A DNA stretch of 63,987 nt, counting the filler, from Sphacelaria rigidula (lineage: Eukaryota): the NCBI GenBank assembly GCA_964200075.2. It is 5 parts of 5 records of this genome, joined end to end, with 100 filler letters (N's around TTAATTAATTAA, not from the genome) between each part and the next. Parts side by side here need not be neighbours in the genome. Positions count along the whole stretch, not along the records: positions 51,273 to 63,987 come from CAXNAA020003480.1; 4 more parts are not named here. One strand, given 5' to 3'. This document shows positions 1-63,987 of the stretch, one piece after another. A program made the translations under genes and the position numbers. Below the pieces are notes generated by a model. That model was not told the DNA's origin. It did no database searches and was given only the letters and a program-made list of their open reading frames with translations. Every line of letters starts with the position of its first letter. The stretch's first letter is position 1.

Positions 1-679
1 CTCCCTTTTGGGCAATCAGGCCGAAGAAATTGTGAATTTGGTGACTTTGAGTCGTGAGAATTTGTCCCAACCGTGGAAACTTCCATCGCCCTTTGTTGCA
101 GCCCTTTCTGCGTGCTGTTCCCGCCCGTTAATCCAACGGAGCAAAAGCCTGTTTTTTCACGAAAATGTCTGACGAGATTTGAACATGAAAACTCGTGTTG
201 AAAGTTGAGGCGTCGTGATCGCAGCAGGCGCGATGGAATTCATCTAACCCGCGGCCACTTTCAAAAGAAGTGGAAGCTATTATGTTCTTATGCTCTCGTG
301 GATCCTCATCGAAAAAATCTTAAACAGTGCTTCGCAAATAACGCCCGACTCGACGGTAGTCAATTTACCCACATCATCGGACGTGTAGACCTCCGATCTA
401 ACCGCATAAAAAAAAATCAGGAATCGCACAGGAGCAGCTTTCTCGCCTGCATCGTATGCTCGCGTCAGAGTCCAAGGGGCACGAGGAAATCTGCTCCAAC
501 TCTCCCATTCTTTCGGCCATTCTGTCAGCGTCGCACGTTTTTAGTGGTCGCTGGTCGGTATCGTACCCAGCCGAAGCGATGGATATTGCTTTTTTTGGTT
601 TCCTCATCCTCGCGTTGGGTTGAAAACCTCCACATGTCCAACAATTCATGAGCTGACACGATTATATGGCATACCTTCG

Positions 680-850
680 ACGGTGTAAAATGGTATCCCT
701 AAGTTGTACCTTCTACAGTAACTCAGTTCAGTGGAGAATGGCACGGCTGAGTTTTACCGTGTAACTCAGCAAGAAAAAACAAAATGGCACCGGTGACTTT
801 ACTCCCTGACCCAGATAGTGGAAAATGTCACCACTGAGTTCCTACCGTAG
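680..850 (+). repeat. Degenerate ~40-bp tandem repeat cluster (about 4 units)
   Basis: Units resemble GTGGAAAATGGCACCGCTGAGTTTTACCGTGTAACTCAGC; related units recur at 3130-3255. Confidence 0.6.
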
Positions 851-3129
851 CAGGAAACATGGTCGAGAAAGTGCAGCGAAAAAAAGTGGTATCTGATTCG
901 TCCACGTCATTCATGTTCTCAAATGGCTTCAAGTCCTGTAAATAACTATTCGCGCGCGGCCGGAAGGTGAGACATGGAAAAGCTCAGCTTTTTTTATCGA
1001 ACACATGCGGCGGAAAAGAACGAAGGGGCACTCGACTCCTACCTTGCAGACCACCACACCAGATACCACCCGTTCAGAGAACCATGCATACTTCGCATAA
1101 TTCTTCCTCGGCTACCACCGTACCCCAGCGGCATAGAGCACGAGTTGAGCACAGGGATATATCATACATTGCAGTAACTGGGAACCGGCAATATCACCCT
1201 CGTGGCATGATGTGTTTATTTTTGTTGGGGAAAACTTGAGCATGTTGTTTGATGGTGTGAAGGTCGGCGACGGAATTTGCGTGGTAGGGTGGGCGATCGA
1301 CTTGCGTACACAATATAGTACACAACTGCACGTTGTTCGAATCCTTGTCACACCTACTGTACAGGCTGGGCCGCCTGAGAAGCGGACTTTACTTCAGCCG
1401 GGTCTAACTGACGATCTATCGCGAGTTGTGCCTATTATGACACATCGTGGTACTCTGCAAATCAACGCGCGTGTTTCACTTCACGTAGCACTGCGATCTG
1501 ACAAGTTCCCATCAAACGAAATACCAAACTGTAGTCAGCTACGAAGTGTAGAGAGTTGAGGGTGCCATGTGCGGCGGAACTAGGGAGGGAAACGGCTGAA
1601 TTCGCTTTTACGGTTACAGTCGACTGTGCCGACTGTGCCGCGGCCGCAAAGTGATGGTGCTGCACTAGTTGTGATTGTACAACAATTCATGTCGTACTGT
1701 ACGCGCGCAGGGTCTGAAGTGGCACGCAGACGAGACCTCTAGCGCCCCAAGGCGTCGGGCTTGTAGAAAACGTCAAAGTTCCAGCTGAGGTTGCACTCTA
1801 AAAGCAAGTAAACCGGTTCTCGACAGAAAAACGCGATTTCACTGCTCAATTTGAAGTCGTTTTCCATGAAATTTTTGACACGATATACGTCACGTATGTG
1901 TAAAGCCCCTACCGTTTCCGTCTTTCATTTTTTCCCCCCCGTGAATAATTGGTGATATGAATTTCGGAACAGTTTTCCCGGTACAAAAGCATCATCTCAT
2001 TGGAAAAACACAAAATGTCAAGGGGGGACAATGAGGACTTAACAACATACCTCATGCGCATCTTATCGGAATTTCGTGAAAAAATACTTGAAATTGAACA
2101 GCATAACCCCGTTTCATATCTTAGTGGCTGGTCCATCTCCACATAGGAACCAGTCTTAAACACGAACTCACGATTTAGCAGCTTATGCAGAAAGTATAGA
2201 CAGGACAACGGTTATGGGGGTGAATGGGGCCCGATTTTGAGCACTAAATACAGGGAAAATGGACCGACCAACTACACAGTCAGTTGAATGCAGAAGAAAT
2301 GAAACCTAGATGAGCCAATCAGTATCAATCACAACTACACGCGTCACTCGAAATGACGACGGCGCTCATACAAAATGTACTATTACTAAAGGACATTCTA
2401 CAACAACCCTGTGACTGACGTTGCTGTGCACCTGTGCACAGGGTTACAACAACAGAGGGTGGAAGCTGCTGCTCGTGTTGTTGTTGTGCCCTTCTGGTTG
2501 CAGTATGTTGTTGTGCTCATCTTTCAATGCAGATATCTCGGCAACGAAGCAGAGGATTGGACTACGGTTTGATGTGTGCGCTTCCCACGCACCAGAACTA
2601 ATCAGTAGCGCAGCGGCTTTTCGTTACGCGGGCCGCGGAGCCAGTAGCACTTTGCAAACCGCCAAAATATACTAAAAAATGCGTTTTCTTCGACGTTCGG
2701 GGGCTTTTCGGATCCGCTGTTGCGAATTGAGCAAATTCGCCGTGGCACTGAATAGATTCAATGTGTGTGCGGGGGGCTGTCAAGTGCCACAGGCTGATCT
2801 GCTTCCTGTCTCGAGAACTATGCGATGAAGAAATTACAGCTGTCGCATACTTAACCTAGGTAACTTCGGATGGGGCGTGTGTTCTGTTCGGCAGAATTTC
2901 GGCACAGGTCCGACCAGTCAAAGGTCTTCAACACGTCTTCAATATCCCCCCGCGTTCATATTTTTTTTGTTGCAAGGGGTTTTTGGTCGGTAAGACCTTC
3001 ATTCACACCCATGACAGTGTATGTGCTGTTCACCAGTGGCCAAGAACCGCCTGACGAATTCCAGTCTTTTTTCGATCGAAAGCTTCCAAATTCCTGGCGT
3101 GTCTGAGCCGTTGTGACGGACTAGACAGA

Positions 3130-3255
3130 CGGTGGAAAATTATGTTCCTCACAAAATTTGTACCGTGTAACCTAGACATTGGGAAATGGTAGCATTGAGT
3201 TTTACGGTATAACTCAGCCAGCGGAAAGTGGTACCGCTAAGTTATACCGTACAAC
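3130..3255 (+). repeat. Second cluster of the same ~40-bp repeat (about 3 units)
   Basis: GGGAAATGGTAGCATTGAGTTTTACGGTATAACTCAGCC and AGCGGAAAGTGGTACCGCTAAGTTATACCGT match the units at 680-850. Confidence 0.6.
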
Positions 3256-4175
3256 CAAGCCTAGAGCTGCACCAACAGGAGTCGAGTCGAGTTCAAGTGA
3301 AACGATTTCATTCGACGTGTGAACGCTTGGCAAGTCATCGTTGCAAGTAATCAACCTGATCGTAAGAGAGTACGCACATTCACGTCTCTTACGTGCCATC
3401 GTGTACCTCGCGGCAAACCATACGTTGCGGCGTGTAGACGGACTGTATCGGTCCCGACTGGAGACATCAGCACGTGAATCGATAGACTACGATGCGAGAT
3501 ATGACCGGCCACGTTTACAGTAGGATGCCGTGGAAGGAAGGCACGCGAAGGCAAGACTGCCCCCCCCCCGCCTTTTGGGGATAAGATTGATGCCCCATTT
3601 CGGTCAAGGTTCAGCTTTGAGCTTTACACTGCGTATCGGTGTGGGAGTGAAGAACTTTAGCTTCACTACAGTACCCCATTTCACGGTACATATCTCACCG
3701 CCAGCAGTGTGCGTACGTTGAGGTACGTACCGCACCTTGAGCAACGGATTTCATTTTCACAACATGCACTGCGTGCAGTATGGAACCTATCATCTCTTGC
3801 GATAGACGCAACAGTCGATACTGTACGCAGTACACTTTTTGACACTGCAATCTATTATCAAGCGGTGGTACCTACCTTGTAATCAGCACGCGAAACATTG
3901 TGCGAACAAAACGAACATCGGAAAATAAAAACTTGAGTCTGACGCGTGAAGCATTGCCGGCGCCCTGGGTCAGCCTAGCCTTTCTCTGGAACAGATCAGA
4001 CTTATCCTCGTCCCGCAGTTTCCGTTCTTCTGAGATGCTCGTGTGCCTGAAATCAGCTCCTGCACAACTTTCTGCACGTATCTCACGGCTCAAGTCACCA
4101 CGAGTGTAGGGCTCGTTGGCCGTGTGCTGAGTTGAAAAACTGTACCGTATGTATCGCAACGCCGTTCATGCACAG

Positions 4176-7100
4176 GTGAACGACGACGAAAAAACTATAT
4201 CGATATTTCAGGAGTGGGTGCCCGGATCCGTCACGACTCTGCTCGTCAACTTTGGGCCCTTCTCCGATCACCGGATAGCCGGGTACACCAAACAGATCCT
4301 TCAGGGACTCCTGTATCTCCACAAGGAGAGGGTCATCCACCGCGACATCAAGGGGGGGAACATCCTCATCGACGACCGGGGCGTGGTGAAGCTTTGCGAC
4401 TTCGGTGCCTCCAAGGTAAATGCAGTTTGTAGGTGAATGAAGAAATTGTGCTTTGTGATGAAGCCCTGTGTAGAGTACATGCCTAGACTTCCTGGGGTTC
4501 CACTTTAACGACCCCTTTGACAACATCCACGAAGGGTCATTCCCCACAATCAATAGCTTGCTAGCTGTGTGGACTCTCTACAGGATTATCAACGTGTGTA
4601 TGCTCCACTCTCCAATCACGAACCCAGACTACAAGTAGAGCGCCTCCGTGGCAGCCCAGACTACTAGTAGAACACGGTTTTCCCACCTCCTGTCCTTTGA
4701 ATCATGATGCTTTCGTTCGAGCCGGAGGACGGTGCTCTATGCGGCGCACGCAAGACTTCCGCAGTTCGCGGCTCTTCGAGTACAACGTTACAATCGAGGC
4801 GCCCTCCCTTGCGGTGTACCAACCAGTACAGATCATGCTCTAATGATAACTGTAGGCGCGGCGTTGCCGAGCTTAGAATTTCGGCTTGATCGGGTGATTC
4901 GAACGCGTAACCGCTGTCGCTGACGGATGACTCTTTGATACATCTTGAGGCGGGGGCGGTGGCGCAAAGTTGGGTGTGTATTTCTCTTTTCGGACCACTT
5001 ACCGTCAATGATCCGAGCTACGTTATCACGAGCCGGACCAATCAATTGAGCATCAGAAGCATCGGACGGGTCAAATATCATGGTCAGCTGCCGAAAGTGC
5101 CGCGAAGGCGACACTCCCTGCAGTCCTCGACGCATTTCGAAGTGCCGCGTACGCTGTTTGGCCGTGGCGACAGTTTTATCGTCTCAAACTATTGTGCGAA
5201 AGTCACCATGATCACTAAGTCTTGCTTTTTAGTATCTGGCTTTTGGTCTGGTATCAGAACGTACATGAGAAAAGTACGAGATGGGTTCAATCTACTACCT
5301 TTTACTGGCTTTTCTGGAGCGTTGGAGCCTGAAAGGTTGAGGTGGACGTGGAGCGACATTTCGAAGGTCATGTCTGGAAGATCTGATGAAGTGTTACACT
5401 AGGATATTTCTCGGTCAAAATTATGATATTTGTCGACCCCTCTTCCCCCCCCGCACGGACGTCTCCAGCGCCTCGATGCTCGTCCAACGTATACATATTC
5501 TAACTTTTCAAATGAGTGTTGTAGTAGTCGAACCGGTCGAAGGTTCATGATCGTTTTGCCGCGCTGTGGCCACAGCCTGCACGTTTCTCCTCCACTTGCT
5601 GGGCATGAAGCTCTTGCGAACAAGCGAGAGATGGGGCCACGCGCGTGATCGATCGCCGGTCACTGCTTAATCGCACCCGAGTGCTGCGTTGAACAGTGCA
5701 GTTAACCTGAGAAGGGACTTGGCCAAAAATGGCCACGCGCAATCCTCATTCGCCCCCTCTGATTTTCACCACGTGCCGTGGACGTCACTGTGCAGATGCT
5801 TGATGCGGAGAACCTCACGGGGGTGGGTGACCACACTAGGGTGGGCTCACCGCTGTTCATGGCTCCGGAGATACTACTACGCGAGGAGTACGGACCGCAA
5901 GTGGTGAGTGATGCAATAGTGACTGCCCGGTGCGGAGAAACAGGGGCGTTGATCGTATGCAAGGTTTGTTCTTGGTGCGAGTGTCGGCGTGGAAGCGAGC
6001 TCGGTGGCTGCGGCGCACATGATTCAGCTCATTCCCGCTAAATAGTTCGCAAGTGATTGACGACTTTGACCCTTCGATCAAGCGTCTCTCTCGGGTGTTC
6101 TCGCAGTACGAACCTGGTCGATTGGGGTATTGAACCCCGCGACTGCATCACACCCGCCGCAATTTCGAAATTATTCGTGTGTACGAGGTTGCATGTTCCG
6201 TTTCACGTGTACCGAATCGGAGATGAAAGCATGTCGAAATTTCTTAGTTTTTTGCCATGTGTTTGAAGGCATGAGGTAGATGCTACGTGGCGGACTTCAC
6301 CTGTACCTTCAGGAATCCGGCAAAATACCGTAGGCTGGCGTTAGCATGGGGAGAGCCGTTGCTCATGACATTCCAAGGTCCGGCAACCGAAAACAAGTGG
6401 GCTCGGAGAGACACGCGTACCAGGGCGGAGCGTTCCACGTTCCCCGCCGCGCCCCGGCCAATGCATTTATGTGTGGTTCTCTTGTTTTATCTGAATGGTA
6501 TCTTGTACCCGTGAGTGATAACGTGAGAACGTCACAACGCGAGTAGCAAGAAGCGTTTGATTGACCAGAGTCGAGGCGATGCGGGGGTGTTAGTCATGAT
6601 CCAATCCGCGATACCAAACTGCGAGGCATGTACTGGAGGAGAAATGGTGTGATCCCTTGAGACCACAGAACTCGTCCCGAGGAAGGGGGCGATTGCAAAG
6701 TGTGTAGGAAACAAAGACTGTGGATGAACGATAGCCAAAGGGCGGTTGTCGTTTGATGGCTGCATGATCAGGAGGTACCTCGACCGGCGCGAGGAAGGGT
6801 GTGTGGTGAAATTATGAGCAGCAAGATTCAAAAGATCAGCAAACGAGAGGCAGACAGACACTCGTCGGTGAGACTCATTCACAAACGAAAGACAACACGC
6901 CTCACATCGAAATTCATTGTTCCCGGCAGGATATCTGGTCGCTGGGTGGAGCCGTGCTCGAAATGGCCACGGGACACCCACCCTGGCAAACGCTCAACCT
7001 CCGGACGCCCGTGGCTCTCATCAACTGGGTCAAGCGCACGGAAGGTCCGCCCCCTTTACCTGAGAGCTTGTCTCTGTCCCTCAACAATTTTCTCCTTCGC

Positions 7101-8465
7101 TGTTTCGAGAGGGATCCCAAGAAACGGGCGACTGCAAAGCAGCTCCTTTCCGACCCCTTTGTGGCCAAGCACCAGGGGGAACTGCCGCCCAAGGTGTCGA
7201 GTCCCACAAGCGACGAGGGCAGCGTGAGCGACATCGACAATCTCAGCCGCTCCGCGGCGATCGAGCGTATTCGTCGGGCGTCCACTCCCTGCGCGGTCGA
7301 TCATATCAAATCGAAACCCAGTCACAACGCTTCCAGCGTTCCCGTCACGGGTGCAGTCGCAGCGGTAGAGGCAGCAGTAGCAGTGGGATCCAGTCCACGC
7401 TGTTCCGGAGGTGCGATCGCCACCACCAAAACGACCTCTCATCATCGGCTTGGAACCTTGGACCAAAGCTGTCATGGGAGCGGGATCGCGGTTACCGCGG
7501 GACACTCGACAGGCTTCGTGCAGGGGAGCGATGCCAGCGGCAGCACGTTCTCGGCCGATCGATCATCTAGCGCACTGCGGCTGGAAACCCTCGACGACCG
7601 ACACCCAGAGGAGCCCGCCGCCGGCGAGGGAGCAGGTGGCACTAATGCTACGGCTGGTAACGAAGGACTCAGCGTGTCGCCTCGACTATCAGTGCGGACA
7701 GAAGAAGACAGCAGTACCAACAAATTCAGCCGGCCAGCATCCCTCAAGATTCGTGGTCGCGGGAGCACCACGCCTTCGCTCCGCCTTTCCACGGTCCACT
7801 CGGAGGTACACGGGGCCTCATGTCCCTCCAACGCCGGGGGGGCGCCGCGCGTGTCGACGCCGACGCGACGAACGTCCGGTGGCGGAAGCCGTGCGAACTC
7901 GTCCAGCCCGAACCCTTTCGGGGGAAGGCGGCGGTCCGTGGAGAGCTTGAGTCCGAGAAGCAGCACTAGTCGTGGCTGCTCTCCCCCGAATATGGCTGCA
8001 CGCCATGTCGGCGGGACCGTCGATCAGGCGCACGAGGTTGCTGGAAACCATGGCGCTGCAGGAAATGCGCGTGGGCCAGAGGGGATAGGGGAGGTCGGGG
8101 AAGGCTCGGCGCGGGAGCGGGTCGGTGCGAGGGGACGGGAGCGGGAGCGGGCCGAAGTTTGCGACGGCAATGCTACGAACACGCTTGTGGTGACGGAAAG
8201 ACCCGTGGTCTTGGAGAAATTACAGAATTCGGGGTCGGATGTCGCTCGAGATTCGGATACACCGCGGTGTCGAGCTCCCGTAACGATGGGTGCGGATCGT
8301 GCGGATCGTGCGGTGGCTGAGGACGGCAGTGACGGGGTGCGGTTGAAGAATATTAACTCTGGGCGGGGGAAGCGACCCAGCGCGGATGCAGGCAGGAGGG
8401 AAAGTCATATAGCGAGTAAAGCGGCGGTGTCGACCGCCGCCACCATCCCCAAGTTAAGATTATAG
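4176..8465 (+). CDS. STE11/MAPKKK-like Ser/Thr kinase, 3' part; exons 4176-4415, 5796-5903, 6930-8465
   Basis: Exons join in frame via GT-AG introns to give [23 protein letters not shown]|...[57 protein letters not shown], followed by a long Ser/Gly/Arg-rich tail. No N-lobe exon (GxGxxG, VAVK) was found in 1-4175. Confidence 0.9.
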
Positions 8466-11276
8466 CAATAATAGCATTGATAAATGTTGTGTGGCATTTT
8501 CGTTGTTCACCATTTTCGGCACGAGAAGGCTTTAACAGACGTGTATGTTGGCCGGCGTCATTGATGGATCTGCGTTCCCTGCGCGGCTCGGCCTGAGCTC
8601 CAACAGTTTGTGGACGGTACGAGATTTGCGACTCCATGAGGTTTTGGAGATGCCAGGGCGCTGAGGGGTCGCCAAGTTTGCCAGCATTATTTTCAGCGGC
8701 TTCTTGATATTCTGTTGTTGACGTGAATTCCTGCCCCTCATTGAGCCCTGTGTGAGATTATTACTGTGTACCGCAAGTGTAAAAACTCTCCCCAGCACGT
8801 TCAAGGGGCAAAGAGTGATGTACAGTAGTACAGTTCAGTGTTCTAGATTTTTCAGTCTTGCTAGATCTTCCGTGTTCGCACACTGCCTGTTTTGAAGAGG
8901 CAACGCGCGAGAAGTGTTCGAAAAACGGTCCGCAGGTACCGTCGCAAACGTATATTCTCGGAGCCGAGGCGTCTTTTCGATGTTCACTGTTGCAGTATAA
9001 CTAGTGTTATTCACCTTTTTACATCGTATATGATTCCCATTTGTGTGGGTCATGTCGGGGACCCGTCGACTGTCTCCGATTGTGATGTCGGTGGGATGTT
9101 GCGTTCGATTTTTATTTCCATGCAGTGGGTGTTGCGATGTTTAGTTTCGGCGTCGCATCTTTGGCAACGGGGCGTGAGTTGCTTCTGTTGGAGTGATCAT
9201 CCCTATTATTATACAAAGTTTTTAATTATGCAGCAATGAAAATGGCCTCCCGTGTCTGAACCTATTATTGGCTACCGAGTGGTTTCTAGCCATCTTGTCC
9301 CCGGTGCGTTTGCGGTGCGTTTTCATGATATCGGTGCCAACACATACGGTGTACTCATCAATTTCTGTTTACCCCGAATATTCTTTTGATTTTTCACTTT
9401 TTCTTCTCCCGTTCTGTGCATTCTACCATTTCATTTTTCAGCTTTCCCTTTCTCGAAATTACTCAGGTGAGCACCAGGCGAGGATTCTCCGCCATTTCGT
9501 TTTCATCTTTTTCCGTTCTCGAACTTCCTTACGTACGGTATTTTCGGCTCAACTACGTTGAGGTTACGCGTACATCCATCCTATGACTGACCACGGCAGA
9601 ACTCGAAGCAGATCCGTTCATCGGCGACAGTCACTCAAGTGATGGATCAATCCCACTCCATAGCCCGTTTCACGGCGGTTCACGGGATATTCATGTTCGG
9701 TGGCATATTTGCACGTTGCATTTGACCGCGTTGTTGAAGAGTCATGCCACGGGAAGGATGAAGAAGTTATTGCTCAGGTTTGGATTAGTGGCAGCCACTG
9801 ATCTCATCTCAAGAAAAACCTACAAAATATGTGAGAGCACGCCACGATCGGCAGTTCAATACGGTAGCTTAATGTTGGTGGGGATATTCCGAATGGATTT
9901 CTAAAACGAGAAAGTCCTTGACCTCTTTTTTATGTGAAGCTCCCAACTGTTGGAGTCCCTCAGTTAGGAACATCTGGGCCCAATATTCAACCCCGGGCGT
10001 GGTATTTCTCCGTAGCGTTACTGGTTCATTTCACAGTACGGCAGCCTCTACGTGCGGGCAATGTTGACGACATTTCTTCCCTGCCGAAAGGGAGGTCACG
10101 AGTCAAAACGTATTGCTTATGGCAAAGAAGTCCTGTAAAAATGCTCGTTGGTCCTTCGTTTCACGCCCTAATAGAAGCTAGATTAGACGATTCCAGGAAA
10201 TGTTCGCGTTCTCCGACGGCCGCAGCTTTTATATTCGTCAAATTTGCATCTTCGTCCAGAGACGGAAATCTAAAGAAAAGTCGCATTTTTTTCTAGTTTT
10301 GACCAAGGGCCTGCCAGGAGAATATTTCGGGACACGTAGCCCCCCCTTTCCCCCCGCACTCCCCGGAGGGCAATTTTCTGAAAATTGTCATGATTTCCGT
10401 GATTTCTTTCGTTGAAAATTGTTGAAGAGACTGATCAAGAAACACTCACAAAAACCGGATGTCTGGTGGGCTTCCCCACACTCGTATATTTGCTTCTGCT
10501 CCTTGTCCGCCCAGTCCCGATCACCTTGGATGCCGGCCACGCTCACACACATGTGTGTATGCACACGAATTCACGGTAGTAGCGACAGCCTGTAGCCCAC
10601 CCATGTGGCAACATTATCTTACGTCTTCCCGACAAGCGGGGCATCGGCCGCTCCAGAAGATACATCGGTGCCTTCGCTAGTAGAGGGAGCTGCTGACGTG
10701 CGATGAGCTTGGGGGGGGCTGTATGTCCGCCATCTCAGCGGTCTCCATGCCAAAGATCTGTGCACACAGCAGCTGACCGCATCTGCCAACGCCTCGGCTT
10801 TAAACTAGGGGATCACAGGCTGAATGCCCCCGCTCCCACCCCCCTCCATCGCAAACTCAATTTTCGATCTTACGGCCTACGTGTCCGGAATTTTCTCCCG
10901 ACACACCCTTGATTTGACTGTTCTTGACCTTTCCTGGACAAAAATGCACGTGTGGCAAAAAAGAGATACTGCCACCGGAAAATACGAAGAAATTATTGTT
11001 TGTGTTGGACGTGCGTTCATATCGTCGCACTCCCTGGTCTGTCTGCTCTTCGTGGCGAGGAGCGGCGCCGTCAATATCACCCTCTTACAGGACACACACC
11101 ACACACCACAAGGTTCTAGTGAGATTTACAGTATGGCGTAGGATTGAAAGTCAGCCTTAAGCCCCTCATGGAATCGGCATCATGTTCACTTGAAACAACA
11201 GTCCTCCTGCCCCCCTGCTAGAACATTCTTCCCGAGAGTTCAATCGAAAACCAACCACCCCCCGGTTCTGCACACT

Positions 11277-11347
11277 TGCTCCGTCTCGAAAGGGATGCGT
11301 GGTCAGTAGTCAAACGACTAAAACAAGCAACAAATGAGCACGCCCCC
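11277..11347 (+). repeat. Dispersed ~70-90 bp repeat ending in a C-run (family A)
   Basis: Consensus GCTCCGTCTCGAAAGGGATGCGTGGTCA..TCAAACGACTAAGGCAAGCAACAAATGAGTACGCCCC. Other copies at ~25459-25541 (+), 29425-29495 (-), 32515-32605 (-), 45825-45905 (+) and 63960-63987 (-, cut by the window end). Confidence 0.85.
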
Positions 11348-11348
11348 T

Positions 11349-12701
11349 TTTCGTAGGATGGCCTGGGATAGTCAGTAAGATACACCTTGTCAGGATAAGG
11401 TACAACAGTCTAGTGATATACCTGTTTGAGTTCCGGGTACTACGCGGGGTGACTTTATATTGTGATGTTAGTGACTGGATATACGTGAGTGGTGCTTGTC
11501 GCATCTTGGTACCTTGGCCCCCATCGGGCCCACTCCCGTTCCTTCCCTCTTTATCAACAAAGGTTTATATACATTTCTACCTCATCTTGATCGACTATCG
11601 CAGTCGTGTCCATTGATCGACTATCCGAGTCGAGTCTGCACCCCATCCTCTCACGGGGTCACGAAGTTACAAACACTCAAACACTCTAGAGCCCCTACCC
11701 AACTTGGGAGCTTTGTGGCCAAGGGACCGATGGCGGACTGGAGTACCGCGGAAAGACACTTGGCCGTCGTGGGAGACACATCGTCTCCAACGGAGATGCT
11801 GGGGGTGAAAGAGAATGTGGCCAGCTTGCAAGGATCGGTGACGGATATCACCGAGCAGCTGGCGGAGCTGAAGACGATGATGGTGTCCCAGTTAGTGCGC
11901 AGGACATCGTCCACTGGCCCCGGAGCGGCGGCGGACGGGGAGGGGGAGACAGGCGACGGGAGGCACACCGTCACCGGTGCCAGAACAGGGAGGGTTTGGT
12001 CACCACGCGGTGTAGGGATTGTATCAGGCCCTCTCCGAGGATCCACGGGCGATGGATTTGCCCAAGTAAGTATGAACGAGGAGTCCCCGGCTCACTACCC
12101 TCATCTAGCCGTGAAGAGTTTTTTACGTGTTGATGAAAGATTCGATGAGAAGTTTGACGGTAGGGAGAAAAACTGGCCGTTGTTCCGTGATGATGATTCC
12201 CTGACACAAGTTAATGCCGCAGTTTTCATAAGCGCCACACGTGACAGACGGGATATATTTCCGTATGACACAGGAAACTGGCCAGGACCCCCGTGAAGTG
12301 GCAAGGGAAGTCGAAAGAGGGATTGACGAATTTACAAGGGACCTCGGGAAATGCGGGGAATTCAAAACCTGATGGGCGTGAAAAATGGTTCTGTAACGGA
12401 GAGGCGGTGTTGGATTTGCCGGAAGCAAACAGCACACTTCGCGCGTGACTGTCCGGAACGACGTTGTACGAGATGCGGAAAAAAGGGACACTCGTTTCAG
12501 GATTGTAATACAGGAGAAGATGAAGCGATTCTTCAGTATGTTTGGAAGCGGACGCAGAAGCCTTTTGAAAATGATGGCATGAAACCTGTGCATGACTCAA
12601 ATACCCGTTTGATATTGTGATGTTTTGAGTGTTCGTGGTCATCATGCCGATAGCGATTCATGTACCCAAGAAAGGTTGTTGCCCAGAGTCATCCTACGAT
12701 A
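11349..12701 (+). mobile_element. Internally deleted LTR-retrotransposon remnant with gag-like ORF and two zinc knuckles
   Basis: Inverted termini TCGTAGGATG (11351) and CATCCTACGA (12690-12699). Gag-like coiled-coil segment ASLQGSVTDITEQLAELKTM. CCHC knuckles CWICRKQTAHFARDC and CTRCGKKGHSFQDC at ~12408-12506. Reading frame broken; no pol. Confidence 0.65.
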
Positions 12702-12721
12702 GGGGGGGGGTATTTTGGGCC

Positions 12722-12821
12722 NNNNNNNNNNNNNNNNNNNNNNNNNNNNNNNNNNNNNNNNNNNNTTAATTAATTAANNNNNNNNNNNNNNNNNNNNNNN
12801 NNNNNNNNNNNNNNNNNNNNN
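12722..12821. other. Assembly gap with artificial TTAATTAATTAA linker (also 25542-25641, 38358-38457, 51173-51272)
   Basis: N-run + TTAATTAATTAA + N-run of the same total length four times; the linker places stops in all six frames. Confidence 0.95.
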
Positions 12822-15800
12822 CGGCTGTTCTTGGACTGCGGTGCCCGTAGCCCATCTGGACCACGTGCACTTTTTTCAAGTGCACATTGATGCCGATTCA
12901 GCAGGTGACCTACTCTCGCGGTCTAACGGTCAACCTGCTGCGAAGGTTTGGGAAGGAAGATACTTTCGCTCTGTTTTCCTCTTTCGTATCTTCCCTGCAA
13001 TAGAGAAATGGGACTTCAACCTCATTTTTTTGTTTCAACCCCAAAATTTAAAATCGGCTGTTCAATGAAGGGGAAGGTGCCCATCTGCTCAAAAGTTTGG
13101 GCCCATATTTTCTCGTTGATTAAACNNNNNNNNNAGTAATTCCTATACCTAAGGGAGATAGCGTCAATACTTAACTCTCTATGAAACTCCCGATCGATGC
13201 ATTTAGCGGTTGACAACGAATTTTGGTGTGGAGAATCACCGAAGAGTGCCGACTAATTTAAAACTAAAAAAATGTGCGTTCCATTTTAGTTTATTTTTCA
13301 TAAAGGTTAGGGCTCTCTCCTGAAATATGGTCTCCACCGTAGTAGAACGCCCTAAACCAGTGGAAAATTTTGAAAAAAAACAACCTGACCCACTTTGTTT
13401 TGTTGATTATACCCTAGCCACGCCCCACACAAAGTTTCAATACACACACACCAAATAAATGTGGGCCGGTAAATGGCCTGCAAAATACTGTTTCGAATTT
13501 CTTCTGACCCTGTCACTAAACGGTCGACTATACGGCCAATACTTGGAGTTGGACCCTGAAATTTGGGATGGACAATGAGTAGGGCATAATACAAAAAACT
13601 ACTGGCGTACACAAGGGATTTTCGTTTTTTTCATGAGTAAAGGGCAATAATCAGTTTTTAGATATCTGTAAAATGCCCCTAACTCATGAAAAAAAAAGAA
13701 ATCCTTCTCGGCTGGCCCAGCTCGTACAGTGTTCTTACCTTGAGGTGAAATTCGCCCCAAAAGACGCTTCGATACTAAAACCAAGTAGTCAGAAGTCGCA
13801 CGTTTCAAATGCATGTCCTCCACAAACGCGCAAACCCCCACGCCGTTATTTGAAGTTGGATCCTGAAACTCGGCACAAATATACATTGTATCATTATTAG
13901 GCAACTTTCTACGGACGGACGAGGTTTCTTTACTTCTTGAGTTTTTCACTTTTTTTCCGGGGTCCGACCGGATCGAAGTCATTTCTCGAAGTAGTCTCCG
14001 TTCTGGAACCTCGAAAAACGGCACTACCACGATTTGTCGCCGCATAACCCAAGGAAGGGCCCAACAAAATTTTGTTGCAAAACTCGATCAACTGATGCTT
14101 GAATTTTCGTGTTCACGTCGAAGAAGGCCCACAAACGCCGTTCTGGTACAAAAACCAAGTAGTGTGCAGTTCCACCGCGGTACGCCAAGTTCTTCGCACA
14201 AGAGCAAAAAACTCTCTAAAACGGCGTGAGGTTTTGCCGATCAGTGTTTTTTGCTTGTTTACCGTGAACCAGCTCGTATCGTAGCATGACCAGGTGTTGC
14301 AAGTTACGTACTGGAGTAGCGCTCAGAGCCAGTGTATAAATCATGAAACCGGGAGCGGAGTTGGAGACGCCTCTGATGGGAAAAGGTTGAAACGGGATAA
14401 CTGTGTCAGTCTCTTGACCGCGAGGGCAGGTCACGTGCTGAAACGGCATGAATGTTTACTTGAAAAGAGTTTGCGTGGGCTACATGCAGTATCACCACCG
14501 TGGTGTGACTTGAGGAGATCAATGAGGGACGAACGTTTCACATATCTTTTTGGTCGCCCATCATACTACCACCCACCACTGGGCACCGCGACGGGTCAAT
14601 TTTCGGTCCTCGAAACTTTTTCTTCGTCGAAAATTGGTCGGTTGTTGAAGCAGTGTATCTCATACGGATAATAAACAAATGATCAAACGGAGAAGTAAGC
14701 AAGGAAGCTCCTAGCTGTTCCACCTCGTTTGAATTCATCCGGAGTTTTCAAGTTTCAGGGGAGATTGGCTTCATGTTACCATGTACCCAGCTCACCCATC
14801 TTGTTGACACAACAACGGCGGGCGGTTTTGTTGCAGCGTCCCCGTATGAGATCAGGTTGCCCAGGGTAAGTACATCTCGCCTGATGTTTTCCTGTTTCGT
14901 CCGTGGCACTGAGCGATATTGAAACACGTGACCTTTTGCCTTCTGGACAGAAGGTGCATCTGTGCGTTGCGGGACACAGCGTTCTACTACCCGCCTTTCA
15001 TCATGTACGCGCGCCCTAGCAACGACTCCTCCGCAAATATCCAACCTCAGTATTTGTTCTCTACCGCACACGCTCCCACAAGGGCGATCGTAGCCATCCG
15101 GGTGTAGGGTGCGGTACCTTTTGCGGATCATTCCAGTAAACATCGGGTTTGGGGGTACAATCTCTCTCGTGAGTCAATATATGAGGGATACTACTGTTAA
15201 TGCTGGGTTCGTTCCCCACACTTCTTTTCCTTATTTCACCACGGCTACATTCGTGGCGGGTCATCCTAGCCCAGATAACGTCTTCATGTGCGCATTAGTC
15301 GTCCGTCAGCGGTCAAGGAAGTGTTCGGACGGTCAGGCAACGTACGTACCGAGTCGGCCTCGGAGCTTGATTCAAGTGAATGAGCGGCATGACCTCTACC
15401 CTCGAGTGAACAGTTTCAGCTAAACGATCGGAGAGTACCTTTCTCCGACGACACTCTCGCAAACATGCAGTCAAATTCAAAAATATCAACTCGGAGCGCC
15501 AACTTCTCACTAGGAAGCGAAAATATTTCGGCCTCGCCACGAGATCACGACCGGACTCTTGTCATCTTGTTGATGATCATCTTCACCGCTACTGTTACCA
15601 ACTTGTTTTTTTTCAACGAGACCCTCATGTACTGCACAAACATATATGCACCAAAAACCTCGTGCTACAAAAAGCAGGATAAAACAAAAATGCACGTTCC
15701 ACTCCATTGACAACACCCACGGATAATAATCCAAACACAGCTTGCGCGCGCGCGTGTGTGGGACATGTAAAAACGCCAAGACATCAATCAAACCACGGCA

Positions 15801-16660
15801 AAAAAGAGCATAGAACAACTACCACACTCTGGTACACTCATCGACAATATCTCATCACTGCTGTCCAAAAAATACCAAACCCCGTGACGACGGAGTGACG
15901 GGTCCCGCGGGCGTTTCAAATGTTATGCACTCGCTGTTTCGAGAGCATCCAAGAGCGATCATCATCATGCCGACCCCTCGGACATATCGCCGGCAACAAA
16001 CAAAAAGTTTTTCATCCCTTTTCACCTGCACCCACGGTCATTTCTTGCTCCACAGCGCCATCTTACAACGATAACATTCGGAAAAATCCTCCCCTCTCCT
16101 ATTCGCTTCCCTTCCCGCTTTCAACCAACACTGTTTTTTTTTTTCGGTTGGCTTGACGCTCAACCCACGCACAAACGTCTGTTGAAACTTGCCAAAATCC
16201 AGCACCATGGGCGGGGACGAGAGATTCATCGATCACCAGACTCAAATGCTACGTACCGCAGTTCTCGCCAAATCTCACCACATTGTAGACGAGGACGGCG
16301 AACTACGACCTACATCGCGTCCATGTCCACTACCCCCCAGTCTCCATCGCGTGTTCTACTAGTACGATTGGCTATTGCTACCGACAACCTCAAGGGCAGC
16401 TGGTTCAACATTTTCGCTACTTTCGTCACACTGAGCAACAGAAAAAGGGTTGCTGGCAGTTGGACACTGTAAACGCATGTCTCTGGTCGACAAGAGCCAC
16501 TCTGTCCCCCCTGATGACCTCCACAAGTGGAGCGAGAAATGGCAAAAACTGATCATCAATCCCGTCATTTTTGCTTTGGTTCCTCCTCTTCGACAACAAG
16601 ATTGAGACATCAGAATGAGGACGGCGAATCATCATTACTCGCTCAAGTCTGCCGTTACAT

Positions 16661-19600
16661 TCAGGTCCGTGTGGCCATTACTTCCACCAGCTTCTCTTCC
16701 ACCTGCGAAAATCTGCTGGGACCCGCGGGAAGGTCTGCCACCCTGTTTTGTTCACAAGGCCGGGCAGCAGGATGCGTAATTGGGGAAAGGGGGCGCGCGG
16801 GGGAAGCATTCCAGAATTCAAGTCGCGAGGTTTCCTGCACGTGATTGTGGGATAGTTTTCCTCGTTTGTTTCGAAAGAGCGCCGTACAGACGAAATAATC
16901 AATAATTTTCTCCGACTCCGTTTTGGGGGTCTCGGCCGTGAGGGTGAAATATCCCACTCCTTCAAAACTTGGGCCAAGTTTTTTCACGCATGGCGGGAGA
17001 GCCACTCTCATCTACTCTCCCGGGCGAAAACTTCTTCTCTACAGTCGATCGATCTGTGATATCAGCTCGTGTCTCCAGGGTGTTCGGAGATTGATGCCTG
17101 CCTCGGGCAGCTATTGTACACCAAATGAAAAAGTTGATTATTGGGAAAGGAAAGGGGGTGACTCTCGACAGCATCCAACAATCCCCACCTGAACACACAT
17201 CAAGCATGTTCATCAAAACTCGCCTTGAAAAAATGAGACAAGCTGATTTTTTCAGTTCAATGTGCACTATAGCGGTTGTACAAACGAAATCTCGAAGCAC
17301 TCTAATCAACTGGGACGCAATTTCTGGATTTCATGTAATAAGTAACGCTGCTCCTAATAATATCTTGTTTCGGTGTCGATAAATCTCATGTGCCCTGTAT
17401 CTTGAGCCATAGCGAATTAGTTGAGGTTGAGAGTATATATCGTCTCCTCGTGCTCCGGGGAATAAACCACATATTGTTCATAGTTTTATGGAGACTCAAG
17501 TATGGACGCTATCTGGTACAAGAGTCCATCCAAAACTGACAAAAATGGCCCAGACTGAGCAGATGGGCATCTTCCCCGTACGATACGTGAATCACGGTCC
17601 AGCTCGTCTGAGTCGATGGGATTTTGCTTCGAGGGCTCAAACCGGTTTCTAGGTTGGCCCAGCTCGTGGAGCTCTCCGGTTCTCACCTTAGGTATACACC
17701 GCGAGCGAAGAAACGAGCCTGAACGATCACGACTCAACGTGATGCTGGCTAAGTGGATGGATTCGATTTGTACACATGACGTACAACTGCTCAACACGCA
17801 CCTGCCCTCTTCAGTGTAGATCTGGACCGTGGGTAGTCGCCTGATGCCTAGCTGCTTGCACAAGTCCTTCGACGTCGTGAACTTGAAAAATGGAAGAACA
17901 TAGGGGGGTTCCAAAACGATCGTTGAACATTGTTGAGACGACGGTGTTGAGGCAGTCTGGCAGCATAAGTCAAGTCCACACATTTCACAAATATACACTC
18001 CGAGTACATGTCATGAACTAAGCGACCACCTACACTGGGTACAGGATACAAGGATCGACGGTGGGGAAAACAATCAGATTCGATTCCACCACTTGGTGAG
18101 TTGAAATTCTTCAGTGAAATTTTCGATTTCGAAATATCGCGAACCCCTCGGGTAAGGGGAGCACTGAGTGTATGCCAGACAACATGTGCGTTGGTCGATC
18201 TTCACCCTTGGACGGCGGTGCGGACAGTCCATCTGGATCATGCAAACTGTTTTCAAATGAACATCTGTCACAACTCAGCAGGTAACCTACCCTCGCGGTC
18301 AGAGGGTTGAATCGGGGTTGCAACGCCGATCCAGACTAAACCGCGGTTTGTGCACACCAGAAAAAACTGGGACTGTTAGCCTCACCACAGATACGAATTT
18401 CAACAGTAATTCTAAACAACGACGAGTTTTGAGAAGTTGAGCGCACTGAAAAAAGCAGCGAAGCTCCCCAACCGGGGATGTAAACTCCGTGCGCGATCAC
18501 ATCCAGTAAACGTTGTCATGTGCATCGTCCGTTCAACTCCCGATAGTCAGCACCTCGGACGGAGATTTTTTCATGATTGAAGAATACCACAGGCATTCGT
18601 GTGCAGAGGGGGCGAAGTATAGTACAGTACAAAACTCTATTCGCCAGTACTGATAGGCGGACGGAAAGGAGGCGGCTCATATCCCCTCATTTACCCCGCA
18701 ATTGCCCTCGCGGTTGTACTTCCACATGTGTTGTTTACATCAGCGTAATCATGTGGAAGACGGAATGAAGGCGGCGTATTCTTCCCGCTTCACCCCTCAA
18801 CAGTGGCCCTTGCGGTTGCACTTCCAAATGTATATTCACATAGGGGGCACAGTGGATGGGATGGCGGGAGGCAGCTGTCGGGAATGCTGAATTTCGACCG
18901 TGCAGGACCGACACGAACAAGACAATGCTGTTACTTCAACAGTTTCATACGCCAGATATCATCCTACTCGGAGTGGTCGGGGCAGGGACCGATACTGAAC
19001 GAAGTCCTCCTTCGCAGAACCCGAAAACGGCAGGAGACCGACGGACGCTTTCGGTGCAGTCTTCAACACTGTTTTGGTTCATGTAGTGTATTTTTTTCAT
19101 CTCCCGACCCACGATCAAACGGAAGTATCGCGAAACATTTTACAGAATCAGTGGACCTGTGCGAGTAATGAGAAGCCCCCTGTTTATCCCGTGTCTGTTG
19201 AACAAGAAAAAAGTCTTGAGGCACGTACAACGGGAATAACATACGTCATCATACAACTCGTTGTATTGATGATTTCAAACAATAAATGTGGAGTTATGAA
19301 CAACTCAAATGACTCACTACTCGCCTCCCCGAAACCATTTCTGTGAGTTGAGAGGTGTAGATGAAACGTGTCGAGGCGGGGGACGAGACGGGGATAATGA
19401 TATTTTGTCTCGTTGACTGTGCGGTGTTCTCACTAACGGAAAAATAACAAGGTACCATAGGCACCCAAACGATGTTTTTTGTTCCACAGTCTTGAACATA
19501 AGTCAACCATTGCTCGGGAACAGGCGCTCCCAGCAGTGGCAGAAATCGGGATATGGCACAATTCCGCACAAAAGCGACGTCCTGAATTGAAGCCTAGCTA

Positions 19601-21410
19601 GGTTCAACTGCAGGTGAGGATTTTCGAGAGGCGTAGCGACCACAAGGCCGAATGAGGCTCCGCCCGCATGCCGACCTCACAACAGCAGTGCCGTGACTCA
19701 GGCCGGGTCCAGCTGCACGAAGTGGTCACAGACGCCCTTCGACACGTTTCACATCCGAGTCAATAAATTCTGCGGCGTCTCGGCTGACGTGATGCACCCA
19801 CCATGCTAGCTGCGATAGGTCAAGTTTGTGTGAAACTAAATACACTGTTCAGAAAAATAGAAACACGGACGCCCTTCAATCAAGTGACGCATGTCTGCCT
19901 ACACTGCTATAAATGGCGACCCACACCAACACCTCTCTAGAGAAGCCAAGTAAGTGGGAAGTAATGAAGACGAAATATTCTCGACAGTCGTCTCTATGAT
20001 GGGATACAAGTGCTCAGCATTGGCAGGGGGACACGCGCAATCGATATTTCGAGAACGCACTCATACCTCGACTTGAAAGAACGCCACATCGCTTGGATCT
20101 GCGTTGCGCGAGAGCTCTTCGAATCGCGGCCTTATCTCATCGCATGCGCGGCAGAATTGGTCGTAAAACTTGAGCACCACAAGTTTGTCTTGGTTTTCCG
20201 AGAGCGCAGCCAAGTAGTCGTCGTGGGAAGCGATCGCCTGATTTGTTTTTCACGGCAAAGTTTGACGGCGGTGGGGGTGTTACGAAAACATGCGTTGGTG
20301 CGGGCGTGACGAAATCTTGTGGAATAATTTGTTGTGTCGTATCGATCCTCTTTACATTGATGTACACTACTGGATGTCTCCAGCATGCGGGCTGCTCAAC
20401 AGAGGAGTCAGCAGTCCGTCGCGGGGTGCTGTGGTACCAACGACGTCCACGTGTTCGACACGCGATGGTGAAGGGACACCCCGGATAAAATGTTCGCGCA
20501 TGCGATGCGTCTCGTCTTGCTCTGCATCAGAAGAGTGTCAGGGGAAGCGCTTGGAGCAAGCAAGACGCGCAGAACAGGGGCAGCATTTCGCTCATGCTGT
20601 AACTGGTGTATTACGGAGCAAACCCCACAAAACCCCGACACACAGCAGCGGCTGAAGTCGCGGGAGCGTCTTGGTTCGAACTCTTCGCTGTACTCTCCAT
20701 TAGTTTTTCCCGAAGATGACCGAGTATCTTTCAACGCGCGGCAAATATGATGACAAAGCAAGCCCCTGGAATTTTGAAAGCATCGTGGACATCTCGAGGG
20801 CCAGAGCGTGTCTCCTGTTTTCGAAAAACGGGGACGCTACCGAATGATCAGTGCCACCGCATTTTCATTGCGCGGCGATTTTTCTCCAATACAACGTTAT
20901 TTTCAAACCGGTTCGCGTGGAATTCTCATACCGTCAGTAATATGCAAACGATGTTTACTATTCTTGTCTTGTGCGTGACTGTGTACCAATAGACCTCATT
21001 GTAAAACTCCACCAGCCCCTCGACCTTCAGAAAGATTATTTTCAACATAGACCACACATGCGAACGATGACTGCTGTAAAAACGGTCTAGAGAACAACTA
21101 AAAGTACACACACTGGCTGACGCTGCACCTTACAAGCAGTACCAACACCACACTCTAATGTACACACCTTGATAGACAATGATCGGCTGTCAATCTCAGG
21201 CGATAAGGTCGGCATATTCGCAGCTGGGGGAGGTGTCGCCAAGGCCATCCTCGTGCTCGTTTGCGCCATTCGGTACGCCGCTTGTGTTGTTTGTTGGACG
21301 GTTGCTGGTGTCGCAGCGCGTGGGTTTATAGCTGCGGGGCTAAACACAAAGGCGCCGCCGGATGCCGCGCAGAGGAGCATAACCAGAGTGGCAAGCGCTG
21401 TTCTGACCAT
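16661..21410 (-). CDS. Plastid-targeted atypical thioredoxin, 191 aa; exons 21410-21168, 20237-20067, 17881-17802, 16742-16661
   Basis: All three introns are GT-AG with consistent phase. N-terminus is a signal peptide + AF motif (MVRTALATLVMLLCAASGGAFVFSP) + Ala/Thr-rich transit peptide. Trx fold: KLVVLKFYDQFCRACDEIRPRFEELS..VAFFQVE|F..DLCKQLGIRRLPTVQIY. Confidence 0.88.
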
Positions 21411-23028
21411 GCTTGCTGTCGATATTATCCTAGCTAATCACCTGTGTCTCCGTGGCGCAGCTCGTGCGGGTGTATGAGGTGCTATTCGTGGTGCACCAGT
21501 TGTTTCGTACTCAGATTTGCACAGGTTGTACCGTTTGAGCTTCAAGGCCAAGTGATGGCAGAGTAGTGGTGACCCCCGAAGCTGATGATGTCCTTTCGCC
21601 GACACTCACGGAGGGCTTGAGCTGTAGAAGTGGGATAGTGGTAGATCGGACGAAGTGAAATGTCACGTGACGGGTCGAGATGCCAGCGTTTTCCAAGGTC
21701 CAGCGACAGGTGTTCCGGAGTTAGGTGTTCTCGGGTCTGCGTCGGATCAGAGATGGAGTACCCCACTGCGTGACACGTCTCTGCCGTTTCTGCCGAATTT
21801 AGTTGGCTTTTTTGGGGGGGGGTCCAGTCAGAATCTCAAAACTTTGTATTCCTCAAGAAGGTTCTCAGGTGTGAGAACCGGTTCTCAGGATAGATTCGCG
21901 AGCCGGTCGAAGATAGGCCGCATCCCAAGATACTGCGGCATGAGACGGCGATATATACGGGAAGAGGGGAAGAAAGCGAGCTCGCATTTGGTTCATTGCC
22001 TCTATTTTACGCATAGAGATTGTTATGTGTTATTCAATCACTCAATCACGCAACGTTTTTCACTCCTGCGCAAACGACAGCGTTTGTATTGTGCGCGAAA
22101 CTTTGTTCGAATTTCATGTTCGGGCGAGCCAATTATCTTCGCGTACTCCCTCGACTGTGAAGCAGTCTGTGAAGCACATCAAAAGTGCAATAAAACAACT
22201 ACTTACCCTCTGCGCTCTGACATCCTCCTGGTACCTAAGGTACGATTTGGCTACATGACATCAGCGCTTTTGTTAGCATTATCGGGGTGATACTGTTATC
22301 GAGCGGTGATAGCATCGGCTGTTGGGGGTTTGGTGTGGTACGCGTGGTGGGTAAGGAGTGGGCAAGAAAGCCTGTCCGTTCGATCGAGTACCGAGATGAA
22401 ACATTGATTGCATTCTCAGACGGGAGAGAAGGGTAGAGTGCCTTGCCAATCAGGACTCCCTCCTTGTGGTCCATGCCGTATGCAGGGAAAAAACGAGCAG
22501 GAGTGGTGGACGTTTTGTGAGAAGGTGGAGCAAATACCTCCCCCCCTCCCCCCCCCCTCCTCCCGCGTGAAAAAGATGCATCTCCAGAATGAAACCGTCA
22601 TTTTTCTGCTTAAAATTTTGACGTGTCCGCATCCTTCCGTCAATCGTGTACCAGAATTGTTCGTAGGGCCGCCTGACTTATACATCACCACGAGACATAC
22701 TCTCGCTCAGGAGGTACTCCTAGACTTACCGCGCAGTCCCGCACGCAAACGTGTTTGATGCCATTGTATTGAGTGCTCCACGAGGCGCACCAGCCCGTTG
22801 GTACGGGCGGCGGATGCATGCAGAACGCCATGCGCCGTTCAGTGACACGTTTGACCTACCACGTTTGAACATACAGTACGAGTATCGTACACACAGCACA
22901 GTAGTACCACGGTAGTCCACAACCCAACACCTTACAGCACTCTACGGAACCGTGCCATGTAGTGCAGTTTGCACCACTACACAGCTGTAGTATCACTGTT
23001 GTCGTCGAGGAACAGCACGAAGGACAGT

Positions 23029-24836
23029 ATGCTCGCACCAAGCAACGCCGAAACAGGGTCGTCTGTAGTGTTCAACAACCCAGACCAAGCCTCGGGCGGT
23101 GCTGTCGGCACATACAAGGGGCGTAGGTTCGTGCCAAAGGATAAGGCTGCAACAAAAACATCGGCCGCCGGCAGACTCAAGATACCCAAGAATGTTAACC
23201 TCGAGGGATTACACCAAGCAATGGAGGATGACTCCAGGGCAGTCGATGTCCTCAAGCGCGAGGTATGCAGTGGGGCCTGCTGATGGATATACAGTGAATC
23301 AACCATGGACCAGTTTTGATGCGTGTTGTGTGTGTTGTGTTATCATGACATTTGTTCTGGACTTCAGTCAACACTTTTCGGTATATGTGCGCACATCAGG
23401 CGGGGTCACGCAGAAGGAGGGTCAACACAGGAGATATCCATAATTCATTGTTGTTTCACCACTCCACTATCCTTCTGCGGTGCTTGCCTTTCTTTTATCG
23501 CGAGAAGGGATCAGCGGTCGGTTTCCCTCGCCGACCGTGAAATCAATTTGTTTTGCCCACGGCATAGTCGATCTCCATTGTTAGGCATAATGCGAGAAAA
23601 AAAAACAGTTCGTTATGTGTGTCTGGTGTATATAGAGACCTTAACATGAGCTCGTGGCAGTAATCACACGGAATGTAATACAACACACCTTAGTACATTA
23701 CTGTACACTGACCCAGCTGTCTTCATGAGAAAAACGGCGACTTACCGCACGTATCGTCGGCACGCGCATGGTTCTCGCCTGCGGGATTTCTCATTGTACA
23801 GTAGAAAGTCGACTCACCAACATAGGTGAACACGAGCGATACTTCATACGAAGACCACCGTGGACGTCAACATCAATGTAACGCGCCACATGCGTCTTGG
23901 GTAGCGGCATATTGACCTTGGCCTGCCAGGTGTGTCCGTGTGCAAGTTTCTACGTCAAGAGTCGATTGATGCATCGGTGCGTCAAGACGATATGGCTATC
24001 CTGGATCCGCGTGAATGATCCTCTAACCAATAACCTACCAGAAACGTCTGCTTGAAGCTCGAGGATTGCCGTACCTCGCTTGTCAGCCACGACCGGCAGG
24101 TTGACCACCCACAGTAGACTGGCAGCAAACACACACACTTCAGCTTCGGAAACGTGCAACTTCGGGAGCGAAACCACATGATGCTATAGGGCTGTAGGGT
24201 ACGAGCAAAGAAGGGTCCTGGTCCACATAATTAGACACATTCCTTACTTTCTTGTCGTAGTTTTGATTCCTTCCCTCCCTCGGGAATAGTGCGCGATATC
24301 AGGGGAGTAACCCATCTTTCCCCCGGTACATATCTAGCATTTTGGCATCGCGGATTGGATCATGACCATTAGCACTCTCGCGTCGCGTCGAACCTCGTCA
24401 GATGAATGTTTTTCGCAATTCGCGTTCTCATGTTTTCAGTGGTGGAAATCATATACTCCTCAAAAAAACGACCCGAACTCATCTGGCGACATTCGAATCC
24501 GCATTGGTGCGACCTAGATGGTATCAGTTGCACCAATTAGATCACGGGGGCGCGGCGGCTATGCCTACAAAACGGTTATTGGGTATGTCAGCCAAGAAAT
24601 AATGTTCTGGACTTTAACGTACACGCCAAAAAGCACAAACGGGCGATTGGGCGTGCCAGGTTGTCTTGGCGCAAGAGGAAGAGGCGGAGGAATCTTTTGA
24701 GCAGCTGGAGATGCTCAAGCGGACCCACGACAAGCTTCGCACCAGGGCTGAGGAGCTGGAAAGTATCAACGACAGGATCTACGGAGAACTTGAGATTGCC
24801 AAGAAGACCCTCATGGTAAAAAGTCCTCAACACTAG
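23029..24836 (+). CDS. Unknown protein with C-terminal coiled coil; exons (22985 or 23029)-23262 and 24660-24836; 5' end uncertain
   Basis: Donor GAG|gtatgc at 23263 and acceptor ccag|GTT at 24660 are in frame. Exon 2 reads VVLAQEEEAEESFEQLEMLKRTHDKLRTRAEELESINDRIYGELEIAKKTLM with coding-like codon usage. Confidence 0.6.
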
Positions 24837-26182
24837 ATGCTGGTTAGGAACTCCAACAAATGACTTCGGAAAACAACACACGTGCTCAAGAATCTACTGC
24901 CAAGTCGATGCGATGCACTATTGCCCATGTACTAGCTGAGCTACGATGGAGGATTGAGATTGCTTTGCGACAATATGCCAAGAGGCGGAACCTTTGAAGA
25001 CTAGATATGACATTAGAAGTTGATAGTAGCCACCGCTACTCAGCAGTGTTTCAAGGAGAAATCATAGTTGGTTCTTTTCGTCTTCGAGCCAACTATGCCC
25101 TGTCGTGTGGTTCGTGTGATATTTCTACGGGAACTTTTACGCGTTTCCTCGCGTGGGCTAACGCATCCTCTTTTGTACCCCACTTTTGAGATGATTTACC
25201 CTTGACTCAGAATGTTCTGCCCGAGCTCATAAGTGTTTTGACGACTGTAGGTGTGCCCACGCAGGCACAGCCAGCTGTCACATTTGGCCAACGCGACTCG
25301 ATCCCACGCTTTTTGCCCTACTTGGCGTGGCATTTTTTCCTTGCAATATTCTCGAGGCACGGGAGAACACATCGCATTCCCGCAGAAGCAGTAACTGTAC
25401 TGTGTGAAAGAGGTTTCCGTCGGAGCTTGAAAATATCCCCCCTGCGCGCGCACTTTTAGGAGTAGGAACGGTGCTCCGTCTCGAAAGGGATGCGTAGTCA
25501 ATGGTCAAACGACTAAGGCAAGCAACAAATGAGTACGCCCCNNNNNNNNNNNNNNNNNNNNNNNNNNNNNNNNNNNNNNNNNNNNTTAATTAATTAANNN
25601 NNNNNNNNNNNNNNNNNNNNNNNNNNNNNNNNNNNNNNNNNGTCGAGGGGGAGTGAAGGGGGGGTGGGGTGGGGGGGGGGGTGAGAATAGAAAGACAAGA
25701 ATAACACCCCCAAGAAACGGCACAGAAACGAGCATATGCTTTCGGTCTTCTTGCCTGACGTCCAGCCACAACTGGTTGTTGCCCTGAGTAATGCAGAACC
25801 CTTGGTCCCAGCAGCTAGGGCTAGAGAAGTCTTGATCGTTCCACAAAACCTGAGCAAGAACATGACGGCAACCGATATAAGGAGGGAAAAAAGTAAAAAA
25901 AAAAAAAACGAACACACATTACTATAAAGCACGTCATCACCGTATACCGGTGAAGATTCAAAACGCAGAAGTCATTTTCCAAACGCTGCATGAGTAGTCA
26001 TGCTCTGTCACAACACTTCGTCAGCCACGTGCATTGTACTGCTTCCCCTCTCTTCTCTCGGTTATCATGGACATTTTCCAGAGAGAAGTCGATGCATCAA
26101 AACGACAAGGAAAACAAATGCAATCATTTTCACGACATTCCCGCCGGGGGGTAGTAGTTCTCCACCGCTTCCTTGCGTGCTG

Positions 26183-26216
<34 letters not shown>

Positions 26217-28237
26217 ACAACAACCAGAAGCATCTTACATAAGTGACTGTTTCTCCATCCGATGAAGCAACTGCAAGCAGACCTTTTAAGCGCCATTGTT
26301 TCGGTCAGAAATCTCAAAATGAGTGGTTTTATACCCTATTCCTGGAGTTTACTGTTGCGAGCATTTAGGCTTGCTTATACTGGGTACGCGTGTAAGCGTG
26401 ATTTACAGGAGGGTCCGAATCAGATCAGAACATGTACGGCAATCAATCGCTTGATTCAATCAATGCCGACCTCTACAGGCTGCTCCTACTACTTGAGATA
26501 ATAAGTAGCCCGCCATTAGATTTTTCGCTCTAGGTCTAAGAGTTACATTCTGAAATTCGACGTGAGGTGCAACTCAATGAGTTCAAGGTGAAGAAGAAGT
26601 AGTTATATTTTCTTGTTTTCTTCTTGGGTTCAGTTGGCCAAAATCCCGAGAGAAAAAAAAAAATCCACCCATATTTTCGGAACAAAAAAATATGTTTTCA
26701 AAACCAACTACTTTCAAGGATGGCTTGGGGATGATCATTTCGCACCTCTCCTCAAAATTTCAGGTTCCAACTCTAGAACGTCGAGCGAAAAATTCAACGT
26801 ACCTAGATTCCCAAGGGAAAGGAAACCTCGTACATCGTTCTTTATATGTTCCCCACATTTGTTTCGGCCGTAACTTTCGAGTGGCGACCCGTCACAACCC
26901 AAAACAGGTCTTGCTGTGCTTGCCTTAAAGTCAAGTACACGCGCACCAATCTCCAGCCCAATCGAGTGACAATTCGTGCGTTAAATGTCGATTTTTTTTC
27001 TTCATAAACCCCCACCAACGAGTATCGCCACCGGACCGTATTTGATGTCGAAGGATAGTTCGGAACGATGAAAGTGCCTGGATGGCCGATCAGAGCGCGC
27101 GGCGCACACCAGGAGGTTGGCTACGCGGCTAAAGAGAACCTACCCGGTGTGTTACTTTCGCCGTTGTTCGTCCTTCTTGGGCTGGAGACTCCTTGTTGCC
27201 TTCAAGGAGAGGGGCCAGCCTGTCCTGTCATGTTCTTGTGATACTCTATAATAGAGGTGCATTTTCCTGGGGCAACGTACATGTTCCAGGATTGTACATA
27301 GACATACATGATATTTTTCTCTTTTTTCTCTTTTTTCTTGGGTGCGTCCATCATGTGCTCACGGCTGGATCCCTGGGGGGTCAACTAAAGTGCGACAACC
27401 AGTCAACCAATCGAGTCACTCAATCAAACCAACATTCCGCTTCCATCGAAAAATATCTCCCCGAAGATTCTATACACATCTCGGCAATCTGCACACAACC
27501 CCCCTAGACCCTTGTACTACTACGTGATTCAGTCATTTTCCAGTGATTCTTCCCGCATGTACACTAATGCGAGCGTTTGTTCACTTCATGTTATCTGAAA
27601 ATACTTTTGCACTTGCAGCAAAGATCCTCGAATCTTCGCGGTCGACGGCTTGGTTAAACAGACCTTACACACGAAATTTATAATCACTGAATCTCCCGCA
27701 AACCCACCAACCGCGGTCTGCCAACCGGAATTTTGGGCAACTGGCCCCTCTCCATCCTTGGGACTAGTCCGTGGTCTGTTGTAAGGGGTTAACATATATT
27801 TCCCCCGCTACAAGCCTTGCGTTTCGGTCTCTATCGCGAAGAGGATCATGACCATGCACTTTCGCACTGCGTCGACTCTCGCCAAACAAGCTATTTTTCT
27901 GTACTCGCGTCTTGTTTTCGCTCTCGAAGACGAAAGTCAGCTTCTTTTGAAGAAATAACTCAAACGCATTTGGCAGAAATGGAAACTGCGCTCTTTCCCC
28001 CCCAAATGAAAAATGGTATGATTTGTGCTACGGGACCATTGGGGCTCGGTGTGACATACATGAGTAATCGGGGGAAAAGTCGCGGGTAAAGATCTGCTCA
28101 TTCGTTTTACACGAGGACTTGAAAAAAAGACGAGAAACGAATCCAACAACATGTGCTAGACCTGAGGACCCCGACCATGGCACGTCGACCGCACCAACAA
28201 CGAAACAGTCCAAAAAATGTTTCAATACCACGCTTGC

Positions 28238-31200
28238 CTTGCACGACAGCTCCGCCGGAGGTACATCCTCTCCCGCCGCCTCCTTTTGAGCCGTGCGCGC
28301 AACCCCCCCCGCCCCCACCCCAGCACCAAGAGGCACTCCTATCGGAGCCTTGTTAGGGCGCAAAGATGCCTTGACTATGTTCACTTGCAGTCGCTCGAGA
28401 CTGACAGCCACGCGAATGGTACCCCTCCTGCCCCACAGCCACGAACCCCTTCCGTGTGAGTGGGTTGATTGATTGCCAGCCCGCGAGATATTGACACACA
28501 CACAAACAAAAAGCAGAGAAACAGAGGGTGCAAGGGAGGGAACGAGGTGGTAACGTCAGACTTCTGACTATGCAGCCGGGCTAAAGGCAGGGAACTACCG
28601 GGCCGAACACAAGAAAAAAAAAAGCAAAATAATGTGATTTGCAGCGGTCGCACACACACACATATCACATATACATGTACAGCACCATGATCTTTTTCGC
28701 CAGATTACGAGGTATGGGGAACAGACAAAAAAAACGTAAAAGCAGGACAAAAAGAGAGTGCTGCAACCTACCGTAGTGCACAGTAAGAGGTGAGGATGAG
28801 GCGGGGTGGGGGTATGCCACTCATAAGATAGAGCAGCCTCCATGTAACACGAAAACAACAAAAAATTCCTCAGTTCATAACGCTTTGACATTTTACAGGG
28901 ATGTATGCCAGCTTCTCGTCTCACATCATACTACAGACTGTGACTCCCTAATCTCCCTTCCCACCGAGATTGTGACTCAAACCCCGACGTACTTTTTCAA
29001 CTCCTGTCGCACCTACTATCCCTTATCCTGTAGGCGGGGGGGAAGGCTGAAAGAGTGACGGGGGAATAAAAAGGGTAAGCCGGCGATACTGTTGCGACTG
29101 TTAATAGAGGTCTGCCACACAACGGGTTAACATGAGCGCTAAGAACGTAACTCACTTGGGATCTCGCAAGGCCAAGTCTGCGGGAAGTGTGGACGAACCC
29201 AGAGAGCGCAGTTGTGCAGATGTGATTCTGCAGACGCCGATGAGCTTGTTGCGGCCGGCCACGGCCGTGTGAACCCGCTGCAGGGCTCGCCGTTGGAACC
29301 GCCGTGCCACGAAGCTTACATCGAACAGTCGGTCGTCTGCACACAAAAAAGTAAGACCAAAAAATAAAAACAAGGATACACAAATGTAACTATACATGTA
29401 CGCTTCTTTTTTCTTTTTTTTTGGGGGGGGGTACTCAATTGTTGCTTACCTTAGTCGTTTGATTTCGACCACGCATCCCTTTCGAGACGGAGCACTGTTA
29501 CTACTCCTAGCAGAGACACCTCCAGATTGCGGGGCAATTCTTCCATACATTACACGAAAACCTTCTACTTCGTACGTATTTTATCCCCATCCTGCTTCGC
29601 CGTCTATGGCCACCATTTATCTCCTAGTAACGGCATATTTTTCTCCCTACTGTATAATGCATCAAACGATTTCATGCCACCTTCGTTTAATTCCCACATT
29701 TACCCCTTCACCACGTCCTATCCCTCCTTGTACAGTTCACGCCCAGCTACTATATGAGTTTTACTCTCTGTTACTTTGCCACAGGGGCTTTAAAAATCTC
29801 AGATCGTGTGACTGCACCGATATTCGAACCCACGATCACCGTGAGAAGGATTCGAGGTTACCAACTGAGCCACAGGGCCGGTGGGGGGGCATTCATGATT
29901 CCGCCTGCAGTAATCATAGAACCATCGACCTCGCATCCCTACAAAGCTGGGACGGAGCACGCCGGGTTTTCGCCGGACCAGACTCGCAATCATCAAGCGC
30001 GAAGCACCGCGATAATTTCGGCGAGTCGCACAAAGGGTGAGCTGCATCCCAGCAAGATTACTCGGCCTGAAGCGCACTGACCATCTTGCATATGGATGAC
30101 AGCTTCGAATGATACACTTCATTTTCTGGCATCGCCACTTTCAGAGACAGTCATGGGATACACGTCTTATTTATTTCATTTATTTATTTTTGGGGAGGGA
30201 ACACGACAGAGAAACTAGAGGGGAAAAACGGCGAATAAGTCACAGATGAGAAAAGCCGAAGTGGTAGAATAACCATGATAGGTTATAAGAATGACCCATG
30301 TGTGTGGGTGCAGACATGTAATGCACGGTATGAACATACCCCTGTATACAATCGCGCTGTGCTCTCATGGAAGCGTCGTGCCATGGGGCTTTCGACGAGA
30401 AGTGATCGTCCGCAAAAACAAACGATAAGGGGGAAAACAACAAAAAATTGAAGAAACCAATAACATCAACAGCTTGCGCGGTATACACACGTATTTACAT
30501 CCCGACTTCGATACGGTGGACATCAGCATCTTTGACACACTCCAACACGTACTTTGAACACGAAAAAAAGGCGAAATCAGCACACCCTGGACAATGACTA
30601 CAAAACACTGTCAAAAAGTGTACTGTGTACAGTTTTGACTATTCCGCCTAATGCAGCAGACATAGATTCCATATTGTACGCAGTACATTTTTATAACAGA
30701 ATCACACCATGGACAATATATGGTCGATAGATGCAGTAGACGAGAAGTGTACTGTATAAAGTATAGGCCTATTGCAACTATTGCCGGCTGACAATAGTCG
30801 CAATAGGCCTGTACTTTATGCAGTACGTTTCTTGTCTATGGCAACTATTGATCATACATTGTCCAAGGTGTGAATAGAATCTACTGTGATTATCCCGGGT
30901 GTGTAAATCAGACAGAAAATAAGCCTTCCTTTCCTCTTCACGTAGGGCGACTTTACCATTATTGCCAAGTGTTGAAAAAAAACACTCAGTGCACCTGAGT
31001 GCACAGGTAAAAATACTATGCATTTTCTCTCAGCATTTAGAAATACATACCACCAAAAAAAATGTCGCGGAAGAACTTCGATTAAAATCACATCCTGGGG
31101 CGGTCTACTTTCCTCTGGATTAATATTATACGCTGATGAATCCTCATTTTAATGGCGACAGGATTTGATGTCTACGTGAGCCCCTCCCTGTACATGAAAC

Positions 31201-34200
31201 CCTGGTCGAAATTTCGTGATTCAATGCACTGGTAGTGGCGAGCACTGCCGCTGCCTCGACCCCGCGCTACCTCTTTGAGCTAAATGATGTTTTCCCTCAG
31301 TCATTATTTAGAAGAGGGATTTTGGTCTCCAGTTTTTTTTTATTGTGTTGCTTTTATTTGTTTCTTGTTTCTTCGGGTCACTCCATCGGTTTTTCTACTT
31401 TTTCTTCTTGTCTCCTCATTTTTCTCTTTCTTTAGCAAGTACTCATGTCATGTTTGCCTTGGGTACGTGTATCTTACGTCTAATGACCACGCCTGGGTGA
31501 GACGGTCCCCTCGGGGATCAGTCAATTAGGGACAACCCACCAACCAACCAATCAATCAAGCATACGGCAACCTTCGCCTAACATCTTCTAAATCCAATAT
31601 GTGCTTGAGGCTACATCCTCCTGGATCAATACCATGTCCTCTGTTGATCAAGCAAATCGAAAGAGTATAGTAAAAACCACACTCCAGGAACCATCCTTCC
31701 GCTTTTTGAATATGGCTATCATTTCGGGTACTCGTCTAGTCCCAACTTCTTATGGCTGGGACAAAGTCTCCTGGGCGCAGATCGTTGGTAAAGGACACAG
31801 TAAATCTAAATTTACCCCCCCCCTCCCATTGATTGTACTACGTAGTGTTTGAGTAGTGAGACACTCATGAGGCAGTGTATAAGCCGTGGCTGTCTCTGGA
31901 AGTGGCGATGCCAGAAAATAAAGCAATTCATTGTAGGCTGTCATCCAAATGCAAGAGAACCAGTAGGCTTGGGTCCGGACACTCTTAGCAGGATGCAGCT
32001 CACCCTTNNNNNNNNNNGGTGGTTTGAGTGCGAGCCTGGTCCGGCGACAACCCGGCGTGCTCCGCCCCGGCATGGTAGGTATGCGAGGTTAATGGTCTTA
32101 TGACTATAGCACGCATGATCATGGGTACACTCCCCTCCCACATGCTCACCATACAAGTCGTCCGGCTTACTACCGCATTTGTCCCACCCTCCATCCCTGT
32201 GCCCAAAACCACCCTCATGTCCTCGTCCCGCACCACTGCTTCTTTTCCGACGCACGCTCCCCTGCCTGCTACCCCCTTCCTCGCCCTCCTCACTTCTGCC
32301 GTATCGATGCCACACCTGCGCCAGCCAACGATATCGGAGGGGGAAGGGGGATATCAGGTTCCATCCGAAACGGTGACCAGATCGTGTGCGAGGACGGCTA
32401 GTAGGCGGTGGGCGCAAGGCTGTGCGGGCAGAGGCAAGCAGACTGCCGTTCGCGACACACTGACATGGCATCACTGTGTGCCTTGCCTAGCGACAGACGC
32501 TAAATAAATAGCATGGGCGGGGGGTACTCATTTGTTGCTTGCCTTAGTTGTTTGATCGTTGACCACGCATCCCTCTCGAGACGGAGAAGCGTTCCTACTC
32601 CTAAGAGCGACACCGCCAACATTTCGGCGCTCATGATGTTTCTTTCGTGCATTACACAAAAGCGTTCAACATATCTTCTCCCCGTCCTGTTTCGCCGTTG
32701 TGGCCACCGTCCATCTCCTAGTATAGCCATAATTTTCTCCCTACTGTCTGGTACATAAAAAAAATTCATGCAACCTTCGTGTACGCCTCACATTTCCCCC
32801 CTCTAGCAACATCCGGGGGGAGAAGTAAAACTATAGTTCCGCCAAAACTGTCAAGTATTGCTTTGTTACATTCTTCGGAATCGCACTGCACGTGTGAGCG
32901 ATTTCCCGACTTCGACGCTTGCACCTGTGAAAGCCAATGACAATCCCGGCTGAAACAACGTACCTCCAATTGCACCTCCACACCCCGTTTACGATTTCTT
33001 CGACAGTTCGCGCAGCTGCACGGCTGCCTGCCCTCGCCCGCCCCAACCCAATAGCTGGCTCCCGATTGTCGCTGTTCGGTCGCTGCGATGCACGTCGTTC
33101 CGGGGCTAGCGCTGGTGGCGTTGTACGGTTCATCATCGTCTGCATTGGAGGCGTCGTCATCCTCTGGCGGTGGATCTGGTTCCGCAAGGTCGGATCGTAT
33201 GAGGAAGTGCTCTTTCCATTCTGGACGTCTGGTCTTGTGGTCGACCTTCGTTTCACCTACCTGCGTGCCGTTGTCGTTGTTGTTGTTGTTGTCATGTTCC
33301 AATGTTGTTGTTGTTGTTGTTGTTGTTGTCATGGTCCAATGATGTCGTTGTTGTTACGCATATGATACGAACATGTTCTGAGCGAGAATTGCGTCGGGTG
33401 AATTAATAAGCCGGGGACAGTCTTGGCTTTCAAGAACAGATCGATTTGAGTACGTCGACCTACTCCGTCATGCTCTGGTCGCGCATGCATAGACTTGCTT
33501 TCTCTTTCCAGGACTCACATATGTCGCCCCGGTGGCTCAGTTGGTAACCTCGTAACCTTTCGACGGTTGAGTAGTGGGGCTCAATTCCCGGAGCTATCTG
33601 GGGTCTTTTCTCACACCAGGCCCAGCAGTGGAGAGCGACTATGCCGTGGGTACACAAAATGCGACTTAACGGTCGACGAGGGAAAGGGACTGCTGAACCC
33701 CTCTCGCGATTAAAAATTAAGGCAAGCACCGCAGAAGGAACAAAAAAAAGAAGAAACTCCTGTGTTGACCTTCCTCCTGTGCGACCCCGGCTGATGCGCC
33801 TACATATGCCGAAAGGTGTAGACTGGCGCCCAGAATAAATGGGACGACAACACACACACACACATGGTAGGAATGCTTTCTCCCAGCGATGTGCAACGAT
33901 GTACGCGAGTTCACTGAGTGTACGTGACCGGATGAGCAATTTACAGGCGTCGGCAGCACACCCCAACACAAAGTACAATGCGCAAGACATCGTTGTTGAA
34001 AGTGCACGGAATAGCGCACCACATTCCGTCAACATCTACGAAACAACTTGATGTATCAGCGGGGCTAGCCGCCGAGATATTCCTGTTTTCAACGCCAAAG
34101 GGGCTCCAGGTTTCACACAAAACCTCACCAGGCAGAGACGCCAATGCAAAGTAATACTAGCTCACGGCGGGTATGGCCTATCCCACTAAGGACCGTAGGT

Positions 34201-36796
34201 GCACAGGCACAGTAAGAGCTTCTCACTCGGTGGGGTATACGGGGCATGTGGCTACGCGACGTAGACTTGGAGTTCGAAAGTCTTGGTAGGAAGTACGGCT
34301 TGATGTACGGGGGGTGGCAGAGCCAATGCCTAAAACGAGGAGCATGACCATAGCCCGGACTACAGATATATATTTTTTGTCGCACTTTCAATCCTTGCCC
34401 TTCCTCTGGACAAGACTGGACCCATCTTTACCCCGGTACACGCCTTGCACTTTGGTCTCGCGGAATGGAGTAGCACTCCCACACCGTGTCGACTCTCGTC
34501 AGCAAAGTCAGTCAAACAACCATTTTTGCGTTGGAGGACGGTTGTCCCGGGTTGACACGCCGGGCTCATTAGTGAGCGAGGTGGGCCATAGAGGGGCGTT
34601 GAATCGTAAATCACGTGTCTTTTGTGTTGCACGTTGGGTAAGGTGTCCTGCCATTGCCTGTAAAAGAAAATTGCTTGTCCTGTCGCGTCCACCCTGCTGT
34701 TGACCCTTTGACCGCGAGGGCAGGTCATCTGGCCACCCACAATTTTTTCAAGCGAAATTGATGCTGGTTCTGCAGATAACCTAGGCTCGCTGTCGAAAGG
34801 ATAAATACCAAGCGGTCGATGGTTGGTGCCCTTTTAACCTGCTAAACCACGGCACCGTACCCAACCATAGGTAACCCGAGTGCACCGTGCTCATCTGAAT
34901 AGTGGCCACGAGTGCCATCCATCGTTCATCTCATGTGTCTCTGGGAAGGTTAATGACTTTGCTTGGTTCAGAATGAAGCAACCAAGCGTTGCGTATGCCG
35001 TGATCATTGACTATTTAGAAGGAAGCGTGGACACGTCAAGGCTCGGCGTTCTGGATATTGTTCGACTTTATCCCGTTTCGTCCGAAATTGCTCGGAGAGT
35101 TAAGCTCAGCAAAAACGCATGCTGCGCATGATAAGAAGCACAGGGAGTTGCTAGTGCTGAATAAATTGACGATAAACTTCACGTGAACCACACCCACTGC
35201 GGTTGCAGCGCTTCGTTCCCCAGCGCCAGCGAACTAATAAAAACGTGTTCAAATTGAAGAAAAGAAAGTGATATCGTAAAATCAGCAGTTGATGCCGTAA
35301 CGCCTTCAAGCTTACAAGTGCAAGTGTAACCATAGCAATATATGTTGTATTTTGAGTCAATCATCGTGCTCACTTGTTCAACGATAATCAGATCTATTTA
35401 GAAGTTTGTCTCCTGCACAGTAAGAGTACAGGTCAAATATTTGCACTGAAGGGTTACAGCATCTCGTCCTGGTCATAGAAAGGAGAAAATTGACCCTTTC
35501 ACCGTCAGAGCAGGTCATCTGTTGAATCGGCATCACCTTCACTTAAAAATAAGGTAATCACCCAGATAACCTACCCTGGCGACCAGAGGGCCAAAAGCTA
35601 TCGACTCTCTTAAGGGGTGAAAACAACATATTCCCGACAAGTATCAATTTCGACGGACGGCATCTCATCGGCCTTTGCAGGGTCGCTTACAAAGACAGCA
35701 CCACATTCTTGCATTGCGCTGAAGCGGCAAAAGCTTCATGCGGTTATAGGTACTTAGACTCCTCCAAAAACAATCAACGGACACCTCGTAGGCCGCCCAC
35801 GGGGTTTAACACCCCCTGCCATCATTTCTCCACCTCGATTTTCCTGAGATGCGAGCACCCAACACCCCCAATAGATGACGTTCATTATCGAGACCTCCAT
35901 GATATTCCCAATGATATGCGCCATGCCAAGAGCCAGTCGGGTCGCCACGTATGCAAGTATGAGGACACTTCATTTGCTCCAAATACTTCTAGGTACGGTA
36001 GTACCATTTTTTTGGAAGCAACGTTTGCGATAAGACTCTGCACAGGAGTTGACATGAACCAACGGAAGGCACGGCAGGATACCTCGCTCAAAAAAATCAT
36101 ATTGAGATGTTTTGCTAGACGGGAGCTATTTCTCGAGAAGGTCGAGCCTTGAAAGTAATGTCGCGGGAATAGGGGAGTGTGGGGGTGTTATACTCCGTCA
36201 TTGATTTGTACCGTGCTGTTGTCTGTACTGTACGAGTAATCGCCTTCGGATTTGAATTCTATTTGGATTTTATCATAGTACAGATACAGATCCGCACGGG
36301 CAGCTACAGTAACCCTTCCAGAGTAGGTGTGTACTCGTACCAATCCAAGGAAGGCATGGGCACGCGCGTGGGTGCGGACAGTTCTCACAAGTCCATCATC
36401 TCGAGACGGCTACCGTGTATAACACAACTAAGACCTTCGAAAACTCTGCCCTCTTATCGGAGCGGGGGATGCTTCATCGTTTACCCCGTCACCTACAGGA
36501 AACGAAGATAGCAAGACCTGTTGTGCACACCAAGTCACCTTCTCTTGGTTGAATTTGACCACCACGTAGGGGTCAGGCATGCCCACGGCACCAGACGAGC
36601 GCGGCAATCCCTTGGCACTCAGCACATGTATTCGAAGCAGAGGAAGTTCCTGATTGCGATCCATCGGGTCTGATTGCCCCCACGCCCCCGGCCCGTATGG
36701 GCTATTGCTGTTACCTTCGAAGCCTCGAGGTGTTGGCGATGTACTATTCCCAGGCATCCGTGCCGAGTTTTCTCGAGGTCGCTTGAGGCTTTTCAT
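28238..36796 (-). CDS. C2-domain protein; exons 36796-36539, 33260-32964, 32315-32171, 29336-29156, 28448-28238; candidate further exons 25849-25755 and 24118-23950
   Basis: C2 motifs LRIHVLSAKGLP..PDPYVVVKFNQEK|VGETKV..TRRPEWKEHF, VQLE|VWH, KLIGVCRI and RGTIRVAVSLERLQVNIVKA. Intron phases 0,0,1,2 agree with GT-AG sites. Confidence 0.75.
30702..30873. ncRNA. Candidate pre-miRNA-like hairpin, ~172 nt, intronic
   Basis: Arms of ~80 nt (TCACACCATGGACAAT...GCAACTATTG and CAATAGTCGC...ATTGTCCAAGGTGTGA) pair almost fully around an 8-nt loop. Structure is seen directly; expression is not shown. Confidence 0.5.
33277..33329. repeat. (TTG)n microsatellite; others at 40208-40243 (TTG), 26187-26212 (TA), 41055-41078 (GCTGT)
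   Basis: Directly visible. Confidence 0.9.
33523..33863 (+). mobile_element. tRNA-derived SINE, full-length copy inside a C2-gene intron
   Basis: Pol III A-box-like head GGTGGCTCAGTTGGTAA, a ~270-bp body and a (CA)n tail. Body-only copies at ~23320-23610 (-) and 59870-60030 (-); head-only copies at ~29822-29880 (-) and 38458-38520 (-), which keep a GTTCGA B-box. Confidence 0.75.
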
Positions 36797-39700
36797 TGTT
36801 ATGGTTATATCTGTAGCTCAATGAACTGCGGCAGGTAGATGAAGATTGTGTGCTTGATGAATCTATTGGGTTCCACTGCAGAGTACACAGCAGCATTGCA
36901 TCCACCCTAAATCACCGACTATGGCGCTGTCCATGCCCCGGAAAGCAAGAAGCATCGCGTCTTGCCGAAAACTTTGACGACAATAAGCTAAACAGTCGCT
37001 GCTAAACGCGTGGTTCCATAATCTCGATTGACGTTCTATATGACGGGATATAACACCCTTCGACGGATGGAATATCATAGACGTAAGAGGACCAAGATGC
37101 TCTCCGATATACTGTAAGTGTAGTACAGGCGTCAATTGTATCCACGAAAGGGGTAGATTCATCGTATAGAATCTTTACTCTGCTCATGGATGGCTTTGCT
37201 GAGAATCTCCAGGGTCGCTCTGCTACTGACTGTCGCCTTGTGCGGGATCAGTAAGCGTAGGTTGTTCTGGGATCTGGATTTACATGTACAGTACAGTAGA
37301 ACGCAGTTGGCCGTGTAGAAAGTACATTCATGTGCGGAACGAATCACGATTAGAAATCACGGCCATCGAGTACGACCGTAAGCATGCACCCACGGCTTCA
37401 CTGTCTTGCATCCCCCACAGGCAACTCTATCATTTGACCATAGGGCTTTAATATTGGTATACCAAAAAAACAGAGGGAACAGACGGAAGTACGAGAATAC
37501 CCAACCAAAGGGAAGCGTCGTGCGTCGCGGGTGTAGTTCCAAGATCTTGGCTACCACGGGTGGCAGACCAGAGCACCGGGAGACACCCGAGGTACAGACA
37601 GGCGCAGGTGTGTGCTTGTTCGCAGAAATAGCAACCCCCTTCAACATAAGTTTCAAGAACAACGAAATCCTAAGGTGGTGTACCCGATGCGTACATGCAC
37701 GAACTAAAGCTCTAGTTCAACCGACGGGGCCGTTCTAGCTGAAAATGCCACTCTCGTGCGTGGAAACGTGTTCGCCCACCGACCAAGAACATCGCAAAAC
37801 ATCACGATCCATGCCTTCCCAGTCTTCAAACTTCACTCCTCCCCTCGACGTCCTGTTCGTATTTCCTTCTTCGACGCAGCAACCATATTTCTCTCCGCCC
37901 ATGGACACAAAACAGGTACCACTTTTGGTGATCAAAAAGGTGTCACGTGTTTCCAGACAAAAACGACGGCACCAACAGAGCGAGTAATATTTGAAATTTC
38001 TACGAGTATAGCTCTCGTGCTGCTGCAAGCCACACCACGTGTACCCCGTACAATATTCCAAACATCTTCCTTGGTATGAAGAGAAAAAATACCCATCCAA
38101 GAACTTCTGCATCATATTTGTTGGGACAATTGCGTTCAAAAAACGAATCACTGCAGAAGAAGCGTTCTCGAGGTTCCTCACGGTACGCTGGGCAAACAAC
38201 GCCATACGCGCCCTCAACACGGGACCTATTCTTGGTAGATGAGAAGGTTTCTATACCGCAGCAACCTCGGTCTTGACTGACGGCTGCACCTGACGAGCCA
38301 GAGTACCCCGAGGGTTGTACGAGGAGGTAAGGGGACGGGGGGCGGGTGAAGGGGAGGNNNNNNNNNNNNNNNNNNNNNNNNNNNNNNNNNNNNNNNNNNN
38401 NTTAATTAATTAANNNNNNNNNNNNNNNNNNNNNNNNNNNNNNNNNNNNNNNNNNNNATCGAACCCCCCACCTCAACCATCAGAAGGTTACGAGGTTACC
38501 AACTGAGCCACCGGGGCGACCGGTTTCTTAGTCTAGGTCAATATACAAAAAAGAATGTACCCTCATGTTTTTGGAACATTAAAGGGTGCTGCATTTCCCG
38601 GATTGAGGCGCGGCGCTGCACGCGGGCTTCACACCTCGAAAACACGTTCCAACGCCTCAGCCCCACGGCCAAGGTGCCTGAGCAGCGTGCCCGACCATTT
38701 TCTGTCATTGTTGTCACACGTGATATTAGGCTGAACTACCTCGCAGAGGGGGAGAGCCTGTGAGATTTTTACCCTGTTTTGTCAAGGAACATACGTGAAA
38801 AGTCTTGCCGGAACACACACGCCCGAACGGCATCATGTAGCGTCATAATGTGGAACATCAGACGGTGGACCTGCTATTTGACGTTGGATCTTCGTAATGT
38901 TCGGCACACAAGCGTTCGCGCCCTGGATGCATCGTGGGATTTTTCGGATCTGCGGGCCAACCGGCGGGGGGCTACAAATTCTTGGTCCTTGGGTTTGGGC
39001 CTTTTTGGCAGGATGTAGTTCAATATATACATATATACATATGTGGGTATGGTTGTCACTGTTCGACGTATTTTTTGCGGAGCCCGCGGTACGGTCACCA
39101 CTTCACAAAGGAGGGTCTGCACTTGAGCACAAAGGGGTACACACGTGAACATGAGAGGGTACGGGATGAATTTTTAGCAGAGAGTAGGGTGTACAGGGTT
39201 GTTGACAAAACAGGGTAATCTAACAGGCTCTCCTTTTCCGCGCCGTAGTTGAGCCTAAGACCACGTGTGACAACAATGACGGAAAATGGTCAGGCATGCT
39301 GCCCAGGGACCTCGGGCGTGGGACTGGGGCGATGGACCGTGCTTTCGAGGTGGTCGGGTCGCGTGCAGCGGCCCGCCCCGAACCCAAAAATACGGCACCC
39401 TTTTTTTTCCAAAAACATGAAGGTATACCCTTGCAGTGCACTGCCCTTCAGTGTAAGTGTGTTTCTGCTACTCACGTCCTCATGTGCCGACGATGGAAAT
39501 CCGCTATTTGCTGAAGAAAAAACAAAAATAATAGTATCTTGCGGAACCTCGAACCCGTAGTTTTCTACTTTCGAATGACAGCTTTCGGTTGGACCAGTCG
39601 GATCAGCTGGGCGCGGTCATGATTTTCATTGTTTTCCCACTAAGTTCATCCATGAGTGAGTGTTGCTTGTGTCGACTCCTTGTGCTCGTGCTGTCATATT

Positions 39701-40207
39701 TTTTCCGTTTGGCGTTTTTTTCCTTCGGCGTCGGTGTTTTTGGAGTAAGAATTATGACACCCTCGGCAGACGATCAACATGTCTAGAGTCGAAGCTCATC
39801 AGAGCATGGCGGCGTGTGCACTGCGCCAAGTTGATGAGGGGTTTTAGTGGGAGCATCCCCCACACTGCCTTGAGCAAAACTTGCAAACGGTCGAGGCGCC
39901 TTCCCCACATGACTACCGCGAGGCAGTCTAGCCGATCCTTCGGGTAATCGGCACACGAACTCGCTTGCAGGCTAAGTGTTGGGTTGAGTTTCCTCCTTGC
40001 GTCAAGAAAGAGAAAGAGAAAACATGTGCAACATAAGACGTGTACTGCCTAAACGCGTGTGAAGGAGCAGAAATTCTTTGTTTTTCTGTTTCGTTTTTGC
40101 TTTCGGCAAGAGCGATGCGTTAGTTTTAGTTGCTGATTTCTCCACCCCTTGCTCTCCAATTTCGTCGAGTAGTTCCTAAAATACGACCGACACCCCTCCT
40201 TTCCCTT

Positions 40208-40244
<37 letters not shown>

Positions 40245-41429
40245 GCACCTCTCGTCAGGTCCACAAGGAAAATCGGAAGAACTGTCATCCATGGATTCGT
40301 GAAGCAGGAGCTGGGCAATTTGGCGAAGATCCCGACACGGGGATTGAGCTACTTGGCCAACACCACAATGTCAACACGCGCCTAGGCACGCCCAGCGACG
40401 TGAGAAGCCGAACTCTTAACTTTGAGTATAGCACCGCACAGTAGGATTTCCAGCAGTAGTGAATGGTGGGGTGTGTCTCCTGGGGTAGCATCTAGCATAT
40501 TCCACCAAACGATGCGTAGCAGAAAGCTGTTTTTCATTTACTACAGCTGTTGATGCATTTTTTTTTTGTCATTTTTTTTTCACTCCCCCCCCTCCCCTTC
40601 CATGTCATGATTGGCAGGTGATAGCACATGGCGCGGAAATACAAGGCAGAATACCTCGGTGATGGGACGGAGGGGCTGTTCAAGACGGATGAGGTATGCT
40701 GCCTGAGACAAAGCCACGTATACCATTCACCACTTGATACCGACACTGCTATATGTAGTTTGTACCAGAATAGAACAGGTCGAATGTTCCGATATTGTCA
40801 CAGTTAATGTGTCGTTCCAGATCGCGATTTTCTCAGCAGAACAGCCTGTGCTATTCAGCTACTACTTTGCCGATTTGCCAGGCGCGAGGTAACTTGCTCA
40901 GCGCCGGGCGCCGTTTGGTTTTCGCCAGGAACGCTGTACCTGTTTGTGCTTGAATTCTCGGACGTGTGCAAAAGCAAAACGAGAAGTCAATCGGGCGGAA
41001 CCTCAATCTGTCGAACATGTGGAATGTCGCACCCGTACCATGGCTATATCATACGCTGTGCTGTGCTGTGCTGTGCTGCGCTCTTGTGCTTTATGTTTCA
41101 CGTGCGTTGTTGCTGCCCCTCACTTTTTTTTCTTGTTATTTTGTGTGTGTTTTGTCTTCTGTTCATTTGATCATGTTTATGTCGTTGGTCGAAATTTCGC
41201 ATTGGTGTGTCTGTTCTTCATTCGTCCCCATAATAATATCCCGAAAATGACTAATTATTATCTTGTGTTCATAGATGACCTGTTTCATCTTACCTATACG
41301 GAAAATGTTCCGATCTTGCCTGTGGTATGTAAGTATTTTTCCAAGTTTCCCGGCAAGGATGTTCCTGAATTTATTTTTGTGAGGTCGAAATTCGTCGTTT
41401 GGTTATTGAATTCTCGTGATCAGGCTGAG

Positions 41430-42365
41430 ATATGGATCGAAGATGGAGAAACGGAGGGCGATCAGGGCCAGAATTCGTAAAGCAATTGACGGTGAGCTTT
41501 GTTTGTTTTGTAGAGCTCGGTATTGGGTCTGAAAATGGTCCCAATAGGATATAGATATATTGGGTGAAAAATTCTCGCATATATCTGCAATCTCGCATAA
41601 GCAATATCATACTTCCTCTGTCACATAAGTTGAGACCGAATGTCGGCGCAGATCGTATCTTTTCAACTGAGGCGCCTACGATGCTATAATTAGTTTCATC
41701 GGAAAGATATTTTTTACAGCTCACTGATGCCAAAAAAAATGATTTGCGATTTTATTACATCTCAAAGTATGGGCCAAAAAGTCCCCAAAATTGGCCAATT
41801 TCGGCTACATTTCGAGAATGTTTTTGAGAACGTTTTTGAGAATTTAGTGTAGAGAACACCGGGGTATCCGCGTGGCAGAGGGCGGGAACGTTGGAAAGGA
41901 CAGTCAAGTACGACAAGGAGGCCTTGACAAAGGCTTGGGACTATCTGGCATCAAGCACGAGTGATGGAGAGGATGATTAACGATTATTTTTTTTCCCATA
42001 TATATTTTTTTTTTCAGCACTCTTTTGTTCCTGGAAAAGGGGTAAAAAAACGGCCTTTTTCGGGCCGACTTCTTTTTTTCTGGCCGCTACTCCACCTGAA
42101 GTGATGCGAATTGAAAAAAAACATTGTCTTCAACTTGAAAAACGCCAAGGAATTCAATAAAAGAAACGAAAACAGCATCGGAGACCGTCAAGGACGTCTG
42201 TGAAAAATTCGGTCCTAACTTATGCGACAGAGGAAGTATCCGGATATTTAGACTATCCTATGCGTATCCGAGATCTTACCCGATGTCCCTCCAGATATAT
42301 GTGGATATAGGGACAATTTGTCCAGATTATACAGTTTAAGGCGAACCTCCGTTCCCCGTCATCCG
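41430..42365. mobile_element. Degenerate inverted-repeat element (MITE or non-autonomous DNA transposon); boundaries approximate
   Basis: ATACTTCCTCTGTCACATAAGTTGAGACCGAA (41609-41640) is the near reverse complement of TTCGGTCCTAACTTATGCGACAGAGGAAGTAT (42208-42239), with weaker similarity extending outward. Confidence 0.5.
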
Positions 42366-43609
42366 ACAAAGGCCATGACCGGTCTTGTCGGTACGGCGTG
42401 GGGAGGGTATTTTCGGCGGGTGTAGGGTTGAAATCACCTTCAAGGAGTGATTCCTCCTCACTACCACCCTTGGCCCAGGCCGTGGTGTGGTATTAGAGTT
42501 GTGTCAGCGCGGTGCTCATCAGGTACACCCACCCCTGTTCTAATGCAGCAGTATAATATGTCAATACCCTGAGTGCATCCTGCGCTACAAGCAGTGTAAT
42601 GCGTCTACACCCTGACTCTGGGCATGTTGAGATACGGCGTGTGCGCGGCGCCAGTTGACACCGCTGTTGACAGCTGGCACGCAAACTATTGATACAAAAA
42701 AACGTGTACCGGTGTGTAGACTGGTTTCGGCGACGAGGATGGAGGAGGAGCGTTCGTCGACGGACGGGCTAGGTCTGGTTGAGCCTCCTGAACGAGAAAC
42801 TCACCACAGACCAGAACAAGAGTGCATAACGAAGGAGGAAGTATTACATCACGAAAGGAAGCAGAGGGGGCACTATGTGGGGATCATGGATACCGGAGAG
42901 GATGGGCGGTTGGATTGGCCATGGACGCTGGAGAGGACAGCTGGGAGCGTCAGGAGGTCAACTTCGAAGAGGACCTTGCAGCGGAGATGAACAAAGCAGG
43001 CGGCTAGTTTTCGTTGCGGGTGGAATACCTTGTCAGTTGGGTTTCTGGTGCAGTCGTTTGTTGTGGATACTACGTACAGATGGCATCCCATGTTGTCATG
43101 GTTGATTTTAGGACACTCTGAACAGATTCTGTTTTTTGCTGATAGCGGTATGCCGTGTGTAGGCTAGACATGCCCTGTCTGTTGTGTTTCCATGACGATG
43201 CCACTTTACCAGAACCCGAGGGAGGTTGTAGTTCCTCGCTTTCCCTCCTGGTTACCATCAGGTTGTACTTTTTTGTTTTTCCTGTTTTGTGGATCTTCCT
43301 ATCCAGCGTTCTTCAGTCTCCGGTGCGCTGATTGATTATGCTCACGCTCTGTCATGAACAAGATTGATGCAGGATATAGTGCGGCACAAGTATCATCAAC
43401 TATGTTGAGGTTGTGGAGCATTATTCATGGCCAATTAGAGGAAGAGTGTCTGATGACATGAGTTATGCAAGTACAATATGCTTCACGCGCAGACAAACGA
43501 GCTAGGCATCGCCCATGTCGGTCAGTCAGGTCGGGTTCTGGGGGCCTTCTGTCTGCCTTGCTCTGGGGGTTTGCATAAGTGTATGTGGTGAGTCCGTGTG
43601 TGTGGTATT

Positions 43610-45240
43610 GAGTGGGGGAGATTGAAGGTGTCTTATTGAGTAACAGAGTGTGAGTGATTGAGGTAAACTGACTGAGTAAGCCGAGTGTGACAACAAGATA
43701 ATCAAAACGTGTTTTTATACTGCTGTTACTTGCCTGAACCGGGCTACTGACTACTATTCACGCACTTGAGTTGTGTGGACGCTTACACCCGCATCAGAGC
43801 GGTTTATCACGCTAGCGGAATAGATTTACCGCCTTTGCGGTAGGGGTTGAGATTGGAGACAGTTTGAGCAAGAGGAGAGTTTGAGTCGAAGCGTTTTTGA
43901 CAGAGGTGTGTGAAGGTTTTAAGTTCGAGTAAAGGCTGAGCGAGTTTGACAATTCAAGTAGGTTTTGATGTGGAAGAGTATCAGCACCCCACGACCATGG
44001 AAGAGCAAGTGAGACATCTGACTGAACAGATGAACATGATGCAGCAGACATTGAACAGTACACCGGTGATGCCTGCTAAAACAGCACCGTAAGCACCGTT
44101 CCACAACCTCAATTCCCACCGTGTTCGCAGCAACAAAAGTATTCAACCTTGGGATGAAAAAGCTGCAACATCCACTAATGCCAGGGACAGGTTCGATGTG
44201 TTTTACATCCAGATGTGTGCGTATTTCAAGGAGAAAGACTGCTATTACGCTTTGTCAGTTGACAATCCCATCAGAACACATCGTGAAAACGAGGAGGATT
44301 TGCGAGCACATTTCGGAAACGTAGCTGTCGACAAAGCCAAACAGGCCATCAAGATGATTCTCGATGAGGTAACCTATCCCCCCTTAGTAAGGCACATCGA
44401 TATGCTTGCAAACCCACGCGAAGCATGGGATTGCATCGTCAAGTACTATAAGATTCTAGCAGCCACGGAAAAAGCCAAGTTGGAGTACGAGTGACAAACG
44501 TTACAGATGGCTGACGGTGAAATGCCGATCAATTTTCTCTCGCGGGCACAGTTCATTCGCACGAAGCGCGAATAATTCAATGTAGTTCTCTCGGACTCTG
44601 AGGCGAAGAGGCACATTGTTCGATGCCTTTCGTCAGAATACGAGCACGAACGTGGGAATTTCTCAGCACTACGTGATACAGGCATAGAAGAGGTCACCCG
44701 CCAACTGGAAAATGCGTATGCTGAAGCACAATTGACAAGAGAGAGGCAAAAGACAACCTTGAACCATGCACTTTCCGCCTCTAGTACTAATGGTGGAAGG
44801 GGTCATGGTTCACCAGGCAGGAGGCAGAACGGGGAGGGGCGAAGATTCCACAATTCCCAAAATCAATACAACTACCACAACATCCCTCCAAACCGCACCA
44901 ATTCCCCACAACGATCCAGTTTCCATTCCAATCATGGCCCACAGCAACACTTCAGCGGTGGTCATGGTGATCGAGGGGGGTAGTATTCCCCGAGACAACA
45001 TCAATGGCGACCGCACAGTCCATGGAACCGATCAGGACCTGACCGTGGTATGGTACACCAACCCAAGCAACAAACCTACCAAATTCGTTGTCCATTCAAC
45101 TGTCCCAACTGCCCTCCTCGCCAGCACTACGCCCAGCATCACCACACCCAGCAGCACCACACCTACCAACCAACATACACAGGCCCAGATCACCACCGTT
45201 CCTCAGGTAATCAGGGCCCAATACACCACATAAAATAGTC
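43610..45240 (+). mobile_element. Ty1/copia-type retrotransposon remnant: PPT-like tract, probable LTR (~43622-43787), PBS-like site and degenerate gag
   Basis: GAGTGGGGGAGA tract; CGCATCAGAGC resembles the tRNA-Met PBS TGGTATCAGAGC. Gag from 43997 has copia-like segments (NPREAWDCIVKYY..EKAKLEYE*QTLQMADGEMPINFLSRA..HIVRCLSSEYE) with in-frame stops. No pol follows. Confidence 0.75.
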
Positions 45241-47572
45241 CAACCACACAACATGGTTGGTATTGTGTAGTAGTAGTGAGTACTGCGTGCGATCAAGCCG
45301 CGCTGCCTTATCAAAAGTCGTATTCACGACAACCAAGAGGTTGTTGATCTTGGGGGAAATCCCGCTTGCGCTGAGCTCTCGCTTGTGGGGGGCGGTGTCG
45401 TGACCTGAAGATAATGTAGCAAATCGAAAAGATTCGTGCTTCCTGCACAGATTATGCTCCCCCAGCTGCTCGTTGCTGCGTTCTATCGCCAACCAAGACA
45501 CACAGACACAGAACCGACAAAACAACACTCCCCTGGCACGAACGTTGTTTGCGAGTTTGCGTGGTGGTCAAAAGGAGAGGTGTGGGCTTCATAGCCAGTG
45601 CCCTGCATGAGGCATACTGCTTGGGGCGAAAATCGATAGTGGGTAGGAGCAGTGCAAAAAGTCGCCCCACACCCTAATCCAGCCTCCCGATGTACTATTG
45701 CTTGGTCGTCCTCTAGTGTGTCGATACTCTGGAATCAAGTCATCAGATTCTAAACTAAACTCAAGCAGCGAGCAAGCTACCCTACAACGTTATTTTGTGA
45801 GTACTTTTGCCCCCCCCCCCCAAAGGTGCTCCGTCTCGAAAGGGATGCGTGATCAATGGTCAAACGACGAAGGCAAGCAACAAATGAGTACGCCCCTCCC
45901 CCTCCCTTTGATCGTGTTTCTAGTGTATTTCAGCATTTATTGTTTCATCTTGACCTACCCCTGGTACACGTGCCAAATAGGCTGCGCTGCACGCTGACGT
46001 TATGCGCAGCCCTTGCAACTCAAGCGTTATCTCTTGCTGCAGTAAGTATAAAGCAAGACGATCTATCGGTGTATCCCGCGCCGAAATCGATGCCCGGTAC
46101 CCAAGCCCGCAGCGATGTAATCGCAGAATAGCATCTCGATACGATTCACCTGTACATGGAGAAAAGCGCACACAGTTCAACGATGCCCTAGACCTCATGA
46201 TTGTAGTGGCACCGAGAGTTAGGTCTGTTCGTGCTCGACGGACAAGAACAGATGCCCTACTTCCTCTGTTCTTCAAGCACGGTCGGTGTTGTTTACACGA
46301 ACCCTTAACGGTGTTCGATGCGATAGGTGATGACTAAATCTTTTGAAATCTATGGAGATCTTTGTAATCAACACCTTATTTTTTTCGAGAACTTCTCCAC
46401 GTTGGCGAACAGTAAAAAAAAAAGCTAGTCTGCCCTCAAAAGTCTGTTTCTCGTCCCTACTCTGGGGGTAGGGAAACGTAAACGAACAGCGTCGAAACAA
46501 GATCGAAAATGTGTCGCCCTCGCCGCCACTAAAACTTGATCCTAGGTAGTTTTAGGCCTCATTGAAGGCCTCACTATCGTACTCTACCATCCTTTTCAAC
46601 GGTTCCCGCCTCTGCTGCGCCCCAACCCTGGTATGCTCGATACTGAAGTCGTCATCACCTAGCTCACCAATGGTTTGGTTGGGACACTTCAGCAAGCTTT
46701 GTCTAACTTATCTTTGCCACATTGTTTGTAATGCTTGAAGGTAGTCTGCACTACTGTTCTAACTCGTCTATCGAGCTTACGTTGATGCTCCATATCCTTG
46801 ACGTGAGAAATGCCAGGAAGCTCAGTCGGTGAGCGGACTTAAAATGGCCTTTGGCATACTTGAGTCGCCTGATGAATTGGCCAAGGCTGTCCAACGGCGG
46901 CTCAATGATCCTCTGGCGCCCCGTTTACGACGTGGGTATGTGTGTACGGGAACGTTCATCGCGGTTGTAGTACGTAGTGGAGCTTTTAAAATCGGACTTC
47001 CAAAAAGGGACGATGTTGGAACAATCCTTGAGACAAGTCCCCTACAAATCCCAAATTATTCCCGAAACATGGGAAATTTCCTTCTAAACATTCACAATAA
47101 TTGTCACTTCGATCATCCTCCCTGAGCATTTCCATAACCTTCATCATGTTCATGAACCTATAGTAAAAATAGCATCGTAGAGCACCTCCGTTGGAGAGAT
47201 GATCAGCACCCCATCACCGACTTCACATCCGTATGGGACACAGGAGGTATCAAGGCATCACGCACCCCTTTCAAAGCTGGCATTTTCTGTTGATTTAAAT
47301 CTCTTCAGTGGATACTTCGAAGCAGTGTATATATTTCTCCCGTTGCCCCCCCCCCCCACTCTCGAGAGTGGTCCCTCTTGTTGATGCCTTTTTCATTGTC
47401 TGCACATTTCCCTGTCGGAAAAAAAAGTCTGACGAGTACGAACTTTACGTGGTTGCGGATGATGTTGGAGTCAGGCTTGGGAAGGAGATGATGTGGGCCA
47501 TCCGCGCGGTGTGAAGACTTGCTTGAGACGTGAAGCGAAAACAGAAGAAGAAACAAGCGTAATTCCCTCCAT

Positions 47573-48199
47573 CCGATCAAGCCGAACACGATACAGCACC
47601 GCACGCCATCCTCAATCAACGGCGGGGGATTCACTTGCCGTTGCTATGTGTCCTTCATCATCGCAGTATCTGATGCGCGACTGTTTGTTACGGCCCGGGT
47701 TTGCCTTGACTACTCAGGAGGCGTTTGTCGACGGCATGAAAGTGTCTGGATCCGGCCGCAAGTACGAGCTCAAGCCGCAGAAGAAGAAGTGGCGCATCAA
47801 CCCCTTCAAGGCCTTCGCGAGAAGAGAAACGTCTGCCGACGGCATGAAAGTGATGTCTGGATCCGGTCGCAAGTACGAGCTCAAACCGCAGAAAAAGTGG
47901 CGCACCAACCCCTTCAAGGCCTTCGCGAGAACAGAAACGGCGTTTCTCGTCTCGCGAAGGCCTTGAAGGGGTTGGTGCGCCACTTCTTCTGCGGCTTGAG
48001 CTCGTACTTTCGGCCGGATTCAGACATGGCTTTGATGCCGTCGACGAACGCCTCCTGAATAGTCAAGGAAAACCCGGGCCACAACACACGATCGAACATA
48101 AGATACTGCGATGATGAAGGACACATAGCAACGGCAAGTGAATCCCCTGCCGTTGATTGAGGATGGCGTGCGGTGCTGTACCGTGTTCGGCTTGATCGG
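47573..48199. repeat. Long palindrome (inverted duplication of intron + exon) with an extra tandem copy in the left arm
   Basis: The + and - ORFs give nearly the same peptide (SRTRYSTARHPQSTAGDSLAVAMCP..EAFVDG..KYELKPQKKW..NPFKAFARRET). Apex AGAAACG-G-CGTTTCT at ~47940. Confidence 0.95.
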
Positions 48200-50368
48200 G
48201 AGAAGGCACAGCCACAAAGCACGAAGTTGGTCGGGACTCACGTGGAGGTGATGCACGTGACATGTCATCACAACCGGTCACGCTCCACTATGCCTCCACC
48301 GCAACCAAACATTTGCCACTTTGACCATTGATTGCTGCGTATTTCTAGACATTATCCGAGTGGACTATGTCGTATAGCCCCACAACGCTTGGCTGATAGC
48401 TCTGGTAGCAGCGCGCAGTAAATAAGCACCCTGCAAGAACACGCCCAACAACACAGGATAAAACTCAGAGGGTGTGTGTGATCAAATAATCAACGTCTTG
48501 GTATAGTTCGCGCTATTTTCTCCTGTCTTGTCTCACTTCTGACCCCTTCCCTTTCTAGGCACGAGGCTGCGGTCTAATGGTCTCAAGGAACCAACCCATC
48601 TCTTCCCTGCTGTGCACTCACGAATTCCCGAGCATTCCTATCAAGGCATAAATACCAGTGAACGTCACCGGAGTGGACTGTTCCACCGTACAGTCTGCTC
48701 ACTCACCACGTAGCCCCTATCCGTGATTCGCAGACTGCTCGAGAAGTCCTTGGCCAGCATCTGCAGGTCAGCCTCGTCCTCTTGCACCTGGTCTTCCTCC
48801 AGGGCCATGTTCCCCTTGCCCTTCTTGTCCTCGCGGTTCCGCTTGCTCTGCTTCTTGCGGGCCCGCTTCAGCTGGTACAGTTGTCGCCTGCGCTCCTTCA
48901 TGACATGAACATCATGACTTCGGACCTTTGGGACCTTCATGAGCATCAAAATGTTTTCGGCATGAAACTGCAGATGCACTCTCCGGCTGTGATGTGTGTA
49001 ACCTCGCTCAATCTCAAAACAACTAATCCGTTATCACTAGAATCCCGTATTTATACCGAACACATGCGATCTCCGTGCATTCCCAGACAGCAACTATTTT
49101 TATACGCTTGAGTATCCTGTTAACACGGAGTTCTACAAATTGCGGATAGATGTCTTTCGCAAGATGAACGAGGCCACACATCACGGCCGGGTAGTCTATT
49201 CGTGTTTTGTTCTCAAGAGTATTTTGATGCTCATCGAGAAGGTTCCCAAGGCCCATGCTCGAAGACAAATCCATCCGCAATTTGTGTAATCCCGTTCTAA
49301 CCACTGCATGCCATAACTGTTCCGGAGTGACAGCCATAATTCTCCCCATCAGTGGTCTTTTGAGATGGATACAAGAACTCACCGGCGAGCCCTCAGGGGC
49401 AACCGAGTCCTGACCATCGACGAAAAGCACGAACTTTCCAGAAAGCTCGAAGATTTCCATTGTTGTCTCCTGGCGGGAGTGTCACATTGGTACGGGCGTC
49501 GTACAGATAGCATATGAGCGCCAGTCAGACCAGTGCATCCTGTTTTCAAGTAAATTTTCGCGTTCGGCAAATAGCAAGTCACATATAGTATTGGATGTAA
49601 ATGAATCCTCTGTATGACCGATTTGGCAAGTACTTGTGGTCTACCTGGCGGCTTTGCTACAGCAGTTTCAGACAGCATCCGAATTTGTGAGATGTTCTTT
49701 TTCCAATAAAAGGATGTGTGTACGTGTAAATATCGGGCGGGGGGACAGGGGCGACGATCGACCCACCAGAGAAGAATATATTCCGCCGAGGACATTTTCC
49801 GCGAAGGGAGATCGTACCGTAGTCAAGACCAACCTCGACGAGTGAGGAGGAGTGCTGCACCCGCGCGTGAAGCATATCAGAAGGCAGGAACAACTACGCT
49901 ACGTGACTAGACGTTGATAGTGGCCGTCACATCAAAAGGCCAGCAAAGAACAACGACACACGGGTCAACTAATGATGAAGTATATTTTTTCAAGGAATGA
50001 CAGTCGTGATCCTGAATCCCAAGCATGTTCCATATCGATTGCGGCGTTTGGTCATGACACTGGGGCCCACGAGTTACGATTTCAAATTCTTCGCATCCTT
50101 CCGTGCGCAATATCACGTGTAGTATATATATACTCCAGTCCCCTCGCCACTAAGATCGTCGTTTTCAGATACTTCGTACACATCATTTCGAAATATTTTG
50201 AACATCCTTTGTATGCCTGAATGTGTACGGCATGTAGGGAATGTAGCAAGCTATTCACGGCAGCGTCATCATTGGCACAACCGTCCACCTTAGGGCTGGA
50301 ACGCCATGACTTCGAATCACCTCCGGCCTTGGCCTCGATCACCAAATAAATCGACGAGGAAGAATCCA
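47914..50368 (-). pseudogene. Unknown multi-exon gene or pseudogene; candidate exons ~50368-50259, ~49832-49766, ~49469-49383, 48967-48707, 48054-47914
   Basis: Coding-like segments bounded by AG/GT: SIYLVIEAKAGGDSKSW, ETTMEIFELSGKFVLFVDGQD..SP|gtgagt, KERRRQLYQLKRARKK..ITDRGYV|gtgagt, cag|EAFVDGIKAMSESGRKYELKPQKKW. The last exon runs into its own inverted copy. Confidence 0.45.
48925..49251. repeat. Diverged inverted repeat (hairpin)
   Basis: ATGAGCATCAAAAT pairs with ATTTTGATGCTCAT; CCGGCTGTGATGTGTG pairs with CACACATCACGGCCGG. Confidence 0.8.
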
Positions 50369-50659
50369 CTCGAATGAGCGGTCCGAAAATATTGTGGGGA
50401 TGTCAGAAAGCCCCGTAATGCACTACCGTTCTGTTGCACTAGAGTACCGTAAGGTGCCTCAAGATAAACGTCGTACAATAGAGTGGCAGCCCCCTTCGCC
50501 GACCCCACTATGGACACGGATACGACCAAACCACCACAACTTTTCAATTGAACTCCGTTGCGACGAGCGTTCCACAGAAAGTCGGGGTCGTACTTTTTCA
50601 CAGATTTTGGGACGGTACTCGTACAAACAATGTGTATTAGAGCTCGTTGCATTGCTTAT

Positions 50660-50956
50660 TGCAACTCCATGTACGGTGTTCACCTCATCCCGTTCGAAGC
50701 TTACGGTACTCCCGCCCAAGAATGCCGTTTTCCCAGCCGGAATCATAGAGCATACGTTGTTGAACTCGAGGCCGGTGAACTCACCGATGGCATGCGAGTG
50801 AGCAGTGTCTTGTTTCACTCGCATGCCATCGGCGAGTCCACCGACCTCAAGTTCAAGAACGTAAATTCCACGATTCCGGATGGCAACACGGCGTTTGTGG
50901 GCGGGAGTGCCGTCAGCTTCGAACGGGATGAGGTGAACATCGTACATGGAGTTGCA
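50660..50956. repeat. Inverted repeat with ~142-bp arms and a 13-nt loop
   Basis: About 19 differences between arms counted by eye. Both arms carry a GC3-rich frame HSHAIGE..F.NV.S.IP.G.TAF.GGS.VSFERDEVN.VHGVA. Confidence 0.95.
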
Positions 50957-53790
50957 GGAAGCAAAACAAACGATTTCATTCCACCTTCGTCCACGTCTCG
51001 CTTTCCCCCTCTAACACGTCCCCTTCCTCCTTGTATAGTCCACATTCTGCCACTATTTGACTTCTGCTATCTATTTCCTTGCCACAGAGGCAGTCCTGTC
51101 CATCTACTTCCTCTCTCTCAACCACCCGTATATCTCCAGATGTTCTTCCTTGTCTACTTTGCGTCTGAGCGCNNNNNNNNNNNNNNNNNNNNNNNNNNNN
51201 NNNNNNNNNNNNNNNNTTAATTAATTAANNNNNNNNNNNNNNNNNNNNNNNNNNNNNNNNNNNNNNNNNNNNGACTGTCCCAGCTGCTGTCCTCAGCCCT
51301 GGTTGACTGTACCACCGAGAGCACACCACAGATCAAAGAACCTACTAGTGAGAAGAAGGGATTCTCTATTTCTGCGGAGCGAAATCTAGGTTCCTCTCAC
51401 AATACAGGGCTTTCGACCGCGGGTACGGAGTATGTACTTCGAACTAGAATAATACAAAACGGGAGCAGCTGCCGGTTTTAGACGTGAGCTAATTTTGCCT
51501 GCGCTCACCATAGACAGTGCCGCGCAAATGCGTCGTCGCGAAAGCTCCGCCGACCGAACGTCCGTAAAGAGTCTAACCAGCGAAATTTTATGGAGCTAGA
51601 TCAATGAACATGAGACGACAACGTTTCCCTGTGACGACGGATCGTGAGCGTCACCCCATCTCAATCCACGACATACAGCACAGGCACCGTAGTTACGGTA
51701 GGTACCCGGTATCCCTTTTTGGGGCATCTCATACCCTACCGATATCGGTCCACTCGAGTATTTTAAATTTTCATACCTACGATACCCACGATACCACGGT
51801 ACTTCGATATTCCGATGCCAACGAGTCGATGAATAGACATATCCGTCGATCGATCGTTGCGCCGCAGACAAGAAAACAACGTTAAACGACGCAAACGCCT
51901 CTTTTCTTCCTGGAAAAAATCGACGAATCATGATGAAATCAAGTTACTTTGACTTGATTGATTTGAGTTGATTAGATTATGTAAATCAACTAACCAACGA
52001 GGCGTTAGCGTGATTGTTCATATAAATCAAAGCAACGTTTAAATCAAAATCGACCGTGATTTGATAGTTGATATACAACCGTACTGTCATGATAATTTAC
52101 ATAGAACCTACCACGGTTCGAACGAATCATTGCCGGTTTGAGTAGCCAAATCCACGATTTCTTAGGCCTGATTGCTCGAAGAGAGAAGAGAGTCGACCGC
52201 TTGTCAAACAGGTCTTCACGCAACGTTTGCACCATTCCATGTGCCTGGGCTGCGCGTACCTGGCTTGCAACGCTGAAAACAAAGCCTAAGGATCGATTAG
52301 TACGGTACGACTCAATAACACCAAAACCAAGTAATTTCCAGACGAATAATCAATTCGTCCGACCGTGGGAGGCTACAGACAGTGCAGTGAAGTATACAGT
52401 ACAGACAGTACAGTATCGTTCACTGTTCTCAACGAAGCACCTCCGGCTTCTCCTCGATGTTTCTGATGGGGACACACACACAGCATAGTGGGAGAGGACG
52501 CTCGGCTTTAGGCTTAGAAGAGGGAAGCCAGAAGAGAGAGAGGGAGGGAGATATAGCAACACACAGTAGGACACAGCAACAACAGCAGACCCCAGACGCT
52601 TTGCCTTGGGTTGCCGACGTCAAATATTGTACGCACTAGAGGGAAGCCACTCTCAGAACACATTACACGAACTCTTGGCTATATACTGAGAAGAGGCGAA
52701 GCAGAAAAGACAGGAGAGAGACCAACACAGATAGCGATGACCATGGTAGATGCGAACTCCTTGCGGATTTTGACTACAGCCAGGCTCACCCTGCCGTTTT
52801 TGTGGCCGCTCCATCCTTGTTGTCCGGGGCAAAACTTCACGACGTGACGACCCGATTTGAGCTCGCTCGTAGTATTGTTGGTAAGGCGTCAACACTTCTT
52901 ATCCGCTTGTCAAACCCCGTGCGAAGCGCAGCTCTGCAAGCACAGACAGTTCAGTAGTGCAAGGTCGCACCTGTACAGTCTTTATTCATTACCGTGGAAG
53001 CCGGGATACGTCCGCCGCCCGCGGACGTTGCGACCGCAAGCGCCCGTACTACCACCGTTTGTCGACAGTCGACACACGGCATGACGGAGAGTAGTTCGAA
53101 TCAATCACATCACATATTTTAACACCACCTCCCATCTCAGTCACGGACGGCGTCGGCACGCACAAGCGAAGAAAAGAAAGCAGCAATAAAGCTGAACCTT
53201 CTTGAGGGTTTAAAGTGATTCGTAGAGCCGGTTGCTGCGTGTGATGCCTCCAACCTCCAAAAGTGCCTCGTTTGAAGTTGCGACAGTCAAGTCTGAGAAG
53301 TTCAAACAAGACAAGTGCTGGTCAAAAGGGGTCGAGTTGGGCTGTTGTTGAGATCGCTTACAGACAGAAGCGATACACAATGCCATGAGCACCAATGAAG
53401 CTGAAACTCGTTGAGGGCGTCTCGCTTGATGTTAGGAGAGCGATGGGATGTTTTTTTTGCGCCGCACGGCTTCGGATCAGTTTGGGAAAAAAAAGTGCGT
53501 GGTCCATAGCTTCGTTATGAGCCCCTGACAAATAGGACACTAATTGAATTTCGATCCAGTAGCTTTTTCGGTCTAGGGCCTCAAAGGCAATCGTCAGTAT
53601 GTATTAAGCTCGTGTGGCAGTTCAAATCTATACCGGCGCCTTACCGACCAACATATTAGAGAATTTGGGAAAACAAAATTTCGAGCCAAAACCTCCTGGA
53701 TAATTTGCGTCTTCTTACTAAAATCCAGTCAAACAATAATTATCGCTGAGATTTTACGGCCTGGTCGTGTTTTCCGAAACTCTCGATCGC

Positions 53791-54008
53791 CTGGCTAACA
53801 TATATTGAGGTGGCGCGTGTCGTGATGTACTCTTCGTCGATCGATATGTATTGCATGCCGCGAGCCTTGACATATTGATGACACACTATATATTGACCTA
53901 CCTCTCGTGCCATCATATTGCGCGCCCGAAATGTGTTTTCAGACACCCGACGGGCCGACATATTGAGCGGGTAACGTATATTACATGATGAGTTTCCAGG
54001 GTGTGAAA
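53791..54008 (-). repeat. ~220-bp repeat; inverted partner at 59533-59740
   Basis: Its reverse complement TTTCACACCCTGGA..CGCTCAATATGTCG..ATGGCACGAGAG..CATGCAATA..CACGCGCCACCTCAATATATGTT matches 59533-59740. Confidence 0.8.
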
Positions 54009-54317
54009 TATTGTTGACGTGTGTACCACACTTCGTGAGGGGGACTGATGCTCCCTGCGAGTGCACCCTCCCATACGGTGAGGAGTGATCTGCAAGCAAC
54101 TTCAATACTCAATTACCACGTCGGCTTTTACGTATACCATGACGCATTCGATTTTTCCGACTCGCGGTGACCCTTGTACGGTCGCTTGAAAAAGTGTCCG
54201 TCCTTGCTTCGAGTCCCGTACAACGTATATAACACGCCAGCCAACTTCACAGTTTCAGGTGGTTGACCACGTCTGGCATTTAAACCACATGGATTTGCGA
54301 TACAATCCTCGATATTT

Positions 54318-54450
54318 AACCCTTTGGGAACTCAAGTGCTGATTCCTGTTTTGTGAATCTTTGTGAATCGGCATCATTTTGACTTGAAAATGATGCCGAT
54401 TCACCAAAACAAAAATCAGCACTCCCTGGGGGTCTAGTTCCCAAAGGGTT
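54318..54450. repeat. Hairpin of ~133 nt
   Basis: AACCCTTTGGGAACT/AGTTCCCAAAGGGTT, AGTGCTGATT/AATCAGCACT and GTGAATCGGCATCATTTT/AAAATGATGCCGATTCAC pair in nested order. Confidence 0.85.
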
Positions 54451-55271
54451 GAGCTCAAGTAAAAACTGCGACGCTGTCCTGCAAATGGAGTCGGCACCGC
54501 TTCCAACGAAAGTCTGACTCACCTACAGTAATATAGATACTTTATTCAATTATTTTCACCTCACGTGGTCGAGGTTTCTGTGTTGCACATGCACATGGGT
54601 ACCCAGGCTCTCTGTGTTGACAACAGCACTCCAGACGGTGTGAAGCCATGCTGGCAACACATCAGGCGTCAGACAGGCGGCACAGACCTCGAGCAGAGGT
54701 CAAAACAGGTCAGATGTACCCAAAATATCTGTGGTTGATTTGTCCTGACCAAAATGAAAAATGCCCGTAGGCAGCAGCTAGTCAACCTGCAGGCGGACTA
54801 CTTGCTCATTTTGACGGCCGCGATCAGTCAGAATGGTCATTCCGCGCCTCTCGTGTCCCTGGCTTAGGATCTTCCAGGAAAGCTCTCCAAACACACATGG
54901 TTGACTTATGAGGTTTTCGGCTGCTCTACGGACAGACAACCTCCCCCAGTCACTGGAAAACCCCTAACTTCTTGGGACGTTCTGCCTGTGAAACTGTTCC
55001 TACGCGATCCTCGCTCTTCAAGGATTGAATTAACTGATCAGGATTTCCTCTTTGGTGGGATCTCGTTCCCAATCACACGCAGGAACCTTCATCTAGCTGA
55101 ACCCCAGCTTTTTCAGGATCCCAATGACCTCACAAACTGTTTCGCATAAATACAAGAGAAAACGCCATGCCGACGATTGATCACTTGAGATCGTGGACAA
55201 TATACGCAAGACACACCGAGACCCTTTCCGAGTAATCTGAGCAACGGCACCCGTACAAACAAGGGTACCAC

Positions 55272-57536
55272 CTACCACGTATCGGACGTCCGAGGAGCGG
55301 GACTAGACACTCCAAGCTCAAACTTAACGTTCGAATTCTCCCTTGCCCCTTCAAAGGCCACATCATCGAATGTGCCCAGGTATCCAGATACCACAGCCGG
55401 CGAACCACAGAGTCGCCCCGTGCTCCCGATAACACTGGATATGACGCCGTTGTTACCACGTTTTCTGCTTTCGCCTCTCAACGGCACGACCTGCTTGCGA
55501 CACTCCTTCTCCCCATCGCCATCACTTTCAGCAGTGGGGACTGCCAGCTCTATTTTCATTGCCGCTCCTGCGCTTACTCCTGAAGACAAACCATCGGTTG
55601 TCGAGGGTGGGTATACCGAGAGCAAAGGTGGGTGTCCTGAATGCAATGACGTTCGTTCACCCTGCCGGGGACCAGTGCACACGCTGCGGCGAGTACCAAC
55701 ACTGTCGTTTGCAAGAGAAGCCGACAATGCTGCGCGCTTCCGCTTTACTTCGCGTGAGTTACGAACGCTTTCTCCGCCACACTCCTTCGCACTAGGGCCA
55801 ATGGAGCCCTCCCCAGTGTTGAGCTTTGTGGTGTCCGACGCCATAGCCGTGACGTGTTCATGAAGATGCTGTCGGGAAAACTTTGCTTCATCAACATGAG
55901 TTTTTTTGTCGAGAGCTGATGCAGAGCATTCCTCTTCCCTGTACCTCTCGTTCCTCACGTTCACTATTCCCGCCCTGGCATGCTTGAAACAGAAATCTGC
56001 CTTCTTGCTTCCCACCACATCATACGACGGATGCGTGGAGCAGCCCTGGTCGCCGCAGCTCTTCTTTACTCTTATCATTCCCACCCTAGCATGCTTGGCG
56101 CAGAACTCCGCCTTTTCGCTTCCCGCTACACCGGAGGACGGCCTCGTGGAGCAACCCCTGTGGCCACACTTTTTTACGTTCACCATTCCCCGCCTAGCAT
56201 GCTTGAAGCAGAACTTCGCCGTTTTGGTTCCTGCTACACCGAAGGACGGCCTCGTGGAGCAGCCCTCATAGCCGCACTTCTTGCTCGCACTTACCATTCC
56301 CGCCGTAGCATGCTTGGAGCAGAACTCTACCTTTTTGCTTCCCGCTACTCCATACGACGGCATCGTGGAGCAGCCCTCGTAGCCGCACTTCTTGTCCTTC
56401 ACGTTCACCATTCCCACCCTGGCATGATTGGAGCAGAACTCCGCCGTTTTGCTTCCCGCTACACCATACGACGGCATCGTGGAGCAGCCCTCGTAGCCGC
56501 ACTTCTTGTTCTTCACGTTCACCATTCCCACCCTGGCATGCTTGGAGCAGAACTCCGCCGTTTTGCTTCCTTCTACACCATACGACCGCACCGTGAAGCA
56601 TCCTTCGTAGCTGCACTGCTTTTTCACATTCACCATTCCCACCCTAGCATGCTTGGAGCAGAACTCCGTCTTCTTGCTTCCCGCTACCCCAAAAGATGGA
56701 AACGTGAAGCAGCCCTCGTAGCCGCACTTCCCCTTCACATTCACCATCCCCACCCTAGCATGCTTGGAGCAGAACTCCGTCTTCTTGCTTCCCGCTACCC
56801 CATAAGATGGCATCGTGGAGCAGCCCTCGTAGCCGCACTTCCCCTTCACATTCACCATTCCCGTCTGGGCATGCTTGGAGCAGAACCCCGCCTTCTTGCT
56901 TCCCGCTACACCATAGGACGGCCTTTTCAAGCAGCCCTCGTAGCCGCACTTTTTGTACTTCACGTTCACCATTCCCGCCCTGGTATGCTTGGAGCAGAAC
57001 TCTGCTTTTTTGCTTCCCGCTACCCCATACGACGGCATCGTGGAGCAGCCCTTGTAGCCGCACTTTTTGTCCCTCACATTCACCATTCCCGCCGTAGCAT
57101 GCTTGGAGCAGAACTCTGCTTTTTTGCTTCCCGCTACCCCATACGACGGCATCGTGGAGCAGCCCTCGTAGCCGCACTTCTTGTTCTTCACCTTCACCAT
57201 TCCCACCCTGGCATGCTTGGAGCAGAACTCCGCCATTTTGCTTCCCGCTACACCATACGACCGCACCGTGAGGCATCCTTCGTAGCTGCACTGCTTTTCC
57301 ACATTCACCATTCCCACCCTAGCATGCTTGGAGCAGAACTCCGTCTTCTTGCTTCCCGCTACCCCAAAAGATGGAAACGTGAAGCAGCCCTCGTAGCCGC
57401 ACTTCCCCTTTCCCTTCACATTTCCCGTCTGGGCATGCTTGGAGCAGAACTCCGCCTTCGTGCTTCCCGCTACACCATATGACGGCCTCTTGAAGCAGCC
57501 CTCATCACCGCACGTCCGTCTCACCAAATCCACCAT
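55272..57536 (-). CDS. EsV-1-7 cysteine-rich repeat protein (same repeat family as Ectocarpus IMMEDIATE UPRIGHT), 754 aa, 14 repeats
   Basis: Tandem 36-38 aa units C-x4-C-x3-PSYGVAGSKKAEFC-x2-H-x3-GMVNV followed by a ~200-aa low-complexity tail. Family recognised from the repeat motif; not claimed to be the IMM ortholog. Confidence 0.92.
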   Translation of the reverse strand: MVDLVRRTCGDEGCFKRPSYGVAGSTKAEFCSKHAQTGNVKGKGKCGYEGCFTFPSFGVAGSKKTEFCSKHARVGMVNVEKQCSYEGCLTVRSYGVAGSKMAEFCSKHARVGMVKVKNKKCGYEGCSTMPSYGVAGSKKAEFCSKHATAGMVNVRDKKCGYKGCSTMPSYGVAGSKKAEFCSKHTRAGMVNVKYKKCGYEGCLKRPSYGVAGSKKAGFCSKHAQTGMVNVKGKCGYEGCSTMPSYGVAGSKKTEFCSKHARVGMVNVKGKCGYEGCFTFPSFGVAGSKKTEFCSKHARVGMVNVKKQCSYEGCFTVRSYGVEGSKTAEFCSKHARVGMVNVKNKKCGYEGCSTMPSYGVAGSKTAEFCSNHARVGMVNVKDKKCGYEGCSTMPSYGVAGSKKVEFCSKHATAGMVSASKKCGYEGCSTRPSFGVAGTKTAKFCFKHARRGMVNVKKCGHRGCSTRPSSGVAGSEKAEFCAKHARVGMIRVKKSCGDQGCSTHPSYDVVGSKKADFCFKHARAGIVNVRNERYREEECSASALDKKTHVDEAKFSRQHLHEHVTAMASDTTKLNTGEGSIGPSAKECGGESVRNSREVKRKRAALSASLANDSVGTRRSVCTGPRQGERTSLHSGHPPLLSVYPPSTTDGLSSGVSAGAAMKIELAVPTAESDGDGEKECRKQVVPLRGESRKRGNNGVISSVIGSTGRLCGSPAVVSGYLGTFDDVAFEGARENSNVKFELGVSSPAPRTSDTW

Positions 57537-58254
57537 ATCCGTCCTGGCGTGCTCTGAGAAGACCTCCGTCCTCTAGCCCTGTGGACCGTGGGATGACCGC
57601 TTGGAGCAGCCGTTGTTGACACACCGTCTCCACACAACGTTGGTCAACAGCGTCTCCGGTAACGCCCCTCCGATGACTACCTGTGCACAGTAGCACAAAG
57701 AGCATGGCGGGGAGGAATACCTCGTCAGCCATGGGTGGAAGCAAGCTGGAACGCTTTAAGGGACACATTGCATTGTTATTTCTACGCATGCTTCGGAGAA
57801 AACGCATATGCCTCGATTCAACTCCGACGATGCCCCATATGAGCTTACCCAAACTACAGCACTATTTGCAACATAATTTCAACGAATGGCACATCCTTTA
57901 CACCACTGCAAAAGGTTCGGAAGTGGATCCAGGACTAGTATAGATATATGGCAGCATGATGGTGTCATTGAAACATGCGAAGTTCAACGTCAAACCAAAG
58001 GATGCCCAGCCGTTCCAAAGGGACCCCACGCATTGACATGTTACAAAATAACAAACTCCTAAAATGCAGGTCACGCAGCGCGACCCAGCTAGAAATGATT
58101 GAACAAACCAAAGAGCCAAGTATCATTATTGACGAAGCGAGCGATTGCTATGCAGCAGCACATCAGCAAAATGCGTGGGTACTCGGTTGAACGGCGCTGC
58201 TAAATGTTCATGCCCAAAAGGCCCAGCAAAAAAGCGCACGCCTCATGGCTTTTG

Positions 58255-58745
58255 AGGGGGGATGGGGGCAGAGGTATGTATCCATGATCTTGCATGCCAT
58301 AGTCATACGGCCATTGACCTTGCATCCCCAAGAAGCCGGGACGGCTCACACTGGGTTTTTGTCGGACCAGGCTGTCAATAGATCACCAAGCGCTGAGCGC
58401 CGTGGTGTGTTCGGCGAGTCGCGTGAAGGGCGAGCTGCATCCTGCCAAGATTGTCCGGCCCGAAGCGTACTGATTATCTTGCATGTGGATGATAGCCTAC
58501 AATCGAGACGCTGCATTTTCTGGTATCGTCACTTCCAGAGACAGCCACGGCTTATACTCTGCCTCATGGCTGTCTCACTGTTCAAACACCACGCAGTACG
58601 ATCATCTCCTCTGCGCGGAGTTAAGGTCCTTCAGCCCTGCACAATATGATCTCGCTCGATCACCATCACGGTTGCTGCAAAAAAAGCACAAGCGCGCAAA
58701 CAAAATCGGTGACTTTGTTGCCTAGCTTACGCAGTGGGTGGCATG
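58255..58745 (+). repeat. Dispersed ~450-bp repeat (family C)
   Basis: Core GGGTTTTCGCCGGACCAGGCT..GAGCTGCATCC..TTGCAT(A/G)TGGATGA(C/T)AGC. Copies at ~29885-30165 (+), 31855-32125 (-), 62065-62535 (-); fragments at ~58800-58840 and 61980-62010. Confidence 0.8.
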
Positions 58746-60565
58746 CAACACGGAGTCATCGGCAACCGACGTCAACTCCATAGGAGTTACGGCCCCACCG
58801 AGCCGGAACGGAGCACGACGGGTTTTCGCCGGACCAGGCTCCCCTGGATTGGGAGGGGGTAACGGCGACGCTGGCCTCTCAGATAGGACAACTCAGAAGC
58901 GGACATGTATTCTATTTTACACAGGTGTTGTTGTGGTGGCTGTGTAAGCTTTTACATAGACTCAGTTGACCATCTGTGTTCCAGACTCCATGAGAACCAT
59001 GACGGTATAAACCCAAGCTTTGTACAGAAATCGACATCTATAAGACATCAGCAAGGATGTTCTACGGTTTTGATAATGTCAGCTGCAGCAAGACCTGAAA
59101 CAGCTGAGCAAAAACGTACACAGGCGATTGTACGTTTTATATACGAACGTTCCAGCAATGCTGCAGTTGTAAAACAACTGCGCCCGTTCCTTGAAGATTT
59201 GTGGTTCCTTCTGACGTAATGAAAGAACACATCGGTGAAGATTACAATTGAAACAGTATGTAGACAGTGGGTATGAATCAAGAGCATTACAGCGACCACA
59301 TATGCTGTCATCGTTCCGATGCACACTCGGTCTACATGGCAAGATATACTGCGAAAACGCCGACACGCACAATGGATAGTCGGGGCATGTATCGGTACCG
59401 GCCGGGGTAGGTGCAGTAGATTCTCGCTGGCGCACGAAGGCCAACTGCGGGTGCATAGTCTTGGCCAGCTTCTCATCTGTCTTCTGGCGTTCTCTTTTGA
59501 CAAAATAGCAAGAGTGTCCCGATGAGACATTTTTTCACACCCTGGATAACTCAATATGTGATTAATATAGCTCGCTCAATATGTCGACGCGTTGCGTGTC
59601 CAATATATATTGGCCGAGAAATGTAATGGCACGAGAGAGAAACACATCATGTCATCAATCTGTCGAGGTTCGCGACATGCAATATATTTCGACCGAATAA
59701 AATATCACGGCACGCGCCACCTCTATATATGTTCGCCCAGTAATGTGTTGGCTGCCAGACGAGGTCAATATAAACTGACGGCTCAATATACTCAACAGCC
59801 GCGGCGCCAAAATAGTTTGACTACCCAGTATGTCGTGCGTCGATGCATCCGATATATATTGGGCGAAAAATGTGTGTGTGTTGTTATCCCATCTGTTCTG
59901 GACGCCGTTCTACACCTTTCGGTATTTGTGGGCGCACTAGCTGGGGTCGCACACGAGGGAGGCCAACATGGGAGTTTTTAGTTTCTGTTTGTTTCAGTTG
60001 TCCACCGTCGTTCTGCGGTGCTTGTCTTTCTTTCAGTGTTATTCTTTTTCAATGATATGGAGGCGGTATACAGAAATTATAATTCCTCATCCTCACGGCA
60101 ATAATCTTAGACGGCCATGCTCCAGAACTTGCAAACATCGTGGACTGGAGAGACGCACACATCCTTGGAAGAGAGGTGTCCACATCAGCACGGATAACTG
60201 GCGGTACAGAGCAGCTTCAGCGCATATCTTGACGGGGGGGGCAAGCATGTATGTCGCTGCGTAAATGGGAAGCATTTGTTGTCCGACATACCAGGGCGCA
60301 AATGCAAGCACGAATAGTCCGTGATTCGATCGCCTGTGCTCCGCCTCTGTGCGGTGTATACGGTCTGGTACAACGTAGGCGGTCGTGTGGCGAGGAGTAG
60401 GTGTGTATACAAAAGGGGCGGTGGGTTACCTCTGCAGCTGAAAATCTGAGGTTTGTCTTGGGTCTGACGGTGGATAACACCTCCCATGAACTTTGATTGC
60501 CCGGGTGTGCGCTGTGACGAGGTGGATAGGAAGGAGGCCACTCCTTGTGGCAAACACAAGAAAAT

Positions 60566-60976
60566 TCCTGTAAACCTGTTTGCTCGTTTTTTTTCGTCCT
60601 ATTTCGTCGTTTAACGTTGTAAGAAGGAGTTAAAGAGAGCATGGCACCTTGAAATGACTTGCTCTGTTCGTCGAGGCGGCTCGACGACATTTCCGCGTCT
60701 TTCGGCGGCCGCAGTTTATATTTTTGCCGAACAAGCATTTTTGTCCGTAGACGGCCAAGTACAGATAAAGATGACAGTTTTTTGTTAGATCCGACCGTTC
60801 TTGGACAAAAATGCTTTTTTAGCCAATATAGAAAACCGGCCACCGGAAAACGCGAAGGTGTCTTGCAACGGCCTCGACTACTGTAATAAGTCACTCCACG
60901 GTGTCAGACTCCATCTAGCTTTCTTTCATGGCGTCAACCCGACGAAAAAAAGACAAACAAATGTAGTTTTACAGGA
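60566..60976. mobile_element. MITE-like foldback element
   Basis: TCCTGTAAA/TTTACAGGA, TTTTTTTCGTC/GACGAAAAAAA and AAGCATTTTTGTCC/GGACAAAAATGCTT. A single-arm homolog lies at ~10125-10270. Confidence 0.7.
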
Positions 60977-60999
60977 CTTCCTTTTTATTGTTGCTATGA

Positions 61000-61440
61000 A
61001 ACCATCTTTTATTGCAACCAATCTCGACCTGTGGGAATATGCGAATTCCGCCCGTCTGCAGGCGATTTTTCGAACCCCCAATCCGTTGGGCAATGTTTTC
61101 CGGCTAGCTGTGAGCTAATCAGATCAATTATGAGATTCTCTGGACGTTGACGTTTGTTCCATCACCTTTCTACTCAAATCAGGACAATCCCGCATCTGCC
61201 TCGATTGTTTGGGATAATCGGGGGAGATGCGGGAGAATCCTGAATTTCGCAGAACGGTGAGATACCAGAGGACAACGTCCGGATACTCTGAGAATCGATG
61301 TCGTTTGCTCACAGCTAGCCAAAAAATGTTGCCCAACGGACTGGGGTCCGAAAAATTCATCCCCAGGAGAAAATCGCCTTCAGGCGGACTGAAATCGTCA
61401 TATTTGTACAAATCGAAATTGATTGCCATGAAAGATGGTT
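61000..61440. repeat. Second long foldback directly next to the first
   Basis: AACCATCTTT/AAAGATGGTT, CCGTTGGGCAA/TTGCCCAACGG, GGCTAGCTGTGAGC/GCTCACAGCTAGCC, CCCGCATCT/AGATGCGGG. Confidence 0.85.
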
Positions 61441-62699
61441 GAAGGAGCGGCGTAACAGCAGGTATTAGTTATCACAACACGCCAGTCGCCCTCCCTATTT
61501 GCCCACAATTTTTGCCTGAACAGGGATTATGCAGGAAACAATCGGGGTGTAAATCCAAGTTGGGCTTGAATTCATCGACCATTGAGTTTCAGGATCGAGA
61601 TTTGCATCATGGACACCGGGACATGAAATGTTCGTGTCCATGGCAGTTCGCCGATCGACGGCTGCATTCCTGAATCAAGTGCTTGGAATTATCCACTATC
61701 CGCCCCACCAAGTTGGATCCTGATGACCGATCCTGTGAGGTCCTGTGGGCAAAAGCACTGTACCACGCACAAGGCGCTCCATGCGGTGCGAACATGTGCA
61801 ACCGGGTGTCTCGGGTAAGGGGCACTGTACTGACTGTTGAGTACCGAATATGCCGCAGATATTGCTGCGACCCACGCTTGAAAGGGCGCGTGGAGTGCCC
61901 GGTTGTTTGGTAGACGGTCAATGCGCTGATCACGACCCCCCCCCTCCCTCTCCCCCGCCCGCCCCCAGCCTGTTCGGGCGAGCACCCGGCGTGCTCCGTC
62001 CCGGCTTTGTAGGGGCGGACCCTCGATGGGATTGGCGTCGGTTGGTGATGACGCTATGAAACACGCCGCTCACTGCTAGCTAGGCAACAAGCTTACCATT
62101 TTGTTTTGCGCGCTGGCGTTTGTTTTGCGGTAACCATGATGGTAGTCGAGCTAGATCGTGTTGTGCGGTGTGGGGGAACCTCAACTCTGCACAATGGGGA
62201 TGATCGTATCACGTACTGTGTAAATGGTGCGGCACCCATGAGGCAGTGTATAAGCCGTGGCTGTCTCAGGAAGTGACGATACCAGAAAATAGAGCAACTC
62301 ATTGTAGGCGGTTATTCAAATGCCAGATAATTAGTGGGCTTCGGGTCGAACAATCTGAGCAGGATACACACCCTCCATACGACTAGCCGAACACACCACG
62401 GCGCTTCGCGCTTGGTGATTGATCGCGAGCCTGGTTCGGCAAAAACCCGGCGTGCTCCGTCCAGGCTTGTAGGGATGAGAGGTCAGTGGTCTATGACTAT
62501 GGCATGCATGATCAAGAGTACACGCCCCCCCCCCCGCCGCCGCCGGATGTTGCCCATACCGTTTATCCTATCGTCTTACATACCATCGGGCGCAGGTGGG
62601 AACAATTGGGAAGGAGCACCACTGCGCGTGGGCCAAGAGGGGCCGCCACCTCCTGTGCCAGGAGCGGTACACCCCGCGTGCGAACCCGACTGCATAGCG

Positions 62700-63926
62700 A
62701 CGGATTACAGTAGGCACGCGGCGGTCCGGCGTTCGCCTCGGTTTTCCCAGTCTAGTCGTGACGCCACTTCCGACGATGAACCGTCGCCGGGTAGCACCAG
62801 CCGTGGCACGCCGGTCGCCGACGACGAGCGCCTACCGTCGTCGGCGGGCAGCACCTACCTACGGACTCGCCGACAGTCTGCAGCGACAGGGGAGGATAAC
62901 TCGGGAATGGTGGCAGGTTTCCTGTTGTGGGCGCAACGGCCGATGCCAGCCACCTGTGCAGAAAACCGGCGTGCTCGGCAGGCCGACGTGCAAACACCGA
63001 AGAGGCTGAAGCGTGCGACGCTACTATACGGAAATACGGCTAGTGGCCCCACGGAGGCGTGGCCGACGCCGTGCCCGGTGTGTTCCGTGCATTCCGGCGA
63101 TTGGTTGTGCTGCGCGTGCCACCGGCGACCGCCGAACGCACGAGGCGCCAAGCCCCTTTTTCGGCATCTTGCAAATGACTCGGCGGTCGCCGATGCGGCG
63201 GAATTCCGGGAGAGGATGTCAGTCACGGGCGCAGCGGCACAGACTACAGTTGTTAGGGGCTGGGTGCCGAGCCGCGGATGTCTGTGTCCCGCCCCCGATT
63301 GCTCCAATTCCGTGGTGAGGGCTAAGAAGTGGAATGGGCAGCAGGCGGGCACCGAAGACAGCGTTGATTAGAGCCGGGGAAAGTTTTCGACTCATGGAAG
63401 AGTTGTTTCGAGCGAGTGATGCTACGGCCAAGCACCCGGGTGTGGACAGTATCAATCAAGACGCAGATAGCCACCTCTACTCCGCCTCCCTCTGGGCCTT
63501 TTACAAGGAAGTGGACAGCATGTTGATCAAGAAGGGAGAGGACGAAACGTGGACCCTTCACCAATACCTCCTCCGCCTCGACACCTCCGACGCTCCCAGG
63601 ACAGGAGCGGTCTCCGTCCCCTCTCACATTGCTACGAGACGTGGTCGCCAAGATTGCCGCCGGGCGCTTCGTCGATTTGGACGAGACCTTCAATATCATA
63701 TGGCACGCCTGTCGCCGAGAGGGGTTACACGATGGCGCCTGGACTTCGAGTAACGACACCGCGAGAATCTTGGACCAAGTCGCATCTGCTGTCAGCTGTG
63801 TTCGCGGCCTCTCCTTCTCTGGGGGTAAGGTCTATCAAGACTGCAGGCGAAAGTGTAGTGCTGATGCCGCTCATGTTCGATGAATGGTGGATTGCGAATA
63901 TCTACGCCAGCGAGCGCAAGTTTTAG
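62700..63926 (+). pseudogene. Frameshifted intronless GC-rich coding remnant with Cys-rich motifs; family not identified
   Basis: Overlapping ORFs 62334-63371, 63334-63753 and 63629-63883 switch frame; motifs CPVC..CCAC and CLCPAPDC; flanked by repeat families C and A. Confidence 0.35.
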
Positions 63927-63987
63927 CGCGAGAACAACCAGCGGGAAGCGGGGAAGGAGGGGGGGGGGGGGCGTACTCATTTGTTGC

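Follow-up and report, generated by a model that had tools for sequence, protein, structure and literature searches.

A young array of fourteen EsV-1-7 repeats with a conserved C-terminal tail in Sphacelaria rigidula, possibly a nucleic-acid-binding protein

The locus and its gene

The window analysed here is a stretch of 63,987 nucleotides, filler included, from Sphacelaria rigidula (GCA_964200075.2), of which positions 51,273-63,987 derive from record CAXNAA020003480.1 and harbor the lone EsV-1-7 gene of the window (Table 1). All 754 codons of its reading frame are open, and the encoded protein scores 675.5 bits (E 8.1e-209; gathering threshold 25) for the Pfam family EsV_1_7_cys (PF19114), matched in 14 stretches, which is also exactly the number of units returned by a regular-expression search; an earlier reading made from the DNA without database searches (hereafter the sequence-only reading) had proposed both this family and 14 C-x4-C...C-x2-H repeats, and both proposals are borne out. 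The full ligand pattern, C-x4-C-x16-C-x2-H, is complete in 14/14 units, with 56/56 Cys/His ligand residues intact, and across 120 other proteins, with 639 repeats between them, these four columns are conserved at 99-100%. TRF places a period of 111 nt at 55951-57503 (13.9 copies, 82% matches, score 1806), and the array is strongly basic, with a pI of 9.6, a net charge of +61 over 531 aa and +2 to +7 for each unit; lysine, whose abundance the sequence-only reading had rightly pointed out, makes up 13.2% of it. A Pfam Phe_ZIP match in the same protein was rejected as spurious, having 0 independent stretches and overlapping the repeats.

Table 1. Features of the EsV-1-7 locus along the minus strand, from 5' to 3' (positions in the window)
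Feature	Positions	Strand	Remark
Likely 3' splice site of a 5'-UTR intron	57681..57683	minus	...ctgtgcacag/GTAGTC; weak hint
5'-UTR part of the coding exon, if the splice site holds	57537-57680		weak hint
Decayed upstream repeat ('repeat 0')	57537..57623	minus	in frame with the CDS; TAG at 57573-57575; Cys3 changed to Ser
Coding ORF	55272..57536	minus	754 aa plus stop; array, then conserved tail
Array of 14 EsV-1-7 repeats	55944..57512	minus	36-38 aa each; regex C-x4-C-x16-C-x2-H, TRF
R1	57402-57512	minus	
R2	57291-57401	minus	
R3	57177-57290	minus	
R4	57063-57176	minus	
R5	56949-57062	minus	
R6	56838-56948	minus	
R7	56727-56837	minus	
R8	56616-56726	minus	
R9	56502-56615	minus	
R10	56388-56501	minus	
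R11	56277-56387	minus	
R12	56169-56276	minus	
R13	56058-56168	minus	
R14	55944-56057	minus	
Conserved C-terminal tail, aa 532-754 (about 220 aa)	55275..55943	minus	shared by the subfamily
Degenerate C-terminal cap repeat, aa 532-557	55866..55943	minus	YREEEC...FSRQH; Cys1 and Cys3 lost
KRKR basic cluster, aa 598-601	55734..55745	minus	tail R67 and R69 nearly invariant in alignment A3
MKIE, psi-K-x-E motif, aa 660-663	55548..55559	minus	E invariant, K nearly so, in A3
VKFE, second psi-K-x-E motif, aa 737-740, near the C-terminus	55317..55328	minus	A3
Probable 3' UTR	54678..55271	minus	within the reach of X6/X7 contigs, which span 54678-55418 and beyond

Both ends of the array carry the remains of a further unit. 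The ATG of the frame is the conserved Met31 of the upstream relic, and the two cysteines that the cap repeat has lost here are intact in several S. rigidula paralogues. The copy number of 14 is that of the assembly, since the array is not bridged by any one contig, and contig joints inside it that skip 223-230, 455 or 868 nt look like repeat mis-joins and were set aside.

The gene is apparently transcribed, possibly with a 5' intron, judging from contigs of two runs (X6 and X7, both from one study) that are RNA by the tool's guess, no listed run being recorded as such. These contigs are restricted to 54678-57682, whereas those of the DNA runs reach the flanks too, and they show zero depth at 54000-54166, where the DNA runs have depth. 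At 57682 they cease to match and continue with unlike letters; one contig of the DNA run X2 bridges 57636-57817. The surroundings are gene-poor and bordered by very high-copy sequence, and the protein collection represents the locus by nothing more than a 179-aa piece of the tail. A viral insertion was considered and rejected, Pfam on 22 window ORFs having detected no viral marker and, as its one find, a kinase fragment (6810-8462). A search for flanking direct or inverted repeats of at least 25 nt, such as would mark a mobile element, returned the array itself and no other; a contig joint from 54417 to 58283, whose sides measure 21-22 nt, was discounted because no such flanking repeats were found.

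Variation within the array and its history

The scaffold is nearly constant, as the sequence-only reading had it, with 12 invariant positions among the first 33 of the repeat, and the tetrapeptides that follow the second cysteine are those it listed, namely FKRP, FTFP, LTVR, STMP, STMP, LKRP and STMP in R1-R7 and FTFP, FTVR, STMP, STMP, STRP, STRP and STHP in R8-R14. Its description of hypervariable positions holds, among these four residues, for position 7, at 1.38 bits, and position 9, at 2.12 bits, and fails for positions 8 and 10 (0.59 bits each), which are T12/K2 and P12/R2 over the 14 units; conversely, positions 29 (1.69 bits), 33 (1.29) and 28 (1.15) are variable as well, and had gone unmentioned. 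That the tetrapeptides take a small set of states is correct, but the identity matrix and the repeat tree trace the recurrence of these states mostly to block duplication: R2 and R8 are 100% identical at the nucleotide level, R3/R9, R4/R5, R4/R11 and R7/R2 reach 95% and R1/R6 89%, and the array matches itself at a shift of 675 nt, or 6 units. Growth of the array is evidently recent and has proceeded through tandem and block duplications of 111-114-nt units.

Purifying selection evidently acts on the scaffold, and replacements accumulate at positions 7 and 9, beside the presumed zinc ligand Cys6, and less strongly at 28/29, beside His26. Nei-Gojobori estimates over 91 repeat pairs give a pN/pS of 0.35 for 30 scaffold codons versus 4.5 for codons 7 and 9, and on the repeat tree the latter two codons account for about 14 non-synonymous changes and no synonymous one, as against 55.5 and 35.5 for the other 32 codons (Fisher 0.002, for positions picked post hoc). 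Neutral evolution of the variable residues had been named beforehand as a result that would count against a recognition code; about 80% of changes are expected to be non-synonymous by chance, so that 14:0 lies only marginally above neutrality, and the excess at these two positions may for this reason still be due to free drift. R7 and R2/R8 differ at 5/99 nt: four of the differences replace the residues of positions 7, 9 and 12, and they restore the S-M-Y state found in a different clade of repeats, which suggests that selection or patchy conversion, not drift, was at work.

The same positions stand out across the family, albeit less sharply. Within 81 other proteins with at least five repeats, position 9 has the highest within-array entropy (1.82 bits, among the top three in 45/81) and position 7 the next (1.49 bits, 24/81), but the gradient in these older arrays is shallow (1.82, 1.49, 1.39, 1.31, 1.30, 1.29 bits and so on). 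Positions 9, 11 and 7 are among the most variable in four giant-virus arrays, and positions 11, 24 and 25 are as variable as 7 and 9 in nuclease-tailed arrays. In 639 family repeats position 9 is occupied by R (23.5%), Q (18.8%), H (8%) and K (5.3%), R and Q together making up 42%, with no D and 1.3% E (8 Glu), and acidic residues are nearly absent at positions 8 and 9 across the family. In 9/14 units of the present array, position 9 is M, F or V, residues that are atypical as base contacts and whose family frequencies are 0.9, 1.9 and 2.2%, respectively.

Predicted fold, tail and relatives

AlphaFold2 models, computed without metal, are locally confident for five units (pLDDT 84.2, pTM 0.48) and for two (pLDDT 86.8, pTM 0.55). 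The predicted module consists of short strands, at repeat positions 12-14 and 31-33, with at most one helical turn and no recognition helix; the local confidence of the models, together with the intact ligands, makes the zinc-binding module put forward by the sequence-only reading plausible. Neither model had a Foldseek match in the PDB at E<=0.001, the top rows being the zinc-binding domain of coronavirus nsp13 at E 2.6, and the PDB searched by sequence with the five-unit segment gave 0 matches. The best hits of VIA-align over about 48,000 chains were RING domains with Z 2.7 and 2.4, and, values below 3 being noise level by the tool's own notes, these hits are too weak for a fold to be called; nor does the lack of a match count against any fold, that of known nucleic-acid-binding repeats included.

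Downstream of the array the frame runs on for 223 codons, and in comparison with S. rigidula paralogues, which are 35-51% identical, conservation of this tail extends right to its end (alignment A3). It was recovered in 34 proteins at E<=1e-3 among 1.84 billion representatives, including S. rigidula proteins with 0-6 repeats, and it is present in 10/120 of the first-search homologues. As far as sequence comparison goes, the subfamily that bears it is lineage-restricted, its other known members being Sphacelaria rigidula proteins. The tail has no match in Pfam, 0 in the PDB by sequence with profile A3 and no usable one in the ESM Atlas, and it is probably disordered. We take its KRKR cluster to be a candidate nuclear-localisation-like motif, and the MKIE and VKFE motifs, the only psi-K-x-E motifs of the whole protein, are presumably candidate SUMO consensus sites.

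The best named relatives of the array are S. rigidula proteins with 52-56% identity across it, and the homologue search yielded no orthologue above 58% identity for array comparison. One C-terminal domain is common to 60/120 homologues, and 52/120 homologues carry the motif RPD...E.DE..H and join an array to a nuclease-like domain, whose invariant residues are D, E, D, E, R and R. By language model the domain resembles PvuRts1I-like and DUF559 nucleases; at 0.85-0.88 these look-alikes are sub-threshold and serve as leads only; neither Pfam nor PDB sequence searches add support, profile A4 against the PDB giving one chance match (E 2.2). The EDxHD family is defined in PMC3239194. With the homologue P0092 as query, 22 related loci were found on IMG/VR viral contigs, some labelled GVMAG, and the motif is present in 19/22 of their ORFs; the viral contigs scanned with the window segment gave no relative. 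Elsewhere in the family the partner domains are varied (rhomboid, HA, EF-hand), two homologues having helicase-associated HA domains. Longer fused forms amount to two proteins, with EF-hand and reverse-transcriptase domains, and are possibly merged gene models. Matches of homologues to Zf_WRKY19, CoV_NSP13_ZBD, Rieske, Tudor and other Pfam families were dismissed as spurious, with 0 independent stretches and overlap with the repeats.

Possible function and comparison with known systems

The reading that we favor, at a probability of roughly 0.45 for the explanation as a whole, is that the gene encodes an EsV-1-7 array-and-tail protein whose basic zinc modules bind DNA or chromatin in the nucleus. 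The protein would consist of 14 N-terminal Cys3His modules with one decayed module on each side, followed by the tail; each module would fold around one zinc as a small knuckle with two short strands, and the modules would be strung flexibly. The array, strongly basic, would bind a polyanion multivalently, nuclear DNA or chromatin being the likeliest target, a variable patch beside the zinc site may tune the preference of each module, and the tail would bring nuclear import along with regulation or partner recruitment, much as KRAB zinc-finger proteins, by analogy, pair a constant effector region with variable finger arrays. The nucleic-acid reader proposed by the sequence-only reading gains indirect support only, from the charge of the array, the R/Q/H/K-rich position 9, the nuclease-like fusions of relatives and the KRKR cluster of the tail; the fusion argument applies to the window protein by association only, because this protein lacks both the RPD...E.DE..H motif and the nuclease-like domain. 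A code with one module per site, in the manner of TALE or PPR repeats, is possible but finds no further support: two rather than four residues vary, the states recur by block duplication, older arrays spread their variability over about 10 positions, and no DNA-binding finger was matched in structure.

According to a rival account, the protein is a young, fast-duplicating and non-specific basic zinc-module binder of DNA, RNA or chromatin, with no code at all and with positions 7 and 9 as unconstrained surface. The recurrence of states along duplication lines, the spread of variability in older arrays and the near-neutral 14:0 ratio would all fit, yet position 9 is not free, having no D and 8 E in 639 repeats and 42% R or Q, and four of the five changes that separate R7 from R2/R8 are replacements that lead to the S-M-Y state; we hold this account to be unlikely. 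Unlikely, too, and slightly more so, is a protein-protein interaction scaffold in which zinc modules dock in the manner of LIM, RING or B-box domains and the patch selects protein partners. Hydrophobic M, F or V at position 9 in 9/14 units would suit protein contacts, the family is joined to many unrelated domains, and the sole structural look-alikes, albeit weak, are RING domains, which mediate protein-protein contacts (Z 2.7 with rmsd 3.4 over 48 aligned residues, and Z 2.4); such scores are nonetheless at noise level, and the positive charge, the near lack of Asp and Glu at positions 8 and 9 family-wide and the recurrent nuclease-like fusion are better suited to a polyanion. Lastly, the decayed end repeats, with their stop codon and lost cysteines, the tail-only protein record and the gene-poor, high-copy surroundings could be those of a decaying or non-functional recent duplicate whose frame is open only because its array is young. 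This is highly improbable in view of the 754 open codons and 56 intact ligand residues, the scaffold pN/pS of 0.35, the preservation of the tail down to its last residues and the confinement of the probable-RNA contigs to the transcript span.

Building on DNA or chromatin binding by basic zinc modules, a far bolder proposal, which we deem improbable as a joint claim, is that EsV-1-7 repeats add another, zinc-based class to the modular DNA-reading units found in nature. Under that proposal positions 7, 9, 11 together with 24, 25, 28 and 29 would form one patch by the zinc that sets the preference of each module, giant viruses would aim nucleases with such arrays, and brown algae would have domesticated and massively expanded them, in the present case with a constant nuclear tail, as KRAB-like gene regulators that evolve fast. 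What makes the locus valuable is that nature has run a clean experiment here, on an array of 14 units that is very young and has changed mainly at two positions beside a zinc ligand, and that, along with the giant-virus fusions, it points to the question of zinc and DNA binding for the family. Should family members be DNA binders, they would make up an extensive new class of transcription-factor candidates in brown-algal development.

In the portions of the literature available, EsV-1-7 proteins form the largest orthogroup of brown-algal genomes, which includes the developmental regulator IMM, zinc binding by the motif has been proposed, and nothing is said of function beyond the imm developmental phenotype, the biochemical role being left unexplained; within the same portions, no binding or structural study of EsV-1-7, PF19114, IPR043822 or the 2-cysteine adaptor domain was found, and the statement of the sequence-only reading that these repeats have no established ligand holds. 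The window gene is a new member of this known family (PF19114 / IPR043822; IMM, EsV-1 gene 7), with which it shares the same tandem C-x4-C-x16-C-x2-H repeat of about 37 aa and, likewise, a large lineage-specific expansion. What it contributes is an algal example and a tail subfamily that is new, not a new concept; the novel elements are the conserved tail of about 220 aa, the decayed repeats at both array ends and the contigs that suggest transcription and a 5' intron. The gene is no orthologue of IMM, which is defined (10.1101/2024.02.19.579948) by a unique N-terminal domain ahead of five EsV-1-7 repeats, whereas the window protein has 8 residues before its array, no such domain, 14 repeats and a different C-terminal tail, a distinction drawn from that definition. 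A 2026 preprint finds no additional Pfam domain in any Ectocarpus EsV-1-7 gene, and the tail of the window protein has no Pfam domain either. The giant-virus proteins that combine an array with a nuclease-like domain belong to the same repeat family and likewise have young arrays with a near-constant scaffold and variable positions 7, 9 and 11, but the window protein lacks their RPD...E.DE..H and NPD C-terminal domain.

With C2H2 arrays (KRAB-ZNF), TALE and PPR proteins the resemblance is one of working principle only. PDB sequence searches, Foldseek and VIA-align found no relationship in sequence or fold, the ligands of EsV-1-7 modules are Cys3His with a 16-residue spacing, no recognition helix is predicted, and the variability gradient of older EsV-1-7 arrays is shallow. 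In the young array described here, variation lies mainly at the fixed positions 7 and 9, the second of which leads family-wide, but nuclease-tailed arrays vary as much at positions 11, 24 and 25. What the systems have in common are near-identical tandem modules whose replacements concentrate at fixed sites, rapid turnover of the arrays through duplication, and a non-repeat region that stays constant beside arrays that differ within a subfamily.

Array identity and the history of its units

The minus-strand open reading frame encodes a 754-residue product in which Pfam recognizes 14 units of PF19114 (EsV_1_7_cys; 675 bits, E 8.1e-209) and a search for C-x4-C-x16-C-x2-H returns exactly 14 occurrences, a count that rests on the assembly, the array being bridged by no sequencing-run contig. 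The array is thus a real observation, far above chance, and its sequence places the protein in the EsV-1-7 family. The sequence-only reading had reported 14 lysine-rich repeats and the tetrapeptide that follows the second cysteine of each; the number of repeats holds, all 14 tetrapeptides are exact, and the array contains 13.2% lysine (pI 9.6, net charge +61, each unit carrying +2 to +7). The antisense frame listed in the table and further frames of 116-178 aa on both strands over the array mirror its repeated codons and represent no separate genes.

Features of the EsV-1-7 gene and its surroundings (nucleotide positions in the window, or residues of its protein where marked aa)
Feature	Location	Strand	Remarks
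Open reading frame	55272..57536	-	
Tandem array (Tandem Repeats Finder)	55951-57503		period 111 nt, 13.9 copies, 82% matches, score 1806
Antisense open frame	55980-57482	+	500 aa
Upstream relic (decayed unit)	57537-57623	-	in frame; TAG at 57573-57575; Ser replaces Cys3
Degenerate cap unit	aa 532-557		after unit 14; Cys1 and Cys3 lost
KRKRA	aa 598-601		conserved in tail alignment
MK[VI]E	aa 660-663		Glu invariant in tail alignment
VK-x-E	aa 737-740		conserved in tail alignment
Protein-collection record	55317-55843 (aa 565-743)		179-aa fragment from an internal Met
Kinase-matching frame	6810-8462	+	residues 38-118 match C-terminal part of protein kinase domain (PF00069, E 2.4e-10)
High-copy flanks	54334-54500; 58175-58842		
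Direct repeat, 63 nt	58311-58373; 58778-58840		
Paired 44-N runs, 12 bases apart	12722-12821; 25542-25641; 38358-38457; 51173-51272		also 13126-13134; 32008-32017

The four residues of each tetrapeptide had been described as hypervariable, which is true of two of them: entropy over the 14 units amounts to 2.12 bits at position 9, 1.69 at 29, 1.38 at 7, 1.29 at 33 and 1.15 at 28, whereas positions 8 (T in 12, K in 2) and 10 (P in 12, R in 2) are almost fixed, the real form being x-[T/K]-x-P. Over 99 nt, units R2 and R8 show 100% identity; nucleotide identity is 95% for the pairs R3/R9, R4/R5, R4/R11 and R7/R2 and 89% for R1/R6. Shifted by 675 nt, or six units, the array aligns with itself, and a tree built without codons 7 and 9 recovers (R4,R5,R11), (R10,(R3,R9)), ((R2,R8),R7), (R1,R6) and (R12,R13). 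Because identities, self-match and tree all show block duplication, the small vocabulary of tetrapeptide states is mainly inherited through such duplication rather than drawn from a code. The array is very young, and the change since duplication is localized to two codons, which we count as new.

By Nei-Gojobori estimates over 91 unit pairs, which are not independent, codons 7 and 9 have a pN/pS of 4.5, against 0.35 in the 30 codons that remain when positions 7-10 are set aside. Counted on the unit tree, nucleotide changes at these two codons come to about 14 that are non-synonymous and 0 that are synonymous, against 55.5 and 35.5 in the other 32 (Fisher p 0.002, such p-values being flattering because the two codons were picked for their variability), that is, 6.9 replacements per codon versus 1.7 elsewhere; since neutrality alone would make about 80% of changes non-synonymous, the excess in 14:0 is marginal. 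Pure drift looks less likely from the sequence of R7, which departs from R2/R8 at 5 of 99 nt: four of the five differences replace residues, at positions 7, 9 and 12, and reproduce the S-M-Y state of another clade, yet between them R7 retains the R2/R8 clade's synonymous markers (CCA TCT).

Variability across the family

Of 8000 candidates scored in a search of 5.8 billion proteins, 196 matched at E<=1e-3, and with a repeat HMM the best 120 of these 196, together with the window protein, yielded 653 full-length units from 121 proteins. The entropy comparison across paralogs that had been proposed does place positions 9 (3.60 bits) and 7 (3.59) at the head of the family in the best 120 of 196 homologues, but positions 2, 25, 29, 14 and 28 are not far behind (3.3-3.5 bits). 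Of the same best 120 homologues, 81 have at least five units, and inside their arrays position 9 has a mean entropy of 1.82 (among the top three in 45/81) and position 7 one of 1.49 (24/81), followed by 1.39, 1.31, 1.30 and 1.29 at 29, 25, 11 and 2; position 9 really does stand out, though the gradient is shallow. It is variable yet not free, since 639 units show R 23.5%, Q 18.8%, I 8.5%, H 8.0%, K 5.3%, E 1.3% and D 0; at position 8, basic residues account for 48% and acidic ones for 2% family-wide. The window array is atypical at position 9, where 9 of its 14 units carry M, F or V (0.9, 1.9 and 2.2% in the family), and STMP, FTFP, [LF]TVR and FKRP are absent from all other proteins examined among the best 120 of 196.

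Predicted modules and nuclease-like fusions

Models of units 1-5 (123-row alignment) and 4-5 (125-row alignment) reached mean pLDDT of 84.2 and 86.8 with pTM of 0.48 and 0.55, and because pTM is low while pLDDT is high they suggest confident beads on a flexible string, not a rigid solenoid. Each predicted unit has short strands at positions 12-14 and 31-33 and a bridge at Phe22, with a turn at 24-26 in most units of the five-unit model; positions 7-11 run from the Cys1-Cys6 knuckle to the first strand, and the variable sites 24/25 and 28/29 flank Cys23 and His26. Since a zinc site should draw these residues together, a single variable patch is plausible. Foldseek found no match in the PDB at E<=0.001 for either model, and the best VIA-align scores (Z 2.7 and 2.4, to RING domains) are not significant.

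Clustering the non-repeat parts of the best 120 of 196 homologues revealed one C-terminal domain common to 60, and the strict motif RPD...E.DE..H is present in 52 of the 120. Aligned, 35 of these proteins show invariant D, E, D, E, R and R and near-invariant RPD, His and NPD; Pfam and PDB sequence searches do not recognize the domain, and language-model comparison likens it to PvuRts1I-like and DUF559 (Vsr-type) nucleases (0.85-0.88, under the tool's trust level). In IMG/VR, 22 viral contigs, of which several bear a giant-virus MAG label, encode relatives of one motif protein; the motif recurs in 19 of these 22 viral open reading frames, and four of the viral arrays have a near-constant scaffold with positions 9, 11 and 7 among those that vary most. 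Two homologues have helicase-associated HA domains. Guilt by association with these nuclease-like fusions would point to a DNA-binding repeat; the RPD...E.DE..H domain is absent from the window protein.

Giant-virus frames with 12 and 10 EsV-1-7 units joined to this domain are seen on IMG/VR viral contigs L010 and L012 (both 3004-4947) and L014 (2974-4752), the L010 units differing mostly at position 9 (NTQP, NTIP, NTLP, NTRP, DKQP, DKRP). The metagenomic homologues P0046 and P0048 combine N-terminal HA (PF03457) domains, seven units and the nuclease-like C-terminal domain.

Gene ends, probable transcription and known systems

The start codon of the reading frame is the conserved Met31 of the upstream relic, and the cap unit is intact in several paralogues in the tail alignment. 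When all 1.84 billion representatives were scanned by HMMER with tail residues 533-754, 34 proteins matched at E<=1e-3 (23 at E<=1e-10), the named ones being from Sphacelaria rigidula, with 0 to 6 strict repeats ahead of the common tail, which is present in 10 of the best 120 of 196 array homologues. Its alignment is conserved up to the last residues, and the tail is not junk; Pfam, PDB (sequence and profile) and the ESM Atlas returned nothing for it. KRKRA may be a nuclear localization signal, and the two psi-K-x-E motifs, the sole ones in the protein, may be SUMO-type sites. The tail-bearing subfamily and the decayed end units are new. The lone protein-collection record of the locus lies in the tail, and the 14-repeat array seems missing from this gene call.

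The neighbourhood is gene-poor, with 1 of 22 open reading frames matching Pfam, a kinase fragment, probably a single exon of a kinase gene with introns; the window holds no second EsV-1-7 gene, and no flanking repeats mark a mobile element around this one. Both flanks in the table are very high-copy genomic elements, because their word depth is 1,000 to 10,000x the local single-copy level in all four sequencing runs. The paired N runs in the table return about every 12.8 kb, and the last block (51273-63987) measures 12715 nt, the same as the contig recorded for the 179-aa protein; the window may therefore consist of pieces that were joined, or masked, at regular steps.

Transcription is hinted at by runs X6 and X7, whose RNA nature is a tool's guess within one study, none of the runs being recorded as RNA. 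Their contigs are confined to 54678-57682, with zero depth at 54000-54166 and 57841-58174, where DNA runs X1 and X2 have depth; their matches end at 57682 with unlike letters beyond (343 nt in one), a break that a DNA contig bridges. On the minus strand it reads ctctttgtgctactgtgcacag|GTAGTC, which makes a good 3' splice site and would put an intron in the 5' UTR. The probable transcript with a 5' intron is also new.

These results bear unevenly on the proposal of a zinc-binding reader of a nucleic-acid code: a zinc module is plausible from the models and nucleic-acid binding by the window protein gains indirect support from the fusions, but the code is not borne out, the states being mainly inherited and the gradient shallow. 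We put the chance that EsV-1-7 is a zinc repeat that naturally reads DNA module by module at about one in eight, and what is new here is modest. The parts of the EsV-1-7 literature retrieved under the family name and accessions report no ligand, structure or recognition code; they describe a family with a huge expansion in brown algae (31 genomes encode 2018 such proteins, the largest orthogroup), possibly of viral origin and including the developmental regulator IMM. Judged by architecture, the window protein is no orthologue of IMM, and where TALE repeats present a sharp two-residue contrast, EsV-1-7 arrays present a graded one.
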